Shown here: one piece after another, positions 1 through 64,000 of the stretch
Position numbering within the stretch: position 1 is the first letter of the stretch
Layout: every line of letters begins with the position of its first letter
NCBI GenBank assembly: GCA_964650515.1
Contig: CAZYUB010000006.1
Location: 13,858-77,857, forward strand
Length of the DNA stretch: 64,000 nucleotides
Direction of reading: 5' to 3'
Source: an uncultured Planctomycetia bacterium
Lineage (GTDB): Bacteria; Omnitrophota; Gorgyraeia; Pluralincolimonadales; Pluralincolimonadaceae
Translations under genes and position numbers: made by a program
The notes under the pieces: generated by a model
What the model saw: the letters and a program-made list of their open reading frames with translations, nothing else
Databases searched by the model: none
Told to the model about the DNA's origin: nothing

Positions 1-1
1 G

Positions 2-244
2 CTTTTGACCCGTATACCGGCAAGCGGCGGCTGGGTCACCGCGCCGATGAATGCCACGCAATGCACCATCTCGCTGTGTTCATGGCATACGGGGTCCGCG
101 TGGATCGCCGCAAGTTTCGACGACTTACAGCTTATCGAGCAGGGTGCCACAGTCCTGGTCCCGCTAACGGATACGCCCGTTATAGAAGATGTCAGCATGA
201 CCTATCTGCCCAAGACACGGGTATTATACAGCAGGGAGTTTTAG
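2..244 (+). CDS. 3' end of an upstream gene that continues beyond the window. Its C-terminal tail is homologous to the tail of the 1325..4387 product.
   Basis: Open frame from the window edge to a stop at 242-244. The last ~25 aa (…TPVIEDVSMTYLPKTRVLYSREF) align with the C-terminus of the 1020-aa protein (…TPVLDDVTVTYMQEAQFLYRREF). Confidence 0.4.
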   Translation, partial: LLTRIPASGGWVTAPMNATQCTISLCSWHTGSAWIAASFDDLQLIEQGATVLVPLTDTPVIEDVSMTYLPKTRVLYSREF

Positions 245-246
245 GG

Positions 247-1323
247 ATGCTCATTATGGCCGGCAGGGTATTTGTTATCCTGGCCGGCCTTTTTTTTATT
301 TTCGAAGGCCGCGTGGCGGCCGACGAAGTGTATCTTAGGAACGGAAGGGTCCTGCAGGGCGAGATAGTCGAGGAGTACGACGGCGAGGTCGTCCTTAGGA
401 TGAAGCTCGGGAAGACGGTCGTTCCGAGGAAAGATATCGCATCGATAGAGAAGAAGGTACTGCCTGAGGATTTCTTCGAAACTCCGGATGATGCTCCCGC
501 CAAGGCCCCCGCCTCTGCTGATGAAAAAACGCGGGACAACAAAGTACCGTATGATTTCAAGGTGACCGCTTCATATGAGCCGCAGGGCGAAAGCGCGCGC
601 ATTACCGTGTCCGGCGAAGCGACCTTGCCCAACGGCGCGACGGTCGAGGTCTTGATAAAGAGGCGGGACAGGTTCATCGCGTCCGGCAGGACGAGCGTCT
701 TCGACAACAGGATATCGATGGATTTCAGGTTCTCGAAGAGGAGATTTTTCCCGGCCGTCTATACCGTTTCGGCGATATTCATGCCGGAACGCCAATCCCC
801 GGATGTAAAGAAGATACTGCAAAGCAATTTCGCGTTCGGCACGAAGGTAAAGACCGTAGAGGCCTCATGCGCCCTTTACGCCGGTAAGATCAAGGAGATA
901 ATCGAGGCGGAAGTCGATGCGAAGTGTGAGGTCGGCACCGCTATGGCGAAACTCGAGATGATGCAGTCGGAGCTTTCCGTAAAATTTGCGGCCGCGAAGA
1001 AGAGCTTCAACGCGAGGGATTGGGACAAATGGTCCTATACGTGGATGCTGTACATGAGGGGCATCCAGAAGAAACAGGACCCGCGGAATTCCTTCTTCCC
1101 TAAAGCGGATGAGGCCGTGGCAATGGCCGCCAATTCTTTGCTGAAGCTCTGGCAGTACTGCAACCTCGAGCTCAGGGATCCCGCCGCCTATAATAAGATA
1201 AAGAACGACCCGAAGACGAGGATAAGACCCGAGGACCTGAAGAAGCTGTTGGATAAGGGCCCGTTCAACGAGTTGCTGGATAACATAAGGAAAGAAGCGT
1301 CCATGCTGGAGATGTATAAATAA
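247..1323 (+). CDS. Hypothetical exported or membrane-anchored protein. The first in-frame ATG after the upstream gene is at 247; the track ORF extends back to 61.
   Basis: ORF 61..1323. A hydrophobic N-terminal segment (MLIMAGRVFVILAGLFFIF) follows the ATG at 247. The stop is 1 nt before the next gene. Confidence 0.5.
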   Translation: MLIMAGRVFVILAGLFFIFEGRVAADEVYLRNGRVLQGEIVEEYDGEVVLRMKLGKTVVPRKDIASIEKKVLPEDFFETPDDAPAKAPASADEKTRDNKVPYDFKVTASYEPQGESARITVSGEATLPNGATVEVLIKRRDRFIASGRTSVFDNRISMDFRFSKRRFFPAVYTVSAIFMPERQSPDVKKILQSNFAFGTKVKTVEASCALYAGKIKEIIEAEVDAKCEVGTAMAKLEMMQSELSVKFAAAKKSFNARDWDKWSYTWMLYMRGIQKKQDPRNSFFPKADEAVAMAANSLLKLWQYCNLELRDPAAYNKIKNDPKTRIRPEDLKKLLDKGPFNELLDNIRKEASMLEMYK

Positions 1324-1324
1324 A

Positions 1325-4300
1325 ATGCGCGCGAAAAAAGGCGTCGCGATACTCATAGCGCTCGGCGTGCTTACATTCCTGTCTTTTGTGGGGGTCTCAT
1401 TCACGATAGGGTCTATCATAAGCCTGAAGGCCGCATATAACCATTATTATGCCGCAAAAGCGAGGATGATGGCCGACGCCGGCATCGCCCACGCGTTATC
1501 CGAGCTCAGGTGCGGCGCCAGCGGGGCGACGACGGACGCCATAGATACAGCCGCTATGCCCTATAACGGCACGGTCGCCCTGGACAGGGGGCTCACCGGC
1601 GCCTACAATGCGGTTGCGGTCGATAGCGCGAGCCGCATCAACATCAATGATAATAACCCGAACCTCGCGCAGATACTCAAAAACCTCAGCAGGACTTCCA
1701 GCCCCGCCCTGCTTACCGACGCCGATTGCGATAATATAGCGGATAACCGCCCTTATTCCTGCAAGGAGGAGATAAAGCTGCAGATAAGCGGCGCTACGCA
1801 GCAGGAAAGGGAGGACAAGTATGCGGGTGTGGCCGATTACCTTACCGTATACGGGTATATAGACCCGTATACGGTAAACCCGGTCGATGTCACGTCGCCG
1901 TATGCCGTCCAGCCGAGGTCCCCGGTAAACGTTAATACCGCGAGCAAAGAGGTAATACAGGCGGTCCTTGCCGGGATCAGCGCGTCGCATGCATGCCCGA
2001 AATGCGGAGGCGACGGACAGATCAACGGGCCCTCCTCGAGCACCGCGTGCGACTCCTGCTCATCCGGCGCGTTATCGATAGACAGCACCGAAGCCGACCT
2101 GCTCGCGCAGTATATCGTATCCCACAGGCCTTATTCGAGCTGGAGCCAGTTCTACCTTTCCGTTAAGGCCTGCGGATCGATAGGGGCGAGGGACGCCGAC
2201 CTTGTCATGGCTAACGCCTGCCCGAATACGGGTTTTTCGTGGATACGCAATTATGGATGGGCGAGCAAGATGGGTTACCTCGGAAAATACCTTATCGACT
2301 GGAACAAGAACGGCGTGCCCGACGCGAGCGACAAGGGCCTTGCGGTATATACGACGGAGTTCAGTTTCAATTCCGGGGGTTACTATGAGATCGCTTCTTA
2401 CGGGGAGGTCAACCGTTCGGGCATACCGCTTGCCCGCAAGAATATCTTCACGGTCGTGAAGATCTACGACATATACAGGCTGACCAACCAGCAGCAGATG
2501 GAGGCATCGGGGTCTTCCAAGGCGGAAGTCACGACATATCCCGAGCCCGTCGAGGCGGATAGTTCGCCGCCGTCGGCCGCGGCATACGACGGCCAGGTAA
2601 TGCTCGCGAAGAAGACGACGGGCGGGCCGGACGCGTCCGGAGGCCCGGGATGGCTGAACGCGCCCTACAGGATATCGTTAAGCGCTATGGGTGCCGGCGG
2701 GAATAAGGACCCTGTAGACGTTACGGGGGACGGGACGAAGCCCAATGTTGAGAGCGTGGCCAATTTTTCCGACAGGGGAGAGCTGATGCCTGACGGCATG
2801 CTCGTCGACATGTTCGAAAAGGTAAGGGCGGCATACAAATCAGCCGGCAACCTGCTCGCGGGCAACGGCACGATGGAGATATGGTTCAAGACGCAGTGGA
2901 ACAGCTTTGATTCGAGGGTATACGGCGACACCGATATAGACAGGAAGATGTTCCGGCTGACGAGCGGCGACGCTATAGACGGTTTTACGGACCCGAACGG
3001 CGTGCCTTATATGACTCTTTTCATGTGGTCGGACGGCGGCGGGACATACGCGCGCGGGATGTGGGGCGGCGGGGCATGGAACTCTTCGGCTAATGCATGG
3101 GGATTTGCCGGGGCAGATTTTTACTGGGGCGATACCTGGTTCGGTTGGCCCTACGGCGGCGCGGGCTGGGGCCATTGGGACGCGGGCAAGTGGAACCATC
3201 TTGCCGTCACATGGATAAATCCCGCTCCTATAAAAGGCAATCCCGAGGGAACTTATACCTCAGAGGTCTGCCCGTTGCATATATACTTGAACGGCGAGAG
3301 CAGGCTAAATAACAACTCCGGACAGGCCGGCACCGACAACATGAACGTTTACTATTACCACACCGATTACCTGGACAAAGGGGACATCGATTACGATTTC
3401 ATGTGCGGCAACGAATACAGCAAGTGGAACACGAACTGGGGCACATTTGAGTTCTCTAACGCTGTCATCGGATCGGTATGGGTATGGAGCAGCCAGCGTT
3501 CGGATGCCCAGGTGATCGCGGACCTGAACAACGGCATTTATGCCGCGAACGGGACTTATGAAGCCCCGGTGATAGATATCGGCAAGGACGTCCATTGGGG
3601 CGCCATAACATGGACGCAGGCCATACCCGATGAGATAGCGGATGAAGGCGGCGGCATCACAATGTCCGTAGACACGACCGGCGCAAAGACGGCATGGACC
3701 GGCGGATGGACCGACCCGTCGGCCGGCCAGGCGATAGATGCCGTATCGGATAAGCTTGCGATAAAAGCGAAACTGACCGCGACCGGGACAGAGACGATCG
3801 AAGAGAAGGATAATGTCCTGTCCAACGGGAATTTTGAGACGGGAGGGCTCGGCGGATGGACGGTCGCGTTGGCAAGCGGCGCGGAAGCGAGCAGCGTCGC
3901 GCCGTACGAAGGGACGTACCACCTGCAGCACGGGAGGCGTTCAGGCACGGGGAGCGACAAGCTGGATACCGAGATATACCAGGAAGTGGCGTGCGTCAAG
4001 GGCGCGAAATACAGGTTCAGCGGGTGGTACTCGTGGTCTAATGACAACTGGAGCTGGCACGGCGATCTCGAGCTCAAATTTTACGATAGCAGCGGAAACC
4101 TCGTGTTGACGAGGTCGGACGCGACCTCGTCCGGGACCAATGTGGGCAGCGGTTATATATTCAAGGACCTGGGCTGGGTCGCCGCGCCGGTCAACGCCAC
4201 AAAGATACGCGCCGGGATCGGGGTTTACGGGAAATATATACCGACATGGAACAGGTGGGATGACCTGAAGCTCCAGCAGGCGGCGATCTCGACGACCGGC

Positions 4301-4387
4301 ACGCCCGCGCTCGAGACCCCCGTCCTCGATGATGTGACCGTAACATACATGCAGGAAGCGCAGTTCCTATACCGCCGCGAATTTTAA
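1325..4387 (+). CDS. GspK/PilX-like minor pseudopilin (1020 aa) with C-terminal lectin-like domains (LamG-like and CBM4/9-like).
   Basis: The N-terminus (MRAKKGVAILIALGVLTFLS) resembles a prepilin-like hydrophobic segment. VNVNTASKEVIQAVLAGIS matches the GspK NxNTAS motif. A Gly/Trp-rich region with WNHLAVTW looks LamG-like. NGNFETGGLGGWT is a CBM4/9-type signature. Confidence 0.6.
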   Translation: MRAKKGVAILIALGVLTFLSFVGVSFTIGSIISLKAAYNHYYAAKARMMADAGIAHALSELRCGASGATTDAIDTAAMPYNGTVALDRGLTGAYNAVAVDSASRININDNNPNLAQILKNLSRTSSPALLTDADCDNIADNRPYSCKEEIKLQISGATQQEREDKYAGVADYLTVYGYIDPYTVNPVDVTSPYAVQPRSPVNVNTASKEVIQAVLAGISASHACPKCGGDGQINGPSSSTACDSCSSGALSIDSTEADLLAQYIVSHRPYSSWSQFYLSVKACGSIGARDADLVMANACPNTGFSWIRNYGWASKMGYLGKYLIDWNKNGVPDASDKGLAVYTTEFSFNSGGYYEIASYGEVNRSGIPLARKNIFTVVKIYDIYRLTNQQQMEASGSSKAEVTTYPEPVEADSSPPSAAAYDGQVMLAKKTTGGPDASGGPGWLNAPYRISLSAMGAGGNKDPVDVTGDGTKPNVESVANFSDRGELMPDGMLVDMFEKVRAAYKSAGNLLAGNGTMEIWFKTQWNSFDSRVYGDTDIDRKMFRLTSGDAIDGFTDPNGVPYMTLFMWSDGGGTYARGMWGGGAWNSSANAWGFAGADFYWGDTWFGWPYGGAGWGHWDAGKWNHLAVTWINPAPIKGNPEGTYTSEVCPLHIYLNGESRLNNNSGQAGTDNMNVYYYHTDYLDKGDIDYDFMCGNEYSKWNTNWGTFEFSNAVIGSVWVWSSQRSDAQVIADLNNGIYAANGTYEAPVIDIGKDVHWGAITWTQAIPDEIADEGGGITMSVDTTGAKTAWTGGWTDPSAGQAIDAVSDKLAIKAKLTATGTETIEEKDNVLSNGNFETGGLGGWTVALASGAEASSVAPYEGTYHLQHGRRSGTGSDKLDTEIYQEVACVKGAKYRFSGWYSWSNDNWSWHGDLELKFYDSSGNLVLTRSDATSSGTNVGSGYIFKDLGWVAAPVNATKIRAGIGVYGKYIPTWNRWDDLKLQQAAISTTGTPALETPVLDDVTVTYMQEAQFLYRREF

Positions 4388-4399
4388 GGCCATTTTTGC

Positions 4400-4428
4400 T
4401 TGACAACATTTTTTAGCGGAGTTATATT
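4400..4428 (+). promoter_or_regulatory. Sigma70-like promoter, TTGACA-17-TATATT.
   Basis: TTGACA at 4400-4405 and TATATT at 4423-4428, separated by 17 bp, about 60 bp upstream of the 4485 start. Confidence 0.5.
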
Positions 4429-4484
4429 AACTGATACTTATCTGAAGATGGACCTCACCAGTAAAATATCAAAGGAAGGCTTCC

Positions 4485-6533
4485 ATGGAAAGATACCCCG
4501 TTGAGAGCATCCGCAACATAATCTTCGTGTCACATTCCGGTTCGGGCAAGACCTCGCTGGTCGAGGCGCTCCTCTACGACGCCAAGATGACCACCCGTCT
4601 CGGGAAGATCTCGGAAGGCAACACGCATTCCGATTATAACTCCGATGAGATAGAGCGCAAGATATCTATAAGCTCGAAATTCCTGCACCTTATATGGAAG
4701 AACACGAGGGTCCATATCCTCGATACGCCCGGTTACGCGGATTTCGTCGGCGACGTCATATCGCCGATGCGCGCGGCCGACGCGGCCGTGCTGCTGGTCG
4801 AAGCGGTCCACGAGATAGAGGTCGGCACCGAACGCGTCTGGGATCTACTCGAGCAGAGGGGCCTGCCGCGCATAATATTCATAAACAAGCTCGATAAGGA
4901 GAACGCGAATTTCGAGAATACGCTGAACATGATACGCGACAGGTTCGGCAGGCAGTGCGTCGCGCTTAACTCGCCCGTCGGCGAACAGCAGTCGTTGAAA
5001 TCGGTCGAGAGCGTGCTCGCTAAGGGCGGGAAACTGAAAGAGGACCTTCTTGATGCCGTCGTGGAGACCGACGATACGCTCACCGAGAAATACCTCGAAG
5101 GCAAGGAGCTCTCGGCGGACGAGATAACGAATGCGCTGAAGTCCGCATGCGTATCTGGCAAGATAATACCGGTCTTCTGCGGTTCCGCCGTGCAGAATAT
5201 CGGCGTCCAGGAACTGCTCGACGGCGTTACCGGCCTTTTGCCTTCACCGGCTGACCGCCCCGCGGCCGAGGGAATAAACCCGAAGACGAAAGAAACGGTT
5301 TCGAGGAAACCTTCCGAATCGGACCCGTTCTCGGCTTTTATATTCAAGGACATATTCGACCCGTATGTCGGGCACCTTACGCTCTTCAGGGTATATTCCG
5401 GGTCCGTGGAGTCGAACACGGGTTTCTATAACTCATCTAGGGACCTGAAGGAGAGGATAGGCCAGATATATATCCTGCAGGGCAAGGAACAGGTCCCGGT
5501 GCAGAAGGCCGCTGCGGGAGATATAGCGGCGGTCGCGAAACTCAAGGATACGCACAATAACGATACCGTATGCGACGAAAAGAACCCGGTCGTCTTCGAG
5601 CCGACCGCCTACCCCGAACCGTGCATATCGAGCTCGGTAAAACCGAAGACGCGCCAGGATGAGGAGAAGATAATGGGCACGCTCACGCGCCTGGCTTCCG
5701 AGGACCCGACGTTCAAGATCAGCCGCGACGAGCAGACGCACGAACTTGTGATATCCGGTATGGGGGACCTGCATCTCGATGTAATGCTCGACAGGATGAA
5801 GAAGCGTTTCGGCGTCGACGTCGAGGTGGGTGTGCCGAAGGTCCCGTACAAGGAGACGATAAAGAAGGCCGTAAAGATCCAGGGCAAGTTCAAGAGGCAG
5901 TCCGGCGGCCGCGGACAGTACGGCGACTGCTGGCTTGAGCTCGAGCCCCTTCCTCACGGGCAGCAGTTCGAATTCGTCGACAAGGTCGTCGGCGGCGCGA
6001 TACCGAGGCAGTTCATACCTTCCGTCGAGAAAGGCGTGAAGGAAGCGATGACGAAGGGCTTCCTCGCGGGATACCCGGTTGTCGATATCAGGGTCACGGT
6101 CTTCGACGGTTCGTTCCACGAGGTCGACTCGTCGGATATGGCGTTCCAGATAGCCGGCTCCATGGCGTTCAAGAACGGACAGGAACAGGCGAGCCCAGTC
6201 CTGCTTGAGCCGATAATGAGCGTTGAGATAATCGTGCCGAACGATTATCTCGGGCAGATAACGGGCGATATAAACTCCCGCCGCGGGAGGATCATGGGCA
6301 TCGAGGGGAGGGGCAAGCAGGAGTATGTGAAGGCGTCGATACCCCTGTCCGAGATGTTCAAATACGCCACGGAACTGCGCTCGATGACGGGCGGCCGCGG
6401 CTCATATTCGATGAAATTCGACCATTACGAGGAAGTCCCGGCCAAGATTACCCAGATCATAGTCGCCAACATGAAGAAGGCGGCTGAGGAAGCGGCCGGG
6501 GGCCACGCGGGGCACGGCCACGAGCATAAGTAA
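4485..6533 (+). CDS. EF-G family translational GTPase paralog (EF-G2-like) with a His-rich C-terminal tail.
   Basis: G1 motif SHSGSGKTS, a DTPG motif and NKLD are present. Length (682 aa) and domain order match EF-G. The canonical AHVDAGKTT is replaced, which is typical of paralogs. The tail is GGHAGHGHEHK. Confidence 0.75.
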   Translation: MERYPVESIRNIIFVSHSGSGKTSLVEALLYDAKMTTRLGKISEGNTHSDYNSDEIERKISISSKFLHLIWKNTRVHILDTPGYADFVGDVISPMRAADAAVLLVEAVHEIEVGTERVWDLLEQRGLPRIIFINKLDKENANFENTLNMIRDRFGRQCVALNSPVGEQQSLKSVESVLAKGGKLKEDLLDAVVETDDTLTEKYLEGKELSADEITNALKSACVSGKIIPVFCGSAVQNIGVQELLDGVTGLLPSPADRPAAEGINPKTKETVSRKPSESDPFSAFIFKDIFDPYVGHLTLFRVYSGSVESNTGFYNSSRDLKERIGQIYILQGKEQVPVQKAAAGDIAAVAKLKDTHNNDTVCDEKNPVVFEPTAYPEPCISSSVKPKTRQDEEKIMGTLTRLASEDPTFKISRDEQTHELVISGMGDLHLDVMLDRMKKRFGVDVEVGVPKVPYKETIKKAVKIQGKFKRQSGGRGQYGDCWLELEPLPHGQQFEFVDKVVGGAIPRQFIPSVEKGVKEAMTKGFLAGYPVVDIRVTVFDGSFHEVDSSDMAFQIAGSMAFKNGQEQASPVLLEPIMSVEIIVPNDYLGQITGDINSRRGRIMGIEGRGKQEYVKASIPLSEMFKYATELRSMTGGRGSYSMKFDHYEEVPAKITQIIVANMKKAAEEAAGGHAGHGHEHK

Positions 6534-6537
6534 ACTG

Positions 6538-6567
6538 TTGCCAATACCCTCCTGAAAGTGGTATAAT
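6538..6567 (+). promoter_or_regulatory. Sigma70-like promoter with an extended -10 (TTGCCA-18-TGgTATAAT).
   Basis: TTGCCA at 6538-6543 and TGGTATAAT at 6559-6567, upstream of yebC. Confidence 0.5.
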
Positions 6568-6615
6568 TCCCTATCAAAATCCACAAGACAATCCTAATCG
6601 GAGGTATTTTCTGAG

Positions 6616-7368
6616 ATGTCCGGACATTCAAAATGGAAGACACAAAAGAACAAGAAGGCCGCTGCTGACGCGGTAAAAGGCAGGGCGTTCACGAAGGCGA
6701 CGAAAGAGATCACCGTAGCCGCGAAAGACGGCGGCGGCGACCCCGATACGAACCCGAGGCTGCGTTTCGCGCTGGCAAAAGCCAGGGAAGTGAACATGCC
6801 GAAGGATAACATCGAAAAGGCGATAAAAAAGGGCACCGGCGAGCTTCCCGGCGTCGTTTACGAGACGATCTACTACGAGGTATACGGGCCCGGCGGCGTG
6901 GCTATCATAGTCGAGGCGCTTACCGACAACAAGAACAGGGCTTCGGCGGAAATAAAGAACATCCTTTCGCGCAAGGGCGGCAGCATGGCGGGGACGGGCT
7001 CGGTATCGCGCCTGTTCCACAAAAAAGGCCTTATCGTCGTCGAAAAGTCGAAGATAGACGAGGATAAGCTCATGGATATCGTCCTCAACGCCGGCGCCGA
7101 GGACATGGCGACCGAGGATACCGTTTACGAGATAACGACGGACCCGAAGGATTTCGAAAAGGTAAAGAAGGCGCTTGACGACAACAAGGTCGAATGCCAG
7201 AGCGCGGAAGTCACGACGCTGCCGACGATGACGGTGAAGGTGGCGGGAGCCGCCGCGAAACAGGTGCTCGCGCTCGTCGAGATGCTGGAAGATTACGAGG
7301 ACGTCCAGAACGTCTACGCGAATTTCGATATCCCCGACGAGATACTGGAGCAGCCCAAGGACTCATAA
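6616..7368 (+). CDS. yebC: YebC/PmpR family DNA-binding regulator.
   Basis: MSGHSKWKTQKNKKAAADAVKGRAFTK… is the typical YebC N-terminus. The gene lies immediately upstream of ruvC, a conserved synteny. Confidence 0.85.
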   Translation: MSGHSKWKTQKNKKAAADAVKGRAFTKATKEITVAAKDGGGDPDTNPRLRFALAKAREVNMPKDNIEKAIKKGTGELPGVVYETIYYEVYGPGGVAIIVEALTDNKNRASAEIKNILSRKGGSMAGTGSVSRLFHKKGLIVVEKSKIDEDKLMDIVLNAGAEDMATEDTVYEITTDPKDFEKVKKALDDNKVECQSAEVTTLPTMTVKVAGAAAKQVLALVEMLEDYEDVQNVYANFDIPDEILEQPKDS

Positions 7369-7889
7369 TGAGGATACTGGGTATCGACCCAGGGTTATGC
7401 ATAACGGGTTACGGGCTCATAGAAGCCGGCCCGCGCGGCCTCAGATTGATAGAGGCGGGCGTGGTCAGGACGTCCGCAAAAGATGATATAGAAGCGAGGC
7501 TAGCGAGGATATACGAAGGCCTCGAAGGGCTCGTAAAAGAGCATAAGCCCGAAGTGTTTGTGCTCGAGCAGCTCTATTCGCATTACAAGCACCCTATGAC
7601 CGCGATACTCATGGGGCACGCGAGGGGCGTCATATGCCTGCTAGCGAAGCGGTCGGGCGCAGAGCTCGTAGGATATCCCGCGACCCGCATAAAGAAGGCA
7701 TTGACGGGCGCAGGGCACGCCGGCAAGCACCAGGTCCAGCGCATGATACAGGGCCTCTTCGGCATGGCGGCAGCGCCGGAACCGCCCGATATTTCGGACG
7801 CTCTGGCACTCGCGGTCGCCCATGCGTATATGGCGCAAAAGGAGCCCGTCACGAGATTAACCCTGAAGGTCAACCGGGGGAACAAATGA
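7368..7889 (+). CDS. ruvC: Holliday junction resolvase RuvC.
   Basis: MRILGIDPGLCITGYGLIE… is the RuvC N-terminus. The ATG at 7368 overlaps the yebC TAA stop (TAATG). Confidence 0.85.
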   Translation: MRILGIDPGLCITGYGLIEAGPRGLRLIEAGVVRTSAKDDIEARLARIYEGLEGLVKEHKPEVFVLEQLYSHYKHPMTAILMGHARGVICLLAKRSGAELVGYPATRIKKALTGAGHAGKHQVQRMIQGLFGMAAAPEPPDISDALALAVAHAYMAQKEPVTRLTLKVNRGNK

Positions 7890-8518
7890 TATCCCATATC
7901 CGCGGAAAGATCGCGAAGCGCAAGCCGTCGTCGCTCATCCTCGACGTGGACGGCGGTTTTTCATACGAAGTGCTTATACCCGGCTGCGTCATGAAGGCGA
8001 TAGACGGAAGCACAGCCCCCGACGGGACTGTCAAGCTGATAACATACCATTACCACCATACCGACCCCGCACGCAGCATACCCGTCCTCATAGGTTTCCT
8101 CAACGAGATAGAGAAGGAATTCTTCGAAAAGTTCATAACAGTTTCCGGCATAGGGCCGAAGGCCGCCGTCAAGGCGCTCAACGCGTCAATACCTCAGGTG
8201 GTCAAGGCGATAGCCGACGGCGACCTCTCCACTCTGAAGTCCCTGCCGGGGATAGGAGAGCAGAGGGCGAAGGAGATAGTCGCGAAACTGCAGAACAAGG
8301 TAGGGAAGTTCGGCCTCATACGCGAATACGGCATAGAGGTCACGGTATCGAAGGCGCAGGATTTTGTCGAGGAGGCGGTCGATGTCCTGCTGCAGCTGCA
8401 GTATACGAAGCAGGAAGCGAAGGATATGGTCCAGAAAGCGCTGCAGCGTTCCCCGAAGATAGATACCGCAGAGGACCTCTTGAACGAGGTATACAAGAAT
8501 AAGAAGGGCGCGAAATGA
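7886..8518 (+). CDS. ruvA: Holliday junction DNA helicase RuvA.
   Basis: [32 protein letters not shown]… is RuvA. The start overlaps the ruvC stop (ATGA). Confidence 0.85.
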
Positions 8519-9567
8519 GCTCCGATAAGGCCAGGGAAGAAGGGCAGCTGCGCGAGAAGCTGGTCGTCGCGCAGGAGGCCGAAGAAGACGCGATACTCAA
8601 CCTGTCGCTGAGGCCGGCGAAGGCCGGCGATTTCGTCGGGCAGAAGGCCGTCGTAGATAATGTGCTGATCGCAATAGCCGCGGCCAAGGGCCGCAAGGAA
8701 CCGCTCGAGCACGCGCTATTCTCGGGCCCTCCCGGGCTCGGTAAGACGACGCTCGCCCATATCATCGCGGGCGAGATGGGCACGAAGATAACGGCGACGT
8801 CGGGGCCCGCTATAGAGCGCGCGGGAGACCTTATAGGCATCCTCACGAACCTCGGCGAAGGAGATATACTTTTCATAGACGAGATACACCGGCTCTCCAA
8901 GGTCGTCGAGGAGTTCCTCTACCCGGCTATGGAGAATTACCAGATAGATTTCACCATAGATAAGGGGCCGTACGCGAAGACGATAAAGTTCAACCTTAAG
9001 CGCTTCACGCTGATAGGAGCGACGACCCGTTCCGGCCTTTTGAGCGCGCCGATGCGCGGAAGGTTCGGCATGCATTATACCCTGGATTTCTATCCCCCGG
9101 AGGACCTTGTCCGGATAGTGAAGAGGTCGGCCGACATACTGAAGATCAGCCTCGATAAGGAGAGCGCCGCGGAGATAGCGCGCCGCGCGCGCGGGACCCC
9201 GCGCATCGCGAACAGGCTGCTGCGCAGGGTAAGGGACTACGCCGAGGTCAAGAACGGCGGCAAGGTCGACGCGAATACGGTCGACAGGGCGCTCGCGATG
9301 CTCGGCATCGATAATATGGGCCTCGACGCGCTCGACAGGAAAGTGCTCAAAGCGGTAATAGAGACATATAAGGGCGGGCCGGTCGGCATAGAATCGCTTG
9401 CCGCGACGCTGAACGAAGAGCCCGATACGATATCCGATGTCGTCGAACCGTTCCTGCTTAAGATAGGGTTCCTGAAACGGACCCCGAGAGGCAGGGAGGC
9501 GACGGACGCCGCCTGCGAACATATGAAAGTCCCCTCCAAAAAAGAGCCCCGGAAGGAGCTGTTTTAG
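8515..9567 (+). CDS. ruvB: Holliday junction ATPase RuvB.
   Basis: Walker [12 protein letters not shown], the motif DEIHRL, and the protein length are consistent with RuvB. Confidence 0.9.
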
Positions 9568-9573
9568 CCGGCC

Positions 9574-10728
9574 ATGCGCAATCGCCTCCTTTTGTCCATC
9601 ATAACGTTGCTTGCCTTGAATTTTACCGACGCGACAGCCGCGCCGGTGGTCCGCGTTGCCATAGCGAAGGACTCGGATTCGGTGAAGATATTCATAGCCG
9701 GCAACTACAGGATAACCGACCTCATCTCGAAAGCGGTCCTGCTCGAGGGCAAATATGCGGCCGAGACGTCTTTGGCAGCCGACGGACCCGGGGGTTTCCG
9801 TATGGGGGATTCCCGCGTTTCCTCCGACGCTATAGGCATTGAGCCGCTCGGAGGCGCGAGGGCGTATATAAACGACCGCATATTCAGGGGCGGCATAAGG
9901 GTATACAAGAACGCGGGGAAGATCACGGTGGTCAACGCGGTCGACCTCGAAGAGTACCTTTACGGCGTCATACGCAACGAGGTGTCGACGTGGTGGCCCA
10001 TGGAAGCGCTGAAGGCGCAGGCGATCGCGGCGAGGACATACGCGCTCAACCAGATGAAGGAATCGAAGGGCAGGGACTATGATGTGCAGGCGGACGTCAG
10101 CTCGCAGGTCTACGGCGGGATCTTTTCGGAGAAGTGGAGGACGAACAGGGCGGTCGACCAGACGAAGGGCCTCGTGCTGGCCTATAACGGCGCGATATTC
10201 CCGGCATTCTTCCACGCGACATGCGGCGGAAACACCTTCGACGCCGCGAACCTCTGGAACGTAAACCTGCCTCCGCTCAGGGGAGTCAAATGCGACTGGT
10301 GCAAGAAATCCCCGCATTATTACTGGGAGCGCTGGACGCCCGTGAACGAGGTGGAGAATAAACTCGAAGCGGCCGGTTACCCGGTCGGCGATATCCTCGG
10401 CTTCGAAGTGCTCAGGAAGGACCCGTCCGGAAGGGTGCTCGAATTGAGGGTAAAGGGCAGCAAGGGGGACGCGGTCATTCTCGCGAAGGATTTCAGGAGG
10501 ATCATAGGCGCGGATATAGTAAGGAGCACGAACTTCAAGGTAACGGTCGTCGGGGAATACGCCGCTTTCGAGGGGCTCGGATGGGGGCACGGGGTCGGCC
10601 TGTGCCAGTGGGGCGCTTACTACATGTCGCGCGCGGGGAAGAAGGCCGACGAGATACTCTATTTTTATTATCCGGGGTCGAAGATAATGAAGGATTACGG
10701 CGTCTCCGAGGCAAAGGGGAAGAAATGA
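9574..10728 (+). CDS. SpoIID/LytB-domain protein (amidase enhancer-like).
   Basis: Signal peptide present. VDLEEYLYGVIRNEVSTWWPMEALKAQAIAARTYAL is a SpoIID-domain signature. Confidence 0.7.
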   Translation: MRNRLLLSIITLLALNFTDATAAPVVRVAIAKDSDSVKIFIAGNYRITDLISKAVLLEGKYAAETSLAADGPGGFRMGDSRVSSDAIGIEPLGGARAYINDRIFRGGIRVYKNAGKITVVNAVDLEEYLYGVIRNEVSTWWPMEALKAQAIAARTYALNQMKESKGRDYDVQADVSSQVYGGIFSEKWRTNRAVDQTKGLVLAYNGAIFPAFFHATCGGNTFDAANLWNVNLPPLRGVKCDWCKKSPHYYWERWTPVNEVENKLEAAGYPVGDILGFEVLRKDPSGRVLELRVKGSKGDAVILAKDFRRIIGADIVRSTNFKVTVVGEYAAFEGLGWGHGVGLCQWGAYYMSRAGKKADEILYFYYPGSKIMKDYGVSEAKGKK

Positions 10729-11768
10729 GGCTCAGCGAATTCGATTATAAGCTTCCGGAAGAGCTTATAGCACAGTATCCCGCGCAGGCGCGCGACGCCT
10801 CGCGCCTCATGGTAGTCCATAAGATATCGAAGAAGATAGAGCACAGGAATTTCTCCGACATCGCGGATTATATCGGCCCGGCGGACTGCGTCGTCGTCAA
10901 CGATACGAAGGTCATCAAGGCGCGCATACCGGGCAAGCGCGCCGATACCGGCGGCAAGGCCGAGGTCATGCTCATAGAGAAGCTCAGCGACAAGCTCTAC
11001 AAATGCCTGATAGACACTTCGACTAAGGTAAAAGTCGGCACGAAGTTCGTCTTCGGCGGCGGGGAGCTTACGGGCGTGATACGCGCAGAGAGCGAAGGCA
11101 TCAGGCTCATAGAATTCAGCATAAACGGCGCGGACTTCAATTCGATACTCGAGAAGATAGGCATAGTGCCGCTGCCCCCGTATATCAAGAGGGCGCCCGA
11201 GAAGGCCGACGAAGAGAGGTACCAGACCGTCTACGCGAGGTCGCCCGGGGCGGTCGCGGCGCCGACGGCAGGCCTGCATTTTACGGATGAGATCATGGAT
11301 AAGATCAGGTCGAAAGGCGCGCAGATCGAGCCGGTCACGCTGCACGTCGGGTACGGGACGTTCAAGCCGGTCACATCCGACGACGTGGCGAAGCACAAGG
11401 TGGAGCCCGAGCTCTTCGACCTGAAACCTGAGACGGCCCAGAAACTAAACGGCATAAAGGAGAAGGGCGGAAAGATATTCGCCGTCGGGACGACGACCTG
11501 CAGGGTCCTCGAGAGCCAGGCGCAGCTTGTCAAGGGCTCGAGGAACAGGGTAGGGCCGGGGAAGGGATGGACGAACCTCTTTATTTATCCGCCGTATAAC
11601 TTTAAATTTGTGGACGCGCTCGTGACGAATTTCCACCTTCCGAAGACGACGCTGCTGATGCTCGTCGCCGCGTTCTGCGGCAGGGAGGTCATGCTGCAGG
11701 CGTATGACGAGGCCGTAAAAGAGAAGTACAGGTTCTACAGTTACGGCGATTCGATGCTGATAATATGA
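10725..11768 (+). CDS. queA: S-adenosylmethionine:tRNA ribosyltransferase-isomerase QueA.
   Basis: MRLSEFDYKLPEELIAQYP… is the QueA N-terminus. The start overlaps the previous stop (ATGA). Confidence 0.85.
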   Translation: MRLSEFDYKLPEELIAQYPAQARDASRLMVVHKISKKIEHRNFSDIADYIGPADCVVVNDTKVIKARIPGKRADTGGKAEVMLIEKLSDKLYKCLIDTSTKVKVGTKFVFGGGELTGVIRAESEGIRLIEFSINGADFNSILEKIGIVPLPPYIKRAPEKADEERYQTVYARSPGAVAAPTAGLHFTDEIMDKIRSKGAQIEPVTLHVGYGTFKPVTSDDVAKHKVEPELFDLKPETAQKLNGIKEKGGKIFAVGTTTCRVLESQAQLVKGSRNRVGPGKGWTNLFIYPPYNFKFVDALVTNFHLPKTTLLMLVAAFCGREVMLQAYDEAVKEKYRFYSYGDSMLII

Positions 11769-12886
11769 AGATAGAGATAATAGCCAGGGACACGCTTACG
11801 CGAGCGAGGGCCGGCAAAGCCGTGACCGCGCACGGGGAGTTCGAGACGCCGGCGTTCATGCCGGTCGGCACGCAGGCGACGGTAAAGACACTTTCGAACA
11901 ACGAGCTCATGGAATGCGGCGTGCAGATACTGTTATCGAACGCGTACCATTTATACCTGCGGCCCGGAGAAGATATCATAAGGAACGCAGGGGGCCTGCA
12001 TAAGTTCATGGGCTGGGACAGGCCCATACTGACCGACTCGGGCGGTTTCCAGGTATTCAGTTTGGCGGTACTGCGCAAGGTCACCGATGAGGGCGTCGAG
12101 TTCCAGTCGCACATAGACGGCTCGAAGCATTTCCTGACCCCGGAGAAGATGGTAGGGTTCCAAACAGCGCTCGGAAGTGATATAATGATGGTCCTTGACG
12201 AGTGCGTCCATTACCCGTGCGAACATGAGATGGCCAGGCGCGCGGTAAAGAGGACGCTCGACTGGGCAAAGCTCTCGAAGCAGGCATTCGACCCCGGCAC
12301 AGGTCAGCACCTCTTCGGCATAGTCCAGGGCGCTTCATACAAGGACCTTAGGAAGGAATGCGCCGAGGAGCTCGCGGGGATGGATTTCGACGGTTACGCG
12401 CTCGGCGGGCTCGCGGTAGGAGAGCCGAAGGAGATCACGGCGGAGATGACGGCTTTTACGGCCGCGCTGCTTCCGGAAGGGAAGCCCCGCTATCTCATGG
12501 GCGTCGGCGAGCCGCAGGATATCCTCGAGGCGGTCTCGTCGGGCATAGACATGTTCGACTGCGTCGTGCCTACGCGCAACGGGCGAAACGGCACCGCGTT
12601 TACTTCGAACGGTCGTTTTTCCGCCAGGAACGCGTCTAATTCGCGGGACCTCGGGCCCATCGAGGACGGATGCGGATGTTACGCGTGCAGGAACCATACG
12701 CGCAGTTATATAAGGCATCTCTTCAATACGGATGAGATACTCGGTTTGAAACTTGTCTCGCTGCATAACGTATATTTCTACCAGAAACTTATGCGCGAGA
12801 TAAGGCAGGCGATAAGGGACGGCAAGTTCACGGAATACAAAAACGAAAGGATAGGAAGATGGAACAGCAGGCAGCAGGTTCAGTGA
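11765..12886 (+). CDS. tgt: Queuine tRNA-ribosyltransferase.
   Basis: Tgt motifs DSGGFQ, LGGLAVGE and the zinc site CxCxxC…H are present. The queA-tgt-yajC-secDF order is conserved synteny. Confidence 0.9.
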   Translation: MKIEIIARDTLTRARAGKAVTAHGEFETPAFMPVGTQATVKTLSNNELMECGVQILLSNAYHLYLRPGEDIIRNAGGLHKFMGWDRPILTDSGGFQVFSLAVLRKVTDEGVEFQSHIDGSKHFLTPEKMVGFQTALGSDIMMVLDECVHYPCEHEMARRAVKRTLDWAKLSKQAFDPGTGQHLFGIVQGASYKDLRKECAEELAGMDFDGYALGGLAVGEPKEITAEMTAFTAALLPEGKPRYLMGVGEPQDILEAVSSGIDMFDCVVPTRNGRNGTAFTSNGRFSARNASNSRDLGPIEDGCGCYACRNHTRSYIRHLFNTDEILGLKLVSLHNVYFYQKLMREIRQAIRDGKFTEYKNERIGRWNSRQQVQ

Positions 12887-13152
12887 TCAGCTTTATAACC
12901 TTGATACTGATATTCGTGGTATTCTATTTTCTGCTTATCAAACCGCAGCAGAAGGAGCGCAAACGCCACGAGGAGATGGTCAAGAACCTCGCGAAGAACG
13001 ATGAGGTCGTCACCTCCGGAGGCATCCACGGCACGATAGTCAACGTCAAGGAGACGTCCGTGGTGCTGCGCGTCGACGAGAACGCGAAGATGGAAGTCGA
13101 CAAATACGCGATATCCTACACGGTCAAGAAGAGGTCAGGAGAAGAGAAATGA
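12859..13152 (+). CDS. yajC: Preprotein translocase subunit YajC.
   Basis: A single TM segment followed by QQKERKRHEEMVKNLAKNDEVVTSGGIHGTIV is YajC-like. The start is ambiguous because it overlaps the tgt 3' end. Confidence 0.7.
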   Translation: MEQQAAGSVISFITLILIFVVFYFLLIKPQQKERKRHEEMVKNLAKNDEVVTSGGIHGTIVNVKETSVVLRVDENAKMEVDKYAISYTVKKRSGEEK

Positions 13153-15368
13153 GAAAAGCCCTTATCTGGAAATTAGCGCTTGTCCTTTTGCTCGCGGGCG
13201 TTTCCGTTTGGCTCATAAACCCGGTGCTCGACATAAAGGACAAGGACGGCAAGGTGGTAAGGGAAGGGAAGATAAACCTCGGCCTCGACCTGCAGGGCGG
13301 CATGCACCTCGTGCTGAAGGTCGATACCTCGAAGATACCGGAGGATGCCAGGAAGGACGCGGCAGACCGCGCGCTTGAGGTCATCCGCAACAGGATAGAC
13401 GAGTTCGGCGTGAAGGAACCGCAGATATCCCCGCAGGGCAAGGACGAGATAGTAGTCCAGCTGCCGGGCATCACCGACAGGGACAGGGCGCTCGAACTGA
13501 TAGGCAAGACGGCGCTCCTCGAGTTCAAGCTCGTCTCGACGGACGCCGACAAGATGAACAAGGCGCTGCAGGGCGATGTGCCTGCAGGGTTCGTTCTGCT
13601 GAAGGATGAGAACGGCGACCCGCTGTTGCTTGAAAAGGACGCGGTGCTGACCGGTGACGCGCTGACGACCGCGTTCATGAGTTTCGACCAGTCGCGTTTC
13701 AACGAGCCGTACGTTTCCATACAGTTCAACGCGGACGGCGCGAAAAAATTCGCGAAGATAACGCAGGATAACGTGGGCAAGCGGCTCGCGATAGTGCTAG
13801 ACGGCAAGGTCAAGTCCGCCCCGCAGATAAAAGAAGCGATCCCGTCGGGGCAGGCGCAGGTGACCGGAAGGTTCTCGAAGGAAGAGGCGAGCGACCTCGC
13901 GATAGTGCTTAAGGTCGGCGCGCTTCCGGCCCCCGTATATATCGAGGAGGAGAGGACCGTCGGCCCGCTGCTCGGGCAGGACTCGATAAACGACGGTATC
14001 AGGGCCACGCTTCTCGGCGCGGCATTCGTAGGGGCTTTCATATTGGTATATTACCTGTTCGCTGGATTTGTGGCGGACATCGCGATGGCGCTGAACATAC
14101 TTCTGCTGCTTGGCGCGATGGCGTATTTTAAAGTCACGATGACGCTGCCCGGTATCGCGGGTATCGTGCTGACCCTCGGCATGGCGGTCGACGCGAACGT
14201 GCTTATACAGGAGAGGATGCGCGAGGAGCTCGAGGCGGGCAAGACGCTCGCTCAGGCGATAAGGCTCGGTTACGACAGGGCCATGACCGCTATCATCGAC
14301 TCGAACCTCACGACGGTCGTAGCCGCCATATTCCTGTTCCAGTTCGGCACGGGCCCGATACGCGGGTTCGCGCTGACGCTCATCATCGGCCTGCTGATAA
14401 GCATGTTCACGTCCGTTTTCGTGACAAGGGCCATATTCGAGGCGCTGTTAGGGCTTAAACTCCTGAAGGGCCTGCCGATGCTCAAGATCATCGGGACCCC
14501 GAAGTTCGATTTTATCAGGATACGCTGGATAAGCTACGCGCTTTCGATCGCGGTGCTCGCGGTCGGCATGGGCGCTTATTTCATGAAAGGCCCGGATGTA
14601 TACGGAGTGGATTTCAAGGGCGGCCAGGTCCAGGAGTTCAAGTTCCGCGACACGGTGGATGCGAAGGACGTGCGCGCCGCGCTTGCGGAGATCAACCTCG
14701 GCAACGCTTCCGTCCAGCAGCTCAGGGACGACCCGAAGGTCTTTATAATACGCACTCAGGAGGAGATAACCGACGAGATATCCAAGAAATTCGAGACAAC
14801 CTTCAAGGAGAACAAGGCCGAGATAATTAAGATAGACAAGGTCGGGCCTTCCGTAGGCGGCCAGCTGAGGACGAAAGCATTATACGCGATCGTCTTCTCG
14901 ATGCTCGGCATCATGGTATACGTCGCGTTCAGGTTCAAGCACTGGTATTTCGCGCTGGCTGGCGTTATCGCGCTGTTCCATGACGTCTTTGTCGCGATGG
15001 GATTCATGGCGCTTGCCGGGCGCGAGATGACGCTGCTGATAGTCTCGGCCCTGCTGACTATCGCCGGTTTTTCGATAAACGACACTATAGTCATTTATGA
15101 CAGGATAAGGGAGAACGCGAAGCTGAACCATAAGATGTCCTTAAGGGACCTCGTAAACCTCAGCGTGAACCAGATGATGTCGAGGACGCTGCTGACATCC
15201 TTCACGGTGCTCGTGGTCGTGGCCGTGCTCTATATGTACGGCGGCGAAGTCCTCAATGATTTCGCGTTCTGCCTTCTCGCAGGGTTCATATCGGGCATCT
15301 ATTCGACGGTCTTCATCGCGAGCCCGCTGATACTGCTGTTCCACGGCAATAAAAAAAGGAGTTTATGA
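13149..15368 (+). CDS. secDF: Protein translocase subunit SecDF (fused SecD-SecF).
   Basis: 739 aa with a periplasmic domain and two RND-like TM bundles. Position after yajC. Confidence 0.85.
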   Translation: MRKALIWKLALVLLLAGVSVWLINPVLDIKDKDGKVVREGKINLGLDLQGGMHLVLKVDTSKIPEDARKDAADRALEVIRNRIDEFGVKEPQISPQGKDEIVVQLPGITDRDRALELIGKTALLEFKLVSTDADKMNKALQGDVPAGFVLLKDENGDPLLLEKDAVLTGDALTTAFMSFDQSRFNEPYVSIQFNADGAKKFAKITQDNVGKRLAIVLDGKVKSAPQIKEAIPSGQAQVTGRFSKEEASDLAIVLKVGALPAPVYIEEERTVGPLLGQDSINDGIRATLLGAAFVGAFILVYYLFAGFVADIAMALNILLLLGAMAYFKVTMTLPGIAGIVLTLGMAVDANVLIQERMREELEAGKTLAQAIRLGYDRAMTAIIDSNLTTVVAAIFLFQFGTGPIRGFALTLIIGLLISMFTSVFVTRAIFEALLGLKLLKGLPMLKIIGTPKFDFIRIRWISYALSIAVLAVGMGAYFMKGPDVYGVDFKGGQVQEFKFRDTVDAKDVRAALAEINLGNASVQQLRDDPKVFIIRTQEEITDEISKKFETTFKENKAEIIKIDKVGPSVGGQLRTKALYAIVFSMLGIMVYVAFRFKHWYFALAGVIALFHDVFVAMGFMALAGREMTLLIVSALLTIAGFSINDTIVIYDRIRENAKLNHKMSLRDLVNLSVNQMMSRTLLTSFTVLVVVAVLYMYGGEVLNDFAFCLLAGFISGIYSTVFIASPLILLFHGNKKRSL

Positions 15369-16231
15369 GCAATAATAAGTTTGCCCAGATACGCAAACTG
15401 CTCCTGGTCATCCTTGCCCTGAACTGGGGCGTGGCCATCGCTAAGATCGTCTACGGCCACCTGACGGGCTCCGTTTCGATGTTCGCGGACGGCATCCATT
15501 CGCTCTCGGACGGCTCGTCAAACATAATAGGGCTGATAGGCATAGGTGTGGCCTCGCGCCCGAGGGACGTCGGGCATCCTTACGGCCACAGGAAGTACGA
15601 GACGCTCGCGTCGATGGCAATAGCCGTCGCGCTCTTCATGATAGCGTTCAGGCTGCTGAGCGATTCGGTCCATAAGCTGTGGAACCAGGAGCTGATAAAT
15701 CCCGAAGCGAACCTGCTGAGCTTCGTCGTGATGGGCGTAACGATCGCGGTCAACATAAGCGTGATGAGGTACGAGCGCAGGAAGGGCAAGGAACTTAACA
15801 GCGATTTCCTTGTCGCCGATTCGCTGCATACTGGATCCGACATACTCGCCTCCATCATGGTCGTCGTCAGCTTGATAAGCGTGAAACTCGGCCTGCCTAT
15901 AATCGACGTCATCGCGGGTATGGTCATATCGCTGCTGGTCGGCTATGTCGGTGTAAGCATACTCAGGGACAGCTCACGCGTCTTGACCGATTACGCGGTC
16001 ATAAATTCCCAGCAGATAACGGAGACCCTCTCCGACATGAAGGAGGTCATCGGCTGCCACCGTATACGCACGCGCGGACGCACCGACGATGTCCATGTAG
16101 ACCTGCACATCACCGTGGACAGGAACATGAGCGTAGGAAAGGCCCATGACCTCTCCACCGCGATAGAGAAACGCATACGCGAAAAATTTTCAGGCGTTAC
16201 CGACGTGATGGTCCACATCGAGCCCGCGTAG
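15365..16231 (+). CDS. Cation diffusion facilitator family metal efflux transporter.
   Basis: N-terminal 6-TM region (HLTGSVSMFADGIHSLSD… has CDF motifs) plus a C-terminal cytoplasmic domain. Confidence 0.75.
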   Translation: MSNNKFAQIRKLLLVILALNWGVAIAKIVYGHLTGSVSMFADGIHSLSDGSSNIIGLIGIGVASRPRDVGHPYGHRKYETLASMAIAVALFMIAFRLLSDSVHKLWNQELINPEANLLSFVVMGVTIAVNISVMRYERRKGKELNSDFLVADSLHTGSDILASIMVVVSLISVKLGLPIIDVIAGMVISLLVGYVGVSILRDSSRVLTDYAVINSQQITETLSDMKEVIGCHRIRTRGRTDDVHVDLHITVDRNMSVGKAHDLSTAIEKRIREKFSGVTDVMVHIEPA

Positions 16232-16232
16232 C

Positions 16233-17948
16233 ATGCAAAAGGCCTGGGAGATAGATTCGATAGACCTTGCAAGGACCGAAGGCCTTTGCGGTCCGTTAGG
16301 CATTTCGCCGATACTTGCCCACCTGCTGGCAAAAAGAGGGGTAAAGTCCGCCGAAGACGCGCGCGCTTTCCTCGAATGCGGCCTCGATTCGCTGCACGAC
16401 CCGTCCCTCTTCAAAGACATGCCGAAAGCCGTCTCGCGCATAAAGTCCGCCATAGACAATAAGGAAAAGGTGGTCATTTTCGGCGACTATGATGTCGACG
16501 GGCTCACCGCGACCGCGCTGCTTTATAACACGCTGAAGGCATACGGCGCCGACGTCCATAACTATATCCCTGACCGCGTGAAAGAGGGTTATGGCTTGAA
16601 TCTTTCCGCACTCGAAAAGGCATGCGACGGAAAGATGAAGCTCGCTATTGCCGTCGATTGCGGCATCACCTCGGCGGAAGAGATAGATTTCCTTAACAAG
16701 CACGGCATAGATTCCATAATAATAGACCACCACGAACCGGTCGAAGGTAAAATTCCGCACGCGTGCGGAATTTTAAATCCCCTGGTGCCGGGATCGGGGT
16801 ATCCCTATAAGTATCTTGCCAGCGTCGGATTGGTGTATAAGCTTTCCCAGGCCATGAGCAAGTCCCTTAAGCATCCCGGCAGGACCGTCGAGGATGACCT
16901 CGATCTTGTCGCGCTCGGCACGATCGCAGACGTCGCGCCGCTGACCGGCGAGAACAGGATCCTCGTGAAGCACGGCCTGAAATACCTCGCGAAGACGAAG
17001 AGGCCGGGACTGCGCGCGCTTATGGAAGTCGCGGGCATCGGCAGGAAGAAGGAGTTCTATTCCGAGACGGTCGGTTTCATCCTCGGCCCCCGCATAAACG
17101 CCTCGGGCAGGATGAACTCTTCCTCGCATTCGCTGAAACTGCTGCTGACGGAGGATAAGGAAGAAGCGCTCAAGCTTGCGGAAGAGCTCGACAGGAGCAA
17201 CCGCGAGCGGCAGAAGATGGAAGAGGTAATACTTAAGGAAGCCGTCTCGAAGGTCGAGCGCGAAGTCAACTTTAAGGAACATAAGGTCATAGTCCTGCAC
17301 TGCGATTCGTGGCATCCCGGCGTGATAGGGATAGTCGCATCGCGCATAGTCGAGAGGTTCTACCGCCCCACGATACTCGTTGCCTTCGACGGTGAAGGCG
17401 CCGGGCACGGCAAGGGTTCCGGGAGGTCTATAAAGAGGTTCCACCTTTTCGACGCCATCTCGAAATGCAAGGAACACCTGGTAGAGTTCGGCGGGCACGA
17501 GCACGCGGCCGGCATAACGATAACGAAGGGCAATATCGATAATTTCCGGGACGCGATCAACCTCGTCGCGCATGAGACGCTGCAGCCGCTCGACCTCGTG
17601 CCGACGCTCGATATAGACGCCTGGATATCCCTTAAGGACATAACGCCGGAATTGATGAAGGAACTTGCGCTGCTTGAGCCGTACGGGGTGGGCAACAGGA
17701 AGCCGGTATTCGCGGTCAAAGGGCTAAAGCTGAAAGCCCCGCCGAAGGTACTCGGCTCGAATACCCTGAAGATCTGGGTGACGGACGGGCAGATGACTTA
17801 TGAGGCGGTGGGTTTCAGGAAAGCCCTGGATTATAAACTCGATGCCGCCTCGTCGAACTTCGACCTGGCTTTCACGCCTTCGGTTAACGTATGGCAGGGA
17901 CAGGAGATGGTGCAGCTGCAACTTAAGGACCTGAAGGTTAAGCTTTAA
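16233..17948 (+). CDS. recJ: Single-stranded-DNA-specific exonuclease RecJ.
   Basis: DHH motifs (VVIFGDYDVDG, IIIDHHE) and a DHHA1 region (GGHEHAAGI). Confidence 0.85.
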   Translation: MQKAWEIDSIDLARTEGLCGPLGISPILAHLLAKRGVKSAEDARAFLECGLDSLHDPSLFKDMPKAVSRIKSAIDNKEKVVIFGDYDVDGLTATALLYNTLKAYGADVHNYIPDRVKEGYGLNLSALEKACDGKMKLAIAVDCGITSAEEIDFLNKHGIDSIIIDHHEPVEGKIPHACGILNPLVPGSGYPYKYLASVGLVYKLSQAMSKSLKHPGRTVEDDLDLVALGTIADVAPLTGENRILVKHGLKYLAKTKRPGLRALMEVAGIGRKKEFYSETVGFILGPRINASGRMNSSSHSLKLLLTEDKEEALKLAEELDRSNRERQKMEEVILKEAVSKVEREVNFKEHKVIVLHCDSWHPGVIGIVASRIVERFYRPTILVAFDGEGAGHGKGSGRSIKRFHLFDAISKCKEHLVEFGGHEHAAGITITKGNIDNFRDAINLVAHETLQPLDLVPTLDIDAWISLKDITPELMKELALLEPYGVGNRKPVFAVKGLKLKAPPKVLGSNTLKIWVTDGQMTYEAVGFRKALDYKLDAASSNFDLAFTPSVNVWQGQEMVQLQLKDLKVKL

Positions 17949-17963
17949 CCTCCCGTCGGGGGG

Positions 17964-18191
17964 CTATGCTTTTACTATCTTACCGGACCTGATGCAGGCG
18001 GTGCAGACCTTGATGGTCTTAATCACGCCTTTCATTTTGACCTTGATCTTTTGCAGATTGGGGGTAAAGCGCCTTATGCTCCTGCCGGTAATCTTACGCC
18101 CGACACCGCCGTCCTTCTTGGCCATACCGCGGCGCTTGATCTTCATACCGGCCATTTTGCCTTTTCCGCATATATCGCATACTTTTGACAT
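17964..18191 (-). CDS. rpmB: 50S ribosomal protein L28 (zinc-ribbon type).
   Basis: MSKVCDICGKG…RRFTPNLQKIKV…VCTACIRSGK matches L28. Confidence 0.8.
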   Translation of the reverse strand: MSKVCDICGKGKMAGMKIKRRGMAKKDGGVGRKITGRSIRRFTPNLQKIKVKMKGVIKTIKVCTACIRSGKIVKA

Positions 18192-18223
18192 TACTTCCTC
18201 CTTAATGTATTATTGAGTGTATA

Positions 18224-20335
18224 ATGATAGCACATCAGGATAAAAACATCAACAGTAAAAAGCAGCCCTTAAGCGACATCCCCGTACGTTTCGTGAAGGG
18301 CGTAGGGCCGGCGAGGGCCGAGATACTCAAGAAGCTCGATATCGGGACCGTCGAGGACCTGCTTTACCATTTCCCGCGAAGGTATGAGGACCGCAGCCGC
18401 TTCAATCCGATAAACAAACTAAAAGAGGGCGAGTACGCCGCCATCAGGGGAGAGGTACTGACGTCGGGCGTGCGCAGCGGCAGGCCCCGTTTCGGACGGG
18501 GCAAAGGTATGGCTGTATATAAGATGGCGTTCGGCGACGATACCGGCGTCATCTACGCCGTCTGGTTCAACCAGCCCTACATGCAGGATGTCTTCAAGCA
18601 AGGGGATAAGGTCATACTGTACGGTAAAGTGGAGAGATACAAGGACCTCCAGATCTCTAATCCCGAATTCGAGATAATAAACGACGAAGGCAAGGAAACT
18701 ATCCATACCGGAAGGATAGTCCCCATATATCCGTTGACCGAAGGGATAAGCCAGAGGGGCATGCGCACCGTGATAAAGAACCTGCTCGACAGGTACCTTG
18801 AAGATGCGGAGGAGTTCCTGCCCGAGGATATCAGGCAGAGGAACAACCTGCCCGCGCTGAAGCAGGCCCTTTCCAATATGCATTTCCCGGAGAGCGAGGA
18901 ACTGCGCATGGCCGCGTATGAGAGGGTCGTCTTCGACGAGTTCTTCGTGTTGCAGGTCGCGCTTGCGCAGAGGAGGCAGAAGATCAAAGGGCTCGGCACC
19001 GGCGTCGCGCATAAGACGGGCGGAGAGCTCGTCGGGTCGTTCAGGGCCATGCTGCCTTTCAAGCTTACCGACGCTCAGGAACGGGCCATAGAAGATATCG
19101 AAAAGGACATGGCGAGCGATAAGCCGATGAACCGCCTGCTCGAGGGCGATGTCGGGTCGGGAAAGACCATAGTCGCCGCGCATGCGCTCGTGCTGACGGT
19201 CTCGAACGGCTACCAGGGCGCGTTGATGGCGCCGACGGAGATACTCGCGCAGCAGCACTTCGCCGCGCTTAATAAAATCCTGAGCCCGCTCGGTATCAAT
19301 GTGATACTGCTTGGGGACGGGGAGCGGGAGGAGGCGCTGCGGATGATAGAGGAGGGGCGGGCGAATATCGCGGTCGGCACGCACGCTCTCATACAGGAAG
19401 GTGTCAGGTTCAAGCGCCTCGGGCTTGCCGTTGTGGACGAACAACATAAGTTCGGCGTTGACCAGAGGGCGCAGTTGAAGCAGAAAGGCATCAATCCCGA
19501 CATGCTGTTCATGACCGCGACACCGATACCGCGGACGCTCGCGATGACGCTCTACGGCGACCTCGACCTTTCGGTGCTGGATGAGATGCCGAAAGGCAGG
19601 ATACCGTCGAAATCATTCCTTGTCGGGGAGGATAAGCGCGAGGGCGTATATAAGTTCATCGCGCAGGAGGCCGCCGCCGGCAGCCAGGTGTTCATAATAT
19701 GCCCGCTGATAAAAAAGACCGGGAACAACGAGCTGAAGGCGGCTACCGAAACGTATGACAGGTTCAGGAAAAGTGTCTTCCCGGGGCTCAATGTAGGGCT
19801 CATCCACGGGAAGCTCGATAACGACGAGAAAGAGCGCGTGATGCGGGATTTTGGGGCGGGGAAGGTGCAGATACTCGTCTCGACCACCGTGGTCGAGGTC
19901 GGCATCGATAACCCGAACGTCTCGGTCATGCTCATAGAGAATCCCGAAAGATTCGGGCTTAGCCAGCTCCATCAGCTGCGCGGCAGGATAGGCAGGGGTA
20001 ACCAGCGCTCATACTGCATAATGATATCCGATACGGAGTCGGAAGAGGCGCGCAAGCGCATAAAAGCCCTGGTCAGCAACACGAGCGGGTTCAGCATCGC
20101 CGAAGAGGACCTCCAGCTGCGCGGCCCGGGACAGTTCTTCGGGACGAGGCAGCACGGCCTCCCGGAGCTGCGCTACGCGAACCTTCTCGCAAACGTCAGG
20201 CAGCTCGAGGCGGCGCGCAGGGAAGCGTTCGGGCTGGTCAGCGACGACACTCAGCTCGCGAAACCGCAGAACAGGCGCCTCAAAGAGGCCGTCAGGAGGA
20301 AGTTCCCCGATGAGGATAACAAGCGGGACTCATAA
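18224..20335 (+). CDS. recG: ATP-dependent DNA helicase RecG.
   Basis: Wedge domain, Walker A GDVGSGKT, DEQHKFG, and helicase C motifs. Confidence 0.9.
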   Translation: MIAHQDKNINSKKQPLSDIPVRFVKGVGPARAEILKKLDIGTVEDLLYHFPRRYEDRSRFNPINKLKEGEYAAIRGEVLTSGVRSGRPRFGRGKGMAVYKMAFGDDTGVIYAVWFNQPYMQDVFKQGDKVILYGKVERYKDLQISNPEFEIINDEGKETIHTGRIVPIYPLTEGISQRGMRTVIKNLLDRYLEDAEEFLPEDIRQRNNLPALKQALSNMHFPESEELRMAAYERVVFDEFFVLQVALAQRRQKIKGLGTGVAHKTGGELVGSFRAMLPFKLTDAQERAIEDIEKDMASDKPMNRLLEGDVGSGKTIVAAHALVLTVSNGYQGALMAPTEILAQQHFAALNKILSPLGINVILLGDGEREEALRMIEEGRANIAVGTHALIQEGVRFKRLGLAVVDEQHKFGVDQRAQLKQKGINPDMLFMTATPIPRTLAMTLYGDLDLSVLDEMPKGRIPSKSFLVGEDKREGVYKFIAQEAAAGSQVFIICPLIKKTGNNELKAATETYDRFRKSVFPGLNVGLIHGKLDNDEKERVMRDFGAGKVQILVSTTVVEVGIDNPNVSVMLIENPERFGLSQLHQLRGRIGRGNQRSYCIMISDTESEEARKRIKALVSNTSGFSIAEEDLQLRGPGQFFGTRQHGLPELRYANLLANVRQLEAARREAFGLVSDDTQLAKPQNRRLKEAVRRKFPDEDNKRDS

Positions 20336-20888
20336 AAGCAGGATAATAAAGGCCCCGGACAGCATAAGGCCCACGCTCGATAACGTCCGGAAGGCCATAT
20401 TCGATATACTGGGCGAGGGCGTAAATGGCTCCAGGGTGCTCGACCTCTTTGCCGGCTCAGGCGCGCTGGGCATCGAAGCCCTCAGCAGGGGGGCGGCCTC
20501 ATGTACGTTCGTCGATAACAGCCGCGCCTCCATAAAGGCCATAAAGGCGAACCTTGAGGGGCTGGGGCTCACGGGGGCCGGTCACGGGCCGTCGGAGAGT
20601 TCTGTCGTATACGCCGATTCCGAGGCCGCCATCGGCAGGCTCGCGGGCGACGGCGCCGCCTTCGACATAATACTGATGGACCCCCCGTATTATAAGGAAT
20701 TAGCCAAAAAAACCTTGTCTTTGCTGGGCGATTGTGATATATTGTCAGGGACTGGCGTAGTGGTTATAGAGCATTCCAAGCACGATGGCCCACTACCGCC
20801 TGTATGCGGGGGCCTAAAGCTCTTGCGTACCGCCAGGTACGGTGATACGCTGGTTTCATTTTATCGCAAGGACCAAGGCAAATCATGA
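20310..20888 (+). CDS. rsmD: 16S rRNA (guanine966-N2)-methyltransferase RsmD.
   Basis: VLDLFAGSGALGIEALSRGA and DPPY are the RsmD SAM and catalytic motifs. Confidence 0.75.
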   Translation: MRITSGTHKSRIIKAPDSIRPTLDNVRKAIFDILGEGVNGSRVLDLFAGSGALGIEALSRGAASCTFVDNSRASIKAIKANLEGLGLTGAGHGPSESSVVYADSEAAIGRLAGDGAAFDIILMDPPYYKELAKKTLSLLGDCDILSGTGVVVIEHSKHDGPLPPVCGGLKLLRTARYGDTLVSFYRKDQGKS

Positions 20889-21364
20889 AGAATAAGGCGG
20901 TCTATCCCGGGACTTTCGACCCGGTCACATTCGGCCATATCGACCTGATAAAAAGGGCCTTAAAGATCTTTGATACCGTCATAATCGCCGTCGCGCATAA
21001 CGCGGACAAGGCGCCGCTCTTCGGCGTCGGGGAGCGTATAGCGATGCTGAGGCAGGCGACCAAGGGCATGAAGGGCGTCGTCATAGAGAGCTTCGACGGG
21101 CTCGCGGTCGATTACGTCAGGAGGAAGGGCTCCGTCGTAATGGTCCGCGGCCTCAGGATGCTTTCGGACTTCGAATACGAGTTCCAGATGGCGCTGACGA
21201 ACAGGAAGCTCGGACAGGATATCGAGACGATATTCATGATGCCTTCGGAATCCTACTCATACCTTTCATCAAAACTCATCAAGGAGGCGTTCGCGCTCGG
21301 CGCAGACGTGAAGGACTTTGTCCCGCCGTTCGTCGCCAAGGCGCTCGCGAAAAAACTAAGATGA
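20885..21364 (+). CDS. coaD: Phosphopantetheine adenylyltransferase.
   Basis: AVYPGTFDPVTFGHIDLIKRA is the CoaD HxGH motif. Confidence 0.9.
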   Translation: MKNKAVYPGTFDPVTFGHIDLIKRALKIFDTVIIAVAHNADKAPLFGVGERIAMLRQATKGMKGVVIESFDGLAVDYVRRKGSVVMVRGLRMLSDFEYEFQMALTNRKLGQDIETIFMMPSESYSYLSSKLIKEAFALGADVKDFVPPFVAKALAKKLR

Positions 21365-21807
21365 AGATAAAAGTAAACGACATCCCGAAGGACGGCATCA
21401 CGCTGGAAGAGAAGCGGGACGCCGCGGCGCTTGACCTTGCGCGCGACGACCTTAAGTTCGTGACCCCCGTAGCCCTTTCGGCGTTCCTGACACGCGATAA
21501 GGACGACGTTTACGCGCACGTGAAGGCGAGCGGGCGCATAGAGGCGGTCTGCGGCAGGTGCCTCGCGGCGTATACGATAGATTTCGACAAGGAATTCGAT
21601 TTCAGTTATGATGTGAAGGGCAAGACCACCCTCGACTTGACGGACGACATAAGGGCGGAGATAATCCTCGAGTACCCGATCAAGCCGCTTTGCAGGGAGA
21701 ACTGCAAGGGGCTGTGCCAGGTGTGCGGCAAGAACCTTAACGAAGGCGATTGCGGGCACATGCCTGACGCGCAAAAATGGAACGAAGCGAAAAAGAACGG
21801 TAATTAA
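21361..21807 (+). CDS. yceD: YceD/DUF177 family protein (large-subunit accumulation factor).
   Basis: CxxC…CxxC at the C-terminus. Lies immediately upstream of rpmF, the conserved yceD-rpmF-plsX synteny. Confidence 0.75.
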   Translation: MKIKVNDIPKDGITLEEKRDAAALDLARDDLKFVTPVALSAFLTRDKDDVYAHVKASGRIEAVCGRCLAAYTIDFDKEFDFSYDVKGKTTLDLTDDIRAEIILEYPIKPLCRENCKGLCQVCGKNLNEGDCGHMPDAQKWNEAKKNGN

Positions 21808-21828
21808 GGAAAGAAGGAGAAGAGATAA

Positions 21829-22026
21829 ATGGCACTGCCAAAGAGAAAACATTCGAAAGCAAGGCGCGACAAATCCCGCACGCACCAGGTCCTGTCGGCA
21901 CCCCAGATAACGAAGTGCCCGCAATGTTTCGCGTCCGTAAAGACACATTGCGTGTGCCCGAGCTGCGGATATTATAAGGGGCGCAAGGTCCTTGACGTTA
22001 AGGTCAAGGAAGAGAAGAAGAAATGA
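21829..22026 (+). CDS. rpmF: 50S ribosomal protein L32.
   Basis: MALPKRKHSKARRDKSRTH… with CPxC…CxxC. Confidence 0.85.
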   Translation: MALPKRKHSKARRDKSRTHQVLSAPQITKCPQCFASVKTHCVCPSCGYYKGRKVLDVKVKEEKKK

Positions 22027-23015
22027 GGATAGCCGTAGATGGGATGGGAGGCGACTACGCGCCAAAGGTAGTCGTCGAAGGCGCTGTAATGGCCGCATCC
22101 GAATACGGGCATGAGGTTATAATCGTCGGCGACAGGCCGAGGATAGACGCGGAACTCGGAAGGATCGGCTCCATTCCTCCGGCTGTAAGCGTAGTGCATG
22201 CCTCGGAAGTCATCGACATGCACGAGCCGGGCGCTACCAGCGCCCGCGCGAAGAAGGACTCCTCGATATGCGTCGCGACGGAGCTTGTGAAGGAAGGCAA
22301 GGCCGACGCGGTAGTGTCGGCCGGCAATACGGCGGCATTCGTAAGCGCGGCGATGCTGTCGCTGCGCAGGCTTCCCGGCGTCGAACGGCCCGGCATCGCG
22401 ATACCGCTGCCGTCGATCAAGGGGCCGGTGGTGCTGATAGACGTCGGAGCGACGATAAACCCGGAGCCGGAGCACCTGTTGGGTTTTGCCGTCATGGGCG
22501 GCGTCTATGCCCGCCATATATTGCGGATGGAAAATCCTTCGATAGGCCTGCTGAATATCGGCGAAGAATCCTCGAAGGGCCCCGATTACCTTAAGCAGGC
22601 GCACCAGCTGCTCGAGTCGAGCAACTTGAATTTCAAGGGCAACGCGGAAGGCAAGGACATATTCGCCGGCCATTTCGACGTCGTTGTATGCGACGGTTAT
22701 ACGGGCAACGTGGTGCTGAAGGTATCGGAATCGATAGCGACCACGATCGCCTCGTTCATAAAGGACCAGATCAAAAAAGACCCGCTGAGGATGCTCGGCG
22801 GGCTTCTTACTAAATCGGCGTTCGAGGCCGTGAAGAAACAGATCGACTACGCCGAATACGGGGGCGCCCCGCTGCTGGGCGTCAACGGCATATGCATAAT
22901 AAGCCACGGCCGCTCGTCGGCTAAGGCCGTCAAGAACGCGATCAGGGTCGCGGGCGAATTCGTAGAGCACAAAGTGAACAACCATATCCTCGAAGCGGTA
23001 AAGACCCTCAAATGA
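22023..23015 (+). CDS. plsX: Phosphate acyltransferase PlsX.
   Basis: MRIAVDGMGGDYAPK… and the full PlsX length. Confidence 0.9.
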   Translation: MRIAVDGMGGDYAPKVVVEGAVMAASEYGHEVIIVGDRPRIDAELGRIGSIPPAVSVVHASEVIDMHEPGATSARAKKDSSICVATELVKEGKADAVVSAGNTAAFVSAAMLSLRRLPGVERPGIAIPLPSIKGPVVLIDVGATINPEPEHLLGFAVMGGVYARHILRMENPSIGLLNIGEESSKGPDYLKQAHQLLESSNLNFKGNAEGKDIFAGHFDVVVCDGYTGNVVLKVSESIATTIASFIKDQIKKDPLRMLGGLLTKSAFEAVKKQIDYAEYGGAPLLGVNGICIISHGRSSAKAVKNAIRVAGEFVEHKVNNHILEAVKTLK

Positions 23016-24028
23016 CGCCAAAACCGAAAACCACCCGGAAACGATCTAATAAGGTAAAGGCCGGCATAATAGGCCTCGGCGCGTACCTGCCGGCAAAGGT
23101 CATGACGAACCTTGACCTCGAGAAACTTGTCGAGACCTCGGACGAATGGATACGCACGAGGACCGGGATCTCCGAACGCAGGATAGCGTGCAAGGAGGAG
23201 ATGACATCGGACCTCGCGGTACATGCGGCCAGGGCCGCGATAAAAGACGCGAAGCTTGACCCGAAGGACATAGAGCTCATAATACTCGCGACGATAACAC
23301 CGGATATGCCTTTCCCCGCAACGAGCTGTTTCGTGCAGGCGAAGATCGGCGCCGTGAATGCCGCGTGTTTTGATATCAGCGCCGCGTGTTCCGGTTTTAT
23401 ACACGAGATTACGATAGCGCAGCAGTTCATAGAGAGCGGGATGTATAAGAATATACTTGTTATCGGCGTCGAGCTGCTTTCCCGTTTCGTCGACTGGAAG
23501 GACCGCTCGACATGCGTGCTCTTCGGCGACGGCGCGGGGGCGGCCGTCATAGCGCCGGTCAAGGAAGGCGGCATATTGTCTTCTTATCTCGGGGCAGACG
23601 GAACAAAGAGCGGGTTGCTGATGTTCCCCGCGGGCGGTTCGGTGAATCCCGCTTCGCACGAGACGGTGACGCAGGGCCTGCATTTCCTGAAGATGGAAGG
23701 CAATGAGGTGTTCAAGAACGCCGTTCGGGTAATGACGGACGCGGTCGGTAAAGCTATCGCGAAGGCGGGCCTTTCGACCGAGGATATAGATTGCATAATT
23801 CCCCACCAGGCCAACAAGAGGATAATAGAAGCTGTTATCTCCCGGGTCGGTATACCTGCAGAGAAGGCCTTCGTGAACGTCGAAAAATACGGCAACATGT
23901 CTGCCGCCTCGGCGATCGTCGCGCTTTTTGAAGCCGTAAAGGAGGGGCGCGTGAAGAAGGGTGATAATGTCCTTCTTGTAGCGTTCGGGAGCGGTTTTGT
24001 CTGGGGGTCATGCGTAATAGAATGGTAG
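23012..24028 (+). CDS. fabH: 3-oxoacyl-ACP synthase III.
   Basis: Active-site C in AACSGF, plus the H and N region; FabH-typical. Confidence 0.9.
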   Translation: MTPKPKTTRKRSNKVKAGIIGLGAYLPAKVMTNLDLEKLVETSDEWIRTRTGISERRIACKEEMTSDLAVHAARAAIKDAKLDPKDIELIILATITPDMPFPATSCFVQAKIGAVNAACFDISAACSGFIHEITIAQQFIESGMYKNILVIGVELLSRFVDWKDRSTCVLFGDGAGAAVIAPVKEGGILSSYLGADGTKSGLLMFPAGGSVNPASHETVTQGLHFLKMEGNEVFKNAVRVMTDAVGKAIAKAGLSTEDIDCIIPHQANKRIIEAVISRVGIPAEKAFVNVEKYGNMSAASAIVALFEAVKEGRVKKGDNVLLVAFGSGFVWGSCVIEW

Positions 24029-24957
24029 ATACCGCTATAATATTCCCCGGACAGGGGGCCCAGTATATAGGAATGGGCAAGGAGCTATACGGACAGTTTC
24101 CCGCCTCGAAAGTAATATTCGAAAAAGCCAGCAGGACCCTCGGTTTCGACATTGCAAAACTCTGTTTTGAAGGGCCCAAGGAAGAGTTGACAAGGACAGA
24201 TATCTGCCAACCGGCGATACTTACCGTTTCTATTGCTGCGCTGAGGGCGCTTGAATCCGCGCTGCCGGCCCCGTTGGCGCCGAAGGCGGCCTTAGGGCTA
24301 AGTTTGGGCGAGTATACCGCTCTTGTGGCGGCGGGATCGATAGCATTCGACGACGCGGTCGCGCTCGTCAGGAAACGCGGGCAGTATATGGAGGAGGCCT
24401 CGCGCGAGAACCCCGGCACGATGGCGTCGGTGATAGGTTTTCCGCTCGAAGAGACGAAGAAGGCCTGCGATGAGACGGGCGCCGAGATAGCGAACCTGAA
24501 CTCTCCCGGGCAGATAGTGATATCCGGGACCAAAGAGAAGGTCGAAGCGGCCTCTAACCTCGCGAGGGAAAGGGGAGCGAGGAAGGTAATACCGCTCGAT
24601 GTAAGCGGCGCTTTCCACTCCGGCCTCATGGAACCGGCAGCGCGCAGGCTGAGGGCCGAGGTGGATAATATAGATATAAAGGAACCGAAGATAAGGGTAG
24701 TCACGAATGTCAGCGCGGGATATGAATCCTCCCCGGACGAGATCAGGGCGAACCTCGTGACGCAGGTAAAGTCGTCCGTGCTCTGGGAGGACTCTATTAA
24801 GCTCCTCGCGCATGAGGGTATAAAGAGGTATATTGAAGTCGGGCCGGGAAAGGTGCTCGCAGGGCTGTTGCGCAGGATCGACCCGGCGCTCGAGTGCCTT
24901 AACGTGGAGACCGCCTCCGACGTTTTAGCCGTAAAAGAAGCGTTGGCGCAGGGGTAG
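24010..24957 (+). CDS. fabD: Malonyl-CoA:ACP transacylase.
   Basis: FPGQGAQ and GLSLGEY motifs. Confidence 0.9.
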   Translation: MRNRMVDTAIIFPGQGAQYIGMGKELYGQFPASKVIFEKASRTLGFDIAKLCFEGPKEELTRTDICQPAILTVSIAALRALESALPAPLAPKAALGLSLGEYTALVAAGSIAFDDAVALVRKRGQYMEEASRENPGTMASVIGFPLEETKKACDETGAEIANLNSPGQIVISGTKEKVEAASNLARERGARKVIPLDVSGAFHSGLMEPAARRLRAEVDNIDIKEPKIRVVTNVSAGYESSPDEIRANLVTQVKSSVLWEDSIKLLAHEGIKRYIEVGPGKVLAGLLRRIDPALECLNVETASDVLAVKEALAQG

Positions 24958-24970
24958 AGAGGAGAAACTC

Positions 24971-25711
24971 ATGATATTCAAGGATAGGGTGTGCCTCGTG
25001 ACCGGAGGAGCAAGGGGTATAGGCAGGGAGATAGCGCTTGCGTTCGCAAAAAACGGCGCGGATATAGCGCTCTGCGACGTGAACCAGGAGGCCCTTGACG
25101 TTACGAGCAAAGAGATAGAAGCGCTCGGGCGTAAAGCGGCGACGTTCGTCGTCGACGTGACGAACCTCTCGCAGGTCGAGGATATGGTCAATAAGACGCT
25201 TGACAAATTCCAGAAAATCGATATACTGGTTAACAATGCAGGCATAACCAGGGACGCCTTGATAGTCCGCATGAGCGAGCAGGAGTTCGACTCCGTGATC
25301 GCCGTAAACCTAAAGGGGACATTCAATTGCACCAAGGCGTGCTCAAAGGTCATGATGAAGCAGAGATACGGGAAGATCGTGTCGATAGCTTCGATCATCG
25401 GGATAATGGGTAATGCCGGGCAAGCCAATTACGCGGCTTCCAAGGCGGGCATAATAGGGATAACTAAGAGCGTCGCGAAGGAACTGGCTTCGCGGAACGT
25501 GAACGTGAACGCGATCGCTCCGGGCTTCATAGAGACCGATATGACGGCCAAGCTTCCCGAGAACGTAAAGGCCCAGATGCTGTCCCTGATCCCTTTAAAT
25601 AGATTCGGGAAAGCGAACGACGTAGCTGAACTGGCGATGTTCCTGGCATCTGAAGCGTCGTCATATATAACAGGGCAGGTTATAAAGATCGACGGCGGGA
25701 TGGTCATGTAG
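24971..25711 (+). CDS. fabG: 3-oxoacyl-ACP reductase.
   Basis: SDR with [12 protein letters not shown] and YAASK. Confidence 0.9.
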
Positions 25712-25733
25712 TCAACCCAACAAGGAGGAGTAC

Positions 25734-25979
25734 ATGTCGGCTGTAGCAGATAAAGTAAGGGAGATAATAGCAAAGCAGTTAGGCGTAAAACTCGAAGAAG
25801 TCACCCCCCAGGCGACGTTCATAGACGACCTCGGCGCGGATTCGCTCGATACGGTCGAGATAGTCATGGCGCTTGAAGAGGAATTCAAGGCGGAGATACC
25901 GGATGAAGACGCCGAGAAGATGAAGACGGTCGGCGAGGCCATAAAATATATCGAAGAGAAATCGGGCGGTAAGGCCTAG
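25734..25979 (+). CDS. acpP: Acyl carrier protein.
   Basis: The DLGADSLD phosphopantetheine site. Strong RBS AAGGAGGAG. Confidence 0.9.
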
Positions 25980-25987
25980 CATTGTAG

Positions 25988-27235
25988 ATGGAAAGAAGAA
26001 GAGTCGTAGTCACCGGCCTTGGCGCCGTCACTCCGGTAGGGAACAGCAAAGACGAACTTTGGGCCTCCCTTCTCGCGGGAAAGAGCGGCGCAGGCAGGAT
26101 AACCCAGTTCGATCCCTCGGAATTTGACAGCCAGATCGCCTGCGAGGTCAAGGGTTTCGACCCCTCCAATTATATCGCGAACCAGAAGGACATCAGGAGG
26201 ATGGACCGGTTCGTCCAGTTCGCGGTCAGTTCCACTAAAATGGCGATCGATGATTCCGGGCTGGACATCTCAAAAGAGGACCCCTACAGGATCGGCGTAC
26301 TCGTCGGTTCAGGCATAGGGGGCCTTAAGGTTATCCAGGACCAGACCCTTATTTGGAAGGAGAAAGGCCCCGGAAGGCTCGCGCCTCTCCTGATACCCAT
26401 GCTTATAGTCAATATGGCACCCGGCCAGATATCCATACAGTTCGGGCTCAAGGGCCCGAACTCGTGCGTTGCGACGGCATGCGCGACGGGTAACCATTCG
26501 ATAGGCGAAGCCCTGAGGCTTATCCAGCACGGCTATGCCGATGTCATGGTATCCGGAGGAACGGAGGCGGCGGTTGTGCCTACGGGAGTCGGCGGTTTTT
26601 GCGCACTGACCGCGCTTTCCAAGAGGAATAATGAGCCGGAGCGCGCGAGCAGGCCGTTCGAGAAGGACAGGGACGGCTTTGTCATAGGCGAGGGCTGCGG
26701 TATCGCGATACTTGAAGAACTCGGGCACGCGCAGAAACGCGGCGCGAAGATATATGCCGAAGTAGCAGGATACGGCATGTCGGGCGACGCCTATCATATG
26801 ACGGCCCCTGACCCGAACGGGGAAGGCGCCGCGATGTGCATGAAGCTCGCGCTTAAGGACGGCGGGCTGAAACTTGAGGACGTATCCTACATAAATGCCC
26901 ACGGCACTTCCACGCAGCTTAACGACAAGATAGAGACGCTCGCGATAAAGAAGGTCTTCGGCGAGCTAGCATACAAGATACCCGTAAGCTCGACTAAATC
27001 AATGACGGGCCACTGCCTCGGCGCGGCCGGCGGTGTCGAGTTCGCCGCGTGCGTCATGGCGATAAAGGAGGATATAGTGCCTCCGACCGTAAATTACGAG
27101 ACGCCAGACCCGGCCTGCGATCTCGATTATGTACCGAACAAGGCAAGGAAGGTCAAGGTCAACGTCGCGATATCCAACGCATTCGGCTTTGGCGGGCACA
27201 ATGCGTGCATCGCCGTCAAGAAATTCCTGCCTTAA
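25988..27235 (+). CDS. fabF: 3-oxoacyl-ACP synthase II.
   Basis: KAS I/II with active site ACATG and HGTST. Confidence 0.9.
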
Positions 27236-27253
27236 AAATTATGGAGTAAAAAA

Positions 27254-28408
27254 ATGGATTACCTTTTAACCGAACAGCAGGTAATGGTGCGCGACCTTGC
27301 GCGCAAGATCGCGAAAGAGAAGATAGCCCCGGTTGCGGCCGAGCATGACGAGAAGGAGACCTTTCCCTGGGAGATAATGAAGGTCATGGCCGAATCCGAC
27401 CTCTGCGGCGTGTATATAGAGGAGAAGTACGGCGGCCTCGGCGGCGGCGCGATGGAGCTCTGCCTCGTGACCGAGGAACTCTCCCGCGCGTGCGGAGGCA
27501 TCGCGATATGCTTCGCGGCAACCGCGCTCGGCACTTACCCGATAATACTGTTCGGAAGCGACGCGCAGAAGCAGAAGTACCTTCCGGAGATAGCGAGCGG
27601 CAGGAAGCTCGCGGCTTTCGCCCTTACCGAGGCCGGCGCGGGCTCGGACGCGGGTGCCATCGCCACGACCGCCAGGAAAGAGGGCGACTATTACGTCCTG
27701 AACGGCGTGAAGCAGTGGATAACCAACGGCGGGGAAGCGGAGATATACACGGTCATAGCGATGACCGACAGGGACAAGGGAGCCCGCGGGGCGAGCTTCT
27801 TCATAGTCGAAAAGGGGACCCCCGGTTTCGATTTCGGCAAGAAAGAGAAGAAACTCGGCATCCGCGCGTCGGCGACGCGAGAGCTCATATTCAATGAGTG
27901 CAAGGTCCATAAGGATAACCTGCTCGGCCGCGAGGGCATGGGTTTTATAGTAGCCATGAAGACCTTCGATAAGTCGCGCCCGGGTGTCGCGGCTCAGGCC
28001 GTAGGCATAGCGCAGGGCGCGCTGGACCACGCGGTCAAATATTCGCGCGAACGCAAACAGTTCGGCAAGACCATATCGTCGTTCCAGGGGCTCCAGTTCA
28101 TGCTCGCGGACATGGCTACGCAGGTCGAGGCGGCGCGCGCGCTGACTTACGCCACCGCTAGGATGGTCGACGCGGGCGCGAGGGATGTATCGAAGGAATC
28201 CGCGATGGTGAAATTGTTCGCCTCAGATACCGCGATGAAGGTCACGACGGACGCGATACAGGTCCTCGGCGGGTACGGTTACATGCGCGATTACCCGGTC
28301 GAGAAGTACATGCGCGACGCGAAGATAACACAGATATACGAAGGCACGAACCAGATACAGCGAAACATAATAGCGCTTGAGGTGCTGAAAGAGCAGTTGA
28401 AGAAATGA
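27254..28408 (+). CDS. Acyl-CoA dehydrogenase (short/medium-chain type).
   Basis: ACAD fold motifs, including the catalytic YEGTNQIQR end. Confidence 0.8.
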
Positions 28409-29211
28409 ACATTATCGTCTGCATAAAACAGGTCCCCGATACGCAGGACATCAGGATAAATCCCGAGACGAACACCCTCATGCGCGAGGGCGTCCAGTCG
28501 ATAGTCAACCCGTTCGATATGTACGCGATAGAAGAGGCGCTCAGGATAAAGGAAAAACTCGGCGCCGCCACGACGAAGATAACGGTCCTTTCGATGGGCC
28601 CGCAGCAGGCCGAAGAGGCGCTGCGCGAGGCGGTCTCGATGGGCGTCGATGAGATGGTGCTGATGTGCGACAGGGCTTTCGCGGGTTCCGATACCTGGGC
28701 GACCAGCTACACTCTCGCGAAGGGCATACAGAAACTCGGGAAGTTCGACCTTATAATATGCGGCAAGCAGGCCATAGACGGCGACACGGCGCAGGTCGGC
28801 CCCGGCATCGCCGCGACGCTCGATATCCCGCAGGTGACCTACGTCAAGAAGACCGAAGAGATCAAGGAAGGTTCCGCGCGCTTCGAGAGGATGACAGAGG
28901 AGGGATATGAGGTCATAGAGACGCCGCTGCCCTGCCTGATAACGGTCGTGAAAGAGATAAATATCCCGCGCCTGCCGTCGTTGAAGGGTAAGATAAAGGC
29001 GAAGCAGTCGAAGGCAGCGGTCATATGCGCTAAGGATATAGACGCGGACCCGGAGAGGTTAGGCCTGAAGGGGTCGCCTACGGTGGTCAACAAGATATTC
29101 TCCCCGCCGAAGAGGACGGGCGGCCAGATGCTCCAGGGGGAGGTCCCGGAGATAGTAGGAAAGCTGGCGGATTCCATCAAGGATGTGGTCATATCTGTGA
29201 GCAAGACATAA
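28405..29211 (+). CDS. etfB: Electron transfer flavoprotein beta subunit.
   Basis: [13 protein letters not shown]… is the EtfB N-terminus. Coupled to the ACAD stop (ATGA). Confidence 0.8.
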
Positions 29212-29212
29212 A

Positions 29213-30457
29213 ATGGCTGATAACAATTCAAGGGAATGTTCGATACAGATACTCGTTGATAAATGCACGGGCTGCACACTCTGCGTGAAGGCGTGCCCGT
29301 TCGGCGCGATAACGATGAAGGATGACGCGCAGGCCAAGAAGGGCAAGCTCGCCGTAATAGATTTCGTCAAATGCACGCTCTGCGGCGCGTGCGTCGAGAC
29401 GTGCAAGTTCAATGCCATTGAGAAGACCGTATGCAAGGTCGCACCGAAAGTGAAGCTCGACGACTATAAGGGCGTATGGGTCTTCGCCGAACAGAAGAAG
29501 GGCAAGGTCCAGAGCGTGGCGTTCGAGCTCCTGGGCAAGGGCAGGGAACTCACGAACGACCTCGGCGTAGAGCTCGCGGCGGTACTGATCGGCGATAATG
29601 TCGCCGATCGGGCGGACGAACTCTTCTCGCGCGGCGCGGACAAGGTCTATCTTGTCGAGAGCCCGAAACTCAAGGATTACCAGGACGAGCCATATACCAA
29701 CATAATCGTCGAGCTCGTGAAGGAGTTCAAGCCGGAGATACTGTTGTACGGGGCGACCTCGATAGGCAGGTCCCTCGCGTCACGCATCGCGGTCAAGTTA
29801 TATACGGGCCTCACGGCCGACTGCACCGGCCTCGCGATAGACAAACAGAAGAAGTTGCTGCTGCAGACCCGCCCGGCGTTCGGCGGCAATATCATGGCCA
29901 CGATCCTCTGCGAGAACTACCGGCCGCAGATGGCAACGGTCCGCCACAAGGTCTTCAAGGAAGCCGCCGTGGACAAGGCGAAAAAGGGCCAGGTAATAAA
30001 GAAAGATTATCCCGTCGGTATTTACGATTCGCGGACAAAGATAACAAACGTCGTGGAAGAGCTGTCGGCGACGGTCAACCTTACCGAGGCGGACATCATC
30101 GTCTCCGGAGGCAGGGGGCTCGGGAAAGCGGAGAACTTCAAGGTCATAGAAGAACTCGCGAAAGTGCTCGGAGGCGCTGTCGGCGCGTCGCGTTCGGCGG
30201 TGGACGCCGAGTGGATACCTTACTCGCACCAGGTCGGCCAAACGGGCAAGACCGTTTGTCCGAAAATATACATTGCTTGCGGCATATCGGGGCAGATACA
30301 GCATCTCGCCGGGATGTCTTCATCGGAGATCATAATCGCGGTCAATAAAGACCCGCAGGCGCCGATCTTCTCCGTAGCGACCTACGGGATCGTCGGGGAC
30401 CTGTTTGAGGTGGTCCCCGCGTTGACGCAGAAGTTCAAGGAGATCCTTAAAAAGTAG
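29213..30457 (+). CDS. etfA: Electron transfer flavoprotein alpha subunit with an N-terminal 2x[4Fe-4S] ferredoxin domain.
   Basis: Two CxxCxxCxxxCP motifs at the N-terminus, followed by the EtfA FAD-binding region. Confidence 0.8.
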   Translation: MADNNSRECSIQILVDKCTGCTLCVKACPFGAITMKDDAQAKKGKLAVIDFVKCTLCGACVETCKFNAIEKTVCKVAPKVKLDDYKGVWVFAEQKKGKVQSVAFELLGKGRELTNDLGVELAAVLIGDNVADRADELFSRGADKVYLVESPKLKDYQDEPYTNIIVELVKEFKPEILLYGATSIGRSLASRIAVKLYTGLTADCTGLAIDKQKKLLLQTRPAFGGNIMATILCENYRPQMATVRHKVFKEAAVDKAKKGQVIKKDYPVGIYDSRTKITNVVEELSATVNLTEADIIVSGGRGLGKAENFKVIEELAKVLGGAVGASRSAVDAEWIPYSHQVGQTGKTVCPKIYIACGISGQIQHLAGMSSSEIIIAVNKDPQAPIFSVATYGIVGDLFEVVPALTQKFKEILKK

Positions 30458-30481
30458 CCTCTCTTTAACAGGGGGATCAAA

Positions 30482-32059
30482 TTGGCAGAAGTCCCGCTCA
30501 GCAGTACCAGAGAGAAGATCCCTTTTACCTCAAGCATAAACTTCAGGTTCATCCTCATATTCATCCTGCTCGTTACCGTGACGACCTTCCTCAGCGGAAT
30601 GATACTTATATACCAGGGCCAGAGGTCGCTCGAGGACGCCGTCCTCAAGAAGAACCTGACCGCGTGCGAGAACGTCCGCAGCAGGATAGAGAGTTTCATC
30701 CAGGAAGCCAGGTCATCCGTCGAGCTTATGACGATGATGCCGGGGATAAAAGACCTCGACCTGTTCCAGATAGACAAGATGATGTACGAGGTCATATCGG
30801 AGCATGAGCGGCTCGACCCGGTGGCGGTCCTGAACGACCAGGGCATCATGATATCCTCGCGCAATCCTTCCGACCAGAACAAGGACATGTCCGGCAGCGA
30901 CCTTTTCCTGAAGACCAAGAGCAAGAGCTATATCTCGGACATATATTTTTCCTCCGACGGCCAGCCGTTGATAACCATCGCGGCGCCGATATTCGATTAC
31001 GACAGTTTCGGTAGGAGGATAGGCGTGCTTGTGACGGCCGTAAAGCTGCGCAGCCTCTGGCCTACTCTCGACAGGACCAAGGTCGGAGAGAAGGGCGTGA
31101 TAGTGGTTACGGACAGGAAAGGCGAGCTGGTCTACAGGTCCGGGGAAGCGAAGACGGGCAACGTCGGCAGTGACAGGACCGTGAAACTCGCGCTTGAAGG
31201 AAAGACAGGCAGCGTTAATTACGGCAACATGCTGAGTTCATACATGCCGCTTACGGGTACGGTCACCGGTTCCGTAGTCGTGAAGCAGCCGGCGCAGGAA
31301 GCCCTTTACGGCGTAGCTAAGATGAGGGGCCAATCGATGGTCCTGCTCGTGCTGAGCATTATGGTCGCTATCGCGATAGGCCTCGTGCTGTCGAACAGCA
31401 TGCTCGTCTCGGTCAGGAAGCTCCTTGTCGGCACGAAGATAGTCGCCGAGGGCGACCTCGGTTATAAGATAGACATAAAGACGGATGACGAGATCGGCGA
31501 GCTCGCGAGGTCGTTCAACGTGATGACCGTCGAACTCAAAAAGCAAAGGGAGAGGGCGATAACCGACGAGCTCACGCATCTCTACACGCATTCGTATTTC
31601 CTCGAGACGCTGAAGGCGGAGGTCTACAGGGCAAAGAGGTACAGGGCAAAGCTTTCCCTGATGATGCTCGACATCGACCACTTCAAGTTGTTCAACGACA
31701 ATTACGGGCACCAGGTCGGCGATGAGGTGCTTATCAGGATATCCGAGATGCTGAAATCGAGCCTCAGGGAATCCGATGTCGCGTCAAGGTACGGCGGCGA
31801 GGAACTCGTCGTGCTTGCGGCCGAGACCGACAAGGAAGGCATATACATACTCGCCGAGAGGGTGCGCAAGAAGATCGCCGAGGACGTTATCGTCGAGCAC
31901 GAGGACAAGAAGCTCAAGGTCACGGTCAGTATCGGCGTCACGACCCTTACCGAGGACGACATCAAGAGGGACATATTCCCCGACGACTTCCTGAAGCGGG
32001 TCGATATGGCGCTCTATAAGGCAAAGGACAAGGGAAGAAATTGCGTCGTACAGCTTTAG
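30482..32059 (+). CDS. Sensor diguanylate cyclase (periplasmic Cache-like domain, HAMP, GGDEF with a GGEEL active site).
   Basis: An N-terminal TM, a ~250-aa loop, then a second TM; HAMP; DIDHFKLFND…RYGGEELVV. TTG start at 30482 with a G-rich RBS. Confidence 0.8.
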   Translation: MAEVPLSSTREKIPFTSSINFRFILIFILLVTVTTFLSGMILIYQGQRSLEDAVLKKNLTACENVRSRIESFIQEARSSVELMTMMPGIKDLDLFQIDKMMYEVISEHERLDPVAVLNDQGIMISSRNPSDQNKDMSGSDLFLKTKSKSYISDIYFSSDGQPLITIAAPIFDYDSFGRRIGVLVTAVKLRSLWPTLDRTKVGEKGVIVVTDRKGELVYRSGEAKTGNVGSDRTVKLALEGKTGSVNYGNMLSSYMPLTGTVTGSVVVKQPAQEALYGVAKMRGQSMVLLVLSIMVAIAIGLVLSNSMLVSVRKLLVGTKIVAEGDLGYKIDIKTDDEIGELARSFNVMTVELKKQRERAITDELTHLYTHSYFLETLKAEVYRAKRYRAKLSLMMLDIDHFKLFNDNYGHQVGDEVLIRISEMLKSSLRESDVASRYGGEELVVLAAETDKEGIYILAERVRKKIAEDVIVEHEDKKLKVTVSIGVTTLTEDDIKRDIFPDDFLKRVDMALYKAKDKGRNCVVQL

Positions 32060-33273
32060 CATTAGCCGCGTTCATAGCGGTTGCTGCATTCCTGTCCGCG
32101 GAGGTGCTGGTCCGCGAGAGGGCCCTGAAGAAGCCCGAGACGATACAGAATATCGCCTTCACCAAAGGGACGACGGTGTATTTCGACGAATCCGGACGGC
32201 TGCAATTCGCGAGCCTCGGCGCCGACCAGCAGGTCATGGGCATCAGGTTCGCGAAAAGCACGTCCGTCTATTTTGACGGTTCCGGAAGGATCGAGTATGC
32301 GTACCTCGCAGCCGACCAACAGGTACTCGGATTGGACGTAAAGAGAGGGACCTCGGTATATTTCACGAAGAGTGGCAGGCTGGATTATATTATAGTCACG
32401 GGTGACGAGCAGATAGGCGGCCTGCTTTGCGCCAAGGGCTCAAAGGCGGGTTTCTATGAGTCGGGTAAACTCCGTTATGCCACGCTCGGCAAGGACCAGA
32501 TGGTCCAGGGTATAACCTGCGCGAAGGGCTCGATAGCGGGTTTCTATGAGTCGGGTAAACTCCAGCACGGGATATTATCCGGCGATTCGTGTGTGCAGGA
32601 TATAATGTTCGCGAAGGGCACCTACCTTCTTTTTTATGAGACGGGCAGCATAAAGAGCGCGTACCTGGTTGCGCCCACCGAGATAATGGGTATTGTCTGC
32701 GCGAACGGCCCGAGCGCGAGTTTTTACGAGAACGGGAAACTTGACTGGGCCGTCCTCGCGAACGTAAGCGAGGTCCAGGGGATATCCTGCGCGAAGGGCT
32801 CGACGATAGGGTTTTATAACACCGGCAGGCTGCAGTATGCCACGCTGTCGTACGAACAGGATATCGACGGCATCACCTGCGCTAAAGGCACGAAGGCCGG
32901 TTTTTACCAGTCAGGCAAACTCCAGTTCGCGACCCTTGCGTCAGACCAGCAGGTTTTCGGGGTCCCGTGCGCAAAAGGAACGGTAGCGGGCCTGTATGAG
33001 AACGGCAAGCTCCAGTATGCGACCCTAAACGCCGACAGGGAGATAAACGGCATACCCTGCGCGAAGGGAACGAAGGTCGATTTTTATGAGTCCGGAAACC
33101 TGCAGAACGCCACGTTGTCCAAGGACCATAAGATAGGGAAGACCGATTGTCCTAAAGGAGCGGTCGTCGGTATACGCGAATCCGGCACGCTCAAGTACCT
33201 GATATCCGGAGGATCGAAGGTGAGCTTCGACGAGAACGGAAACCGGAGAGATACCGAAAAGACCGCGGATTAA
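32041..33273 (+). CDS. Secreted tandem-repeat protein (MORN-variant/YwqK-like 23-aa repeats, ~15 copies).
   Basis: Signal peptide, then repeats with consensus CAKG(T/S)xAGFYESGKLQYATLxxDQxVxGI. TTG start overlapping the GGDEF gene 3' end. Confidence 0.6.
   Translation: MRRTALALAAFIAVAAFLSAEVLVRERALKKPETIQNIAFTKGTTVYFDESGRLQFASLGADQQVMGIRFAKSTSVYFDGSGRIEYAYLAADQQVLGLDVKRGTSVYFTKSGRLDYIIVTGDEQIGGLLCAKGSKAGFYESGKLRYATLGKDQMVQGITCAKGSIAGFYESGKLQHGILSGDSCVQDIMFAKGTYLLFYETGSIKSAYLVAPTEIMGIVCANGPSASFYENGKLDWAVLANVSEVQGISCAKGSTIGFYNTGRLQYATLSYEQDIDGITCAKGTKAGFYQSGKLQFATLASDQQVFGVPCAKGTVAGLYENGKLQYATLNADREINGIPCAKGTKVDFYESGNLQNATLSKDHKIGKTDCPKGAVVGIRESGTLKYLISGGSKVSFDENGNRRDTEKTAD
32150..33230. repeat. 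Intragenic tandem array of ~69-bp units encoding the 23-aa repeat. Some copies carry 28-bp exact identity.
   Basis: gcgggtttctatgagtcgggtaaactcc occurs identically at ~32441 and ~32543. Confidence 0.6.
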
Positions 33274-33312
33274 GCCCCCTCCCCATTTTTTGCCCTTTTT
33301 GTAAAAAACCCC

Positions 33313-33341
33313 TTGACGGCCTTCCGTACGAGTAATACAAT
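33313..33341 (+). promoter_or_regulatory. Sigma70-like promoter, TTGACG-17-TACAAT.
   Basis: TTGACG at 33313-18 and TACAAT at 33336-41. An RBS GGAAGGAGAG lies upstream of the ATG at 33374. Confidence 0.5.
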
Positions 33342-33373
33342 TATATACGAAATATGAGGGAAGGAGAGTCCAT

Positions 33374-33568
33374 ATGGACACAGGCACGAAGTACATAACT
33401 ATGGATGAGGTCACGAATTACTTAAGCCTCAGCGAGGGAAGTATCCGTAAGCTTATACGGGAACAGAGCTTTCCGCATGTTAAGGTCCTGAGAAAGTACC
33501 TGTTCAATAGGCAGGATATCGATGAGTGGCTTAAGATGCATTCGCAGGGCCTCAGGGCGAAAAAGTAG
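33374..33568 (+). CDS. Small HTH DNA-binding protein (excisionase/MerR-like HTH_17 family).
   Basis: 64 aa. ITMDEVTNYLSLSEGSIRKLIREQSFP is a helix-turn-helix. No adjacent integrase. Confidence 0.6.
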   Translation: MDTGTKYITMDEVTNYLSLSEGSIRKLIREQSFPHVKVLRKYLFNRQDIDEWLKMHSQGLRAKK

Positions 33569-33592
33569 CATTACCTAACCATAAAAGGGGTC

Positions 33593-36500
33593 ATGCTAAG
33601 CCAAAATTGCAGTAAATATGTTATATCCATATCTATCGCGCTCGCGATATCATTCCCTTCGATATCGTGTTCCGGCGGCGAGGAGTTAGATTACAATAAA
33701 CTTTCGCTTGAAGCCGCGCTGAACATTATGTATGAGATAGACCCCGAAATACAGTCAAGTAAACTTGCCGTAGATTCCGCCCATCTCGAGATAAGGGCGA
33801 GGAAACTTGATACGTTCCTCCCGAAGATAAGCGCGGGCGCCACGCTTGTAAAACCGGTAAACGTCTTCTCCTCGCTTGAGCAGCAAAAGGAGATGTTCTT
33901 TGAGCAGCAGCTCGTAATAGAATTCGCCGTTACTTCTGACAGCCTGAAACAAATTGCCAGGGAAAGGAAGAATTACGAAACAAGCATGCTCGAGCTGAAA
34001 CAGGACATATCTATCAAGAGCCGCAGGCTGATCGCCGTATATTACGCGGTCGCCAGGGCGCAGGAAAACTACAGGTCAAGCTGCGATAATGTCGAGACGA
34101 TCGAGAAATATTTAAAGGAAGTGGAGAACAGCAATGAATATTCGGAAGTGGAGAAGTTCGAACTGAAGAACTATCTCGGGGTAGTGATCGAGGAAAAATT
34201 GGGGGCGTTGAACACGCTTATCAATACGAGAAGGGACCTTCGCGGGCTTCTCGGGCTTGAGGACAGGGAAGACATCATAATAACGGTCGAGGAACTCCCG
34301 GATAACATAAACAAGGACGCGGCTTTTGCGGAAAACCCGTTCATCAGGCCGGTAGACTATACGATGGACATATACAAGAAAAGGGAGGAAGCGGCTGGCA
34401 TCGCCGCTCGTATCAGCGCGTCGCCCCTGTTGGGGCTTTCGTCCTCGACTATCTTCGGAATAGGCGAAGGTAAAGGGACGAAGTTCCAGAAGAAGGCGAT
34501 AACGGATACCCAGGTGGAATTATTCTTAACCGACTTCGGCTATACCGCGGGGTTGAATAATGCCGGAAGGATCGGGTCGCAGATAGCCCGGCTCGAGCTG
34601 CTGAAGGCCGAGGAGGACCTGGAATACGCGGACCGCATAACGAGCGATAAGCTCTCCGAGCTGAGCGCGCTTATAGATAATTACAGGGATTATATAACCA
34701 AGACCGAAGATACTTTCAGGATGTTCAAGGAGCGGCTGTCCCTGCCTGTTATCGAGATAATAAGGATGAACGATAACATATATAAAGCGAGGTACGCGCT
34801 GCAGCAGGCGCTCGTTGATTATACGGTCATGCTGTCCAAGCTTAACGGTGTCGAATTGAAGCCGGAGCAGTCGAGCCCGCAGTACCAGGATATGGGCCTT
34901 GAGGACCTTTTGGCAAGGGGAGAGAGGAGCGATATCCTTACCGCAAAGCGGGTAGCCGAAAATAAGCTCAGGATGGAGAACGTCAGGGTCAAGGCCATGA
35001 AGGCGGGATACCTGCCGAAGATAACCGGGGCCGCGGTGCTTGAGAACGCCAATATAGACGGCACGCCGTACACGAACACGAGGGCTTATCTCGCGCTCGA
35101 AGCCCGCCTTTTTAACGGTAAGACCGGCCAGGCAGTGAAGGCGGCAAAGGCAGGCGCGGAGGCGGCGGGATACGAGGGGGCCGCGTTACAGAACTATGTC
35201 GCGGACGAGATAATAAGGAATTACCTGGCGATATTAAGGAACAAGAACACCTTAAAGAGACTGGAAGAGATAAAGGAGATAAAGGCCGGCATTGTCGGGC
35301 GCATGATGGAGGAGGCGCAGGGCGTAAACCCGAAATACAGCAATTCGGACATACTCCCTCTTGTCCTCCAGCAGATGGAGCTCGACAGGGTCATGGCGGA
35401 TGTGGAGTTCTCGCTGGCGGTGGTCGAATACGACCTGAAGAGATGGACAGGCATACCGCTCAACGAAAATATAAGCGTGAAGGAGCTGCCGGGTTTCGGG
35501 ACAGACGAAGGCCTCTCGAAGTTCAAGGCGCTCATCAGCTCCAGGGTGGCGCCGTATTTCGACGGCAAGGCCCCGGTCAAACAGGCCTTCAGCGCGGTCG
35601 AGAAGAACAGGGCCGGGGAGGCGCAGGCCGTCGCGTACGAAGGCGCGCTCTTAAATGTGAAATACGAGACGAAGGGGGCGGATTATTACGGATGGAAGAA
35701 CCCGGACAAGCAGTTGTCTTTCAGCGTCTCCGTGCCGTGGGGCGACCGCCGGGAGCGGCTGGCACAGTCGGACGCTTCAAGGGCGCGCATCAGGTCCGAG
35801 ATAGAGTATATAAAAAGCATGGATGAGTATGAAAAGGAAAGGCTGGCCGTAAAGACCGCTTATGACGCTTCGAAGGAGCTTATCGAGAACCTGCGCAGCA
35901 AGATGGAGAACATGGAGTCGCAGTACCGCATAACGGACGAGCTTTACAGGTTCGGCGGCAGGACGCAGAGGCAGATGGTCGACGCGAAGCTGGATTATAC
36001 CGTGGCCTGCATGAGCTATGAGGAAGCGGTCCTTGACAACTATTACCATAACGCGAGGGAGATACTGATTGTAGAGAAGGACGCGGGGCCCGAAGGCGGC
36101 GAGAAGATACTTCTGTCAGGGCTGCAGGAAGCGATAGACATGGCGCTGGAGAACAGCCGGCAGGTCAGGAAATACGAAGAGTTGCTCGAACTGGAGAAGG
36201 AGACGCTCAAGTACTACAAGACGTTCAGGGTGAAAGGTGACATTATCGAGAAGTACTACAGGATAGACAATAAGGGTTGGGAAAAACAGAAGGACCTGCT
36301 TACGACAGGTGCCGTAACGACCGTTGAAGCGGACCTTGTGAATAAATTTATGAGCAAGAGGCAGCAGCGAAGGATCGAACTGGCGGAAAAGGACGTGGTC
36401 CAGGCGAAGTTCGACCTTACCCTGAAGGTCGCGGACGCGTATTCCGATTACCTCGGCTCCCTGGCCGAAGCGTCTGAAGTCGAGGCGGAATATGAAAAGC

Positions 36501-37408
36501 AGAAGACGGTCCTCGCGGAGATGGAAGAGCTGTTCAGGGCAAAGGCGATAGCGCATGTCGACCTCTTAAAGCAGAGGGAGTTCGTCGAGAGCATGTATCA
36601 GAAATATATAGACATCAACAGGTATACCGAAGGATACAGGAACAACCTCGGTATAGCGGTCGGAGGCCTCGATCCGCGGTTCTCGATAGTGAATACCGAG
36701 GTCTACGACAAGTCCGCCAAACGAGTCGCCCTTACCGGGGATTTTGAGATTAAGCAGAGGTTATTGGACGAGCTGACCGCGGCGAGGCAGTCGCTGCAGG
36801 GTCCGTTGACGGACGACCTGCTGGAACGCGCGGAAATCGATATAAGCATGGCCAGGCTCGATACCGAAGCCATATCAAAACAGATCAAGACGCTTGCGAT
36901 AAACCTCGAGTATAATTACCTTACCGATTATATGGGATTATTGACCAAGGATGAGGCCGCTTTCTCGCGTTATGATAACATGTCGGAATTTATCTCGCTG
37001 AACTCGATGGACAAGATATTTGATCCCGTGACCGGCACGAAAGCGAGAGTCGCCGCAATAAAGGAGAAGGTGGCGGCGTTGAGGTCTAAATCATACACGA
37101 AGGACGTGGTCCAGGACGCGTTGAGGAGGTTTACAGATTACCAGATAGCCGTTGCCGACTACGGGAACTACGAAAAGCACGAGTCGGCGCTGGAAAAAGA
37201 GATGTCAGAGAAGATGCGTATAGAAGAGGCGGCCGGAGAGACGGCCCTGATCAGGCAAAGGGAGCTGAAAGAGACGGTGCTTAACAACAAGATCAATAAG
37301 ATACAGGCGTTCTACCGCATGATGAAATTTATGAACGAGCTTGACCGTTATCTGATAAGATATACGTCAAAGGGGATAGAATCATACGTAACGTTCACGG
37401 ATAAATGA
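33593..37408 (+). CDS. Giant TolC-like outer-membrane efflux lipoprotein (1271 aa, internally duplicated OEP-like modules).
   Basis: Lipoprotein-type signal (…SFPSISCSG). An OEP N-terminal signature LSLEAALNIMYEIDPEIQ, and a second one at LSGLQEAIDMALENSRQVRK (~36110). Extended coiled-coil content. Confidence 0.6.
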   Translation: MLSQNCSKYVISISIALAISFPSISCSGGEELDYNKLSLEAALNIMYEIDPEIQSSKLAVDSAHLEIRARKLDTFLPKISAGATLVKPVNVFSSLEQQKEMFFEQQLVIEFAVTSDSLKQIARERKNYETSMLELKQDISIKSRRLIAVYYAVARAQENYRSSCDNVETIEKYLKEVENSNEYSEVEKFELKNYLGVVIEEKLGALNTLINTRRDLRGLLGLEDREDIIITVEELPDNINKDAAFAENPFIRPVDYTMDIYKKREEAAGIAARISASPLLGLSSSTIFGIGEGKGTKFQKKAITDTQVELFLTDFGYTAGLNNAGRIGSQIARLELLKAEEDLEYADRITSDKLSELSALIDNYRDYITKTEDTFRMFKERLSLPVIEIIRMNDNIYKARYALQQALVDYTVMLSKLNGVELKPEQSSPQYQDMGLEDLLARGERSDILTAKRVAENKLRMENVRVKAMKAGYLPKITGAAVLENANIDGTPYTNTRAYLALEARLFNGKTGQAVKAAKAGAEAAGYEGAALQNYVADEIIRNYLAILRNKNTLKRLEEIKEIKAGIVGRMMEEAQGVNPKYSNSDILPLVLQQMELDRVMADVEFSLAVVEYDLKRWTGIPLNENISVKELPGFGTDEGLSKFKALISSRVAPYFDGKAPVKQAFSAVEKNRAGEAQAVAYEGALLNVKYETKGADYYGWKNPDKQLSFSVSVPWGDRRERLAQSDASRARIRSEIEYIKSMDEYEKERLAVKTAYDASKELIENLRSKMENMESQYRITDELYRFGGRTQRQMVDAKLDYTVACMSYEEAVLDNYYHNAREILIVEKDAGPEGGEKILLSGLQEAIDMALENSRQVRKYEELLELEKETLKYYKTFRVKGDIIEKYYRIDNKGWEKQKDLLTTGAVTTVEADLVNKFMSKRQQRRIELAEKDVVQAKFDLTLKVADAYSDYLGSLAEASEVEAEYEKQKTVLAEMEELFRAKAIAHVDLLKQREFVESMYQKYIDINRYTEGYRNNLGIAVGGLDPRFSIVNTEVYDKSAKRVALTGDFEIKQRLLDELTAARQSLQGPLTDDLLERAEIDISMARLDTEAISKQIKTLAINLEYNYLTDYMGLLTKDEAAFSRYDNMSEFISLNSMDKIFDPVTGTKARVAAIKEKVAALRSKSYTKDVVQDALRRFTDYQIAVADYGNYEKHESALEKEMSEKMRIEEAAGETALIRQRELKETVLNNKINKIQAFYRMMKFMNELDRYLIRYTSKGIESYVTFTDK

Positions 37409-40400
37409 GCGGGGACATGTTAATAAGAGCAAGAAAGATATTTGTCATACTCATAGCGGCGGCGGCCGTCCTTTTCACGGCGCGTTCATGTGTGCGCCGT
37501 CTCCCGGATGCGGATGACGCAGCCGGCAAGCAGCGGCCCGCTGCAGCCGATGCCGCGCGCGCCGGGAACCCTCTCGACCATCCGGCGCAGAGAGATACCG
37601 CGATAAACGCGGGTGAGCTCGTATCCTTCATCCTGGAATGGTCGAACCCTGAGACCGGCCTCGTCCCGACAATGATATCGAAGAGCGGCACGAAGAACCC
37701 TTTCGCGGACATGACCTACTCTTACGCGCAGGCGGTCGCCCACCAGAATCTCTTGATGGCCGGGCAAACGGACATTTCCTTGAAAGCCGCGGAAGTGTTA
37801 AGGCAGAGAGGCGAGGCGCGCGACATCCCGAACGGGCTTAATACGCGCACCGGGTTAAGCGAGGACCCCCTGATAACAGCCGGGCCGAACGCGTACTGGG
37901 GCATAAGTTTCATCAGGGAGTACAGGTTGGCAGGCGACGAGAAGTGGCTGGTTGCAGCTAAGCGGCGCGCGGATTTCCTGCTGAAACTGCAGGCGGATAA
38001 CGGCGGCATACGCAAGAGCCCTTACCAGGGCAATATAGAATACGAGGCGAAATCCACCGAGGAGAACCTCGATTGTTACGCGCTGTTCGACCTGCTGTCG
38101 CAGCTCACGGGTGAGGAGAAGTACGCCACGGCAAGATCAAGGATACTCGGCTGGCTCTCCGCGAGCGGTGTGTACAACAAGGATGCGGGGTATTTTACGG
38201 CCGGCACATCCAAGGACGCCGTGAATCCCATTTATGCTACCGACGCGAACGCGCTCGCAATAATCATACTCGGCCCTGAGCTGCTCGATTCCGAAGGCGA
38301 GGTCCGGTTCGGCGGGGCCGGAACAAGCCGCAGGATATTGGACAGCCTTGATGCGGCCAGGGTGAAAGTGGATTATCTCCACCCGTCCGGCATCACTGTA
38401 AAAGACCTAGAAGGGTTCGATTTTACCGATAAGCTCGGCAGGCCCGGCAGGAAACCCGTCCTGAGCCCCGAGTTCACTTCCCAGGCGGTGCTGGCATATC
38501 TGGTGATGGCGAGGCATGCGAAAGAAAAAGGCGATGTCGAATATTCGGCCAAGCTTATAGAAGACGCGCGCCGTTATCTCGATAACCTCGGAAGGATGGC
38601 AGCGCGCACAGGGAAGTCGGCGTCCCTGCCTTATGCCTCGGAGAAAGGGATAAGGCGTTATCCCTTCGACAACTGGCTGACGCCTCAGGGAGACGCGGAT
38701 ATATCGGCGACATGGGCGTCGTTCCCGCTGTCGGGGTTCAACCCGTTTGCGCTTGAAGGGTTCGGGCTGCGAGATGCGATGAAGGATTCCGCGGAATGGA
38801 TGTCCGATACAGGCGAAGCCATAAAGCCGGAAAAATCTTTTGTTGTCCCCGAACCGGAGAAGATCGTGTCGGAAGCCGAGCTCATCGCCCAGCAGGAAGC
38901 GGCAAGGGAAGAGGCGATGAGGAAGCCGATCGTGTATTATAAGGTCCTTTACGACCAGGTCAATAAGGACGCGACTATCGCGAGAAGGAGGGTGATAGCC
39001 GTCCTGATGACAAGCTACAATTGCTGGTTCGACGGCGTGCTGGATACGGCGTCGCGGGACTATGACGTGATCGGCGTCGACGGAAATTACAAGGTCTTCT
39101 ATAAGAGATTCCAGGACCTTCCCGAAGCTACGAGGAAGGCCGTGCAATCGGAATATTCCTATCTTGACGAGTCTACGGGTATCAAATGGAGGATGGCCCC
39201 TAAGTACAATTTGAGCCTCGACGGGCAGTATAAGCCGTATTACGCCTTCGAGATGGACGGCGATTACAACATAATCAGGCAGTTCGCGTCCGAGAGCGAC
39301 GTCCCTGAAGAGAACAGGGCCGACCTGAAGAACGTAAAAGCCCAGTTCCAGTCCTCCAGCGGCCTTCCCGAAGGCCACCTCATAGCGAGGTATTTCACCG
39401 CGCTCGAGGTGGACAGCGAGATGAATATAATGGACTATTACGAAGCGATAGACGACCTTCCGGGCCTCGTCTCCAAAGTCCCGATTAGCGAAGATGAGTT
39501 CAGGAGGTATACCAAGGCGAAGGACTGGGAGAGGCAGGACCTGGTCTCCGCCGGCATCATCCCCGATGAAAAAGGCCTGCTTGCCGTCCAGGAGAGAGGC
39601 ATATATTATGCAAAGGTCCTCGGCCTCGATGAGACAAGGAGGCTGCGCGTAGGCGGCGTCTCCGTAGCCAGCGGACGCGAGATAATCATGGGAACCAGGT
39701 TCAGCCTGACGAACTGGCGCATCGGGGAGGCATCGAAGACGAACGCCGTCAAATATGAAATAGGGCTCATAAAGGGCATGGTCATAAAGCCGCGCGAACA
39801 GTTCAGCGGAAGCGGCCCATCGCCGACACAGCCGCTTTGGATATACCTCGGGGAAGACATGATCGCCTCAGAGACCGCGGAATTCAAGAGGAGGCTCCTG
39901 GACCTGCTGAAGCGCATCAAATCGGAGAAGGACGCGCAGACGCGCCTAGAGCTCGTGGAACAATACGACCGGCTGGCCGGAGAGCTCGCCTGGTACGACG
40001 AGAACGGGCTCATTCATGTCATCTATTACGGCGCAAAAGCCGCCGAGAAGAGGTTCGGGGATTTCGCATCTGCGAAGGCAAGGGCGGAGAACAGCCTGAG
40101 GACCTACGAATCGATCCTGGGCAGGGACCAGCTCGGGCGGGACCTGCGCGATTCATACGGGCGCGTCTGGCTTAAGGTAATAAACGAGGCGACCGGCCGC
40201 ATATTATACGTCGAAGTCTATGATATGGCGGGAAACCTCGAGACGATATATTCCGGGGAGATCGATATCGACCCGCTCACTAAAGAGGTCAGGTCCGAAA
40301 TAAGGACCGACCTCGAATACGACAAGGATACCCTGCAGGTCGTCGGCAGCCACACATACCGCACCGATGAGAACGGGGACTGGGTCTCCGACATATCCGA

Positions 40401-43400
40401 GAGCATATTCAAGGGGTATACGCCCGACAAGAAGTATTTCGTTTCGGAGGTGCATATATTCGAGAGGGGCGAGGACGGCAGGATAATATTCGAGGACGGG
40501 AAAGCCAGGTATACGAAGAAGATAGAATATTACACGCCGGAAGGCGATATATCGGCCCAGATGGTGAAGAACATAATAACTATAGTCAGGTACGGCGCCA
40601 ACCGTGAGGTCGTGAAAGAGGTCTTCCTCGAGCGGCCGGGCAAGACCCTGACAGGGGAGAACACGGACCTCGATAACCTGACGCAGGGCCTTGCGTGGGT
40701 CCGCAGGTACAAGACGACAGGCAAGATATTGACCTTCAAGGACGCGCTCGTGAAGTCCCTGACATCGCTGCCCGAAGAAGACAGGGAAACGACCGCGTTG
40801 CTGATATTGAACAGGCTCGGCGCGGAGAAGGTAGGCAGGATCAGCGATACGCTTATGCTGGAAGAGAACGAGGTCACGAACAACCTTACCGGCGACCCGG
40901 CCGCGCCCGGAGAGGCGCCCTATTTCGTGTTCTACGAACCGGGCGACAGTTTGGGCCGGCAAAGGCTCATAGTGCGCGGCGGCACGATGGAGGTCCCCGT
41001 CGACTGGATACCCGAGGCCGATATACCTTCGAAGACGCTCACGTTCAACCTTGCCGGCGAGCTGGTCTCGATAAGCGACGTCGACAGCTCTGTCCGAGCG
41101 GATTCAGTACTGCCTCCCGGATACATAGAGAGGGTGGCGCCGCTCGGCATCAACGCCGATACGTTGCTGCCCCAGATGAAGAAGAGGATATTCAGGATGG
41201 TGACCGGCGATGACGGCCTGCCGCATTTCACGAATACGGTGGCCATTACGACGGTCAGCTACATGATACCCGACGACGTGCTCGGCAGGGAGCTCCTGAA
41301 CGTCAAGTTCGTCATGCTCGGGGACGAGACGACGCTCCACAACGGCAGCACGCTTAAGCTCAAGCGCAATATATTCGGCAAGGACACGCTTATCGAGTCG
41401 TGGAAGGACGAGAGGGGCGAGGCCCGCACCCGGGCAATAGCTAAGAAAGAGGATACCGTAGTATATGAATGGTATAAGGAGGGCCTCGACGCCGGCGAGC
41501 TGCGCGAGCGCCTGAAGTCCGAATGCGGCAAGCTCGTGAAACGCGAAATACTGGAGGAGGCGCTCGTGAACGTCGCGGAGTCGCCGTTCGGCACGATGCC
41601 GGGCTACCACGTGATAAAGCCGAACGGGCGTATAGGCGAGATCAAGTATTTCTCCGGCACCGTCGAATACCCGCGCAGCGTCTTCAGCCATGCCGGGGTA
41701 AAGGTGCCTTATGAATCGGAAGCGCCGCCGTTCAAGCTCCCGGACGGGCCCGCGATAAGAGGAGTGAAATACGGCGTGTTGAACTCAGATTACGCGTTCT
41801 ACGACGTGCATTCGCTCAGCGGTCAGCTGATAGTACTCGAACGCCGTTTCATAATCCTGCGCCTCATGAACATACTGCCGGTGCAGGGCGGCAGGCAGAC
41901 GGAATATTATGACCCGCTCGTCCCGTATTCATACCTGAGGCCGATAAAGATAGAAAGGGATTTCAGGCCCGGCACTCAACCCGAGGGCACGCAGCCGGGC
42001 ACCCAGATCGTCGCGGTCTTCATCGGCGACGCGAGCATCTACCATCGTAACGGGTGGCAGACCCAGACGTTCCTCGAGAGGAGGCCGTTCGATATAGAGC
42101 ACTGGATACGCTCTGATTACGAGTTCGACGATAACGGCGTATATAAGTTCAAGAAAGAGCATATCGAAAGCAGCTCGATATACCTTATGAGGTCTATCGA
42201 ATGGCAGAAGCCGCTCGCGTTCTTCGCGCTTGTGGCAGGACTCTTCTTCCTTGCCGGCTATGTCTCGCGCAGGAGGCTTAGGGCCGGAAGGGAATCCAGG
42301 ATCAACGCCGCATGCGCGGCCTCAAGGCCGTTCAGCAGGGAAATGCTCGCGCGGCTCTCAGTGCCCGAAGAGCTGAAAGCCGCATGCATAAAGGTATATG
42401 AAGGGCGTGAGCCGGCATCGGGGCTCTTCGCCGCATCCGAAAAGGTCTTCAGGCCAAGGATCGAGGAATGCCTGCGCGGTTTCGGGGCCGACCCGGCCGA
42501 GCATACGGCGAGCGTTAACGTCCTGCTGGACAGGATCGCGTGCCGTCTCGGCAGGGAGGAGATAAATTTAAGCAACCTGTTTGCGGCCGAAGCGAAAGAG
42601 TTCGTGGAATGGTCGAAGAGGAACGGTCATTCCGTCAGCATCGCCGCGGGCAAGACCGGAACGGATGACCTGTCGTTAATAGTCCTGTTCAGGCTTGTAT
42701 TCGACGAGTCGATGGAATTCAGGGCAGCCGTTACCGGCTTCAGGTATTATCTCTTCGATAAGTCGCTCGTCCTGCTCGCCGCGGGCAGGAAAGGCGATAT
42801 ACTGCGCGAGATACGCGGCGATACTCTCGCTTTCCTCGAGGCACTGAGGCCCGGTTATGACAAGAAACTGGGGCTAATAAAGGAATATATTTTTACATAT
42901 GACGACATGAACGAGCTTTTTGAGGGCAAGAGGCCCGGGTTCATCGCCTCATTTGCCCGGCTGGAGGGAAAGACCGCCGCGCAGAAACTCTCCTGGCTCG
43001 CGTCGAAGGCGGGCAAGGATGCCGCCGCCGACGTGATGTCATATAAGAGCTACGCATGGCTTAAGACGTTCCCCGATAAGGCCGGCGTCCCGCAGTTCGT
43101 CTCAAACCTTAGGCGTTTCTGGGGATTCCTCGTGCCTATGTTCGCGGCCGTGACTTTGGGCGGTGTCGCTATAGCGCTGAAACGCATACCGTTCGCCCAA
43201 CGCCTCGAAGGCGCGATGGGACCTGTAGGGGCCGCATTCGTCGAGGTAACGGCCCTAATACTCATAGGCCTTGTCATAACAATGGCTTTCATGAAAGGCA
43301 CCTTAGGCGATTACAAGCCGGCGCCGAAGGGCGCGGCAGGGAATAAGGAGCTCAGGCGGTCGATACGGCTGTTCTGGATAATGTACGGCTCGGCCTCTTA

Positions 43401-46400
43401 CCTCTGGGGCCTCTTCAGCATATTCGTGATAATCTGGACCGTCAGGATCATAAGCAAGCTCACGTTCGTGAACGCCGGATGGGGCCTGTTCATCAACGCG
43501 AGCGCGCTGCTGCTTACGTTCACGTTCATACTGTCGAGCTTCTTCTCGCTCTTCTATATCATAATAGCGTTGATAGGGTTCTACCGCGGCAAGAGGGAAG
43601 GCGTAGGCCAGGTCATATCATGGATCCAGATGAGGAGGAAGTTCGAGGCCTCAAAGCGTCGTTTTGGGCAGGTCATCGCGCCGGCCGAAACGCTATGGAG
43701 GTCATATTGGAATCTGATGATAAAAGAGCTTTACGATTATTATGTCATCAGCGCTCCGGAGAGGGATGCCCTCTCGTATTCCGAGAAAAATACAGCGCCG
43801 AAACTCGAGGGGCTACCGCGCGCAGATGAGGCCTCCGAAAGGATGCGCCTCTATGTCAACAGCTGGCTCATGGAGATGCCGAAGGCGTGCTCCTGGAACG
43901 ACCTGCCGACGTTCACTGCGATGGTGACGGCGTTCAATGAACCGGTCAGCTTCTCGTTCGATGAGCTCAACGGCTGCGACAGGGGCGCCGAAGTCACGAG
44001 GCTCAACCACCTGATCGGGTTCTACAGGCCGCAGTGGGAAGAGTTCGTCGGCCGGCTCGATACCGCCGACCTCGGGCAGTATATCACGAGGGAGCAACTG
44101 AAGCTGCTCTTCGGCCTGAAGAAACTGCCCGAAGGGTTGCCGGAACAGCTGAAGGAGAAGATCAGGAAATGGGCAAACCTCACGGTCCAGTGCGTCGAGA
44201 AAACGGCCGTGGAGGTATACAGGATACGCGATGCCTTTGCCGCCTATGCCGGGGCGTGCTATCCCGGCGCGTCCGCCGCGGACATAGAGGAGCTCGTATC
44301 CCGCAAGGTCCAGATACTGCTTAATTACGAGGGGTTCCACAGCCCTGCGACCCGCGATTACGACAGGGAGTCCCTGAAGAGGCTCATGAAAGAGCTTCCG
44401 CGGTTGGATGTCTATTGGGCGGCGGCAGAGGGCGACGATAAGGGCCTCGACCGCGGGCTCCACCGCTATAACCCGGCGACGGACGGCATCGAGCTTATAG
44501 AGACCGCGCCGTTCACCGCTACGGTAAAGAAAGGCAAGCCGAGCGGCCTGAACCAGGCGCTGCCGTTCGTGAAGGGCGAGACGGTCCTCTTCTTCGACGC
44601 GAACTGCTCGGTCAGGATAGAGGATGCCCTGAAACTTCCCGTCGCGCTTTCCGAGTTCGCGGACGACCCGTCGCTCGGAGAGGTCCTGTTCGCCGAGTAC
44701 ATATTCAACAAGAACTATTCATGGATCTCGCAGGCGATAGGTTTCAACGAGGAGACATTCGTCTCGGTAACGCAGAGGACGTTGAATATCTTCCAGGCCT
44801 GCGGTTTTTACGGCCACAGCGCGATAATAAAGACGGACATGATCACCGCGGCCTGCGGCCTGCCGCAGGATTATATATCCGAGGATATACTGCTGGCCAC
44901 GGCATTGTGGAAGAAGGGGCTGAAGACCTCGCATAAGGAATACCTGACTTTCGGCAAGGGCAGGGAGACATCGTATTTTACGAGTTTAGTGCCGCTGACG
45001 AAATGGGCAATGGGCTCCTCCGACGCCGCGATAGGCCGCGTCATGCGCGGCATACTCGACTCGCGGAATATCCATGTCGCGCAGAAGTTCATGCTGATGT
45101 TCGGGTTCTCGTTCTTCTACCAGACCCCGCTGATGTTCGTGATAAATTTCCTTTACCTGTGGCTTATGATCTGCTGGGGCATAAACGGTTTCATGGCGGT
45201 CCCGTACCCGATCGTCTTCGGCATCCTCGGCCTGCTCTTCAACCAGGCGATAACAGCTACCGGCGTCGCGTATCTCGTGGAGCATTACGGCTTCAGGAGG
45301 TCCTTCTCCGCATACATGAAGCTTGTCGCGAAGAACCACTTCTTCTACGCGTCGGTCATACCCGCGTACGCGTTCGGTTTCCTCGCGGGCCTGAAGGGAA
45401 AGGCGGTCTTCATCATAAGCCCGAAGGGATGGAACCTCGGCCACCTGCCCCTGAAAGTAATATGGGGGGAGAAGAGGGCAATACTGAAGGCGGCATTATT
45501 CAGCACGATGGTGGGCCTCCCGCTTGCGTACCTGCTTGTGTCGGCCGAGATGGTCCCTTTATGGATAAGCCCGTTCATACCGTTCCTGCCGTTCGCCGTC
45601 GTGGCGGCGATGTACGCGGCGGGCCTCGAATGGAAAAAGACGGGCTTGGGTTTCCTGAAGGACTGGCGCGACGAGATCGTCCCCGACGGGGATATCCGCA
45701 AGATGTCCGTGATAAAACTGCAGATGATCTACGCGATGGTGCTGCTCGTCTTCACAGGGGTCGGCTTCGTCATGTGGGGCCTCATATTCTCGTCGCTGGC
45801 GGTCAAGGCGCTGTTCATATTCTCGGTCCTTTATATAAGCACGACGATGTCGTTCATAATAATGCCGCTCTTTGCGCATTCCCAGCCGGTCGCGCTGTTC
45901 AAGGAGATAACGATATCGAAGTTCTGGAATTATGCGGCGATACCGGCGCTGTTCGCGAGCATCGTTTTCGGCGCTGCCTCTATCTTATCGAGCCCGGCTA
46001 CGGCTTCGCCCGAATCGGTCGTCTATACGCTTCTCGGCATATCGTTGCTTGTCGGATGGGCGCTGCTTAAATGGAAACTCAGCGGGTACGCGAGGCTTGA
46101 CAGGTGGCTAAAGCAGAACCTGGCCGGGTACGCCGGCGCGCCCGCGTACCGTAAAGCAGACCTGATGGATGACGTATACTTCGCGCACCAGGAGCTGATA
46201 CAGGGCGACAGGCAGGAGGAGTTGAGATATAAAAGGAAAGCCGGGAAGGCCAAGGCGGTGTTCGTGTTCACGCTGTCTGCCGCGCTGCTGATGTATTTCG
46301 CGTCGGAATTCTACCCGAGGTTATTCAGAAACTGGATATGGCTCCTGATAGCGGCCGAGGCGGTCTATTTGCTGATACTCAACGTCGAGCACACGAAAGA

Positions 46401-46629
46401 CGACAGGATATACCTCGGCAAGCTCTACGGCGGGATAATTATAAATGACTTCAACAGGCTCAACGAAAATGTCAGGGCCATGGAAGATATCTGGAAGAAA
46501 CTGGACAGGGTATACAAGGCCAGGCTCGTCAGGATCTACGAGGACGAATTAAGGGCCAAGAGGGCGATGACCGTTTACATGTCCAGGTGCATCAGGTCTT
46601 GGGAGGCGGGGCAGCAGAGGCCTACCTAG
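37405..46629 (+). CDS. Giant (3074 aa) multi-domain membrane polysaccharide synthase-like protein. It combines an N-terminal (alpha/alpha)6 glycosidase-like domain, a long central region, and a C-terminal polytopic GT2-type processive glycosyltransferase core.
   Basis: The start overlaps the TolC-like stop (ATGA). GT2 motifs: KPSGLNQALPFVKGETVLFFDAN (K-G-LN-AL…FDAD-like, ~44533), ISEDILLATALWKKGLK (TED-like, ~44876), and LTKWAMG (degenerate QxxRW, ~44995). Over 20 predicted TM helices flank the core. Confidence 0.6.
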   Translation: MSGDMLIRARKIFVILIAAAAVLFTARSCVRRLPDADDAAGKQRPAAADAARAGNPLDHPAQRDTAINAGELVSFILEWSNPETGLVPTMISKSGTKNPFADMTYSYAQAVAHQNLLMAGQTDISLKAAEVLRQRGEARDIPNGLNTRTGLSEDPLITAGPNAYWGISFIREYRLAGDEKWLVAAKRRADFLLKLQADNGGIRKSPYQGNIEYEAKSTEENLDCYALFDLLSQLTGEEKYATARSRILGWLSASGVYNKDAGYFTAGTSKDAVNPIYATDANALAIIILGPELLDSEGEVRFGGAGTSRRILDSLDAARVKVDYLHPSGITVKDLEGFDFTDKLGRPGRKPVLSPEFTSQAVLAYLVMARHAKEKGDVEYSAKLIEDARRYLDNLGRMAARTGKSASLPYASEKGIRRYPFDNWLTPQGDADISATWASFPLSGFNPFALEGFGLRDAMKDSAEWMSDTGEAIKPEKSFVVPEPEKIVSEAELIAQQEAAREEAMRKPIVYYKVLYDQVNKDATIARRRVIAVLMTSYNCWFDGVLDTASRDYDVIGVDGNYKVFYKRFQDLPEATRKAVQSEYSYLDESTGIKWRMAPKYNLSLDGQYKPYYAFEMDGDYNIIRQFASESDVPEENRADLKNVKAQFQSSSGLPEGHLIARYFTALEVDSEMNIMDYYEAIDDLPGLVSKVPISEDEFRRYTKAKDWERQDLVSAGIIPDEKGLLAVQERGIYYAKVLGLDETRRLRVGGVSVASGREIIMGTRFSLTNWRIGEASKTNAVKYEIGLIKGMVIKPREQFSGSGPSPTQPLWIYLGEDMIASETAEFKRRLLDLLKRIKSEKDAQTRLELVEQYDRLAGELAWYDENGLIHVIYYGAKAAEKRFGDFASAKARAENSLRTYESILGRDQLGRDLRDSYGRVWLKVINEATGRILYVEVYDMAGNLETIYSGEIDIDPLTKEVRSEIRTDLEYDKDTLQVVGSHTYRTDENGDWVSDISESIFKGYTPDKKYFVSEVHIFERGEDGRIIFEDGKARYTKKIEYYTPEGDISAQMVKNIITIVRYGANREVVKEVFLERPGKTLTGENTDLDNLTQGLAWVRRYKTTGKILTFKDALVKSLTSLPEEDRETTALLILNRLGAEKVGRISDTLMLEENEVTNNLTGDPAAPGEAPYFVFYEPGDSLGRQRLIVRGGTMEVPVDWIPEADIPSKTLTFNLAGELVSISDVDSSVRADSVLPPGYIERVAPLGINADTLLPQMKKRIFRMVTGDDGLPHFTNTVAITTVSYMIPDDVLGRELLNVKFVMLGDETTLHNGSTLKLKRNIFGKDTLIESWKDERGEARTRAIAKKEDTVVYEWYKEGLDAGELRERLKSECGKLVKREILEEALVNVAESPFGTMPGYHVIKPNGRIGEIKYFSGTVEYPRSVFSHAGVKVPYESEAPPFKLPDGPAIRGVKYGVLNSDYAFYDVHSLSGQLIVLERRFIILRLMNILPVQGGRQTEYYDPLVPYSYLRPIKIERDFRPGTQPEGTQPGTQIVAVFIGDASIYHRNGWQTQTFLERRPFDIEHWIRSDYEFDDNGVYKFKKEHIESSSIYLMRSIEWQKPLAFFALVAGLFFLAGYVSRRRLRAGRESRINAACAASRPFSREMLARLSVPEELKAACIKVYEGREPASGLFAASEKVFRPRIEECLRGFGADPAEHTASVNVLLDRIACRLGREEINLSNLFAAEAKEFVEWSKRNGHSVSIAAGKTGTDDLSLIVLFRLVFDESMEFRAAVTGFRYYLFDKSLVLLAAGRKGDILREIRGDTLAFLEALRPGYDKKLGLIKEYIFTYDDMNELFEGKRPGFIASFARLEGKTAAQKLSWLASKAGKDAAADVMSYKSYAWLKTFPDKAGVPQFVSNLRRFWGFLVPMFAAVTLGGVAIALKRIPFAQRLEGAMGPVGAAFVEVTALILIGLVITMAFMKGTLGDYKPAPKGAAGNKELRRSIRLFWIMYGSASYLWGLFSIFVIIWTVRIISKLTFVNAGWGLFINASALLLTFTFILSSFFSLFYIIIALIGFYRGKREGVGQVISWIQMRRKFEASKRRFGQVIAPAETLWRSYWNLMIKELYDYYVISAPERDALSYSEKNTAPKLEGLPRADEASERMRLYVNSWLMEMPKACSWNDLPTFTAMVTAFNEPVSFSFDELNGCDRGAEVTRLNHLIGFYRPQWEEFVGRLDTADLGQYITREQLKLLFGLKKLPEGLPEQLKEKIRKWANLTVQCVEKTAVEVYRIRDAFAAYAGACYPGASAADIEELVSRKVQILLNYEGFHSPATRDYDRESLKRLMKELPRLDVYWAAAEGDDKGLDRGLHRYNPATDGIELIETAPFTATVKKGKPSGLNQALPFVKGETVLFFDANCSVRIEDALKLPVALSEFADDPSLGEVLFAEYIFNKNYSWISQAIGFNEETFVSVTQRTLNIFQACGFYGHSAIIKTDMITAACGLPQDYISEDILLATALWKKGLKTSHKEYLTFGKGRETSYFTSLVPLTKWAMGSSDAAIGRVMRGILDSRNIHVAQKFMLMFGFSFFYQTPLMFVINFLYLWLMICWGINGFMAVPYPIVFGILGLLFNQAITATGVAYLVEHYGFRRSFSAYMKLVAKNHFFYASVIPAYAFGFLAGLKGKAVFIISPKGWNLGHLPLKVIWGEKRAILKAALFSTMVGLPLAYLLVSAEMVPLWISPFIPFLPFAVVAAMYAAGLEWKKTGLGFLKDWRDEIVPDGDIRKMSVIKLQMIYAMVLLVFTGVGFVMWGLIFSSLAVKALFIFSVLYISTTMSFIIMPLFAHSQPVALFKEITISKFWNYAAIPALFASIVFGAASILSSPATASPESVVYTLLGISLLVGWALLKWKLSGYARLDRWLKQNLAGYAGAPAYRKADLMDDVYFAHQELIQGDRQEELRYKRKAGKAKAVFVFTLSAALLMYFASEFYPRLFRNWIWLLIAAEAVYLLILNVEHTKDDRIYLGKLYGGIIINDFNRLNENVRAMEDIWKKLDRVYKARLVRIYEDELRAKRAMTVYMSRCIRSWEAGQQRPT

Positions 46630-48001
46630 TATTGTAGCTTTCCTTCAAAACTTCGTGGTAGTAGAGCCAATCGTCGCTTACCTTCTTCATCGCGCTGTAG
46701 AGGTTCCTGTAATCGTCGTAGATATCGCATTCGAACTCGATATTACGCCTTCCGCTCAGGAAGTGCGCGAAGAGCTTGTAGTTCATCTCCTTGCGCAGGA
46801 AGTTCTTCTTCTTCAGCGCATAGAAGAGGGAGCCGCTGCCTTCGAAGCAGTTCATTATCCTTACCCATTCGCAGGCGATGAATATGCAGTTCTTATAGCT
46901 GCCGAAGAGGTCGACCGTGTCGCAGTCGATGAAGACGCATGATTCGAGCTTGCTCGACGGTTTTATCTTCTTGCTCCTGACGAAATAGTTGCCGTTCTCG
47001 TCCGGCTTGGATATCTGCGCGGTCAATTTGCGCAGCAGCTCGAGGTAGGTCATTATGTTCGAAGCCCAGTCGATCCAGTAGCCCTTGGCGATGGCGCCGC
47101 CGACGCTGATCTCGTATTGCTGGAGGCATTCCCTCATCGCGAGCTGTATCTTCGACAGTGCCTTCTTCTCGAGGACGAGCGACTCGCAGATGAGCTTGTT
47201 GAAGCTCCATTCGGTCGCGTTCAGGTGTGAGATGAAGTCCTTGTTCTTCTCCTTGGAGCAGAAGAGGTCGACAGCGCTCTGCATCTTATCCAGGTTCTCT
47301 TTTGTCGTGAAGAGCTGGAACGTATTCGCGAGCGTCATGCCTTTTGAATACTTCGGTATCAGTTTTTCATCGAAGGTCTTCTCGTAAAACGACGATATGC
47401 GGTTATCCGCGTCTATCTTCGCCGTGCCGAGGCTTCCAAGGGCCCTATTCACCTGTATCGGGGTCAGCAGCATGGAAGCGGAGTGTGAGTTGAGCGATTT
47501 CAGCAGTCCGTTTATGTCCACATCGGCATAATCGAAGCACTGGTCGATCGGAAGTATGATGACCGTATTTTTCAAGAGGGGGATGCTCTTCGCGATGCAC
47601 GGGAGAAGCATGTCCGGCGCGCGGCCCTCGGGGAACCTTATGCTCGCCTTTGAAGGCGTGCCGAACTCGTAGGAGAGGGGGAATATCCTCGTGGCGAGGC
47701 CGGCGTCGTGGATATATATTATGGTGTCGAAGGAATCGAGCTTCTTTTTGGAAAGAAGCTTCTTTATGCGCTCGTGTGTCTTCAGGTAGCCGGTAAGGTT
47801 GCCGCGGGTCTGGCCCATCTCGGCCATCCCGACAAGCTCGACGTCTATAGTCTTATTATAACGCTCCCTGAGCTTCTTCTTGAAGAGCTGCTTGAGGTCG
47901 AGCGAGAATTCAAGCTTATCGTAAGAGTTCAGGACGAGCAGGACCCTGTCCGCGACCTCATTTTTTACGCTTAAGTTCTCCAACGGAGCCGTTTTAGCCA
48001 T
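46622..48001 (-). CDS. Sugar-1-phosphate nucleotidyltransferase-like protein (459 aa). Convergent with the giant gene, overlapping it by 8 bp.
   Basis: HDAGLATRIFPLS…KASIRFPEG…MLLPCI resembles the GxGTRxxPxT nucleotidyltransferase signature. Lys-rich, with somewhat lower GC than the neighbours. Confidence 0.5.
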   Translation of the reverse strand: MAKTAPLENLSVKNEVADRVLLVLNSYDKLEFSLDLKQLFKKKLRERYNKTIDVELVGMAEMGQTRGNLTGYLKTHERIKKLLSKKKLDSFDTIIYIHDAGLATRIFPLSYEFGTPSKASIRFPEGRAPDMLLPCIAKSIPLLKNTVIILPIDQCFDYADVDINGLLKSLNSHSASMLLTPIQVNRALGSLGTAKIDADNRISSFYEKTFDEKLIPKYSKGMTLANTFQLFTTKENLDKMQSAVDLFCSKEKNKDFISHLNATEWSFNKLICESLVLEKKALSKIQLAMRECLQQYEISVGGAIAKGYWIDWASNIMTYLELLRKLTAQISKPDENGNYFVRSKKIKPSSKLESCVFIDCDTVDLFGSYKNCIFIACEWVRIMNCFEGSGSLFYALKKKNFLRKEMNYKLFAHFLSGRRNIEFECDIYDDYRNLYSAMKKVSDDWLYYHEVLKESYNTR

Positions 48002-48008
48002 TTACGAA

Positions 48009-48037
48009 AATATACCCTTTTTTGTTAAAAAAGTCAA
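48009..48037 (-). promoter_or_regulatory. Minus-strand promoter TTGACT-17-TATATT. The transcript would be nearly leaderless for the 48001 start codon.
   Basis: Reverse complement of 48032-37 is TTGACT. Reverse complement of 48009-14 is TATATT. The ATG is at 48001-47999. Confidence 0.4.
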
Positions 48038-48052
48038 GCATTTTGGCTTACC

Positions 48053-48081
48053 TTGACTTTTCTAACCCTATGTGGTATACT
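48053..48081 (+). promoter_or_regulatory. Plus-strand promoter TTGACT-17-TGgTATACT (extended -10) for cvpA.
   Basis: TTGACT at 48053-58 and TGGTATACT at 48073-81. Confidence 0.5.
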
Positions 48082-48107
48082 TTCTTCCAAATATCAGGAG
48101 AGTGATC

Positions 48108-48638
48108 TTGCCGGAAGCGGTCCAACGCATAAATTGGGTTGATGTCTTAACCGTAATCCTTTTGTTAAGAACATGTTATATCGGCGCTAAGACGGGCCTG
48201 TCTGAAGAGGTATTCAGGATAATCGGAGTTGTCTTCGCCCTGTATATTTCGATGAGTTTTTACTCTCCGCTCGGTAGCAGGATAAACTCGGGTTTCTCGC
48301 TGCCCCAGGAACTTGTCGACGGGGTTTCTTTTTTAATTCTAATTTTACTGTGTATGTTAAGTCTTAAGTTAGTCGCCCTCGGCGTGACTAAAGTCGTCAA
48401 GCTCGCGTTTGCCGACAAGATAAACCAGTGGGGCGGTTTCATATCGGGATTGCTGAGGGGCGCTATTCTCCTCAGTATGCTCTTTACGCTGTTCGGGATA
48501 TTGCAGGTGGATTACCTCGTTAAGTCGGTCGAAGAACGTTCCCTGACCGGCCCGTATATAAGCAGGATCGCGCCGTACGCATACCATGTCGTCGCAAGGA
48601 ACTCCCCCGAAGCTATAAAAATAGAAGAACAAAAATAA
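48108..48638 (+). CDS. cvpA: Colicin V production protein CvpA family membrane protein.
   Basis: INWVDVLTVILLL… is CvpA-like with 4 TM segments. An RBS AGGAGA at 48096-101 suggests a TTG start at 48108. The track ORF begins at GTG 48072. Confidence 0.7.
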   Translation: MPEAVQRINWVDVLTVILLLRTCYIGAKTGLSEEVFRIIGVVFALYISMSFYSPLGSRINSGFSLPQELVDGVSFLILILLCMLSLKLVALGVTKVVKLAFADKINQWGGFISGLLRGAILLSMLFTLFGILQVDYLVKSVEERSLTGPYISRIAPYAYHVVARNSPEAIKIEEQK

Positions 48639-48650
48639 CAGGAGGATGAA

Positions 48651-49610
48651 TTGAAATTATCGAAGATCTATGATCTCGTGGTAAGGGAAGGTATTGCCGC
48701 CGATCCGCGCGGAAAAGACGCGGTCGCGAAGGTCCTCTCGAAAGCCAGGAAAGATTACGAGGCGCTGAAAGAGAAGGATAAGCAGTATTTCGACAAGGAG
48801 AGGCTGCAGAACCCTTACGCGGACACGAGGATACTGTACGGCAGCGGTTCGACGGAGGTCAAGCGGATAATCGTCGGCGTCGATATGGAAGTGGGCGAGG
48901 TCGTGCTGGCCGACAGGCTCAGGCAGAAAGGCATGAAGATAGACCTCGTGCTGGCGCACCACCCGGAAGGCCGCGCTTGGGCGAATTTCTATGAGGTCAT
49001 GAATATGCAGCCGGACATATGGGCGAAGTTCGGCGTGCCTATAAATGTCGCGGAAGGGATAATGAAGGACAGGGTAAAGGAGGTCGAGCGCAGGGTCATG
49101 CCGGCCAACCATACCCGCACGGTCGATGCCGCGAGGTTGCTCGACATCCCGATGATGTGCGCGCACACCGTTGCGGACAACCATGTCGTCTCGTATCTGC
49201 AGAAGCTTATGGACTCGAAGGCCCCGGATACGGTCGCCGAGGTCATAGACATACTTAAGGATATACCCGAATACCAGCAGGCTATGAAGGTCAATGCCGG
49301 GCCGCGCGTGTTCTTCGGGGATCCGAAAAATAGCGCGGGCAAGGTCTTTGTCGACATGACCGGCGGGACAGAAGGCCCGACGAACATGTTCGAGAAACTC
49401 GAAAACGCCGGGGTCGGGACGATCGTCGCGATGCACCTCGGTGAGGACCACCTGAAGAACGCGCAGAAGGGCCACCTGAACGTGGTCATCGCGGGGCACA
49501 TATCGAGCGACAACCTCGGCCTGAACCTGCTTTTCGACAAGCTCGCGAAAGAGGAGAAGCTTGAGTTCATCGGCTGTTCGGGTTTCGAAAGGGTAAGCCG
49601 CGGCAAATAA
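48651..49610 (+). CDS. Nif3-like (DUF34/GTP cyclohydrolase 1 type 2 homolog) dinuclear-metal protein.
   Basis: …EVKRIIVGVDMEVGEVVLADRLRQKGMKIDLVLAHHPEG… and a C-terminal VVIAGHISSD match Nif3 metal-site motifs. Confidence 0.6.
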   Translation: MKLSKIYDLVVREGIAADPRGKDAVAKVLSKARKDYEALKEKDKQYFDKERLQNPYADTRILYGSGSTEVKRIIVGVDMEVGEVVLADRLRQKGMKIDLVLAHHPEGRAWANFYEVMNMQPDIWAKFGVPINVAEGIMKDRVKEVERRVMPANHTRTVDAARLLDIPMMCAHTVADNHVVSYLQKLMDSKAPDTVAEVIDILKDIPEYQQAMKVNAGPRVFFGDPKNSAGKVFVDMTGGTEGPTNMFEKLENAGVGTIVAMHLGEDHLKNAQKGHLNVVIAGHISSDNLGLNLLFDKLAKEEKLEFIGCSGFERVSRGK

Positions 49611-51382
49611 TGGCGTTTTCGGAACAGGTACTAGAAGAGATACAGAGCAAGTCCGATATCGTCGAGATCATCGGAAGCTACATACCGCTCAGGCGCGCCG
49701 GAAGGAATTATAAGGCGAACTGCCCGTTCCACAAGGAAAAGACCCCGTCGTTCATGATAAGCCCCGCGAAACAGATCTTCCATTGTTTCGGGTGCGGCGC
49801 CGGGGGCAACGTCTTCGGGTTCGTGATGAAGATGGAGAACATCGACTTCCCGGAGGCGGTAAGGACCCTGGCGGAAAAAGCCGGGGTGAAGCTTCCGAGC
49901 TTCACGCGCAGCCAGTTCGAGACGAGCAGTTACGCGGTTCAGATATACAAGACGAACGAGATGGCCGCGGCATATTACCGTTCGATGTTGTTGAACACGG
50001 ATGCCGGGAAACGCGCCGCGGCGTACCTGAAAAGCCGCGGCATAAGCGAAGAGGCCGCGCAGAAGGCGAGCCTCGGGTTCGCGCCGGACGAATGGAGCGG
50101 GCTCATAAACTACGCGAAGGGCAAGGGCGTAGACATTGCGGTGCTCGAGCGTTCGGGCCTCGTCGTCCCGAAGGAGGGAGGCGGGCACTACGACAGGTTC
50201 AGGAACAAGATAATCTTCCCGATATTTGACATAAAGGACAGGGTAGTCGCTTTCGGCGCAAGGGTGCTGGACAACTCGGTCCCGAAATACATAAATTCCC
50301 CCGAGACGGAGGTCTATATAAAGAGCAGGCACCTCTACGGCCTTAACTTCTCGGTCAAGGAGGTAAAGGAGAAGGACCTCTGCGTGATAGTGGAGGGCTA
50401 TCTCGATTTCCTCGTGCCCTACGATATGGGCGCCGGGAATATCGCGGCTTCCCTCGGGACGAGCCTCACGGACTCGCAGGCGAGGCTTATCAAAAGATAT
50501 ACGAAGAACGTGGTAATGCTCTATGACGGGGATTCGGCGGGCGAAGCGGCGTCCCTGCGCGGGCTTGATGTTTTCCTTGAGGAGAACGTCAACGTGAAGG
50601 TCGCGGTCCTGCCGAAGGGCTTGGACCCGGATTCTTTCATAAGGAGCAAGGGGCTTAAGGCGTTCGAAGAGCTCATATCGTCGGCTTCGGACCTGTTCGA
50701 TTATAAGCTCGGGATATTGTCGTCGAGATACGACAGCCGCATATCATCGGGCAAGGCGAAGATATGCTCCGAGATGCTGCCGACGATAGCGAAGGTCTCC
50801 GACGCGGTCTTGAAGTTCGAGTTCATCAGGCGGTTGTCGGAGAAGCTCCAGATACGGGAGGAGGCGCTCCTTTCGGAGATCAAGAAGGTCAAGCCCCAGG
50901 GCCGCGGATACGAACTCCCGGAGGAGTTCGCCTCGGAGGGCAGGCCGCAGGCCGCGATGGCCGAGAAGATAATAGTCGGGCTAATGCTCGAGGACCCGGA
51001 CGTCATAGCCGAGGTAAAGGGGAAGCTGAAACCCTCGGACTTCGAGGACGGGCCGGCCAGGAAGGTCGTAGAGGAGATATTCGCGAATTACGGCGACGGG
51101 AAGTCGTTCAACCCTTCCCGGCTCATAAACAAATTGTCGGACCCGGAACTTACAAGGCTCATTGCGGAGTCGACGAGCCTTATCGAGGATATAAAGGACA
51201 AGCAGAAGAACCTCGAGGACTGCATCAGGTGGATGGCGGCCAAGCACGCGAAAGCGAGGCTCGCGGAATTGCAGAACCTCATTAAGGCGGCCCAGGTAAT
51301 GGGCGACGAAGGCAAGGTGAACCAGCTCGTCGCCGAATACAGCGGCCTGATAAAATACCAGAAAGAATTTGCCAGGAGATGA
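49610..51382 (+). CDS. dnaG: DNA primase.
   Basis: Zinc finger [11 protein letters not shown]…CFGCG, TOPRIM EGYLD, and DGD. Confidence 0.9.
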
Positions 51383-52974
51383 CCGCAGTGAAGAAGACCG
51401 ACATAAGGAAAAGGATAAAGGGCCTTGAGAAGCTCATTGCCCTCGGCAAGGAGAAGGGCCACCTCACTTTCGAAGAGGTGAACAACCTGCTGCCCGAGGA
51501 AGTGACTTCTTCCGAGGATATCGACGAGATATTCGCGGTCCTCGACAAGGAGAAGATCGAGATAATCGACTCCGAAGAGGAGAAGGAACTCAAGGAAGAG
51601 GCGATGGAGGAGGAGAAGGAAGAGCACCATAAGCACGAGGCAGAGGCAGAGGAGCTCCCCCGCATGGCCGTGATGGAAGACCCTGTTCGTATGTACCTTA
51701 AGCAGATGGGGCAGATCTCGCTCTTGACGCGCGAGCAGGAGCTCGAGCTCGCGAAAAAGATAAAAGAGGCGGAGTTCAGGTTCCGCGAAGCGGTCTTCGA
51801 GTGCAAGTTCTGCAGGAGGGAGATCCTCCAGCTAGTAAACGATATCCTCGCGAGGCAGGTCAACATAGACGAGGTCGTAGACATAGACCCGACCGAGAAG
51901 ATAGAAAAGGTCGTGAAGAAGATGCAGCGCCTGACCAAGAGGCTGCGCGGCGCAAAGAAGACGACGAACCTCGTGCCGCTGCTGATGGAATTCAGGTTCT
52001 CGACTTCCGTTGTCGAAGACCTTTCGAACATGATGAAATACCTCGTCGCCGACATCGAGAAGATAGACAGGGACGTCGTCAGGTTAAGGGGCAGGGCGCC
52101 GAGGGGCCACATCTCCGGGATCAAGGAGAGGAAGCGCAAGATACTCCGCGATTTCGGCGAACCGCTGCTGAAGATAAAGGACAGGTTAGCTTACGTAAGG
52201 CGCCGCGAAAGGCAGTTCGAGAGCGCGCAGAAGAAACTCGTCGAGGCGAACCTAAGGCTTGTCGTATCGATCGCGAAGAAATACACGAACAGGGGCCTCT
52301 CGTTCCTCGACCTCATCCAGGAAGGCAATATCGGCCTGATGCGCGCGGTCGACAAGTTCGAATACGAGCGCGGATATAAATTTTCGACATACGCGACCTG
52401 GTGGATAAGGCAGGCGATAACCCGCGCCATTGCGGACCAGGCGCGCACTATCAGGATCCCGGTCCACATGACCGAGACGATAAACAAGCTCATACGCGTA
52501 TCGCGCAACCTCGTGCAGGAGACAGGCCGCGAACCGCTGCCCGAGGAGATCGCGCACGAGATGAGGATGGCGACCGAGAAGGTGCGCGGTATCCTTAAGA
52601 TAGCGCAGGAACCTATATCCCTGCAGACGCCGGTCGGCGACGAGGGAGATACGCATTTCGGCGATTTCATCGAAGACAAACGCGCTGTATCGCCGGCGAA
52701 CGCGACCGCATATTCGATGCTCAAGGAACAGCTCGAGGACGTACTGACCACGCTGACCGAAAGGGAGAAGAAGGTGTTGAAGCTGCGTTTCGGCATCGGC
52801 GACGGCTGCCCGAGGACGCTCGAAGAGGTCGGTTCGATATTCAATGTCACGAGGGAGAGGGTAAGGCAGATAGAAGCTAAGGCCCTGCGCAAGCTGCGCC
52901 ATCCGATACGCTCGAAGAAGCTCAAGACCTTCCTCGAGATGGGATTGGGCCTGGGAGAGGAGAGCGGGACTTAA
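51379..52974 (+). CDS. rpoD: RNA polymerase sigma factor RpoD (sigma70).
   Basis: Region 1.1, the acidic insert, the region 2 motif [10 protein letters not shown], and a region 4 HTH. Confidence 0.9.
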
Positions 52975-52983
52975 GGAGGATTC

Positions 52984-53913
52984 GTGAGATCGCTTGAATA
53001 CGCAGCGGTTCTGATTGCTGTCGCTTTCGCATATATATTATTCAATTTCGGGATCCGCGCCAACAAGTATAAAAAGGCCGGGTCCCGAAATCTTTTTATG
53101 GGTACGCTTTTCGTTGCGCTTGGCCTGTTGTCCTGCGGGACTGCGTCCGGAGCGGCGCAACCGGCTCAGGCCGTTCGGTCGGAGAAAGAGGCGCAGAGGC
53201 CGTTAAAGGAGCTTTTTGCTACGGAGCAATGGAAGCAATTCGGGGATTTTTGGAAAAAACTGGATGCCCTGGAGCCGAAACGCGGCAAGTATGAGGAGTC
53301 CATATCCGCTGAGCAGCAAAAGTCCCTGAGAGCGGAGATGGAGGAAAGGATAACGGGCCTCAGCGGACTGGACGGAAAGCTTATATCTGCCGGACAGATC
53401 GACCTTCTGAGGCGCATCTGCAGCGAGAGGATAGATATCTATTCGTTTGATATGACGATGTTGTCCCGCATGATGCCGCCGCCTTCCGTCGGCATTAATA
53501 AGATGCTGCTTGTCGATATCGAATCCAGGATAGACAAGCTTTCGGAGCTGAAGAAGAAAGGTAAGGTCAGCGAGGCCGAGTTCGGGGAGGCGCTGTCGAA
53601 CATACAGCAGGATATCGAAGCGGTCTGCGCGATAAGCATAATCAGGTCGAAGTACGGGCCCAGCTATCGCCTAAGAAAGCCGGTCGCTTTCTCCGGGGAC
53701 GCCGGCAAAATGACGGACGAAGCCGTTGAAGCTTTTGAGAAGGATTATGCCGATTCCGAAGCTAAGCGTAAGCAGCAGGAAGAGACGGCGGACCAGCGCG
53801 CGCACTATGAAAGGCTGGCCGTTCAGTACCGCGAGACGAAGAACGCGATCGAGCAATTGAGGTCTGATAGATCCCGCCTATACGGGATGATCTCCGATCT
53901 GGAGAATGACTAA
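52984..53913 (+). CDS. Hypothetical lipoprotein. An internal start at 53098 gives MGTLFVALGLLSCG, a classic lipobox.
   Basis: ORF 52984..53913. Lipobox LLSC. The rest is low-complexity and coiled-coil. Confidence 0.5.
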   Translation: MRSLEYAAVLIAVAFAYILFNFGIRANKYKKAGSRNLFMGTLFVALGLLSCGTASGAAQPAQAVRSEKEAQRPLKELFATEQWKQFGDFWKKLDALEPKRGKYEESISAEQQKSLRAEMEERITGLSGLDGKLISAGQIDLLRRICSERIDIYSFDMTMLSRMMPPPSVGINKMLLVDIESRIDKLSELKKKGKVSEAEFGEALSNIQQDIEAVCAISIIRSKYGPSYRLRKPVAFSGDAGKMTDEAVEAFEKDYADSEAKRKQQEETADQRAHYERLAVQYRETKNAIEQLRSDRSRLYGMISDLEND

Positions 53914-54838
53914 ACCCTTCTTCATATACGAAATAACCCCGCGTTGCAACCGCGACTGCGTATACTGTTATAATGTCTGGAAGGAATCCCCTGATTATCC
54001 GACGAATGAGCTCTCCGTTCCGCAGATCAAGGCGCTATTCGACAAGGTCCTGTCAGATGTCAGGCCGTCCGGAGTCACCTTGACCGGCGGTGAACCCTTG
54101 TTACACGAAGGCATCTTCGAGGTCGCATCGTACCTTGATTCAAAGGGGGTCCGGCTCGGTATCGCGACGAATGGCTCACTGCTTGATGATGCGGCGGTCC
54201 GTTCGCTCATCGGCCGCGGCGTAAAATATTTCGAGGTCTCCCTGCCGCGCGCGGATGAGCCGGGCGCAAGGAAAGCCGTACTTTCGGTCAAGAAGCATAA
54301 AGCCGTGCTTAACGTTTCAGTCGTCGTGACCGGGCAGAACAAAACCGAGATAGCGGATATAATAGATCTCGCGTTCGCCTTTTCGGCGGACTCCGTCTCG
54401 CTTAACAGGTTCGTGCCGGGCGGCCGCGGATTGTCGAACATCCCCGCATGTATGATAAGCGACAAGGAACTCGCCGGGGTATTATACGTGGCGGACAAGA
54501 AGGCCGGCGAGCTGGGCCTTCAGGTGAACGTCACTGTCCCCGTGGAGGATTGCCTGATAAACCACGGTGATTACAGGCACCTGAACTTCGGGACCTGCAC
54601 GTGCGGTGAATGGAAATGGGTCATCGATCCTTCCGGCAATCTCAGGACATGTGAACAGAACCCTGAAATATTGGGAAATCTATTTGAGAAAAGGTTCCGG
54701 GAGCTTGCGGCATCGGGGAAAGTGTCCGCGTTCCGGGACAGGGGACTGAACCGCGGATGCGATGATTGTGCAAGAAGAGATGAATGCGGCGGCGGATGCA
54801 GGATCCTGCACGCGCGCGAAAAGGTCATGAAGATATGA
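53906..54838 (+). CDS. Radical SAM enzyme with a C-terminal SPASM/twitch Cys cluster.
   Basis: The radical SAM CxxxCxxC motif (CNRDCVYC) near the N-terminus. C-terminal CTCGEW…C…GCDDCARRDECGGGC. Confidence 0.75.
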   Translation: MTKPFFIYEITPRCNRDCVYCYNVWKESPDYPTNELSVPQIKALFDKVLSDVRPSGVTLTGGEPLLHEGIFEVASYLDSKGVRLGIATNGSLLDDAAVRSLIGRGVKYFEVSLPRADEPGARKAVLSVKKHKAVLNVSVVVTGQNKTEIADIIDLAFAFSADSVSLNRFVPGGRGLSNIPACMISDKELAGVLYVADKKAGELGLQVNVTVPVEDCLINHGDYRHLNFGTCTCGEWKWVIDPSGNLRTCEQNPEILGNLFEKRFRELAASGKVSAFRDRGLNRGCDDCARRDECGGGCRILHAREKVMKI

Positions 54839-56139
54839 CGGTAAAGAAGTGGGTCGTAGCGAGGAGGATCGTCCAGGGCTGCTTCTTTGCCCTGTTCATA
54901 CTGCTTTTACTGCCCGTAGGGATCGACCCGCTGGTAACAGTATTCGTATCAATCAGCGAGAGGGTCTTGCTGCCTGGCCTATTATTGGCGGCGGCCATGC
55001 TTTTTCTGTCAACGGTCTTCGGCAGGTTCTTCTGCGGTTGGATCTGCCCGCTCGGTACGCTGCTAGATGTTTCCGGGACGTTTGCCCGTAAAGAGAGGGA
55101 ATCAGGCGAGAAGTTCAATGCCGCCGCGAGGAAAGGGAAGTTCGTTCTGCTTGCCGTTGTCGCCGCGGCGTCCGTTGCGGGGGTACAGATCGCATGGGTG
55201 CTCGATCCGCTCGGTATAGTCTCGCGCCTGGTCGGCACGTTCCCCGGTTCGCCGGCCATGCTCGCCGTACTGCTTGCCGTCTGTTCGACCGTATTCATAA
55301 GGAAGCGTTTCTGGTGCCGCGGCATCTGTCCGCTCGGGGCGCTCTACGCCATCACAGCAAAGATATCGCCTTTTGTGCGCAGGGTAAGGGATTGCGGCGA
55401 CTGCAAGGCCTGCGTTCCGCGCTGTAGGATGGGCGCTATACGCGATGACCTCAGTTATGCCAAGAGCGAATGTATCCTCTGCATGGACTGCATTTACGAC
55501 TGCCTGACGTCCGGGACAGATTTCGGGTTCGGCGACGGGAACAGCGAAGCGGTGGATCCGTCAAGAAGGGGCCTGCTGCTGCTGATATCTTCATCAGTAC
55601 TATTATCGGGTTTCGGCAGGTTCAGGTTTCCCGCGCGCGAGCGTGCGGTCATAAGGCCTCCGGCCGCCCTGCCGGAGGACGAGTTCGTCGACCGCTGTAT
55701 CAGGTGCGGAAACTGCATGAGGGTATGCATTACGAACGGCCTGCAGCCCGCGATTGGAGAATGCGGCGTTGCGGGTATATGGACACCGAAACTTGTTCCC
55801 GAGATAGGGTATTGCGAGTATAATTGTACGTTGTGCGGCAACACGTGCCCGACCGGCGCGATACGAAGGGTATCGCTCACGCAGAAGCATGATACGAAGC
55901 TCGGGCTCGCGGTGGTAGACCGCGTAAGGTGCATATCGTGGGCCGACGGGAAACAGTGCATGGTATGCGAGGAACACTGTCCCGTCCCGCGGAAAGCGAT
56001 CAAGGCGGCCGAGGAGACGGTCAACGGCAAGGTAATACGCAAACCGGTCGTCGACGGCAACCTCTGCGTCGGCTGCGGCATCTGCCAGAACAAATGCCCG
56101 GTGGGCCCGGTAAGGGCCATTAGGGTCAAGCCATTCTGA
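54835..56139 (+). CDS. Polytopic membrane protein with multiple 4Fe-4S ferredoxin motifs (NapH/MauN-like polyferredoxin).
   Basis: Several TM helices, a CGWICPLG motif, and at least four CxxCxxCxxxCP clusters. The ATG at 54835 overlaps the rSAM stop. Confidence 0.65.
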   Translation: MTVKKWVVARRIVQGCFFALFILLLLPVGIDPLVTVFVSISERVLLPGLLLAAAMLFLSTVFGRFFCGWICPLGTLLDVSGTFARKERESGEKFNAAARKGKFVLLAVVAAASVAGVQIAWVLDPLGIVSRLVGTFPGSPAMLAVLLAVCSTVFIRKRFWCRGICPLGALYAITAKISPFVRRVRDCGDCKACVPRCRMGAIRDDLSYAKSECILCMDCIYDCLTSGTDFGFGDGNSEAVDPSRRGLLLLISSSVLLSGFGRFRFPARERAVIRPPAALPEDEFVDRCIRCGNCMRVCITNGLQPAIGECGVAGIWTPKLVPEIGYCEYNCTLCGNTCPTGAIRRVSLTQKHDTKLGLAVVDRVRCISWADGKQCMVCEEHCPVPRKAIKAAEETVNGKVIRKPVVDGNLCVGCGICQNKCPVGPVRAIRVKPF

Positions 56140-56153
56140 AAGGAGAGCGACAA

Positions 56154-57275
56154 ATGTTCGGAAGGAGAGCGGCGCCGAGGGTCAAGTCATCCGATACGAT
56201 CTACGCTTACCTTAAGCGCGGGATAAGGGAAGGCGCTTCCGATATCCATTGGGAGCCGTACAGCGACGGCAGCAGGGAGAGCATAGTAATACGTTTCAGG
56301 GTAGACGGGATCCTGAAGGACGCGGGCAAACTCTCCAGCGAGGCGTTCTCGAGCACAGTCATAAACGCGATCAAGATAATGTCCGCAATGGACCCGACGA
56401 AGAAGCGCACCAACCAGGACGGGCGCTTCAATTTCACGCAGGACGGCACCGGATACGACGTCAGGGTCGCGATAATGCCGACGATATCCGGCGAGAAGGT
56501 CGTCATGAGGATAACGAACAGGGGCACATACTGCAAGAATATCTCCGAGCTCGGCATGGGCGGCGAAGCCCTGAAAAATTTCGAACAGATGATACACAGG
56601 CCGGAAGGTTTCGTGCTTATAACAGGCCCGTCCGGCGCCGGAAAGACGACGACGCTCTATTCGATACTGCAGAACGTCTACAGGCGCGAGATAAACATCT
56701 GCACTATCGAGGACCCGGTCGAGCTGCAGTTCGGCGGGATAAACCAGATACAGGTCAACTACGAGTACGGCATGACGTTCGTAACGGGTTTGCGCGCGAT
56801 AATGAGGCAGGACCCAAATATAGTCGCGGTGGGCGAGATAAGGGACCTCGAGACCGTCCGGATAGCGTTCCAGGCGTCGCTCGCGGGCTCCATGGTATTC
56901 TCGACCCTGCACGCGAGGGACGCGGTCAATACGGTAACGCGGCTAATGGACATGGGAGTCGAGCCGTTCTTCATAGCGACCGCGCTGACCGGCATAGTGT
57001 CGCAGCGGCTCATCCGCCTTACGTGCCGCGACTGCGCGGGCCAGGGCTGCAAACAATGCAACTTTACCGGGTTCAGGAAAAGGATAGGCGTCTTCGAAGT
57101 GCTCCGCATGAACGATCCCCTGAGGCAGTTGATATTGAAACGGCCGAATTTCGAGGAGCTGAAGGCCGCGGCGATAGGCCAGGGGATGGTGCCGTTCGCG
57201 TCGCTTATTGAGCCGATGATAAAGCAGGGCCTGACCACCTCAGAAGAGGTCAACAGGGTCCTCGCGCTGGAATAG
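56154..57275 (+). CDS. Type II/IV secretion-system ATPase (GspE/PilB family), short form lacking the N-terminal domains.
   Basis: Walker A GPSGAGKTTT, Asp box, His box, and the tetracysteine CRDC…CKQC. Confidence 0.75.
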   Translation: MFGRRAAPRVKSSDTIYAYLKRGIREGASDIHWEPYSDGSRESIVIRFRVDGILKDAGKLSSEAFSSTVINAIKIMSAMDPTKKRTNQDGRFNFTQDGTGYDVRVAIMPTISGEKVVMRITNRGTYCKNISELGMGGEALKNFEQMIHRPEGFVLITGPSGAGKTTTLYSILQNVYRREINICTIEDPVELQFGGINQIQVNYEYGMTFVTGLRAIMRQDPNIVAVGEIRDLETVRIAFQASLAGSMVFSTLHARDAVNTVTRLMDMGVEPFFIATALTGIVSQRLIRLTCRDCAGQGCKQCNFTGFRKRIGVFEVLRMNDPLRQLILKRPNFEELKAAAIGQGMVPFASLIEPMIKQGLTTSEEVNRVLALE

Positions 57276-57276
57276 G

Positions 57277-57305
57277 CCGCCCCGGAGCGGCGCGCGGCTT
57301 ATTTT
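57277..57305 (+). terminator. Possible intrinsic terminator (GC hairpin followed by TTATTTTA).
   Basis: GCCGC…GCGGC stem followed by a T-rich run immediately after the GspE-like stop. Confidence 0.3.
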
Positions 57306-57309
57306 AGGC

Positions 57310-57338
57310 TTGCTAAATCCGTCTTAAAATAGTATCAT
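57310..57338 (+). promoter_or_regulatory. Candidate promoter for the tRNA pair (TTGCTA-17-TATCAT).
   Basis: Correct spacing, ~12 bp upstream of the tRNA 5' end. Confidence 0.35.
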
Positions 57339-57350
57339 ATCTATCACTTT

Positions 57351-57427
57351 GGGCCCATAGCTCAGTTGGTTAGAGCAGCTGACTCATAATCAGCGGGTCA
57401 TAGGTTCAAGTCCTATTGGGCCCACCA
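57351..57427 (+). tRNA. tRNA with a CAT anticodon (elongator Met, or Ile2/lysidine type), with encoded CCA.
   Basis: Cloverleaf GGGCCCA/TGGGCCC acceptor stem, anticodon loop CTCATAA, TTCAAGT T-loop. G1:C72 excludes initiator tRNA. Confidence 0.8.
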
Positions 57428-57434
57428 AATTTCC

Positions 57435-57511
57435 GGGCGATTGGCTCAGTTGGTTAGAGCGCCACATTCACATTGTGGAGGTCAAAGGTTCGAATCCTTT
57501 ATCGCCCACCA
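57435..57511 (+). tRNA. tRNA-Val (anticodon CAC), with encoded CCA.
   Basis: GGGCGAT/ATCGCCC acceptor stem, anticodon loop TTCACAT, T-loop TTCGAAT. Confidence 0.8.
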
Positions 57512-57533
57512 TCTCACACCCCGGGAGCGCCAT

Positions 57534-58268
57534 ATGCAAAAGATAAATGTTGAAGAACAGATAGGCCACCTGAAAAAACTCCAGGCCGTCGACGGCGATA
57601 TCTTCCGGCTGCGCAGGGAAAGGGCGTCGAAACCCAAGCTTATCGAGGACCTTGAAGCGCGCCGCAACGACGAACAGGCCGCGGTCAGGGGCATTGAGGA
57701 GAAGATAAAGGCGAACCAGGTAAAGCGCAAACAGCGCGAACTCGACCTGCAGGCGAAAGAGGACGGGGTAAAGAAACTCCAGGTCCAGCTCTACCAGCTG
57801 AAGACGAACAAAGAATACCAGGCGATGCAGCAGGAGATAGAGGGGCATAAGGCGGACAAGTCCCGCGTCGAGGATGACATACTTGTGCTCATGGAAGAGG
57901 CGGATGCGCTGAATAAGGACCTCGCGAAGGAGAAGGCGCTTTTCGCCGACGCGGAGAAGCACCTGAACGAGGACAAGAGGGTGATTGAGGGCGAGATCGC
58001 CGCGCTCGACAAGCGGATAACGGAGCTCGAGGCGGAACGCTCCGCCGCCGCCGCGCAGGTCGATAAGAAGGTCCTCGCGCATTACGAGAAGGTATTGTCG
58101 GGAAGGGACGGCGTCGCGATCGTGGCGGTGAAGGACAACGCGTGCCAGGGGTGCTTCATGAACCTGCCGCCGCAGATGATAAACGAGATAAAAATGAACG
58201 ATAAGGTCATCACCTGCGAGAGCTGCGCGCGCATATTGTACATTGAGAAAGAAGCCGATGCGCCATAA
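57534..58268 (+). CDS. Zn-ribbon coiled-coil protein (DUF164/COG1579 family).
   Basis: Long coiled coil, then CQGC…CESC at the C-terminus. The track ORF start (57441) overlaps tRNA-Val, so I trimmed it to the ATG at 57534. Confidence 0.7.
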   Translation: MQKINVEEQIGHLKKLQAVDGDIFRLRRERASKPKLIEDLEARRNDEQAAVRGIEEKIKANQVKRKQRELDLQAKEDGVKKLQVQLYQLKTNKEYQAMQQEIEGHKADKSRVEDDILVLMEEADALNKDLAKEKALFADAEKHLNEDKRVIEGEIAALDKRITELEAERSAAAAQVDKKVLAHYEKVLSGRDGVAIVAVKDNACQGCFMNLPPQMINEIKMNDKVITCESCARILYIEKEADAP

Positions 58269-58674
58269 ACGCCTCGTCATATATACGGACGGCGGTTCCC
58301 GCGGGAATCCCGGGCCGTCGGGCATAGGCGTCATCGTATGCGGCGAAGGCGGAGAGGCCGTAAAGAACGTATCGAAGTATATCGGCGAGACGACGAACAA
58401 CGTCGCGGAATATATGGCGCTGATATACGGCCTGCAGGAGGCCTTGATTTTAAGGGCCGATGAGGTTATAATCAACTCGGATTCGGAACTGCTTGTAAAG
58501 CAGCTGAAAAAGGAGTATAAGGTCAAGGATAAGGACCTGAAGGTGCTGAACGGCCAGGTCGAGCACCTGTTGTCGGGCTTCAGGAAATACGAGATAAACC
58601 ATATCGACCGTTCCCTTAACAAGGGAGCGGACAGGCTGGCCGATAAGGCGGTAGGCCAGGAGTCGCTCTTTTAG
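58243..58674 (+). CDS. rnhA: Ribonuclease HI.
   Basis: VIYTDGGSRGNPGPSGIGV, plus the DEDD catalytic residues. Confidence 0.85.
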   Translation: MRKKPMRHKRLVIYTDGGSRGNPGPSGIGVIVCGEGGEAVKNVSKYIGETTNNVAEYMALIYGLQEALILRADEVIINSDSELLVKQLKKEYKVKDKDLKVLNGQVEHLLSGFRKYEINHIDRSLNKGADRLADKAVGQESLF

Positions 58675-58684
58675 ATCACAGGAT

Positions 58685-59117
58685 TTGGGCAGGCCGGATG
58701 GTCGGTCCTGGCTGATTTGCTTCGGCTTCTTGCCAGAAGCAAATCAATACGCCTGGACAGGAAAGTCCGAGCTCCAAAGGACAGCGTAGCGGGTAACGCC
58801 CGTCCGTCGTAAGGCGAGGATAATCCCAAGGCTAGTGATAGCCGCAGGATCCCGATGCCGGACTTCTCCGAAGTCCTGGCTCGGGAGAGCCACAGTGACG
58901 AACAATCCCATGCGGGAGGCCTGACGGCCTTAACGCCGGGACGAAGTGAAACGCGGCAATCTCTACGCGGTGCAAGGCCAAATAGGCGCATCTCTTGGGG
59001 CTGTCCGTCCCAAGCCCGCAAGGGCGGATGCGCGGGTTGGCTGCTTGACCCCGGCGGTAACGCCGGGGCTAGATGGATGATCATCGAACACGAAACTCGG
59101 CTTATAGGCCTGCCCAA
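58685..59117 (+). ncRNA. rnpB: RNase P RNA (bacterial type A).
   Basis: P4 strands: GGAAAGTCCGAGCTCC (5') and ACGAAACTCGGCTTATAGG (3'). A P1 pairing GGGCAGGCC…GGCCTGCCC. About 430 nt. Confidence 0.7.
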
Positions 59118-59138
59118 AATAATTTTCAGGAGAAGGAA

Positions 59139-59510
59139 TTGGCTATAGAAAGCCGCGCCGGCATAAGGGTAAAGATAGACGCGACCATAATGGTCGAGAT
59201 CGATACGGGCATGAAGGACAAGGTCCGCATAATCCGCGAACCCCAGAAGGCCGTCGTCGTCGACATAAGCATCATCGGCCTCGGCGTGATATCGCCGATA
59301 TTCCTTCCGAAAGGCGCCATCCTCGTCATACAGCTTGATACTACGATCTTCGATACAGACAAACCCGCGAGGGTAATAGGCGAGGTCAGGTACTGCAGGC
59401 CTTCGAAGAACAAGGATTACAGGACCGGCGTGAAGTTCCTCGATATAGACAAGACCCTGCTCGCGAAGATAAAAGAGTATGTCGAGCAGCATAAGCACAA
59501 CGCGGTATGA
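59139..59510 (+). CDS. PilZ-domain c-di-GMP-binding protein.
   Basis: RxxxR-like start and DISIIGLGV (DxSxxG). RBS AGGAGAAGGA, then a TTG at 59139. The track ORF start at 59073 would lie inside rnpB. Confidence 0.6.
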   Translation: MAIESRAGIRVKIDATIMVEIDTGMKDKVRIIREPQKAVVVDISIIGLGVISPIFLPKGAILVIQLDTTIFDTDKPARVIGEVRYCRPSKNKDYRTGVKFLDIDKTLLAKIKEYVEQHKHNAV

Positions 59511-59535
59511 ACCTACGGGAGACGCGGCGCGGCAT

Positions 59536-60636
59536 ATGGACATAAAAGCGATATTCAAGTCGATGGTAGATACCGGGGCTTCCGACATCTTCTTCAAGGT
59601 GGGAAGCCCCGTTAATTTTCGGGTGGACGGGATGCTGGCTCCGCAGGGTTCCGAAGCCCTTACCGAAAAAGACGTCTCGAAGATGATCGACGAGGTCTTG
59701 TCCGCGGACCAGAAGAAAGCCTTTGAAAGGGACCGCGAGATAGATTTCGGCGTTAACTTCGAGGGGCTCGGGAGGTTCCGCGGCAGCATATTCCACCAGA
59801 ACGGATTGCCCGGCGCCGTCTTCAGGTTCATCAAGGGCAAGATAGAGGCGTTCGACCCGCTGAACCTGCCGTCGAAGGTGCTCAGCAAACTCGCGCTCGA
59901 GAAGAGGGGCCTCATACTAATTACGGGCGCGACCGGAAGCGGCAAGTCCACGACTATCGCGAGCATAATAGAATACATCAACCAGAACCTTCCGTCCCAT
60001 ATAGTCACTATCGAGGACCCGATAGAGTTCGTCTTCGAGGATAAGAAATCGCTCGTCGAACAGCGCGAACTCGGCCTCGATACGCCGTCTTACCTCGATG
60101 CGCTGAAACATGTCATGTACCAGAGCCCGGACGTTATATTCATCGGCAACATACGCGACATGGAGACGATGGCGGCCGCCATGACAGCCGCCGAAACGGG
60201 CCAGCTCGTCGTAAGCACGATACATTCCGTGAACGCTATACAGACCGTAGAGAGGATAGTGAATTTCTACCCGCCCCACCAGCATGAGGAGATACGCATG
60301 CAGCTCTCGCTGCTGCTGAAGGGCGTCATCTCGCAGAGGCTGATCCCCGTAAAGGAAGGCAAAGGCAGGATGCCCGCCTGCGAGGTCATGCTCAATACCC
60401 CCACGATCTCCGCCCTGATAAGGGAAGGCAAGACGAACGAGCTCCTGCAGTATATAGAGGAAGGCGGAATATTCGGCATGCAGACGTTCGACCAGTGCCT
60501 CGCCAAGCTTTGCCTCGACGGCCGCATATCAGTCGAAGAGGCTAAGCGATTCTGCGATTCCGTCGCGATACTCGACCTCGCCCTTAAGGGCATCAAACGC
60601 ACCGAACGCGGCACTCCATTCACCCCCAACCGCTAA
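59536..60636 (+). CDS. pilT: Twitching-motility ATPase PilT.
   Basis: MDIKAIFKSMVDTGASDIFFKVGSP… is PilT-like. Walker A GATGSGKST. An alternative upstream start is at 59479. Confidence 0.85.
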   Translation: MDIKAIFKSMVDTGASDIFFKVGSPVNFRVDGMLAPQGSEALTEKDVSKMIDEVLSADQKKAFERDREIDFGVNFEGLGRFRGSIFHQNGLPGAVFRFIKGKIEAFDPLNLPSKVLSKLALEKRGLILITGATGSGKSTTIASIIEYINQNLPSHIVTIEDPIEFVFEDKKSLVEQRELGLDTPSYLDALKHVMYQSPDVIFIGNIRDMETMAAAMTAAETGQLVVSTIHSVNAIQTVERIVNFYPPHQHEEIRMQLSLLLKGVISQRLIPVKEGKGRMPACEVMLNTPTISALIREGKTNELLQYIEEGGIFGMQTFDQCLAKLCLDGRISVEEAKRFCDSVAILDLALKGIKRTERGTPFTPNR

Positions 60637-60648
60637 TCTAGTAATCTA

Positions 60649-60737
60649 GGAGCCATCCTCCAGGGGGACACCCTCAGATATAATGAAGGACGGAGTCTGT
60701 CCAGTGTGTCCCCTCGGAGGATGGCTCCCTTTTTTTG
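60649..60737 (+). terminator. Large intrinsic terminator: a ~23-bp bulged stem with a structured loop, followed by TTTTTTT.
   Basis: GGAGCCATCCTCC…GGAGGATGGCTCC is a perfect 13-bp inverted repeat. The inner AGGGGGACAC/GTGTGTCCCCT arm extends the stem. A T7 run at 60730-36. Confidence 0.6.
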
Positions 60738-60763
60738 GCTCCCTTTTTTCCCTATTATTTCCC

Positions 60764-60792
60764 TTGACACAAGTGGAGGTGGGGTGTATACT
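60764..60792 (+). promoter_or_regulatory. Sigma70-like promoter TTGACA-17-TATACT for the mraZ (dcw) cluster.
   Basis: TTGACA at 60764-69 and TATACT at 60787-92. Confidence 0.5.
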
Positions 60793-60802
60793 TTGTAGCG
60801 TC

Positions 60803-60830
60803 AGGTGGAGTAAAGTGGTTTAAAGTGGAG
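60803..60830 (+). promoter_or_regulatory. Putative MraZ operator: three direct repeats (c)AGGTGGAG / AAAGTGGTT / AAAGTGGAG at exact 10-bp phasing.
   Basis: GTGG cores at 60805, 60815 and 60825. Additional GTGG(A/G) copies at 60773, 60779 and 60840. Confidence 0.45.
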
Positions 60831-60836
60831 AATATG

Positions 60837-60947
60837 GTTGTGGGTCCAAATTAGCCTTTGTCGGGGAGCCCTCGCAAGAGGGAAAGGCAAAGCAAAAAGG
60901 GTCCAGCCGGTCCTTATAAATTTTGGGCCCACAACCTTTTTGTTCTT
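60837..60947 (+). promoter_or_regulatory. Structured mraZ 5' leader: a long-range stem (GTTGTGGGTCCAAA … TTTTGGGCCCACAAC) followed by CTTTTTGTTCTT, a candidate attenuator or terminator.
   Basis: The inverted repeat encloses ~70 nt, which contains a CCCTC-GCAA-GAGGG GNRA hairpin. A T-rich tract lies 25 nt upstream of the mraZ RBS. Confidence 0.4.
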
Positions 60948-60972
60948 ATCTTCGCTATTGGGGGGATGATAG

Positions 60973-61419
60973 ATGTTTTACGGGGAATACGAACATACTA
61001 TCGACAGGAAGGGCAGGATCATCATACCCTCCAAGTTCCGCGAGGTCTTCAAGGAAAATTTCGTCGAAAAATTCTACGTGACGCGCGGCCTCGACAAGTG
61101 CCTCTTCGTTTTTACCGAGGAAGAATGGAAGCTCGCCGAACAGAAATTCAAAGGCATGTCTTTTACCAAGGCCGACTCGAGGAAGTTCAACCGCCTGTTC
61201 TTCTCGGGCGCCGTAGATGTCACATGCGACAAGCAGGGAAGGGTCCTGTTGCCGCAGTACCTGAAGGATTACGCCGGGATAAAACGTGACGTAATGATAG
61301 TCGGCGTCTCGAACAGGATGGAGATCTGGTCGAAGGAGGAGTGGAACAGGTACTACGATAACGCGGCGCCTTCGTTCGAGAAGACCGCGGAGAACCTATT
61401 GGAACTTGACAACACATAA
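60973..61419 (+). CDS. mraZ: Transcriptional regulator MraZ.
   Basis: MFYGEYEHTIDRKGRIIIPSKFRE… is MraZ, with duplicated DxxxR domains. Confidence 0.9.
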   Translation: MFYGEYEHTIDRKGRIIIPSKFREVFKENFVEKFYVTRGLDKCLFVFTEEEWKLAEQKFKGMSFTKADSRKFNRLFFSGAVDVTCDKQGRVLLPQYLKDYAGIKRDVMIVGVSNRMEIWSKEEWNRYYDNAAPSFEKTAENLLELDNT

Positions 61420-62305
61420 GCCCGTTCTTTTAAAAGAGGTTCTTGAGGCGCTTGAGCCTGCGCCGGGGAAGACGATAGTCGACTGCACGGTCGGCCTCGG
61501 TGGCCATGCCGAGGCGATACTAGCGGCGATATCACCCGGAGGGCGGCTGGTCGGAATCGACAGGGATGCTCAGGCGCTTGAGATAGCGAAGGAAAGATTA
61601 GGGAGGCCCGGGGAGAGGGTGGACCTGATCAAGGGAAGGTTTGACGAGCTCGACGCGATCTTTGAGAGGGCCGGGATAAAAGGGGCCGACGGTTTCCTGT
61701 TCGACCTCGGCGTATCCTCGATGCAGTTCGACGAGGCGGGCCGCGGGTTCAGTTTCCGCGCCGACGCGCCGCTCGATATGCGCATGGATACCGAGGCGGT
61801 AAAAGACGCCGCGGAGCTCATCAATACAACGAGCGAAGCGGAGCTCGACCGCATACTCGAGGAGTACGGCGAGGAGAGGTTCCACCGCAGGATCGCTTCG
61901 GCGATCGTAGAGGAGAGGAAGAAGGCCCGGATAGAGACGACCGGAAGGCTTGTCGATATAATCGTGCACGCGATGCCTTATAAGATGAGGCACGGCAGGG
62001 TGCACGCGGCGACAAGGAGCTTCCAGGCGTTCAGGATAGCGGTCAACGACGAGCTGGGCTCGCTCGACAGGGCGCTTGACCAGGCGATCGGGCTGCTGAA
62101 CACGGCGGGTGTCATATGCGTTATATCATACCACTCGCTGGAAGACAGGATAGTGAAGAACAAGTTCAGGGAAGCCAAGGCCCGGAAGATATTGGAATTG
62201 AAGAGCAAGAAGCCGGTGACGCCGACCGAGCAGGAGATCGGTGGTAATCCGCGGGCGCGCAGCGCGAAAATGCGCGCGGCTAAGGCGGCGCGAAGCGACG
62301 CCTAG
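61406..62305 (+). CDS. rsmH: 16S rRNA m4C1402 methyltransferase RsmH.
   Basis: HKPVLLKEVLEAL…DCTVGLGGH is RsmH. TTG start overlapping the mraZ 3' end. Confidence 0.9.
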   Translation: MTTHKPVLLKEVLEALEPAPGKTIVDCTVGLGGHAEAILAAISPGGRLVGIDRDAQALEIAKERLGRPGERVDLIKGRFDELDAIFERAGIKGADGFLFDLGVSSMQFDEAGRGFSFRADAPLDMRMDTEAVKDAAELINTTSEAELDRILEEYGEERFHRRIASAIVEERKKARIETTGRLVDIIVHAMPYKMRHGRVHAATRSFQAFRIAVNDELGSLDRALDQAIGLLNTAGVICVISYHSLEDRIVKNKFREAKARKILELKSKKPVTPTEQEIGGNPRARSAKMRAAKAARSDA

Positions 62306-62316
62306 ACAGGGGAGAG

Positions 62317-62709
62317 ATGAAGGTTTACAGGTTCCTTATAATGACGGTAGCAGCCACGGCGGTCGCGTTGGTCTATGTGACGCAGCAGACCTCGCTGATA
62401 CGCCTCAGTTATGACATAAAAGCCAAGGAGCAGGCCTACTCGGAGCTTCTTGACCGCAATAAGATACTGCTGTATAATGTAAGGCAGTTGGAATCCCCGG
62501 CGCGTCTCGAGAAGACACTCCTGGCAAAGAACGTAAAGATGGAGGTCCCCTCAAAAGAGCGCTTTATACTGTTGTCTTCGGCCCAGGGATACAGCGCCGC
62601 GGATAACGCCGTGAACGCAGGCGCGGTCGGGTTCCTCGGAAGGGTCCGGCAGACCGTAGCGGGCCTGTTCGCATTGGGGCCCGAAGCGCAGGCTAAACCT
62701 TTAAAATAA
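62317..62709 (+). CDS. ftsL: Cell division protein FtsL-like (small bitopic protein).
   Basis: A single N-terminal TM plus a coiled coil, positioned between rsmH and ftsI. Confidence 0.6.
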   Translation: MKVYRFLIMTVAATAVALVYVTQQTSLIRLSYDIKAKEQAYSELLDRNKILLYNVRQLESPARLEKTLLAKNVKMEVPSKERFILLSSAQGYSAADNAVNAGAVGFLGRVRQTVAGLFALGPEAQAKPLK

Positions 62710-62765
62710 TCGTAACTACTTATATACCCTAATAGTTTTCCGCCGAAAACAAGGGTTGGTTATAC

Positions 62766-64000
62766 GTGTACACTAGAGCCCACAAGAGACGCCTGAATCT
62801 TGTCTTTTCTTTATTCATTGTTTTATTAAGCCTCCTTCTTATCCGCGTAATATACATCCAGCTCGCAAAAGCGTACGACCTTGCGCTGCTCGCGAAGAAA
62901 CAGCATACGGCCGTCATCGAGCTCCAGCCGAAACGCGGCACAATCTACGACAGGAACCTGACGCCGCTCGCGGTCTCGCTTAACCTCGATTCCGTTTTCG
63001 CCAACCCGAGGGAGATAAAGGAAAAGAGGGCCGCGGCCAAAAAACTTGCCTCGGCGATGGGCCTAAGCGAACAGTTCGTTTATGACCGCATATGCAGGGA
63101 CAAGGGGTTCGTCTGGCTGAAGAGGAAGCTGAACCCTTCCGAATCCGAAAGGGTAAGGGCGCTGAAGATCAAAGGGGTGGAATTCATAAAAGAGCCGAAG
63201 AGGGTCTACCCGAACAATTCGCTCGCGAGCCAGATAATCGGTTATGCCGGCACGGATGACAGGGGGCTTGAGGGGCTCGAGCTCAGGTATGACGAATACC
63301 TGAAAGGCGCGCCCGGATATAGGGCGACGCTGCGCGACGCGCGCAGGAGGGCTATCGCCTCGTTCGAGTACGAATATTACCCTTCCGTCGACGGGCTCGA
63401 CCTCGTGCTGACGATAGACGACGTGATACAGTATATCGCGGAACGCGAGCTCGAAGCGGCGGTCGAGAAATACCACCCGATAGGCGCCTGCATAATAGTA
63501 ATGGACCCGAGGACCGGCGACATCCTCGCGATGTCTAACAGGCCGACATTCGACCTCAACTCCTTCCAGAAAGTGACCCCGGAGAGGAAGCGCAACCGCG
63601 CCGTGACCGACATGTACGAGCCGGGCTCGATATTCAAGATCGTCACGGCCGCCGCGGCGCTGCAGCAGGATGCCGTCGGACTCAACGACCGTTTTTACTG
63701 CGAGAACGGGGCGTGGAAACGCGCGGGCGGAAAGGTCCTGCATGACCACAAGCCGCACGGGTGGCTCACGTTCAGGCAGGTCATCGAGAAGTCGTCGAAC
63801 ATCGGAACAGTCAAGGTCGCGATGAAACTCGGCTCGAACAACCTTTACGATTACATAAAGAAATTCGGTTTCGGCGACATTACCGGCGTAGACCTTCCGG
63901 GCGAAGTGCCGGGTTTCATTCGCCCGCCCTCGAAATGGTCCGGGACCTCTATCTACGCGATACCTATGGGGCAGGAGGTCGTCGTCTCCCCGCTGCAGAT
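62766..64000 (+). CDS. ftsI: Peptidoglycan D,D-transpeptidase FtsI (PBP3/PBP2-class), 5' partial; the gene continues past the window.
   Basis: GTG start. RGTIYDRNLTPLA, SIFK (SxxK) and SSN motifs. No stop before position 64000. Confidence 0.8.
   Translation, partial: MYTRAHKRRLNLVFSLFIVLLSLLLIRVIYIQLAKAYDLALLAKKQHTAVIELQPKRGTIYDRNLTPLAVSLNLDSVFANPREIKEKRAAAKKLASAMGLSEQFVYDRICRDKGFVWLKRKLNPSESERVRALKIKGVEFIKEPKRVYPNNSLASQIIGYAGTDDRGLEGLELRYDEYLKGAPGYRATLRDARRRAIASFEYEYYPSVDGLDLVLTIDDVIQYIAERELEAAVEKYHPIGACIIVMDPRTGDILAMSNRPTFDLNSFQKVTPERKRNRAVTDMYEPGSIFKIVTAAAALQQDAVGLNDRFYCENGAWKRAGGKVLHDHKPHGWLTFRQVIEKSSNIGTVKVAMKLGSNNLYDYIKKFGFGDITGVDLPGEVPGFIRPPSKWSGTSIYAIPMGQEVVVSPLQ

Follow-up and report, generated by a model that had tools for sequence, protein, structure and literature searches.

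A TolC-family protein with three diverged protomer equivalents in one chain, encoded beside a glucan synthase-like gene of an uncultured bacterium

TolC-type channels are, in the textbook picture, barrels of three identical chains, and mechanistic work on TolC (how the entrance opens, how hexameric adaptors dock, how BAM assembles the channel) presumes threefold symmetry. What kind of duct could then be built from a TolC-family protein of 1271 residues, and what would it carry? Such a protein is encoded in the window considered here, by which we mean the whole stretch of DNA that was analyzed, 64,000 nucleotides from an uncultured bacterium. We propose that this one chain, with three diverged protomers, folds alone into a TolC-type duct that exports the glucan of a coupled synthase, a reading in which we have moderate confidence.

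Three protomer equivalents in series

The long OEP gene, which we read as a single-chain triple TolC from its ORF, Pfam, AF2, and Foldseek, lies on the + strand at 33593..37408 (1271 aa plus stop), where the initial annotation had placed a 1271-aa ORF. Pfam PF02321 (OEP) matches the product in five stretches, scoring 68.5 bits where the gathering cut-off is 22, and a distant family member (P0012) matches the OEP profile with E 2e-40. The initial annotation had left room for its TolC-like motifs to be chance matches; with E 9e-19 for the 1271-aa protein, the family match is, at the level of sequence, far above chance. Misassembly or an artefactual gene fusion was considered and rejected, the unbroken long ORF recurring in many independent assemblies. 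The N-terminus (MLSQNCSKYVISISIALAISFPSISC) reads as a Sec signal peptide (aa 1-26, 33593..33670, + strand). Cys26 could mark a lipobox, which we regard as doubtful because this residue is not conserved across the family; when the N-termini of homologues are compared, P0005 has no Cys there. The long OEP shares its signal peptide and OEP repeats with E. coli TolC, OprM, CusC, VceC, CmeC, and MtrE (PF02321, TCDB 1.B.17).

OEP N-terminal motifs start at three positions, aa 37, 433, and 841. The first and last had been picked up earlier, near residues 37 and 845, and are present as LSLEAALNIMYEIDPEIQ (aa 37-54) and LSGLQEAIDMALENSRQVRK (aa 841-860); the middle one (aa 433-452, DMGLEDLLARGERSDILTAK), which had been overlooked, opens the second of three units as DMGLEDLLARGERSDIL. 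The signature described as duplicated is instead triplicated at the protomer level, with six OEP repeats (R1 to R6) in all, and the interval between the two reported motifs, taken for an extended coiled coil, holds the remainder of unit 1, the complete unit 2, and four predicted β hairpins.

In hhalign comparisons, all three thirds of the chain align end to end with an ordinary TolC profile built from four proteins of 446-491 aa, each third amounting to one protomer equivalent. Unit 1 (R1 + R2; aa 30-432, 33680..34888, + strand; Pfam OEP at aa 39-183 and 268-418) does so with probability 98.1 and P 9e-14, its columns 4-382 matching 27-457 of 464; unit 2 (R3 + R4; aa 433-842, 34889..36118, + strand; Pfam OEP at aa 455-560 and 687-813) gives probability 95.3 and P 2e-8; and unit 3 (R5 + R6; aa 843-1271, 36119..37405, + strand; Pfam OEP at aa 846-996 only) gives probability 89.8 and P 1.8e-6. 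The real scores are 107, 69, and 56, those of reversed-sequence controls about 18 (P about 0.25). The protein was also cut into six pieces and each was scanned with Pfam: pieces 1-5 each match OEP, and no OEP match was returned for piece 6. R6 is the most divergent of the six repeats and still has a hairpin and a 68-aa helix in the AF2 model.

The units have drifted far apart. Self-BLASTP of the 1271-aa protein detected no internal repeats, and hhalign between the thirds gave no match with a shallow 8-sequence profile; once more distant family members had joined the profile, the thirds aligned collinearly, odd repeats with odd and even with even, at weak similarity (P 8e-4 to 9e-3, 12-15% identity). 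Each unit is closer to ordinary TolC than to the other two. No OMF came up when PDB sequences were searched with the family profile or with each unit separately; the kinship with solved TolCs emerges only at the profile and fold level. Among distant members the three units are equally conserved (pairwise identity 0.31-0.33), and each of the six periplasmic tips carries its own family-conserved motif, all six different. A known OMF is a homotrimer in which each chain has about 430-500 aa and two OEP repeats, whereas the long OEP, unlike it in the divergence of its units and tips, is a fusion of three protomer equivalents with six repeats.

The synthase gene pair

The stop of the long OEP gene overlaps by 4 nt the start of a gene for a giant synthase of 3074 aa (37405..46629, + strand; Pfam Glucan_synthase). 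Wherever the flank of a locus could be read, the gene that follows the long OEP encodes a Glucan_synthase protein of 3035-3170 aa, a pairing that was checked from both ends, by searches begun at the OEP and at the synthase. The order of the two genes is kept among relatives as distant as 27% identity. The near clade and loci L014 and L020 (P0008, P0009) show a 4-nt overlap of stop and start; in the other distant loci the two are no more than 35 nt apart. The tie to the giant synthase that was claimed for this gene at the outset is thus borne out by the overlap here and by the order conserved in relatives. An HMMER scan of 1.84 billion representatives returned 13 matches to the family, about 7 of them full-length lineages, which makes the family a rare one; a second homology search with a diverse alignment did not recover the distant members. 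The seven loci in the genome collection are all from uncultured MAGs, six labeled Omnitrophota and one Planctomycetia. The long-OEP family was found only where the synthase family was.

By hydropathy, the synthase consists of TM1, a domain of ~1570 aa that spans aa 31-1602, TM2, and an FKS1/GT48-like catalytic domain flanked by TM clusters, a topology that would place the N-terminal ~1570-aa domain in the periplasm and the catalytic domain in the cytosol. Pfam Glucan_synthase matches aa 2138-2587 with E 1e-23, and matches to Glyco_trans_2_3 and CelA are weak; the catalytic region (aa 2133-2545) finds yeast FKS1 chains with E 1e-10 and BcsA with E 6e-6. On these scores the enzyme is GT48/FKS-like rather than BcsA-like. 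The N-terminal domain is β-rich and conserved as strongly as the catalytic domain; its AF2 model is poor (pLDDT 56.7, pTM 0.42). Foldseek with this poor model returned Rhs/YD shells at TM-scores below 0.1, a mere hint.

The single-chain TolC could nonetheless be a general duct that serves an efflux pump or a type I secretion system whose genes lie elsewhere, with the synthase a mere neighbor. OEP family members usually act in this way, working with an HlyD/MFP adaptor and an ABC, RND, or MFS transporter that are often encoded nearby, and some distant loci do have ordinary OEP genes, as well as an MFP-like gene, near the pair. The MFP-like gene in L015, however, is part of a neighboring GT2-MFP-OEP cluster and not of the pair, no HlyD/MFP, ACR_tran, or ABC exporter family was found among the window ORFs scanned, and the invariant neighbor of the long OEP is a glycosyltransferase. 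Pairing without exception among the loci whose flank is readable, with genes overlapping or at most 35 nt apart, and a long-OEP family found only within the range of the synthase family also speak against a general duct, which we consider unlikely.

The predicted duct

AF2 was run on the single chain from aa 53 to 1252 (aa 1-52 and 1253-1271 left out, all barrel helices kept) over an alignment of 16 sequences and gave a model with pLDDT 83.3 and pTM 0.76. The model contains six hairpins (12 strands), six long helices of 62-68 aa, and six return helices of 30-37 aa; the OMF protomer unit of up-helix, β hairpin, long helix, and return helix is present six times, equivalent to three protomers. 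The hairpins, delimited by AF2/DSSP strands and spaced about 200 aa apart on the + strand, lie at aa 78-114 (33824..33934), 280-313 (34430..34531), 476-506 (35018..35110), 685-717 (35645..35743), 878-914 (36224..36334), and 1100-1143 (36890..37021), the sixth with a long, low-confidence external loop. A known OMF protomer combines two hairpins with two long helices (about 67 aa) and four half-length ones, and the same is predicted for each unit here; the predicted total, 12 strands plus 12 tunnel helices, is that of a TolC trimer, within one chain. Foldseek with the duct model gives as its top 39 PDB matches only OMF protomers (TolC, OprM, CusC, and others), at TM-scores of 0.6-0.71 per target, each match covering about one third of the query. 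The TolC-like character claimed initially holds up in this single-chain model, β-barrel and α-barrel parts both being predicted. In an amphipathicity test, which is weakly discriminating, only 8 of the 12 predicted strands have a clear hydrophobic face. That one chain closes the barrel, strand 1 at aa 78-88 pairing with strand 12 at aa 1132-1143, and that the units pack together are implied by the pTM and may be expected on that ground.

A protein of this shape might be no conduit at all and instead anchor the N-terminal domain of the synthase to the outer membrane as a strut, the glucan staying in the periplasm or leaving by another way. That domain, β-rich and as conserved as the catalytic one, would suit such a role, as would the failure to find an adaptor among the window ORFs. 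The full TolC duct inventory is nevertheless kept by each of the three units, which are evenly constrained. TolC is, moreover, needed for the production of synthase-made glucan in S. meliloti (PMC13438883), and TolC-type glucan export has been proposed both there and in cyanobacteria (PMC13438883, PMC8892547). We judge a strut without a conduit to be distinctly improbable.

Alternatively, like units could trimerize with like (U1×3, U2×3, U3×3) in a domain-swapped oligomer, giving three tethered conventional barrels or some other higher-order pore. All studied OMFs are homotrimeric, the AF2 model covers a single chain, and units so dissimilar to one another, each nearer to ordinary TolC, might prefer their own kind. 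Against such swapping, the single-chain pTM implies confident packing between units, and the inter-unit linkers are of fixed length (20 aa, and 12-16 aa from U2 to U3), too short, by our estimate, to pass round a neighboring barrel; we hold this arrangement to be very unlikely.

The initial annotation's own model, a homotrimeric TolC with coiled coils about three times as long that form an elongated periplasmic tunnel, would account for a helix-rich protein of 1271 aa next to a giant synthase whose very large N-terminal domain is probably periplasmic, but it is scarcely credible and was rejected, as the long helices of the predicted secondary structure are no longer than helices H3 and H7 of TolC (reportedly 67 residues; Koronakis et al. 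2000), there are six hairpins and not two, every third is a complete protomer equivalent, and Foldseek places whole OMF protomers on about one third of the chain. Because its six long helices match those of TolC in length, the single-chain duct is predicted to have ordinary dimensions; the chain is long because three protomer equivalents follow one another, not because its helices are extended.

A proposed route for glucan

In the mechanism that we favor, the chain would fold by itself into a 12-stranded outer-membrane β barrel and a 12-helix periplasmic tunnel as long as that of ordinary TolC; in place of the homotrimer there would be a pseudo-trimer, its three parts having diverged. Its gene is translationally coupled to, and co-inherited with, that of a giant inner-membrane FKS1/GT48-like synthase, and because of this coupling and co-inheritance a role in glucan export seems most likely. 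The duct would take the glucan of the synthase through the periplasm and outer membrane, gene order being what points to glucan as the cargo. It would probably dock directly on the synthase's own conserved ~1570-aa domain; a symmetry-free duct would fit a single asymmetric partner. More tentatively, we can envisage an asymmetric one-chain duct seated, HlyD-free, on the ~1570-aa domain of a single FKS-like synthase, the two proteins forming an envelope-spanning β-glucan secretion machine found almost only in Omnitrophota-labeled MAGs; fusion of the protomers may have permitted their divergence, each of the six tips coming to fit a different partner surface. This wider scheme is possible rather than probable.

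If the single-chain reading is true, a natural TolC with three diverged parts would show threefold symmetry to be dispensable, offer a ready scaffold for asymmetric mutagenesis, and make one ask how a TolC-fold chain of 140 kDa gets into the outer membrane. The strict pairing of this duct with a bacterial FKS1/GT48-like synthase would likewise point to a new coupling of polysaccharide synthesis and export, and the pair would be a compact two-gene system for direct tests of the hand-over from synthase to duct. Work on the FKS1/GT48 family has otherwise concerned fungi and plants, and FKS1 itself serves as a target for antifungals. Fungal FKS1 and the plant callose synthases (GT48) are the closest solved relatives of the partner synthase; FKS1 serves a single membrane and needs no duct, whereas the bacterial enzyme has a huge, presumably periplasmic N-terminal domain and an outer-membrane partner.

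Polymer exit for a c-di-GMP-controlled inner-membrane synthase, the role proposed here for the long OEP, is also that of BcsC, AlgE-AlgK, PgaA, and PelB. These are monomeric barrels of 16-18 strands with TPR scaffolds, whereas the long OEP has the TolC fold with 12 predicted strands, and a Pfam scan of it gave no match to TPR or BcsC families. Closer in kind is β-glucan secretion in S. meliloti, which involves BgsA (GT2), the HlyD-like BgsB, and TolC (PMC13438883); as summarized in PMC8892547, which cites Maeda 2018, a Thermosynechococcus cellulose synthase works with an HlyD-like and a TolC-like protein. The pair described here has in common with this Bgs or cyanobacterial Xcs type the combination of a processive membrane glucan synthase with a TolC-type duct. 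The Bgs and cyanobacterial systems combine a BcsA-like GT2 with an HlyD-type adaptor as a protein of its own and with trimeric TolC of the ordinary kind; the present pair instead has an FKS1/GT48-like synthase of about 3070 aa with a large N-terminal domain of its own, a single-chain duct, and no HlyD in the window. TolC ducts for glucan synthases are thus already known, and it is the fused architecture and the GT48-like partner that appear new: literature searches found no fused or single-chain TolC and no relevant paper on GT48 in bacteria, and, in the Omnitrophota papers searched, neither TolC nor glucan synthase.

Regulation may also be shared in part. The Bgs system is activated by c-di-GMP (PMC13438883), and here a gene for a dCache-HAMP-GGDEF diguanylate cyclase (30482..32059, + strand; Pfam GGDEF E 6e-44) neighbors the pair. 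A Pfam scan of the synthase detected no PilZ or other c-di-GMP receptor domain. A GGDEF gene usually adjoins the OEP/synthase pair in near and distant loci too, in the distant ones upstream or downstream, and this adjacency suggests c-di-GMP control of the system. Directly upstream of the long OEP gene lies a small HTH_17 ORF (64 aa, 33374..33568, + strand), found in the same place in loci L001-L005 and L014 and possibly the first gene of the operon; a candidate sigma-70-like site, a match to the consensus only, occupies 33313-33341.

Repeat architecture of the long OEP

The 1271-aa protein read from the ORF at 33593..37408 (+), here called the long OEP, matches the Pfam OEP model PF02321 with E 9e-19 (68.5 bits, cut-off 22) in five separate stretches; its resemblance to TolC is therefore not accidental, and a chance likeness inside generic coiled coil is ruled out. 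NCBIfam has no model for it, and its homologs bear the plain database label "TolC family protein." The initial annotation quoted two N-terminal OEP motifs, and both are present (aa 37-54 and aa 841-860), but a third, DMGLEDLLARGERSDILTAK, at aa 433-452, had been overlooked. When the chain was divided into six ~210-aa pieces and each was run against the OEP model, pieces 1-5 matched (aa 39-183, 268-418, 455-560, 687-813, and 846-996) and piece 6 did not. Two OEP repeats make up one normal TolC protomer, and the chain therefore contains three protomer equivalents (units 1-3).

Neither self-BLAST of the long OEP nor a shallow profile comparison of its thirds revealed internal repeats. Once distant family members from an exhaustive HMMER scan had been added to the alignment, each third matched, end to end, a profile of a small set of ordinary TolC proteins (446-491 aa): unit 1 (aa 30-432) with probability 98.1 and P 9e-14, unit 2 (aa 433-842) with 95.3 and 2e-8, and unit 3 (aa 843-1271) with 89.8 and 1.8e-6. 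The corresponding scores were 107, 69, and 56, against ~18 (P ~0.25) for reversed-sequence controls. Alignments of unit with unit are collinear but weak (P 8e-4 to 9e-3, 12-15% identity) and pair odd repeats with odd and even with even, as expected of a two-repeat protomer present three times. We consider it very probable that the long OEP comprises three TolC protomer equivalents in one chain, forming a tunnel of normal length.

Predicted fold and unit asymmetry

An AlphaFold2 model of aa 53-1252, a span that retains all barrel helices, was built with 16 family sequences (mean pLDDT 83.3, pTM 0.76). It repeats one module six times: an up-helix, 15-24 aa long except in repeat 6 (44 aa), then a beta hairpin, a long helix (62, 64, 67, 66, 66, and 68 aa), and a return helix (30-37 aa). 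In total the model has 12 strands and 12 helical columns that form the tunnel, as many as in a complete TolC trimer. The long helices of TolC itself are reportedly 67 residues, and the predicted duct is therefore of normal length; the elongated periplasmic tunnel first proposed for this protein is contradicted by these TolC-sized helices and by the hairpin spacing. The top 39 Foldseek matches of the model in the PDB are all outer-membrane factor (OMF) protomers, including TolC (1ek9), OprM, CusC, VceC, CmeC, MtrE, SilC, and ST50. Each covers ~430 columns, with TM-scores of 0.6-0.71 per target and ~0.27 per query, and thus spans one-third of the chain; no solved chain in the PDB matched over the full length. 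A hydrophobic face is clear in 8 of the 12 predicted strands, by a test that discriminates weakly. The inter-unit linkers have fixed lengths throughout the family (20 aa and 12-16 aa). A domain-swapped oligomer of the long OEP is disfavored by the shortness and constancy of these linkers and by the single-chain pTM, which together suggest instead that the modeled barrel closes within a single chain.

Among eight distant members, mean pairwise identity is 0.32, 0.31, and 0.33 for units 1, 2, and 3; by this sequence measure all three are equally conserved and none is decaying. In ordinary OMFs, the same VG-x-x-x-(I)-(T/V)-D motif recurs at the periplasmic helix tips, and these tips are where the adaptors make contact. 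Each of the six tips of the long OEP has its own family-conserved signature, differing from tip to tip: DPxYSELE (tip 1), ERVxLPV (tip 2), GxxPKY (tip 3), GARTxR (tip 4), SGAITxxD (tip 5), and GKLxV (tip 6). Judged from these signatures, the duct entrance is therefore non-symmetric by construction.

The synthase partner and its genomic company

Among 1.84 billion representatives scanned with HMMER, there were only 13 matches, about seven of them full-length lineages (1266-1369 aa, 27-38% identity to the window protein); ordinary TolCs turned up marginally. Two homologs, P0002 and P0004, are 100% identical over their last ~280 aa and 66-85% identical elsewhere, a sequence pattern that suggests recombination between lineages within the gene or a chimeric assembly. 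Seven loci were found in the genome collection, all from uncultured MAGs (six labeled Candidatus Omnitrophota, one Planctomycetia). At every locus with a readable flank, the 3' neighbor of the long OEP is a 3035-3170-aa protein with a Pfam Glucan_synthase domain, and searches begun at the duct and at the synthase give the same pairing. In the window, the synthase ORF (37405..46629, 3074 aa) overlaps the long OEP stop by 4 nt.

In its catalytic region (aa 2133-2545), the synthase resembles yeast FKS1 (E 1e-10) more closely than BcsA (E 6e-6). Hydropathy places a ~1570-aa domain between TM1 and TM2; since the GT domain has to be in the cytosol, this domain probably lies in the periplasm. It equals the catalytic domain in conservation. 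Among relatives, the whole synthase is better conserved (43-56% identity) than the duct (27-36%). The ~1570-aa domain has a weak GH76 match, and NCBI names for synthase homologs are "glycoside hydrolase family 76 protein" or "glycosyltransferase family 2 protein." An AlphaFold2 model of aa 403-1602 (38611..42210) is beta-rich and of low confidence (pLDDT 56.7); its Foldseek matches to Rhs/YD-repeat shells, teneurins, and Tc-toxin BC components are local (E 1e-8, TM-score <0.1), and Pfam found no RHS repeat in this segment. The model may depict a beta-hairpin-repeat sheet or noise, and the Rhs/YD similarity is not trustworthy. The synthase family forms only ~14 clusters, and all its source-named members come from Omnitrophota; the 5338-aa P0039, which likewise contains a Glucan_synthase domain and matches the window synthase with E 2e-10, may by sequence be an even larger relative. 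The family merits its own study.

A dCache-HAMP-GGDEF gene adjoins the pair. In the near clade and in the more distant L021 it lies upstream, and a number of the remaining distant loci have it downstream. Immediately 5' of the long OEP is a 64-aa HTH_17 gene (33374..33568, +), shared by relatives whose OEP identity is as low as 38% (L014), with a sigma-70-like site nearby (33313-33341); its product could be a dedicated regulator, encoded first in the operon. Between the GGDEF and HTH genes sits a gene for a 410-aa secreted protein (32041..33273, +) built of ~14 MORN-variant-like repeats, whose consensus is roughly CAKGTxAGFYESGKLQYATL. This gene is present in the near clade, and the more distant L021 has an unannotated gene of similar size in its place. 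Farther away, a 1020-aa ORF (1325..4387, +) with a CBM_4_9 carbohydrate-binding match (E 1e-5) and a weak T2SSK match follows a 420-aa ORF (61..1323) that matched no family.

Two distant loci place further genes near the pair: a laminarinase-type GH16 (L019, 7477..8394) and phosphoglucomutase and PilZ genes (L022, 18214..19614 and 21352..21411), which fit a c-di-GMP-controlled beta-glucan pathway. In the distant clade a separate cluster adjoins the pair (L015, 3606..9681; L022, 323..1504), comprising a 510-aa GT2, an MFP-like protein (BSH_CzcB, faint match), two unknown genes, and an ordinary OEP of 393-423 aa; it resembles a canonical tripartite system of the Bgs type, next to the adaptor-free pair.

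A proposed glucan exit duct

We posit that the long OEP is a one-chain, pseudo-trimeric TolC duct serving the neighboring FKS-like synthase alone. A glucan, probably beta-1,3 by family analogy, would pass from the synthase periplasmic domain, on which the duct putatively docks, through the outer membrane, with export controlled by c-di-GMP. Canonical pumps use a hexameric adaptor to bridge the symmetries of TolC and its partner; protomer fusion may have lifted the symmetry constraint, leaving the duct free to adapt to one asymmetric partner. The long OEP is unlikely to be a general efflux duct, because its pairing with the synthase is invariant and the ORFs scanned in the window include no HlyD/MFP, RND, or ABC exporter gene. 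It might be a purely structural anchor, but the even constraint on a complete duct architecture would then go unexplained. Between these readings, we favor glucan exit with moderate confidence.

The fold and its general role are known; the chain architecture and the partner appear new. A fused or single-chain TolC is not described in the literature searched, including the accessible part of a 2021 survey of tripartite systems in Chemical Reviews, and the Omnitrophota papers searched do not mention the gene pair. In Sinorhizobium meliloti, production of mixed-linkage beta-glucan by BgsA/BgsB needs TolC (PMC13438883), and a cyanobacterial cellulose synthase operates with HlyD-like and TolC-like proteins (Maeda 2018, as cited in PMC8892547). 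In contrast to both systems, the duct here is fused and diverged, the synthase is GT48-like with a giant periplasmic domain of its own, and the adaptor is missing. A different fusion appears in P0020 and P0024 (~1545 aa), in which a full AcrB-type RND transporter (aa 4-1023) is joined to a C-terminal two-repeat OEP; if the gene calls are correct, each would be an inner-membrane pump with an outer-membrane factor in the same chain, and such a topology would be puzzling.

What the first reader, a model, noticed from the sequence alone, without database searches (positions are those of the whole stretch)
37405..46629. Single polypeptide combining a glycosidase-like (alpha/alpha)6 domain with a processive glycan synthase
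The N-terminal ~400 aa are rich in W, Y and acidic residues. They have a helix-hairpin pattern typical of six-hairpin glycoside hydrolases or epimerases (e.g. NAYWGISFIREYRLAGDEKWLVAAKRRADFLLKLQADNGG). The C-terminus carries the GT2 catalytic core. Fusing a hydrolase-like and a synthase domain recalls cyclic beta-1,2-glucan synthase (GT84+GH94). Here the domain order and the GT family differ, and the middle ~1100 aa have no features I recognise.
Basis: inference. Interest (0 to 1): 0.8.

Follow-up and report, generated by a model that had tools for sequence, protein, structure and literature searches.

The report
Bacterial FKS-type glucan synthase export machine
A 3,074-residue membrane protein of an uncultured Omnitrophota bacterium joins a complete homologue of the fungal/plant beta-1,3-glucan synthase (family GT48, so far studied only in eukaryotes) to a 1,600-residue periplasmic arm that begins with a six-hairpin glycosidase-like barrel, and it sits in a conserved gene cluster with a TolC-like outer-membrane duct, which looks like a new type of bacterial polysaccharide export machine.

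The parts
37405..46629 (+). Giant ORF of 3,074 aa: a periplasmic arm plus an FKS/GT48-like synthase core
   Evidence: ORF listing and translation. 13 full-length orthologues were aligned.
37420..37488 (+). N-terminal hydrophobic segment (aa ~6-28), a signal anchor or signal peptide, preceded by basic residues
   Evidence: Kyte-Doolittle scan, peak 2.08. Inferred orientation: N-terminus in, following region out.
37606..38814 (+). (alpha/alpha)6 barrel, GH76-like fold without the GH76 Asp-Asp pair (aa ~68-470). E219, N221, D280, D339 and E356 are conserved even in distant paralogues.
38860..42210 (+). Unassigned periplasmic region (aa 486-1602). It is mostly beta-strand in a low-confidence model, with a weak ~60-80 aa tandem repeat (hhalign self-match at about aa 546-686, with a short third copy to aa 686).
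   Evidence: No Pfam or PDB sequence hit. AF2 pLDDT 54. hhalign self-comparison E 0.002.
42211..42267 (+). TM2 (aa 1603-1621), followed by RRRLRAGRESR, returning the chain to the cytoplasm
   Evidence: Hydropathy and the positive-inside rule.
42442..43122 (+). Cytoplasmic domain homologous to the FKS1 accessory (AC) domain (aa ~1680-1906), including YDDMNELF, which aligns with the fungal YDDxNExF motif
   Evidence: hhalign against the fungal FKS pre-GT region: probability 97.9%, E 3.7e-13.
43123..43581 (+). TM cluster before the GT domain (aa 1907-2059; four hydrophobic stretches, two of them long)
   Evidence: Hydropathy. Aligned to the FKS TM1-6 region.
43801..45087 (+). GT48-like GT-A catalytic domain (aa 2133-2561). 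Motifs: F2177/E2179, GKPSGLNQ 2377-2384, DAN 2398-2400, YGH 2469-2471, ED 2493-2494, GKGRE 2517-2521.
   Evidence: PF02364 at E 1.3e-23, FKS1 alignment, invariance, FKS1 residue roles.
45088..46386 (+). C-terminal TM bundle (aa 2562-2994, roughly 8-10 helices), the presumed glycan channel
   Evidence: Hydropathy. The local TMb HMM is shared with many GT48-like hits.
46387..46626 (+). 80-aa basic cytoplasmic tail with no family match
33593..37408 (+). 1,271-aa TolC-family protein with about six OEP repeats in one chain. Its stop codon overlaps the start of the giant gene (ATGA). It is conserved directly upstream in distant orthologous loci.
   Evidence: Pfam OEP on the whole protein and on five of six ~211-aa pieces. 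Synteny. Junction sequence.
33374..33568 (+). 64-aa HTH_17 DNA-binding protein between a promoter-like site (33313-33341) and the OEP gene
   Evidence: Pfam E 1.2e-11, promoter scan.
30482..32059 (+). dCache-HAMP-GGDEF diguanylate cyclase. A 44%-identical copy lies next to the orthologous giant gene in L001.
32041..33273 (+). Exported MORN-variant repeat protein (410 aa). It follows the GGDEF gene here and also in L001 (36% identity).
46622..48001 (-). 459-aa cytoplasmic protein with a weak GlgC/NTP-transferase-like signature (HDAGLATRIFPL). It is convergent with the giant gene, and a 51%-identical copy lies in the L001 cluster.
   Evidence: TIGR02091 at E 8e-4, far below its cutoff

Best explanation
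The gene encodes the inner-membrane engine of a synthase-dependent polysaccharide secretion system built on an FKS/callose-synthase (GT48-type) core.

Shown:
- Residues ~1603-3074 are homologous to the whole eukaryotic FKS core: accessory domain, TM helices, a GT-A domain with DAN/ED/GKGRE motifs, and a C-terminal TM bundle.
- Residues ~68-470 form an (alpha/alpha)6 barrel.
- The gene is conserved in Omnitrophota and linked to a six-repeat TolC-family gene, a diguanylate cyclase, a MORN-repeat protein and a weakly GlgC-like protein.

Inferred:
- The cytoplasmic GT domain polymerises an NDP-glucose (most likely UDP-Glc) into a beta-glucan, most likely beta-1,3. This step is probably metal-independent, as in FKS1, because of the DAN motif. 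The growing chain is threaded through the protein's own TM channel.
- The chain emerges under the 1,575-residue periplasmic arm, which is tethered by TM1 and TM2. The arm guides the chain across the periplasm. Its barrel binds, trims or transglycosylates the chain, playing the role of BcsZ or AlgL but fused to the synthase.
- The translationally coupled single-chain TolC-like protein provides the duct through the outer membrane.
- The neighbouring sensor diguanylate cyclase suggests c-di-GMP control, but no receptor site was identified.
For: - GT48 assignment: PF02364 scores 83.7 bits against a cutoff of 37.2. The best PDB sequences are yeast FKS1/GSC2 at E 1e-10, ahead of BcsA at 5e-6.
- The FKS1 catalytic set described in PMC12715860 maps to E2179, K2378, D2398-A-N2400 and E2493-D2494. 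These residues are invariant in the 13-sequence alignment of the window protein and 12 orthologues. K, DxN, YGH, ED and KxR are also invariant across 15 divergent bacterial members.
- The pre-GT region aligns to the fungal AC domain plus TM1-6 at 97.9% probability.
- Topology: TM1 at 6-24, a soluble stretch at 25-1602, TM2 followed by RRRLR, and an even number of TM stretches before the GT domain.
- Barrel fold. The barrel recurs next to GT48-like domains in eight other giant proteins, with E219/N221/D280/D339/E356 conserved.
- Operon and synteny: ATGA overlap with the OEP gene. OEP6 lies directly upstream in L001/L002 and L003. The five-gene set is conserved but reordered between the window and L001.
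- Five of six ~211-aa segments of the partner each match the OEP profile.
- Weak support for a glucose polymer: a GlgC-like neighbour, a GH16 gene in the L003 neighbourhood and a PGM/PMM gene in the L001 neighbourhood.
Against: - No activity, product or localisation data exist. Linkage specificity cannot be read from sequence, and the window protein is only about 25% identical to FKS1.
- The residue aligned with FKS1 N1085 is Gly2381. An Asn lies two positions later.
- The barrel lacks the GH76 catalytic pair, so it may be non-catalytic.
- The middle 1,100 aa could not be modelled (pLDDT 54).
- No PilZ or other c-di-GMP receptor domain was detected in the protein.
- TolC-family proteins are not known exporters of synthase-made polysaccharides, and no membrane-fusion protein is in the cluster.
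- Topology rests on hydropathy and the positive-inside rule only.
- The GlgC-like match is far below its family cutoff, and the GH16 and PGM genes are not part of the conserved core.
Confidence: 0.6

Rival explanations
1. Same machine, different polymer. The GT48-like core makes something other than beta-1,3-glucan, for example a mannan or another hexosan that fits the GH76/MmpH-like barrel, or a beta-1,4 or mixed-linkage glucan.
For: The nearest barrel relatives by sequence and fold act on alpha-mannans. The window protein belongs to the bacterial group most distant from the eukaryotic enzymes. The residue aligned with FKS1 N1085 differs.
Against: From general knowledge of the family, every characterised GT48 enzyme makes beta-1,3-glucan. 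The DAN, ED and UDP-Glc-binding K/E residues are kept. The barrel has lost the mannanase catalytic pair. The conserved neighbour resembles a glucose-1-phosphate nucleotidyltransferase, though weakly.
Confidence: 0.2
2. A surface or predation apparatus rather than a matrix exporter. The periplasmic or extracellular arm is the functional part (adhesion to, or attack on, a host cell). The FKS-like core serves mainly as an anchor, or deposits glycan locally at a contact site. This would fit the giant surface proteins proposed for predatory or host-dependent Omnitrophota.
For: GT48-like cores are attached to very different giant extensions of up to 7,886 aa, some annotated LysM or DUF6531. Giant Omnitrophota proteins have been linked to predation (10.1101/2023.11.21.568195). 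Foldseek hits of the low-confidence middle model are to Rhs/teneurin shells.
Against: The catalytic motifs are invariant, so the enzyme is under selection. The arm lies between two TM segments and is predicted to be periplasmic, not surface-exposed. The Rhs-like hits have TM-scores of about 0.07 and no sequence support. The giant-gene papers do not mention this family.
Confidence: 0.12
3. One reading: a GT2 synthase fused to a glycoside hydrolase, analogous to cyclic beta-1,2-glucan synthase, with both domains acting on the same cytoplasmic chain, for example to cyclise or size it.
For: There is weak GT2 similarity (PF13632 at 26.4 bits; BcsA at E 5e-6). An (alpha/alpha)6 domain is present.
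Against: GT48 scores far higher than GT2, and homology covers the FKS accessory domain. No GT84 or GH94 signal was found. The barrel and the GT domain are predicted to lie on opposite sides of the membrane.
Confidence: 0.05
4. An artefact: a chimeric assembly, a fused gene call or a decaying pseudogene.
For: None, beyond the unusual length.
Against: The same architecture occurs in 13 full-length orthologues from independent assemblies, with every region conserved. GC content matches the neighbours. The gene is embedded among housekeeping genes.
Confidence: 0.01

Closest known systems
Fungal FKS1/GSC2 and plant/protist callose synthases (CAZy GT48)
   Same: Homologous over the whole core: AC-like cytoplasmic domain, TM helices, a GT-A domain inserted between TM clusters, and a C-terminal TM bundle. 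It shares the DAN motif (in place of DxD), the ED motif, the GK...N/Q loop, YGH and GKGR(D/E).
   Different: Bacterial origin, about 25% identity, and a 1,600-aa N-terminal periplasmic extension that FKS lacks. There are four predicted hydrophobic stretches (two of them long) before the GT domain rather than six TM helices. There is no Rho1-type regulator; the gene is linked instead to a diguanylate cyclase and an outer-membrane protein.
Bacterial cellulose synthase complex BcsA-BcsB-BcsZ-BcsC (synthase-dependent secretion)
   Different: The catalytic family is GT48-like, not GT2. No PilZ domain was detected. The periplasmic modules are fused N-terminally to the synthase. The outer-membrane partner belongs to the TolC family rather than being a BcsC-type TPR plus 16-strand barrel.
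Curdlan synthase CrdS (bacterial beta-1,3-glucan, GT2)
   Same: It would make the same kind of polymer in a diderm bacterium.
   Different: A different GT family and architecture. CrdS is a small GT2 protein without periplasmic fusions (from general knowledge; not tested here).
Cyclic beta-1,2-glucan synthase Cgs (GT84 + (alpha/alpha)6 cyclisation domain + GH94)
   Same: A giant polypeptide that combines a glycan synthase with an (alpha/alpha)6 domain.
   Different: No GT84 or GH94 similarity. All Cgs domains are cytoplasmic, whereas here the barrel is predicted to be periplasmic.
GH76 alpha-1,6-mannanases and MmpH
   Different: Pfam GH76 scores below its cutoff (21.8 against 25.9 bits). The adjacent catalytic aspartates align to an invariant Gly160-Pro161.
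TolC-family outer membrane factors
   Same: The upstream partner is built from OEP repeats.
   Different: It has about six repeats in a single 1,271-1,350-aa chain, instead of two per protomer in a trimer. It is coupled to a glycan synthase rather than to an ABC, RND or MFS pump with a membrane-fusion protein.

Membership tests
GT48 (FKS/callose synthase, Pfam Glucan_synthase PF02364) | Family profile match above the curated threshold | tested here: met
   83.7 bits against a cutoff of 37.2, E 1.3e-23, aa 2138-2587. The best solved-structure sequences are FKS1/GSC2.
GT48 (FKS/callose synthase, Pfam Glucan_synthase PF02364) | DAN motif replacing the GT-A DxD motif, plus the catalytic ED motif | tested here: met
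   D2398-A2399-N2400 and E2493-D2494 align to FKS1 D1102-A-N1104 and E1221-D1222. They are invariant in orthologues and in 15 divergent members.
GT48 (FKS/callose synthase, Pfam Glucan_synthase PF02364) | UDP-Glc-binding residues (FKS1 Y849, E851, K1082, N1085) | tested here: inconclusive
   F2177 (Y in some orthologues), E2179 and K2378 are conserved. The position aligned with N1085 is G2381, with N2383 and Q2384 close by.
GT48 (FKS/callose synthase, Pfam Glucan_synthase PF02364) | Core architecture: cytosolic accessory domain, TM helices, GT domain inserted between TM clusters, and a C-terminal TM bundle | tested here: met
   hhalign of aa ~1680-2137 against the fungal AC domain plus TM1-6 gives 97.9% probability and E 3.7e-13. 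Hydropathy map. The three-dimensional structure was not modelled.
GT48 (FKS/callose synthase, Pfam Glucan_synthase PF02364) | Synthesis of beta-1,3-glucan from UDP-glucose | not testable with these tools
   Requires a biochemical assay.
GT2 processive synthases (BcsA/CesA/Chs type) | GT2 family profile above threshold, and D,D,D,QxxRW motifs | tested here: not met
   PF13632 scores 26.4 bits (cutoff 27). TIGR03030 CelA scores 17.6 bits (cutoff 699). The QxxRW position reads GKGRE, and DxD reads DAN. The fold-level kinship of GT48 and GT2 is known.
GH76 alpha-1,6-mannanase | (alpha/alpha)6 barrel fold | tested here: met
GH76 alpha-1,6-mannanase | Family profile above the curated threshold | tested here: not met
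   PF03663 scores 21.8 bits against a cutoff of 25.9, matching aa 162-270 only.
GH76 alpha-1,6-mannanase | Two adjacent catalytic aspartates (BcGH76 D124/D125; ShGH76 D136/D137, three to four residues before a conserved Trp) | tested here: not met
   The HMMER alignment puts BcGH76 MWW opposite A163-Y164-W165, so the pair falls on G160-P161. These are invariant in orthologues, and the position is non-acidic in distant paralogous barrels. The definition of the pair comes from PMC9213526. The last three residues are extrapolated without a structural superposition.
Cyclic beta-1,2-glucan synthase (Cgs) type | GT84 synthase domain and GH94 phosphorylase domain | tested here: not met
   Neither appears in the Pfam or NCBIfam scans of the whole protein.
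Synthase-dependent exopolysaccharide secretion systems | Processive inner-membrane synthase, periplasmic glycanase-like component and outer-membrane partner encoded together | tested here: met
   Domain map. OEP6 is coupled directly upstream and syntenic in three distant loci.
Synthase-dependent exopolysaccharide secretion systems | c-di-GMP receptor on or next to the synthase (PilZ, I-site or similar) | tested here: not met
   No PilZ or other receptor domain was detected in the protein. Only a linked GGDEF cyclase was found. A PilZ protein lies about 6 kb away in L001, outside the conserved set.
TolC family (for the upstream partner) | OEP repeats; the canonical form has two repeats per ~450-aa protomer | tested here: inconclusive
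   OEP repeats are present: 68.5 bits for the whole protein, and hits in five of six sixths. They are arranged as about six in one chain. Whether one chain forms a whole barrel was not modelled.

The most novel reading that the evidence does not exclude
GT48 is not a eukaryotic invention. Under this reading, Omnitrophota hold a deep and much more diverse radiation of FKS-type synthases, and the eukaryotic fungal, plant and protist enzymes are one offshoot of it (or the two share an ancient transfer). In bacteria the FKS core would work as the inner-membrane motor of a previously unrecognised trans-envelope glycan secretion system. The periplasmic conduit would be fused to the synthase, and the outer-membrane duct would be a single-chain, six-repeat TolC.
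Probability: 0.3. Interest if true: 0.9.

Novelty: new variant of a known kind. Interest (0 to 1): 0.78.

Why it matters
FKS/callose synthases build fungal walls and plant callose and are the target of echinocandin antifungals. They are treated in the literature I could search as eukaryotic enzymes: none of the papers I opened or searched describes a bacterial member.

A bacterial lineage with hundreds of divergent FKS-type proteins would:
- give an evolutionary context, and possibly an origin, for eukaryotic beta-1,3-glucan synthesis;
- offer prokaryotic, intron-free, Rho1-independent models for the structure and mechanism of the GT48 core;
- add a new architecture to bacterial polysaccharide secretion, with a synthase fused to its periplasmic arm and paired with a TolC-like duct;
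- suggest what part of the unexplained giant-protein repertoire of the poorly understood, often host-dependent Omnitrophota may be doing;
- correct current database names for these proteins ('GH76 protein', 'GT2 protein').

Tried and rejected
- A 15-sequence alignment of divergent GT domains (A4) was too diverse for the genome scan. A narrower one (A5) had to be used, so the scan sees only the window's subgroup. The taxonomic range of the wider family rests on 30 cluster look-ups.
- The N-barrel profile search of the 5.8-billion-protein set returned only two fragments of the same family. A search with an 88-aa GH76 segment returned nothing. The Asp-Asp test therefore rests on the HMMER alignment plus the literature.
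- The AF2 model of the middle region was poor (pLDDT 54, pTM 0.37). Its Foldseek hits to Rhs/teneurin shells have TM-scores of 0.05-0.08. A YD-like motif count is not above shuffles (2 observed against 0.6 expected; 113 of 1,000 shuffles reach it), and Pfam sees no RHS repeat. I therefore rejected an Rhs/YD-shell assignment; it remains only a lead.
- Self-BLAST and hhalign self-comparison did not show the repeats in the OEP partner. Scanning six equal pieces against Pfam did.
- The profile of the 459-aa neighbour found nothing in the PDB. Only weak GlgC/NTP-transferase signals exist.
- I considered eukaryotic contamination and rejected it: the flanking genes are bacterial housekeeping genes.
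- I considered a mobile-element origin and rejected it: GC content is uniform and there are no integrase or transposase genes nearby.
- The NJ tree cannot be rooted without GT2 outgroups, so I make no claim about the direction of any bacterium-eukaryote transfer.

Full report
**1. The observation**

Window 37405-46629 (+) is one uninterrupted ORF of 3,074 codons. It is not a chance frame. A search of 5.8 billion proteins found fourteen close relatives, thirteen of them full length (3,035-3,136 aa, 43-90% identity) and one truncated. All those that carry a name are from Candidatus Omnitrophota MAGs. An alignment of the window protein with twelve of them is conserved from end to end, with mean column identity 65% and invariant residues in every region. 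The quoted motif is at residue 162.

The window is core chromosome. It carries EF-G, RuvAB, QueA/Tgt, SecDF, RecJ, RecG, the PlsX-Fab genes, ACAD-ETF, DnaG and RpoD, and its GC content is uniform. In the GT domain the window is 96% identical to an Omnitrophota MAG labelled Go_SlDig.

**2. The C-terminal half is an FKS/callose-synthase (GT48) homologue, not an ordinary GT2**

- Pfam gives Glucan_synthase PF02364 at 83.7 bits (cutoff 37.2; aa 2138-2587). The GT2 model PF13632 reaches 26.4 bits, just under its cutoff.
- NCBIfam sees only a trace of CelA.
- Against all PDB sequences, the best matches are yeast FKS1 and GSC2 (E 1e-10, aa 2133-2545 against FKS1 805-1273), ahead of BcsA (5e-6).
- A recent review (PMC12715860) lists the FKS1 catalytic set: Y849/E851/K1082/N1085 for UDP-Glc, the family-specific DAN motif D1102-A-N1104 that replaces DxD, and the ED motif E1221-D1222. 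In the alignment these fall on F2177/E2179/K2378/(G2381, with N2383 two residues on), D2398-A2399-N2400 and E2493-D2494. FKS1 GKGRD aligns to GKGRE 2517-2521. All are invariant among orthologues.
- K, DxN, YGH, ED and KxR are the only invariant catalytic-region residues across 15 bacterial members that share as little as 24% identity.

Homology is not limited to the GT domain. A profile of aa ~1680-2137 aligns to the region that precedes the GT domain in fungal FKS proteins (accessory domain plus TM1-6) with 97.9% probability and E 3.7e-13. The alignment includes YDDMNELF opposite the fungal YDDxNExF. Residues ~1603-3074 are therefore a complete FKS-type core.

**3. The N-terminal domain**

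At sequence level the only relatives are GH76 mannanases: a profile match at E 2.4e-7 over 88 residues and Pfam GH76 below its cutoff. GH76 is defined by two adjacent catalytic aspartates, D124/D125 in BcGH76 and D136/D137 in ShGH76, a few residues before a conserved Trp (PMC9213526). Extending the HMMER alignment by three residues places that pair on Gly160-Pro161. These are invariant in orthologues, and the position is non-acidic in distant paralogous copies of the barrel. The domain is therefore GH76-like in fold but fails the defining catalytic test.

A different set, E219, N221, D280, D339 and E356, is conserved even in barrels from proteins that otherwise share almost nothing with this one. 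This is compatible with a different active site or with a glycan-binding groove. Which of the two applies is unknown.

**4. The middle region and the topology**

Residues 486-1602 match nothing in Pfam or in PDB sequences. The AF2 model is poor (pLDDT 54) and mostly beta-strand. Its Foldseek hits to Rhs/teneurin shells have TM-scores of about 0.07 and no sequence support, so I treat them only as a lead.

Hydropathy gives the following map:
- a basic N-terminus followed by TM1 (aa 6-24);
- a 1,578-residue soluble stretch;
- TM2 (aa 1603-1621), followed by RRRLRAGRESR;
- a 285-residue soluble domain;
- four hydrophobic stretches;
- the ~500-residue GT domain;
- roughly 8-10 further TM helices and an 80-residue basic tail.

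The positive-inside rule and the known cytosolic location of the FKS AC and GT domains agree on one topology. The barrel and the unknown region are periplasmic, and the FKS-like core is cytoplasmic/membrane. This is an inference, not a measurement.

**5. Gene neighbourhood**

The stop codon of the upstream gene (33593-37408) overlaps the start of the giant gene (ATGA). That 1,271-aa protein is made of OEP (TolC-family) repeats. The whole protein scores 68.5 bits. When it is cut into six ~211-aa pieces, five of them match nearly the whole OEP profile (E 1.7e-6, 1.4e-3, 7.2e-7, 1.5e-5, 0.024). Canonical TolC has two repeats per protomer and three protomers per channel. Six repeats in one chain therefore suggest a single-chain channel, which is an inference.

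A 1,274-1,350-aa orthologue lies immediately upstream of the giant gene in two loci whose synthases are only 43-44% identical to the window's. In L001 the same five genes occur in a different order: the giant gene, OEP6, a dCache-HAMP-GGDEF cyclase (44% identity), a MORN-variant repeat protein (36%) and a 459-aa protein (51%). Conserved linkage despite rearrangement argues that they work together.

The 459-aa protein carries a degenerate sugar-phosphate nucleotidyltransferase loop (HDAGLATRIFPL). It has only weak GlgC/NTP-transferase matches: TIGR02091 at E 8e-4 and PF00483 at E 0.06. Its role as donor supplier is therefore tentative. A promoter-like site (33313-33341) and a small HTH_17 gene precede the OEP gene.

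**6. The wider family**

An exhaustive HMMER scan of 1.84 billion cluster representatives with the GT-domain profile found 803 proteins at E <= 1e-3 and 107 at E <= 1e-30. Many are 2,000-7,886 aa long. Local HMMs show the same TM-GT-TM core attached to very different extensions. The barrel recurs in eight other giants, once C-terminal to the GT domain.

In the 30 clusters I looked up, every bacterial name was Candidatus Omnitrophota except one labelled Elusimicrobiota. The others that could be placed were oomycete, amoebozoan and glaucophyte glucan or callose synthases. A scan of GTDB representative genomes with a narrower profile found 13 loci: eight named Omnitrophota, the rest MAGs labelled Planctomycetia, Elusimicrobia or 'uncultured bacterium'.

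With yeast FKS1 as probe, some Omnitrophota members (P0029, P0030) are 30-31% identical at E 1e-55 to 1e-61. They are closer to FKS1 than the window protein is.

In a neighbour-joining tree of 126 GT domains:
- the fungal and plant-type sequences form a clade (98% bootstrap; 76% when the group holding the glaucophyte and amoebozoan sequences, plus three metagenomic proteins of unknown origin, is added);
- the window belongs to a bacterial group separated from 'other bacteria plus eukaryotes' in 100% of replicates.

The tree is unrooted, so the direction of any transfer is open.

**7. Mechanism proposed**

Shown: the homology, motifs, fold, conservation and gene linkage described above.

Inferred:
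- The cytoplasmic GT48-type domain polymerises an NDP-glucose, most likely UDP-Glc, into a beta-glucan, most likely beta-1,3. This step is probably metal-independent, given the DAN motif. The chain is passed through the protein's own TM channel.
- The chain emerges beneath the fused periplasmic arm. The arm guides it, and the barrel binds, trims or transglycosylates it. This is the job done by the separate proteins BcsB and BcsZ in cellulose secretion.
- The coupled six-repeat TolC-like protein carries the chain through the outer membrane.
- The sensor diguanylate cyclase points to c-di-GMP control, but no receptor domain was found.

I put 0.6 on this general model and somewhat less on beta-1,3 linkage specifically.

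**8. Comparison and novelty**

In what it works like, this is a synthase-dependent secretion system. In family membership, the core passes the sequence-based tests for GT48, apart from one ambiguous UDP-Glc contact; activity is untestable here. It fails the GT2 thresholds, it fails the catalytic test for GH76, and it has nothing of Cgs.

Full-text searches for GT48 or PF02364 together with bacteria, prokaryotes or Omnitrophota found no description of such proteins. The two Omnitrophota giant-protein papers do not mention them. Databases already tag the Pfam domain on these proteins, and CAZy may list a few bacterial GT48 entries, which I could not check. I therefore rate this as a new variant of a known kind rather than categorically new.

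Noticed in passing
window 33593-37408 (+); also L001 5919-9971 and L003 6173-9997: The TolC-family partner appears to hold about six OEP repeats in one 1,271-1,350-aa chain, which equals three fused TolC protomers. This suggests a single-chain outer-membrane channel. I know of no described example.
   Followed up: partly
proteins P0015-P0161; e.g. P0060 (7,886 aa), P0025 (6,932 aa), P0051 (2,179 aa): About 800 cluster representatives carry the GT48-like core. Many are giant Omnitrophota proteins with unrelated extensions, some annotated LysM, DUF6531 or FAD-oxidoreductase. In P0051 the (alpha/alpha)6 barrel lies C-terminal to the GT domain instead of N-terminal.
   Followed up: partly
L003 3673-4590 (+): A GH16 gene (laminarinase type, with a weak SKN1/KRE6 match) lies about 5.4 kb upstream of the orthologous giant gene in one distant locus. 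This fits a beta-glucan product, but the gene is not part of the conserved gene set.
   Followed up: no
L001 25352-26686 (-) and 22214-23614 (-): A PilZ-domain protein and a phosphoglucomutase/phosphomannomutase lie a few kb downstream of the orthologous cluster in L001. They are absent from the window's neighbourhood.
   Followed up: no
window 38860-42210 (aa 486-1602 of the giant protein): The low-confidence AF2 model of the middle region draws Foldseek hits to Rhs/teneurin YD shells (E down to 4e-7, but TM-scores ~0.07). A weak ~60-80 aa tandem repeat sits at about aa 546-686 (hhalign E 0.002).
   Followed up: partly
window 32041-33273 (+): An exported protein built from about 14 near-identical ~24-aa MORN-variant repeats (consensus roughly CAKGSxxGFYESGKLQYATL). 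It always follows the GGDEF gene. Its function is unknown.
   Followed up: no
window 61-1323 (+) and 1325-4387 (+): Two consecutive ORFs of 420 and 1,020 aa at the start of the window have no Pfam match at E <= 1e-5.
   Followed up: no
whole window: Nearly all long ORFs lie on the + strand. That strand shows persistent positive GC skew, and positive AT skew in most intervals, across the 64 kb, which suggests one replichore with strong gene-strand bias.
   Followed up: no
database names of orthologues: Annotation is inconsistent. Orthologues are named 'glycoside hydrolase family 76 protein', 'glycosyltransferase family 2 protein' or 'hypothetical'. Some host MAGs are labelled Planctomycetia, Elusimicrobia or Dehalococcoidales although the gene is otherwise seen in Omnitrophota. 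This may reflect mis-binning or old taxonomy.
   Followed up: no
window 58671-60008 (-) versus 59479-60636 (+): Two long ORFs on opposite strands overlap. The minus-strand ORF (445 aa) has no Pfam match. Which of the two is the real gene was not resolved.
   Followed up: no

Follow-up and report, generated by a model that had tools for sequence, protein, structure and literature searches.

The radical SAM/SPASM enzyme encoded in the window (the whole stretch of 64,000 nucleotides analysed here) belongs to a conserved two-gene cassette with the gene directly upstream, which encodes a predicted exported, all-helical protein. We refer to the upstream protein as X and to the enzyme as R. We give roughly even odds (probability about 0.5) to the reading, drawn from sequence comparison, that R modifies X in the cytoplasm prior to export. 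The two genes that follow, for a membrane polyferredoxin (F) and a short secretion ATPase, are residents of the locus and are not part of the cassette.

X and R form a conserved gene pair

All four ORFs named in a preliminary description of this locus are present on the plus strand at the positions given there (Table 1). The intergenic gaps (9, -8, -4 and 14 nt) leave no room in the window for a separate small precursor ORF. X and R overlap by 8 nt, and a precursor-first order with overlapping stop and start codons is typical of precursor-maturase pairs. In a PADLOC search none of the four proteins matched a defence-system model, the only similarities being generic, between the radical SAM core and pVip and in the P-loop region.

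Table 1. Features of the X-R locus, numbered from the first nucleotide of the window.
Feature	Position	Strand	Note
X	52984-53913	+	309 aa ORF
X N-terminal targeting region	52999-53136	+	TM1, basic loop and second hydrophobic segment (hydropathy)
X W83-x6-W90 (EWxxFKxFWKKLD)	53230-53253	+	two most invariant residues of X
X loop motif S161-R-M-M-P-P-P167	53464-53484	+	candidate modification site
X SHOCT-like amphipathic helix hairpin (I179-E180-x-R-I-D-x-L...G-x-V-S-x-x-E)	53518-53595	+	always after the loop
R	53906-54838	+	310 aa ORF, radical SAM/SPASM
R radical SAM [4Fe-4S] motif C14-x3-C18-x2-C21 (CNRDCVYC, residues 14-21)	53945-53968	+	invariant in alignment
R SPASM region	54551-54799	+	eight invariant Cys: 216, 231, 233, 249, 285, 288, 294, 298
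F	54835-56139	+	434 aa ORF, membrane polyferredoxin
Short GspE/PilB-core ATPase	56154-57275	+	373 aa ORF
Segment unalignable with near-identical Omnitrophota relatives	52965-55297	+	blastn breakpoints

The preliminary description had grouped X, R and F as a lipoprotein, radical SAM and polyferredoxin trio with no obvious substrate gene. Co-occurrence across genomes reduces this trio to a duo, and the missing substrate gene, which was an interpretation and not an observation, is contradicted by the comparison. Among 80 species-representative genomes, 58 have a homologue of X immediately before R in the same orientation, separated from it by -7 to +52 nt, and three more have one within 1.3 kb of R; three of the remaining genomes have no sequence upstream of R. 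The pair was found in at least 15 bacterial phyla, with hosts including Omnitrophota, Ratteibacteria, several classes of Patescibacteria, Elusimicrobia, Acidobacteriota, Bacteroidales, Desulfuromonadales, Spirochaetes, Fermentibacteria/Aegiribacteria, Planctomycetota and Victivallales. Clustering of the neighbouring genes revealed no third conserved gene beside the pair. Far from having no obvious role, as had been stated, the upstream protein is the one strictly conserved partner of R and its likely substrate.

R is an unnamed radical SAM/SPASM enzyme

R matches the Pfam models Radical_SAM (65.2 bits, cutoff 29.5) and SPASM (PF13186; 25.4 bits, cutoff 21.5), which places it in the radical SAM superfamily (PF04055) and the SPASM subfamily and bears out the earlier domain assignment. 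The eight C-terminal cysteines, invariant across 24 homologues, follow the pattern C233-x10-G244-x4-C249 and C285-x2-C288-x5-C294-x3-C298 plus C216 and C231, and are enough for two predicted auxiliary clusters. We collected 974 homologues at E<=1e-10. An AlphaFold2 (AF2) model of R (pLDDT 85) matches radical SAM structures. At the top are SkfB, PqqE and peptide-bound SuiB, which are maturases of peptides and proteins, and anaerobic sulfatase maturases (anSME) come lower in the list. R has no N-terminal PqqD-like domain (RRE): the radical SAM motif begins at residue 14, and residue ~7 of R aligns with residue ~100 or later of SkfB and SuiB.

The HMM family assignment that had been proposed as a check places R in no housekeeping class. 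R reached the cutoff of no NCBIfam family; its best matches, AhbD (TIGR04545, 86.8 bits) and NirJ2 (TIGR04055, 86.4 bits), have cutoffs of 500, and it also fell short of NirJ (67/515), PqqE (TIGR02109, 54.8/381), MftC (TIGR03962, 58.5/265) and MoaA (TIGR02666, 50.2/284). R belongs to an unnamed radical SAM/SPASM family. Some members carry the automatic JGI name "AdoMet-dependent heme synthase", which is the one point in favour of R being a known housekeeping enzyme (of the kind of the haem synthase AhbD, MoaA or PqqE) that acts on a distal substrate and has in X an incidental neighbour. That identity, which the preliminary description had set against its own proposal, is highly improbable and effectively refuted by the width of the missed NCBIfam cutoffs and by an X-R adjacency over at least 15 phyla that cannot be incidental. 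The suggestion that R is a maturase acting on a protein is still the best reading, its nearest solved folds being peptide maturases.

X has a membrane-targeting N-terminus and an all-helical body

X belongs to an unnamed family with no Pfam, NCBIfam or PDB match, whose members join an all-helical body to an N-terminal membrane anchor or signal peptide; a search of 1.84 billion proteins yielded 230 representatives at 50% identity. Translation starts at a GTG 5 nt after the ribosome-binding site AAGGAGG. The NCBI gene call, which starts at Met39 (P0121, 271 aa), is probably too short, and TM1 (residues 6-24) and the following basic loop are conserved across phyla, with a plain signal peptide in their place in Fermentibacteria forms. 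The earlier label of lipoprotein holds in part: the second hydrophobic segment (residues 37-51) ends in a lipobox-like LLSC (48-51; compared with the pattern [LVI][ASTVI][GAS]C), but this follows the extra, conserved TM1 helix, and a lipobox-like Cys occurs in just 52 of 186 family members. NCBIfam lipoprotein families gave no match to X even at E<=1.

The strongest conservation falls on W83 (193 of 194 distinct sequences) and W90 (193 of 195), both in a confident helix of the AF2 model. The loop motif further downstream has the family consensus [TS]-[RH]-M-[MIAV]-P-P-[PW], with position 162 occupied by R in 169 and H in 23 of 195 sequences, M163 kept in 166 and P165 in 159; no conserved Cys or Ser was found at this site. 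Residues 159-169, between helices, have pLDDT below 50, and the loop is the only strongly conserved element of X that AF2 leaves disordered. The helix hairpin that follows is similarly constrained (E180 in 187, I183 in 167, L189 in 182 and E199 in 158 of 195 sequences) and gave weak matches to Pfam SHOCT in 5 of 28 members; it is possibly a recognition element. Loop and helix are repeated as a unit in two loci of a sister clade described below (L065 and L077) and in Bacteroidales, where X is a tandem duplication with loop and helix in each half.

The loop motif changes with the enzyme clade

A sister clade of R, 31-37% identical to it, is also preceded by genes for exported proteins, and these carry [T/V/M]-C-Y in the exact place of the [TS]-R-M of X, followed by the same helix. 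There are four copies of this motif in L065, including two tandem lipoproteins of ~80 aa, and two in L077, against a background frequency of TCY of 3.9e-5 per residue. Loci of this type form one clade in the tree of R enzymes, with some noise as the labels come from a crude regular expression. Reading T-C-Y and occurring in several copies in the sister clade, the loop behaves like a substrate. X has attributes expected of a RiPP-like or protein substrate of a radical SAM maturase: it is encoded beside the enzyme, and its short conserved motif differs between enzyme clades or occurs repeatedly.

In the mechanism that we propose, X would be made with a membrane-anchor, signal or lipoprotein-type N-terminus and modified in the cytoplasm while still unfolded, with export following afterwards. 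R, a cytoplasmic enzyme with one SAM cluster and two predicted auxiliary clusters, would most likely abstract a hydrogen atom from X and thereby modify it; the product could be a crosslink, an epimerised or hydroxylated residue, an ether or something else. The loop [TS]-[RH]-M-x-P-P, which is flexible and spans S161-P167 in the X of the window, is the probable target, with the SHOCT-like helix after it as a putative docking element. Mature X would act at the cell envelope. The scheme would resemble the one followed by anaerobic sulfatase maturases and by RiPPs with signal peptides.

Several observations sit uneasily with X as a substrate. The case is built on genomic association, R is without an RRE, X is large for a radical SAM substrate, and one genome (L017) has R with no adjacent X. 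The most invariant residues (W83, W90, R149 and E180) lie in confident helices, as would be expected of a functional protein with a fold of its own and less so of a peptide core. The residues that alternate at the loop, His/Met and Cys/Tyr, all commonly bind metal or haem, and the loop could therefore be a binding site and not a site of modification. A rather unlikely alternative is that X is a partner of R and not its substrate: R would make or tailor a cofactor or another small molecule such as a tetrapyrrole, in the manner of its distant relatives AhbD and NirJ, and extracytoplasmic X would bind or use this product through the conserved pocket of W83, W90, R149 and E180 together with the His/Met (or Cys/Tyr) loop. 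The similarity of R to AhbD and NirJ2 (87 bits) and the JGI names fit such a role, but these scores are far under 500 and only slightly above those of peptide maturases (52-67 bits), and peptide maturases are the nearest solved folds, although the structural matches included no AhbD or NirJ structure to compare with. The pair is moreover retained in Patescibacteria, where biosynthesis is minimal, and no conserved transporter or biosynthetic gene lies nearby to bring a cytoplasmic product to exported X. The multiplied short motif modules and ~80-aa lipoproteins of the sister clade likewise look like substrates.

F and the ATPase are resident genes of the locus

F was correctly described as a multi-TM protein with at least four ferredoxin clusters: four hydrophobic segments lie near its N-terminus, and canonical CxxCxxCxxxC motifs, four in number, stand at residues 187, 213, 288 and 411 alongside two variant cluster motifs. 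Its N-terminal half is NapH/MauN-like (TIGR02163, 93/213) and its C-terminal half NapG/MauM-like (TIGR00397, 86/178.9), both below cutoff, and it differs from these proteins in being one fused polypeptide with no nap or mau context around it. F follows X-R in a single Omnitrophota sublineage (the window, L006, L170 and L173), directly after R in each and, in L006, 28 nt behind it. More than 50 X-R loci of other phyla are without F, as are Omnitrophota L004 and L014, and neither X nor R occurs at any of 80 independent F loci. The usual partner of F is instead a Tat-signal DUF362 protein, whose gene is typically just before F.

Comparison with near-identical relatives (rpoD 99% identical; gene order of L166-L169) revealed that DUF362 occupies the exact slot of X-R between flanks whose proteins are 93-99% identical, and X-R is therefore a swapped cassette. 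The exchanged segment has X, R and the initial ~154 codons of F in place of DUF362 and the initial ~186 codons of F, while the 3' two-thirds of F lie inside the conserved flank. The translational coupling of R and F reported earlier does exist, the F start ATG at 54835 sharing the sequence ATGA with the stop codon of R. An identical ATGA overlap joins DUF362 to F, so the coupling is a property of the F start that is older than the arrival of X-R and gives no evidence of a partnership between R and F. F is thus a resident gene of the locus and no core part of the cassette, and the proposed trio of X, R and F is not supported.

A narrower version, confined to Omnitrophota, is that X, R and F cooperate, with F as a dedicated membrane redox partner that feeds or drains electrons for the clusters of R, or that links to mature periplasmic X in place of DUF362. 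F directly follows R in all four X-R loci of the sublineage, X-R sits in the slot of the usual exported partner of F, making functional substitution conceivable, and SPASM enzymes that oxidise their substrate require an electron outlet. Set against the distribution of F, its residence in the conserved flank and the shared ATGA, we consider this version improbable. A bolder combination, which we regard as a long shot, is that R adds a novel radical modification at an adjacent-residue dyad (Arg/His-Met, or Cys-Tyr in the sister clade) of folded ~30-kDa exported X, giving a protein-derived crosslink or redox-active group, and that matured X replaces DUF362 as the periplasmic partner of F in this sublineage. 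The cassette swap would then amount to the exchange of one extracytoplasmic redox module for another.

The ATPase gives a full-length match to Pfam T2SSE (E 7.5e-102), with Walker A GPSGAGKT at 158 and the tetracysteine C291-x2-C294-x4-C299-x2-C302. It aligns to positions 113-387 of 486 in the GspE model, so the N-terminal domain is absent, in agreement with the earlier view of a core domain with a tetracysteine and no N-terminal domains; it scores below the equivalogs GspE (TIGR02533, 402.8/630) and PilB (TIGR02538, 376.4/675.7, matching from position 187). The protein is at least 90% identical in many Omnitrophota MAGs and keeps the same position whether X-R or DUF362 lies upstream, and in no other phylum does it lie beside X-R. 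Its gene is resident and unrelated to the cassette, in agreement with the earlier remark that it has no obvious role here.

Comparison with known systems

The closest solved folds and sequence profiles to R are those of the RiPP maturases SkfB, PqqE, SuiB/StrB and TigE, which likewise have the precursor gene directly upstream and a motif that varies with the enzyme clade. Unlike these, R lacks any leader-binding domain or RRE, it is paired with a folded exported protein of ~300 aa and not with a short peptide, and no protease or exporter gene accompanies the pair. The TIGR04133 (rSAM_w_lipo) system also pairs a SPASM enzyme with a lipoprotein of obscure role; R scores 58.5 bits against a cutoff of 425 and X matches no NCBIfam lipoprotein family, so by sequence the two systems are different families.

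Modification of precursors bearing a lipoprotein signal, including proteins >30 kDa, takes place in the cytoplasm in MNIO systems (PMC13056109). The DAG-RiPPs and bufferins resemble X in having a precursor with an export or lipoprotein signal that is modified in the cytoplasm and then moves to the envelope, but they are modified by a non-haem iron MNIO that targets Cys motifs. The enzyme next to X is of the radical SAM/SPASM type, and the motif in X lacks Cys; that paper mentions no radical SAM system (PMC13056109). No MNIO (DUF692) gene lies at the X-R loci, which places the pair outside the DAG-RiPPs.

The anSME (AtsB, ChuR), which act on exported sulfatases, are likewise cytoplasmic radical SAM/SPASM enzymes that lack an RRE, and they modify a full-size protein at a short motif containing Pro ahead of its Sec export. 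They are among the structural matches of R but not among its best HMM matches, and the X-R loci have no sulfatase and no C/S-x-P-x-R motif, the site in X being without a conserved Cys or Ser. A further parallel is QhpD, a radical SAM/SPASM enzyme whose target QhpC, the periplasmic gamma subunit of quinohaemoprotein amine dehydrogenase, is crosslinked while still in the cytoplasm and exported afterwards. QhpD makes Cys thioethers, whereas X has no conserved Cys and no sequence relation to QhpC.

Gene content of the locus

All four open reading frames named in the preliminary description were found where it had placed them: X, an exported or anchored helical protein of 309 aa; R, a radical SAM/SPASM enzyme; F, a membrane polyferredoxin; and a short 373-aa GspE-like secretion ATPase. 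Pfam searches assigned Radical_SAM and SPASM domains to R, Fer4_5 and several Fer4 families to F, and the T2SSE core to the full length of the ATPase, which has a Walker A motif at 158 and a tetracysteine at 291-302. The ATPase had been described as lacking N-terminal domains, and its GspE alignment indeed begins only at model position 113.

Positions of the X-R locus and surrounding features in the window
Feature	Position	Strand	Remarks
TolC-like protein gene	33593-37408	+	1271 aa
Glucan synthase-domain ORF	37405-46629	+	3074 aa
Minus-strand gene	46622-48001	-	459 aa
X	52984-53913	+	GTG start, 5 nt 3′ of AAGGAGG
R	53906-54838	+	8-nt overlap with X; C14-x3-C18-x2-C21
F	54835 (ATG start)	+	ATGA overlap with R stop
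ATPase	56154-57275	+	14-nt gap after F
PilT gene	59479-60636
tRNA-Met, then tRNA-Val			3′ of ATPase

X and R form a conserved pair

R has 974 homologues (about 315 aa, E≤1e-10) in many uncultivated lineages. On three distant contigs, from Ratteibacteria, Patescibacteria and Omnitrophota, the gene for R is overlapped at its 5′ end by one encoding a protein of ~325 aa that has no Pfam match and is 31–35% identical to X. We surveyed R loci by scanning with an R alignment and keeping one genome per species, which gave 80 loci, and sought X in these by BLAST and with an X profile. X lay directly 5′ of R in 58 of the 80 (gap of -7 to +52 nt) and no more than 1.3 kb away in three others, with an AAA ATPase gene between the two at locus L009. 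Three of the remaining loci had no sequence upstream of R, and a single locus (L017, Bacteroidales) combined a close R with another upstream gene, cmk. The pair was spread over at least 15 phyla, genome-reduced Patescibacteria among them, and clustering of all neighbouring ORFs at the 80 loci produced no third conserved family.

The preliminary description had treated X, R and F as a trio. F adjoined X-R at only one of the 80 R loci, so the conserved unit is the duo X-R. That locus, L006 (Omnitrophota), keeps the whole order cvpA-NIF3-dnaG-rpoD-X-R-F, followed by TolC, HlyD and MFS genes rather than the ATPase.

Four distant loci (L069, L070, L075 and L079) carry two tandem radical SAM/SPASM genes. 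Gly-, Ser-, Tyr- and Trp-rich proteins (e.g. SPWSSP-type repeats), with a C-terminal SHOCT-like tail, are encoded 5′ of related radical SAM genes at L069 1712-2368, L072 5194-5943 and L081 2861-3640.

Alternative cassettes on a conserved backbone

The N-terminal half of F resembles NapH/MauN and its C-terminal half NapG/MauM (NCBIfam, both below cutoff); the protein contains four hydrophobic segments and an internal Tat-like SRRGLLLL, together with two FCGWICP-type motifs and ferredoxin motifs of which four are canonical and two variant. A metagenome scan returned at least 577 relatives of F. X or R occurred within 5 kb of F in none of the 80 loci kept (L086-L165), and in 53 a Tat-signal DUF362 protein was encoded near the F-type fused polyferredoxin, mostly directly upstream. 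The real conserved pairing of F is DUF362-polyferredoxin, not radical SAM-polyferredoxin.

Four contigs that carry the ATPase (L166-L169) have the gene order cvpA-NIF3-dnaG-rpoD-DUF362-F-ATPase-CT398-RNaseH-PilZ-PilT-mraZ. Amino acid identity between this DUF362-type arrangement and the window is 95% for DnaG, 99.4% for RpoD, 95% for the ATPase, 97.5% for PilT and 69% for F, and DUF362 is without counterpart in the window. At the nucleotide level, window 48382-52964 matches L166 1-4582 at 92.9% and window 55298-62000 matches L166 6136-12870 at 89.7%; the intervening 52965-55297 (X and R, plus the initial ~154 codons of F) could not be aligned with L166 4583-6135 (DUF362 and the 5′ part of F). 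The DUF362 stop and F start in L166 (4621-6986) overlap as ATGA, exactly as R and F do in the window, and the R-F coupling is therefore inherited from F. In the closest X-R relatives, contigs L170 and L173, identity to the window is 100% over their rpoD fragments and only 55–56% for X, 73–76% for R and 65–68% for F; L173 and the DUF362-type L167 come from the same JGI sample, 3300010429. Because the flanks are near-identical and the slot is unalignable, the locus is, as judged from these alignments, a hypervariable slot in which alternative, deeply diverged cassettes sit on a conserved backbone.

Both F and the ATPase belong to the resident genes of this locus. The ATPase belongs to a cluster (≥90% identity) of 373-aa Candidatus Omnitrophota proteins, occurs at that identity in many Omnitrophota MAGs, and always lies between F and a CT398-like gene. 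We rejected it as part of the unit, since it is never beside X-R outside this lineage and is present unchanged where DUF362 replaces X-R. A PilZ-PilT pair lies 2 kb 3′ of the ATPase in L166-L169, of which the PilT gene alone was confirmed in the window; the 64 kb showed no gene for a pilin, platform protein or secretin. A lineage-specific role for F alongside X-R would fit the fact that X-R occupies the exact place of F's usual exported partner, but given the rarity of F beside this pair we consider such a role improbable.

R is a radical SAM/SPASM enzyme outside named families

R falls outside every named NCBIfam family, the highest scores being 86.8 bits for AhbD and 86.4 for NirJ2, against cutoffs of 500; PqqE, MftC, MoaA and TIGR04133 ('rSAM_w_lipo') were all far under threshold. 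With these scores and with X beside R across the surveyed genomes, a housekeeping function was excluded, and the automatic annotation 'AdoMet-dependent heme synthase', which some homologues carry, is corrected here. Eight invariant C-terminal Cys residues fit a full SPASM domain; an N-terminal recognition domain is absent. The AF2 model of R (pLDDT 85) is closest to SkfB (8.8e-15), PqqE and peptide-bound SuiB, followed by DesII, TigE, BlsE and anSME. About 12 residues present in nearly all homologues are missing after residue ~118 (54260-54270). This deletion is common to the two closest relatives (P0002 and P0003) and not to P0004; it is therefore a lineage trait, and decay of R was rejected. 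PADLOC had no match for the proteins of the locus, and a defence-system reading was likewise rejected.

X, a predicted exported protein, has a conserved and probably disordered loop

X matched no Pfam or NCBIfam family even at E≤1, apart from weak SHOCT-like matches, its AF2 model had no match among solved structures and its profile none among PDB sequences. Word-indexed searches yielded four homologues when queried with X alone and 29 when queried with a profile; exhaustive search of 1.84 billion proteins, used here for family size, gave 230 representatives at 50% identity. The deposited NCBI gene call (P0121, 271 aa) begins at Met39 and leaves out 52984-53098, which encodes a first TM helix and basic loop conserved across phyla. 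About half of the family has this helix and loop followed by a second hydrophobic segment, Fermentibacteria members have a plain signal peptide, and a lipobox-like Cys is present in 52 of 186; from these N-termini the body of X is predicted to be extracytoplasmic.

The predicted body is all-helical (AF2, mean pLDDT 67), with the loop S161-P167 (SRMMPPP) inside a stretch of pLDDT <50. Among 195 distinct family members the most conserved positions are W83 (193/194), W90 (193/195), R149 (190/194), E180 (187/195) and L189 (182/194); within the loop, position 162 is R in 169 and H in 23 of 195, and M163, P165 and P166 are kept in 166, 159 and 147 of 195, respectively. No Cys is conserved and many family members lack the residue altogether, and Cys-based chemistry (sactionine, thioether or formylglycine) was rejected on this ground; three-residue cyclophane motifs at W83 or W90 were rejected because the +2 positions are not conserved. 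In Bacteroidales the entire mature domain of X is duplicated in tandem, giving proteins of ~530 aa (L015 873-2465, L021 4421-6001, L064 77-1552); each half has loop and helix, the loop being S-H-F-x-P-P in the first and T-R-M in the second.

In a sister clade of R (31–37% identity), exported proteins encoded directly upstream carry [T/V/M]-C-Y. A core-module HMM of loop and helix missed these CY-type modules, which came to light on inspection of the upstream ORFs and in hmmalign alignments, where SRMMPPP in the window is aligned with TCYIAYP at locus L052. The E-x-R-I-x-x-L...G-x-I-[ST] helix that comes after the loop is the same in X and the CY-type proteins. The motif is present twice in a single protein at L077 and also twice in a larger X-like upstream protein at L065, a Planctomycetota MAG locus that also encodes two tandem predicted lipoproteins of ~80 aa (5478-5717 and 5723-5956), each with a lipobox, one T-C-Y motif and a SHOCT-like tail, with a related radical SAM/SPASM gene next, at about 5995. 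The six-frame background of TCY is 3.9e-5 per residue. CY-type loci cluster together in a neighbour-joining enzyme tree, the labels, set by regular expression, being somewhat noisy. Substrates of radical SAM maturases have a short motif that is repeated and varies with enzyme clade, and the loop of X, a repeated short motif that changes with the clade of R, looks like such a substrate site.

A putative maturase and its proposed exported substrate

We propose that R modifies X in the cytoplasm, at or near R162-M163, and that modified X would then be exported; we give this reading a probability of about one half. Sulfatases are likewise modified by anSME in the cytoplasm before export. The main alternative, that X binds the product of R, would account for the invariant residues in folded parts of X and the ligand-like residues in its loop; against it, neighbour clustering found no conserved transporter or pathway gene nearby and the CY-type partners are peptide-sized, and we regard it as unlikely, though less so than a role for F.

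X-R would accordingly consist of a radical SAM/SPASM maturase and a cognate, exported substrate of protein size, with putative chemistry. New post-translational chemistry comes in large part from radical SAM/SPASM enzymes, of which, to our knowledge, nearly all characterised members act on short peptides. X and the X-R pair are outside the library families, solved structures and literature searched, the literature search having returned no description of the pair. X-R would be a defined, widespread cassette in which an exported envelope protein of full size is presumed to be the substrate; because its motif is short and can be mapped, and a sister clade offers a built-in comparison through its other motif, the chemistry should be directly testable. 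MNIO substrates bear signal peptides (PMC13056109), in parallel to the proposed role of X, and X-R would, if our reading is true, extend to radical SAM enzymes the logic, recently reported for MNIO enzymes, of modifying a signal-peptide precursor before its export.

Other genes of the window

The only sizeable minus-strand gene of the region encodes a product with no Pfam match and only weak similarity to GlgC-like nucleotidyltransferases (E 8e-4). The 3074-aa ORF combines a eukaryote-type 1,3-beta-glucan synthase domain (PF02364, E 1.3e-23) with a GT2 region, and the gene 5′ of it encodes a protein with a TolC-like OEP domain; very long Omnitrophota proteins are reportedly the subject of a 2026 preprint.

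Follow-up and report, generated by a model that had tools for sequence, protein, structure and literature searches.

The window, by which we mean the whole 64-kb stretch of DNA that was analysed, comes from a Candidatus Omnitrophota genome; the Omnitrophota are an uncultivated phylum whose members are often ultra-small or host-associated. The segment described here is the entire intergenic control region of the dcw operon. A pilT-like ATPase gene lies upstream, ends at 60636 and carries its own long terminator hairpin and T run at 60649–60728. The mraZ gene (60973–61419) encodes a protein of 148 aa with the PF02381 domain, which is 100% identical to an Omnitrophota MraZ at NCBI and matches MraZ in the PDB with E = 3e-18. 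It is followed by rsmH, whose start at 61406 overlaps the 3' end of mraZ, and by ftsL from 62317. These three genes and all of the control features described below are read on the forward strand. The Shine-Dalgarno sequence of mraZ, GGGGGGA, is located at 60960–60966 (GGGGGG at 60960–60965), 7 nt upstream of the ATG.

The promoter of mraZ and the dcw operon consists of a -35 hexamer, TTGACA (60764–60769), and a -10 hexamer, TATACT (60787–60792), separated by a spacer of 17 nt. It is a near-consensus sigma-70 promoter, with matches at 11 of the 12 consensus positions. The -35 hexamer is invariant in 15 close relatives and is found in essentially all of the 78 Omnitrophota promoters compared below. 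From the spacing to the -10 hexamer, the transcription start is predicted at approximately 60797–60800. No second promoter-like site was obtained in a scan of 60000–61500, and there is neither room nor a match for one before mraZ. All dcw transcripts from this sole promoter must therefore traverse the structured leader that lies between it and mraZ.

Three MraZ boxes follow the promoter: AGGTGGAG at 60803–60810, AAAGTGGTT at 60812–60820 and AAAGTGGAG at 60822–60830. Their GTGG cores start at 60805, 60815 and 60825, which is an exact 10-bp period. The pattern GTGG-N6-GTGG-N6-GTGG occurs a single time in the 64-kb window when both strands are searched, and 0.14 chance matches are expected for the triple-box pattern if up to one mismatch is allowed. 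Additional GTGG boxes are present within the -35/-10 spacer (CAAGTGGAGGTGG, 60770–60782), with GTGG at 60773 and 60779. The first of these is invariant in 15 close relatives (alignment A1) and lies 32 bp, or about three helical turns, upstream of box 1. GTGG is found within the promoter spacer of 33 of the 78 Omnitrophota promoters, and the spacer boxes may also be bound by MraZ. The sequence GTAG at 60795 was considered as an upstream fourth box and was rejected, being not conserved among relatives.

The upstream regions of 80 Omnitrophota mraZ loci were retrieved and compared, giving 78 distinct promoter regions. Each of the 78 has a promoter matching 10–12 of 12 consensus positions and, after it, two or more exact GTGG boxes that keep the 10-bp phase; 40 have three such boxes. 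The spacing between successive GTGG sequences is 10 bp in 112 of 143 cases, and 192 phased boxes yield the consensus AAAGTGG(A/T)G. Box identity among close relatives is 93%, compared with 58% at the third codon positions of mraZ. The median distance from the end of the last box to the ATG is 12 nt across most of the phylum, so that this box coincides with the ribosome binding site, and in relatives without the leader box 3 either borders on the ribosome binding site of mraZ or provides it. Whereas the last box abuts the Shine-Dalgarno sequence in most Omnitrophota, in the window a structured leader of approximately 115 nt is found between the two.

The published MraZ operator contains three GTG(G/T) boxes with 6-nt spacers, in the form AAAGTG(T/G)-N3 in Mycoplasma genitalium (PMC12957436), and repression in Bacillus subtilis depends on the motif GTGG[A/T]G, whose copies are separated by 4 nt (bioRxiv 10.1101/2022.02.09.479790). 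The cryo-EM structure of M. genitalium MraZ on a 4-box operator identified K13, R15 and R86 as the residues that read the box (PMC12957436). When the encoded MraZ was aligned to PDB entries 9qlr and 1n0e, K13 and R15 (within DRKGR) and R90 (within DKQGR, the second DXXXR motif) were found to be kept, and R90 aligns with R86 of the M. genitalium protein. This locus has in common with the MraZ-binding repeats of Escherichia coli, B. subtilis and Mycoplasma the direct GTG(G/T) boxes, the 6-nt spacers, the position downstream of the -10 hexamer and near the start of mraZ, and an MraZ with both DXXXR motifs. The 5' flanks of the boxes are A-rich as in mollicutes (AAAGTG) and the 3' flanks are [A/T]G as in Bacillus. 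The operator differs from the known examples in its phylum, which is new for these repeats, and in the extra boxes inside the promoter spacer. All of the sequence-level features of the MraZ-binding-repeat family are found in it. The first-pass annotation had described the TTGACA-17-TATACT promoter, the three repeats with exact 10-bp periodicity downstream of it and their resemblance to MraZ operators; the first two are present as described, and the third is strongly supported by the agreement with the published definition, the phasing in 78 of 78 promoters and the retained DNA-contacting residues. Homology and conservation strongly support a genuine MraZ operator. This part of the control region is routine, being a further operator of a known kind.

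The leader is a three-way junction of approximately 100 nt in which the helix P1 encloses two hairpins, P2 and P3, in place of a simple loop. The 5' arm of P1, GGUUGUGGGUCCAAA (60836–60850), pairs with the 3' arm (the UUUUGGGCCCACAACC region, 60922–60936) over 15 bp, and the arms are 71 nt apart. In hairpin P2 (60854–60893), the outer stem leads through an internal loop or bulge (GGGGAG/AAA) to the inner stem (CCCUC/GAGGG), which is capped by the loop GCAA at 60874–60877. The first 17 nt of P2, GCCUUUGUCGGGGAGCC (60854–60870), constitute an invariant core that is identical in 21 distinct sequences. Hairpin P3 (60898–60915) was assigned from folding energy. The U-rich tail UUUUUGUUCUU directly follows P1 at 60937–60947, where TTTTTGTTCTT lies immediately 3' of the helix. 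The Shine-Dalgarno sequence is 24 nt past P1, and the gap from P1 to the ATG is 36 nt.

The 117-nt element folds with an energy of -48.3 kcal/mol (z = -3.7), and 1 of 200 shuffled sequences folds as well. P1 dominates both the minimum-energy and the centroid folds and, taken alone, provides -25.4 kcal/mol for its 15 bp. The outer stem of P2 can be drawn in two compatible registers, GCCUUU/AAAGGC with a 9-nt bulge or CUUUGUC/GGCAAAG with an internal loop, and is not settled between them because its columns are invariant. The P2 loop is mostly of the GNRA type and is non-GNRA in 5 variants. A k-turn-like reading of the loop in P2 was rejected since it fails at the A.G position. By inspection, an RNA G-quadruplex and mimicry of helix 44 of 16S rRNA, the substrate of RsmH, are loose resemblances only.

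Comparison with relatives was used to evaluate this fold. RNAalifold recovers P1 and the inner stem of P2 with 6 pairs changed on both sides, a covariation that comes from a shallow clade (effective sequence number of 1.2 in the covariance model). Three pairs of P1 show compensatory changes, alternating among AU/GC/UA, UA/CG and CG/AU/UA, and two covarying pairs are found in the inner stem of P2. In the alignment fitted with the covariance model, 96.8% of cells pair, compared with 35–60% when the 3' partners are slid by 1–3 columns, and 28 cells are changed on both sides, compared with 7.7 ± 2.8 in shuffles. For the outer stem of P2 and for P3 the support comes from folding energy and sequence conservation; a P3 hairpin is possible in all variants through register shifts, and not through column-wise compensation. 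In one divergent relative (L016) the sequence of the P1 arms is entirely unlike that of the main type, but the arms still form at least 11 bp, the fold has z = -4.1 and UUUUU follows; this relative keeps the first 13 nt of the 17-nt core. The long-range stem before the ribosome binding site of mraZ, for which the first-pass annotation had suggested a covariation analysis in related genomes, is thus recovered as the 15 bp of P1 followed by the U-rich tail, and it is conserved with compensatory changes.

The individual parts of the leader differ in conservation. The mean pairwise identity of the 17-nt core is 1.00, compared with 0.58 and 0.95 at the third and second codon positions of mraZ, respectively. 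The full conservation of the core against 58% at synonymous sites points to purifying selection. Among close relatives the P1 arms are 81–88% identical, whereas identity drops to 29–56% in the junctions and in the spacer that precedes the Shine-Dalgarno sequence. The junction strands J1/2, J2/3 and J3/1, with identities of 43–77%, are among the least conserved parts. The two small open reading frames in the leader (60838–60969 and 60801–60932) were examined and rejected: indels of 1–2 nt are too frequent for a conserved small ORF, and conservation of the core extends to all three codon positions. The covariation and the conservation of the core indicate that the leader is a real RNA structure under selection.

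The sequence GGTTGTGG in the 5' arm of P1 was considered as a phased fourth MraZ box and was rejected, being out of phase and at a variable spacing from box 3 (15 bp in most variants and 17 bp in L005 and L006). The 5' arm of P1 may be derived from a duplicated box.

The insert of approximately 115 nt between box 3 and the ribosome binding site is carried only by the clade closest to the window (L001–L014, with MraZ identities of at least 78%), and in a divergent version by L016. A scan of public metagenomes with the core pattern gave 12 loci, and all 12 contain the promoter, boxes, element and mraZ in this order. The covariance model, built from 20 distinct sequences, was searched against 578 kb of the window and loci, where it matches copies in mraZ leaders only, that of L016 weakly at 24.7 bits. 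The leader is single-copy everywhere examined and is always located between the boxes and mraZ. It was not found in the upstream region compared for L015, in three loci with MraZ identities of 76–78% (L093, L094 and L096), or in L099, which has an MraZ identity of 81% and the same synteny with the pilT-like gene. The lack of the leader in L015, L093 and L099 argues that it is dispensable, an accessory layer and not a necessity. Other long leaders in the phylum (L053, L071 and L075) are unrelated and are without a stem and U tract. This distribution indicates a clade-specific insertion that is absent from most of the phylum.

Membership in a known RNA family was rejected. Searches of 60400–61200 (801 nt) and 60795–60975 (181 nt) against Rfam 15 using cmscan at E ≤ 10 returned chance matches only: the terminator hairpin of the pilT-like gene was hit by miRNA models, and HgcE reached 13.9 bits where its gathering score is 50. 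The mraW RNA motif of Actinobacteria (RF01746) gave no match to either segment at this threshold. That motif likewise forms a conserved RNA structure at the 5' side of an mraZ/mraW (rsmH) operon, in a different phylum and with a different fold. The leader is an uncatalogued RNA element of narrow distribution.

Several features of the leader are those of an intrinsic terminator. The tail has a score (d'Aubenton-Carafa-type) of -5.36, which is in the top 0.01% of the 15-mers of the window; for comparison, the bona fide terminator of the pilT-like gene scores -3.9. All 23 variants have a U-rich tail right after P1, with scores from -3.0 to -5.4. The tail sequence is 56% identical among variants and its composition is conserved, as is predicted for the tail of a terminator. 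P1 thus provides the stem and U-tail of an intrinsic terminator and resembles the canonical Rho-independent type in its stable helix ending in G/C pairs, its U-rich tail and its terminator-grade score. Canonical intrinsic terminators have short loops, usually of 3–10 nt, whereas in the window this loop is replaced by the branched 71-nt insert that forms the two hairpins, and most variants have a discontinuous U tract (UUUAAUUUC, UUAUAGUUU). A consensus terminator scan did not call P1, and only the weak inner P3 hairpin was called. The U tract might equally serve as a pyrimidine-rich site for ribosome standby or for S1, positioned shortly before the Shine-Dalgarno sequence.

A precedent for termination ahead of mraZ is available. 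In Rhodobacter sphaeroides, a 268-nt 5' UTR of mraZ contains a Rho-independent terminator that gives rise to the abundant sRNA UpsM, with approximately 1 in 100 transcripts reading through, an arrangement that was described as occurring only in Rhodobacteraceae (PMC5089854). The sRNA StsR and RNase E regulate this arrangement further (PMC8266604). The two loci share a single promoter, a long structured 5' UTR, a stem with a U tract before mraZ and the lack of a separate mraZ promoter; each arrangement is confined to one lineage, and the dcw genes, which depend on read-through in R. sphaeroides, would do so in the window as well. The leader of the window is shorter, with a 5' UTR of approximately 175 nt compared with 268 nt and a putative short RNA of approximately 150 nt compared with 206 nt. 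Its putative terminator helix encloses the whole folded domain, whereas that of UpsM is a separate 3' hairpin, and its MraZ boxes lie inside the transcribed leader. No sequence or structural relationship is apparent from the description of UpsM, and with the two systems in distant phyla the likeness is assumed to be one of analogy. On that analogy, a role of the leader as an attenuator or as the source of a short RNA is plausible. The spacer GTGG boxes, the enclosed hairpins, the 17-nt core, the clade-specific insertion and the UpsM analogue are additions to the first-pass annotation.

The reading that we favor, with a probability of roughly 55%, is a control in two layers, in which an MraZ operator is combined with a structured leader that serves as a leaky intrinsic terminator with a recognition core. 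In the first layer, the three boxes, at approximately +5 to +33 of the transcript and on one face of the DNA helix, together with at least one more in the promoter spacer, would be bound through the two DXXXR motifs by oligomeric MraZ, the first product of the operon. With the boxes bound, MraZ would repress its own promoter. In the second layer, P1 and the U-rich tail would act as a leaky intrinsic terminator (attenuator). Some of the transcripts would end at approximately 60940–60948 to give an RNA of approximately 145–150 nt, and the remainder would read through into mraZ-rsmH-ftsL. The invariant core would be the probable recognition site for a protein or RNA factor that tunes termination or acts on the short RNA. 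Both termination and factor binding at the leader are predicted from sequence features. A leaky intrinsic terminator is favored because of the stability of P1, the tail scores, the lack of a second promoter and the UpsM precedent. The putative short RNA carries GGAG-rich box sequences.

The strongest competing explanation is that the leader does not terminate but works post-transcriptionally, through mRNA stability, processing or translation, the U tract being a standby or S1 site. It could, for example, be a protein-binding site, a CsrA-like or ribosomal-protein-like autoregulatory site or a processing element for RNase III/E. The conservation of the core above that of the second codon positions of mraZ suggests sequence-specific recognition rather than a mere stem, the U tract lies 12–25 nt upstream of the Shine-Dalgarno sequence, the branched insert is atypical for terminators and an antiterminator was not found. 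However, the stable helix containing GC pairs and followed by U3–5 in every variant, including the divergent L016, is a specific signature of intrinsic termination. A stabilising structure would also be expected at the very 5' end, whereas the leader structure begins approximately 40 nt downstream of it, and no candidate binding protein was identified. We consider a purely post-transcriptional role somewhat unlikely. Sequestration of the Shine-Dalgarno sequence by the 3' arm of P1 was examined by eye, and the pairing is not conserved among variants.

If the leaky terminator is instead responsive to a signal, GCCUUUGUCGGGGAGCC would dock a protein, small RNA or metabolite that sets read-through past P1, and the short RNA may act in trans. 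When either arm of P1 was blocked in RNAalifold, only a 4-bp GUGG/CCAC contact was obtained, and no conserved antiterminator was found; regulated read-through would therefore need a trans factor. A leader peptide was not found. Such a signal-responsive attenuator is regarded as doubtful.

A riboswitch-like sensor is less probable still. A small molecule or ion bound at the junction or internal loop would stabilize P1 as the terminator stem and couple the dcw operon to a metabolite. The three-way junction closed by P1, the invariant internal loop, the mostly GNRA loops of P2 and the direct fusion of P1 to the U tract are what such a sensor would present, and the same idea was raised for the Rhodobacter leader by the authors of the UpsM study (PMC5089854). 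Against it, no Rfam riboswitch was matched even at E = 10, the junction strands are among the least conserved parts, unlike those of typical aptamers, and the P2 loop departs from GNRA in the 5 variants noted above. P1, with 15 bp and approximately -25 kcal/mol, is so stable that ligand dependence is hard to picture, no competing fold was obtained with either P1 arm blocked, and the distribution is very narrow, with losses in close relatives. A decaying mobile or repeat element, MITE-like with terminal inverted repeats, that landed without function between the operator and mraZ is very improbable: although the termini are inverted over 15 bp and presence is patchy, with an intact promoter and operator kept in close relatives without the insert, no second copy exists in the 64-kb window, the approximately 100 loci or the metagenome matches outside mraZ leaders, so that a dispersed repeat was rejected as a present-day explanation, and the arms change by compensatory substitution, the core is under purifying selection and no target-site duplication is evident.

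With this operator the MraZ box rule reaches the Omnitrophota, AAAGTGG(A/T)G being kept across the phylum, which is unsurprising and will aid annotation. The leader is the more valuable part, being a strongly selected RNA structure at the sole entry to the operon for division and cell-wall synthesis. It is short enough for work in vitro although the organism is uncultivated. If it terminates transcription, then a leaky terminator before mraZ, possibly with a regulatory small RNA, has evolved at least twice, and the leader would be a rare terminator whose helix surrounds a folded domain. If the leader is in addition a signal-responsive attenuator, it would constitute an independently evolved checkpoint of cell division at the RNA level and a second case of the UpsM principle.

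In most Omnitrophota (loci L017–L080; for example L030, L064 and L072), the last MraZ box (AAAGTGGAGG) is separated from the ATG of mraZ by a median of 12 nt, and the operator DNA therefore also provides the nucleotides of the mraZ Shine-Dalgarno sequence. The ~115-nt structured leader of the window lies between box 3 (60822–60830) and the ribosome binding site. The leader insert is absent upstream of mraZ in L099 (Logan SRR22388277), a locus for which the MraZ identity is 81% and which has a T2SSE-family gene (PF00437) as its upstream neighbor in common with the window. The absence of the leader despite this identity and common neighbor indicates that the gain or loss of the element within the clade was a recent event.

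Other insertions were found between the boxes and mraZ. An ORF of 61 amino acids occupies positions 1014–1199 of L094 and L095, which represent a relative for which the MraZ identity is 76%. No Pfam match is on record for this ORF, an insertion that differs in type from the leader of the window but shares its position. A long leader unrelated to that of the window follows the boxes ~190 nt upstream of mraZ in L053, from a separate Omnitrophota lineage. A ATCCAACT..GCGCC unit is repeated within this leader, which also contains several GC-rich hairpins and lacks a U tract.

Small tandem duplications are located at the terminator region of the upstream pilT-like gene (60634–60749), where the sequence of L001, the nearest relative, differs from the window. 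Two copies of TAATCTAG span the stop codon (60634–60649). Two copies of TGGCTCCCTTTTTT appear at 60722–60749; this repeat is a duplication of the 3′ half of the terminator hairpin (26-nt arms, 60649–60728) and its T run.

Farther upstream, positions 58686–59120 of the plus strand encode a class A bacterial RNase P RNA (RF00010; score, 177.6 bits), with an RNase H-like gene on one side and a PilZ-like ORF on the other. The long ORF on the minus strand at 58671–60008 is therefore spurious. Adjacent plus-strand tRNA genes (Rfam tRNA) are positioned at 57351–57424 and 57435–57508, with scores of 75.5 and 73.3 bits, respectively. The listed ORF starting at 57441 begins within the second.

The leader-free relatives L015 and L093 contain GUGGAGGAAG(U/C)AUUCCAC between box 3 and the ATG, and box 3 is therefore able to pair with the downstream UCCAC. 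This pairing could represent an ancestral mini-hairpin, from which the arms of P1 (GUGGAUUCC/GGAAUCCAC), the 15-bp closing helix of the leader (60836–60850/60922–60936), may have grown.
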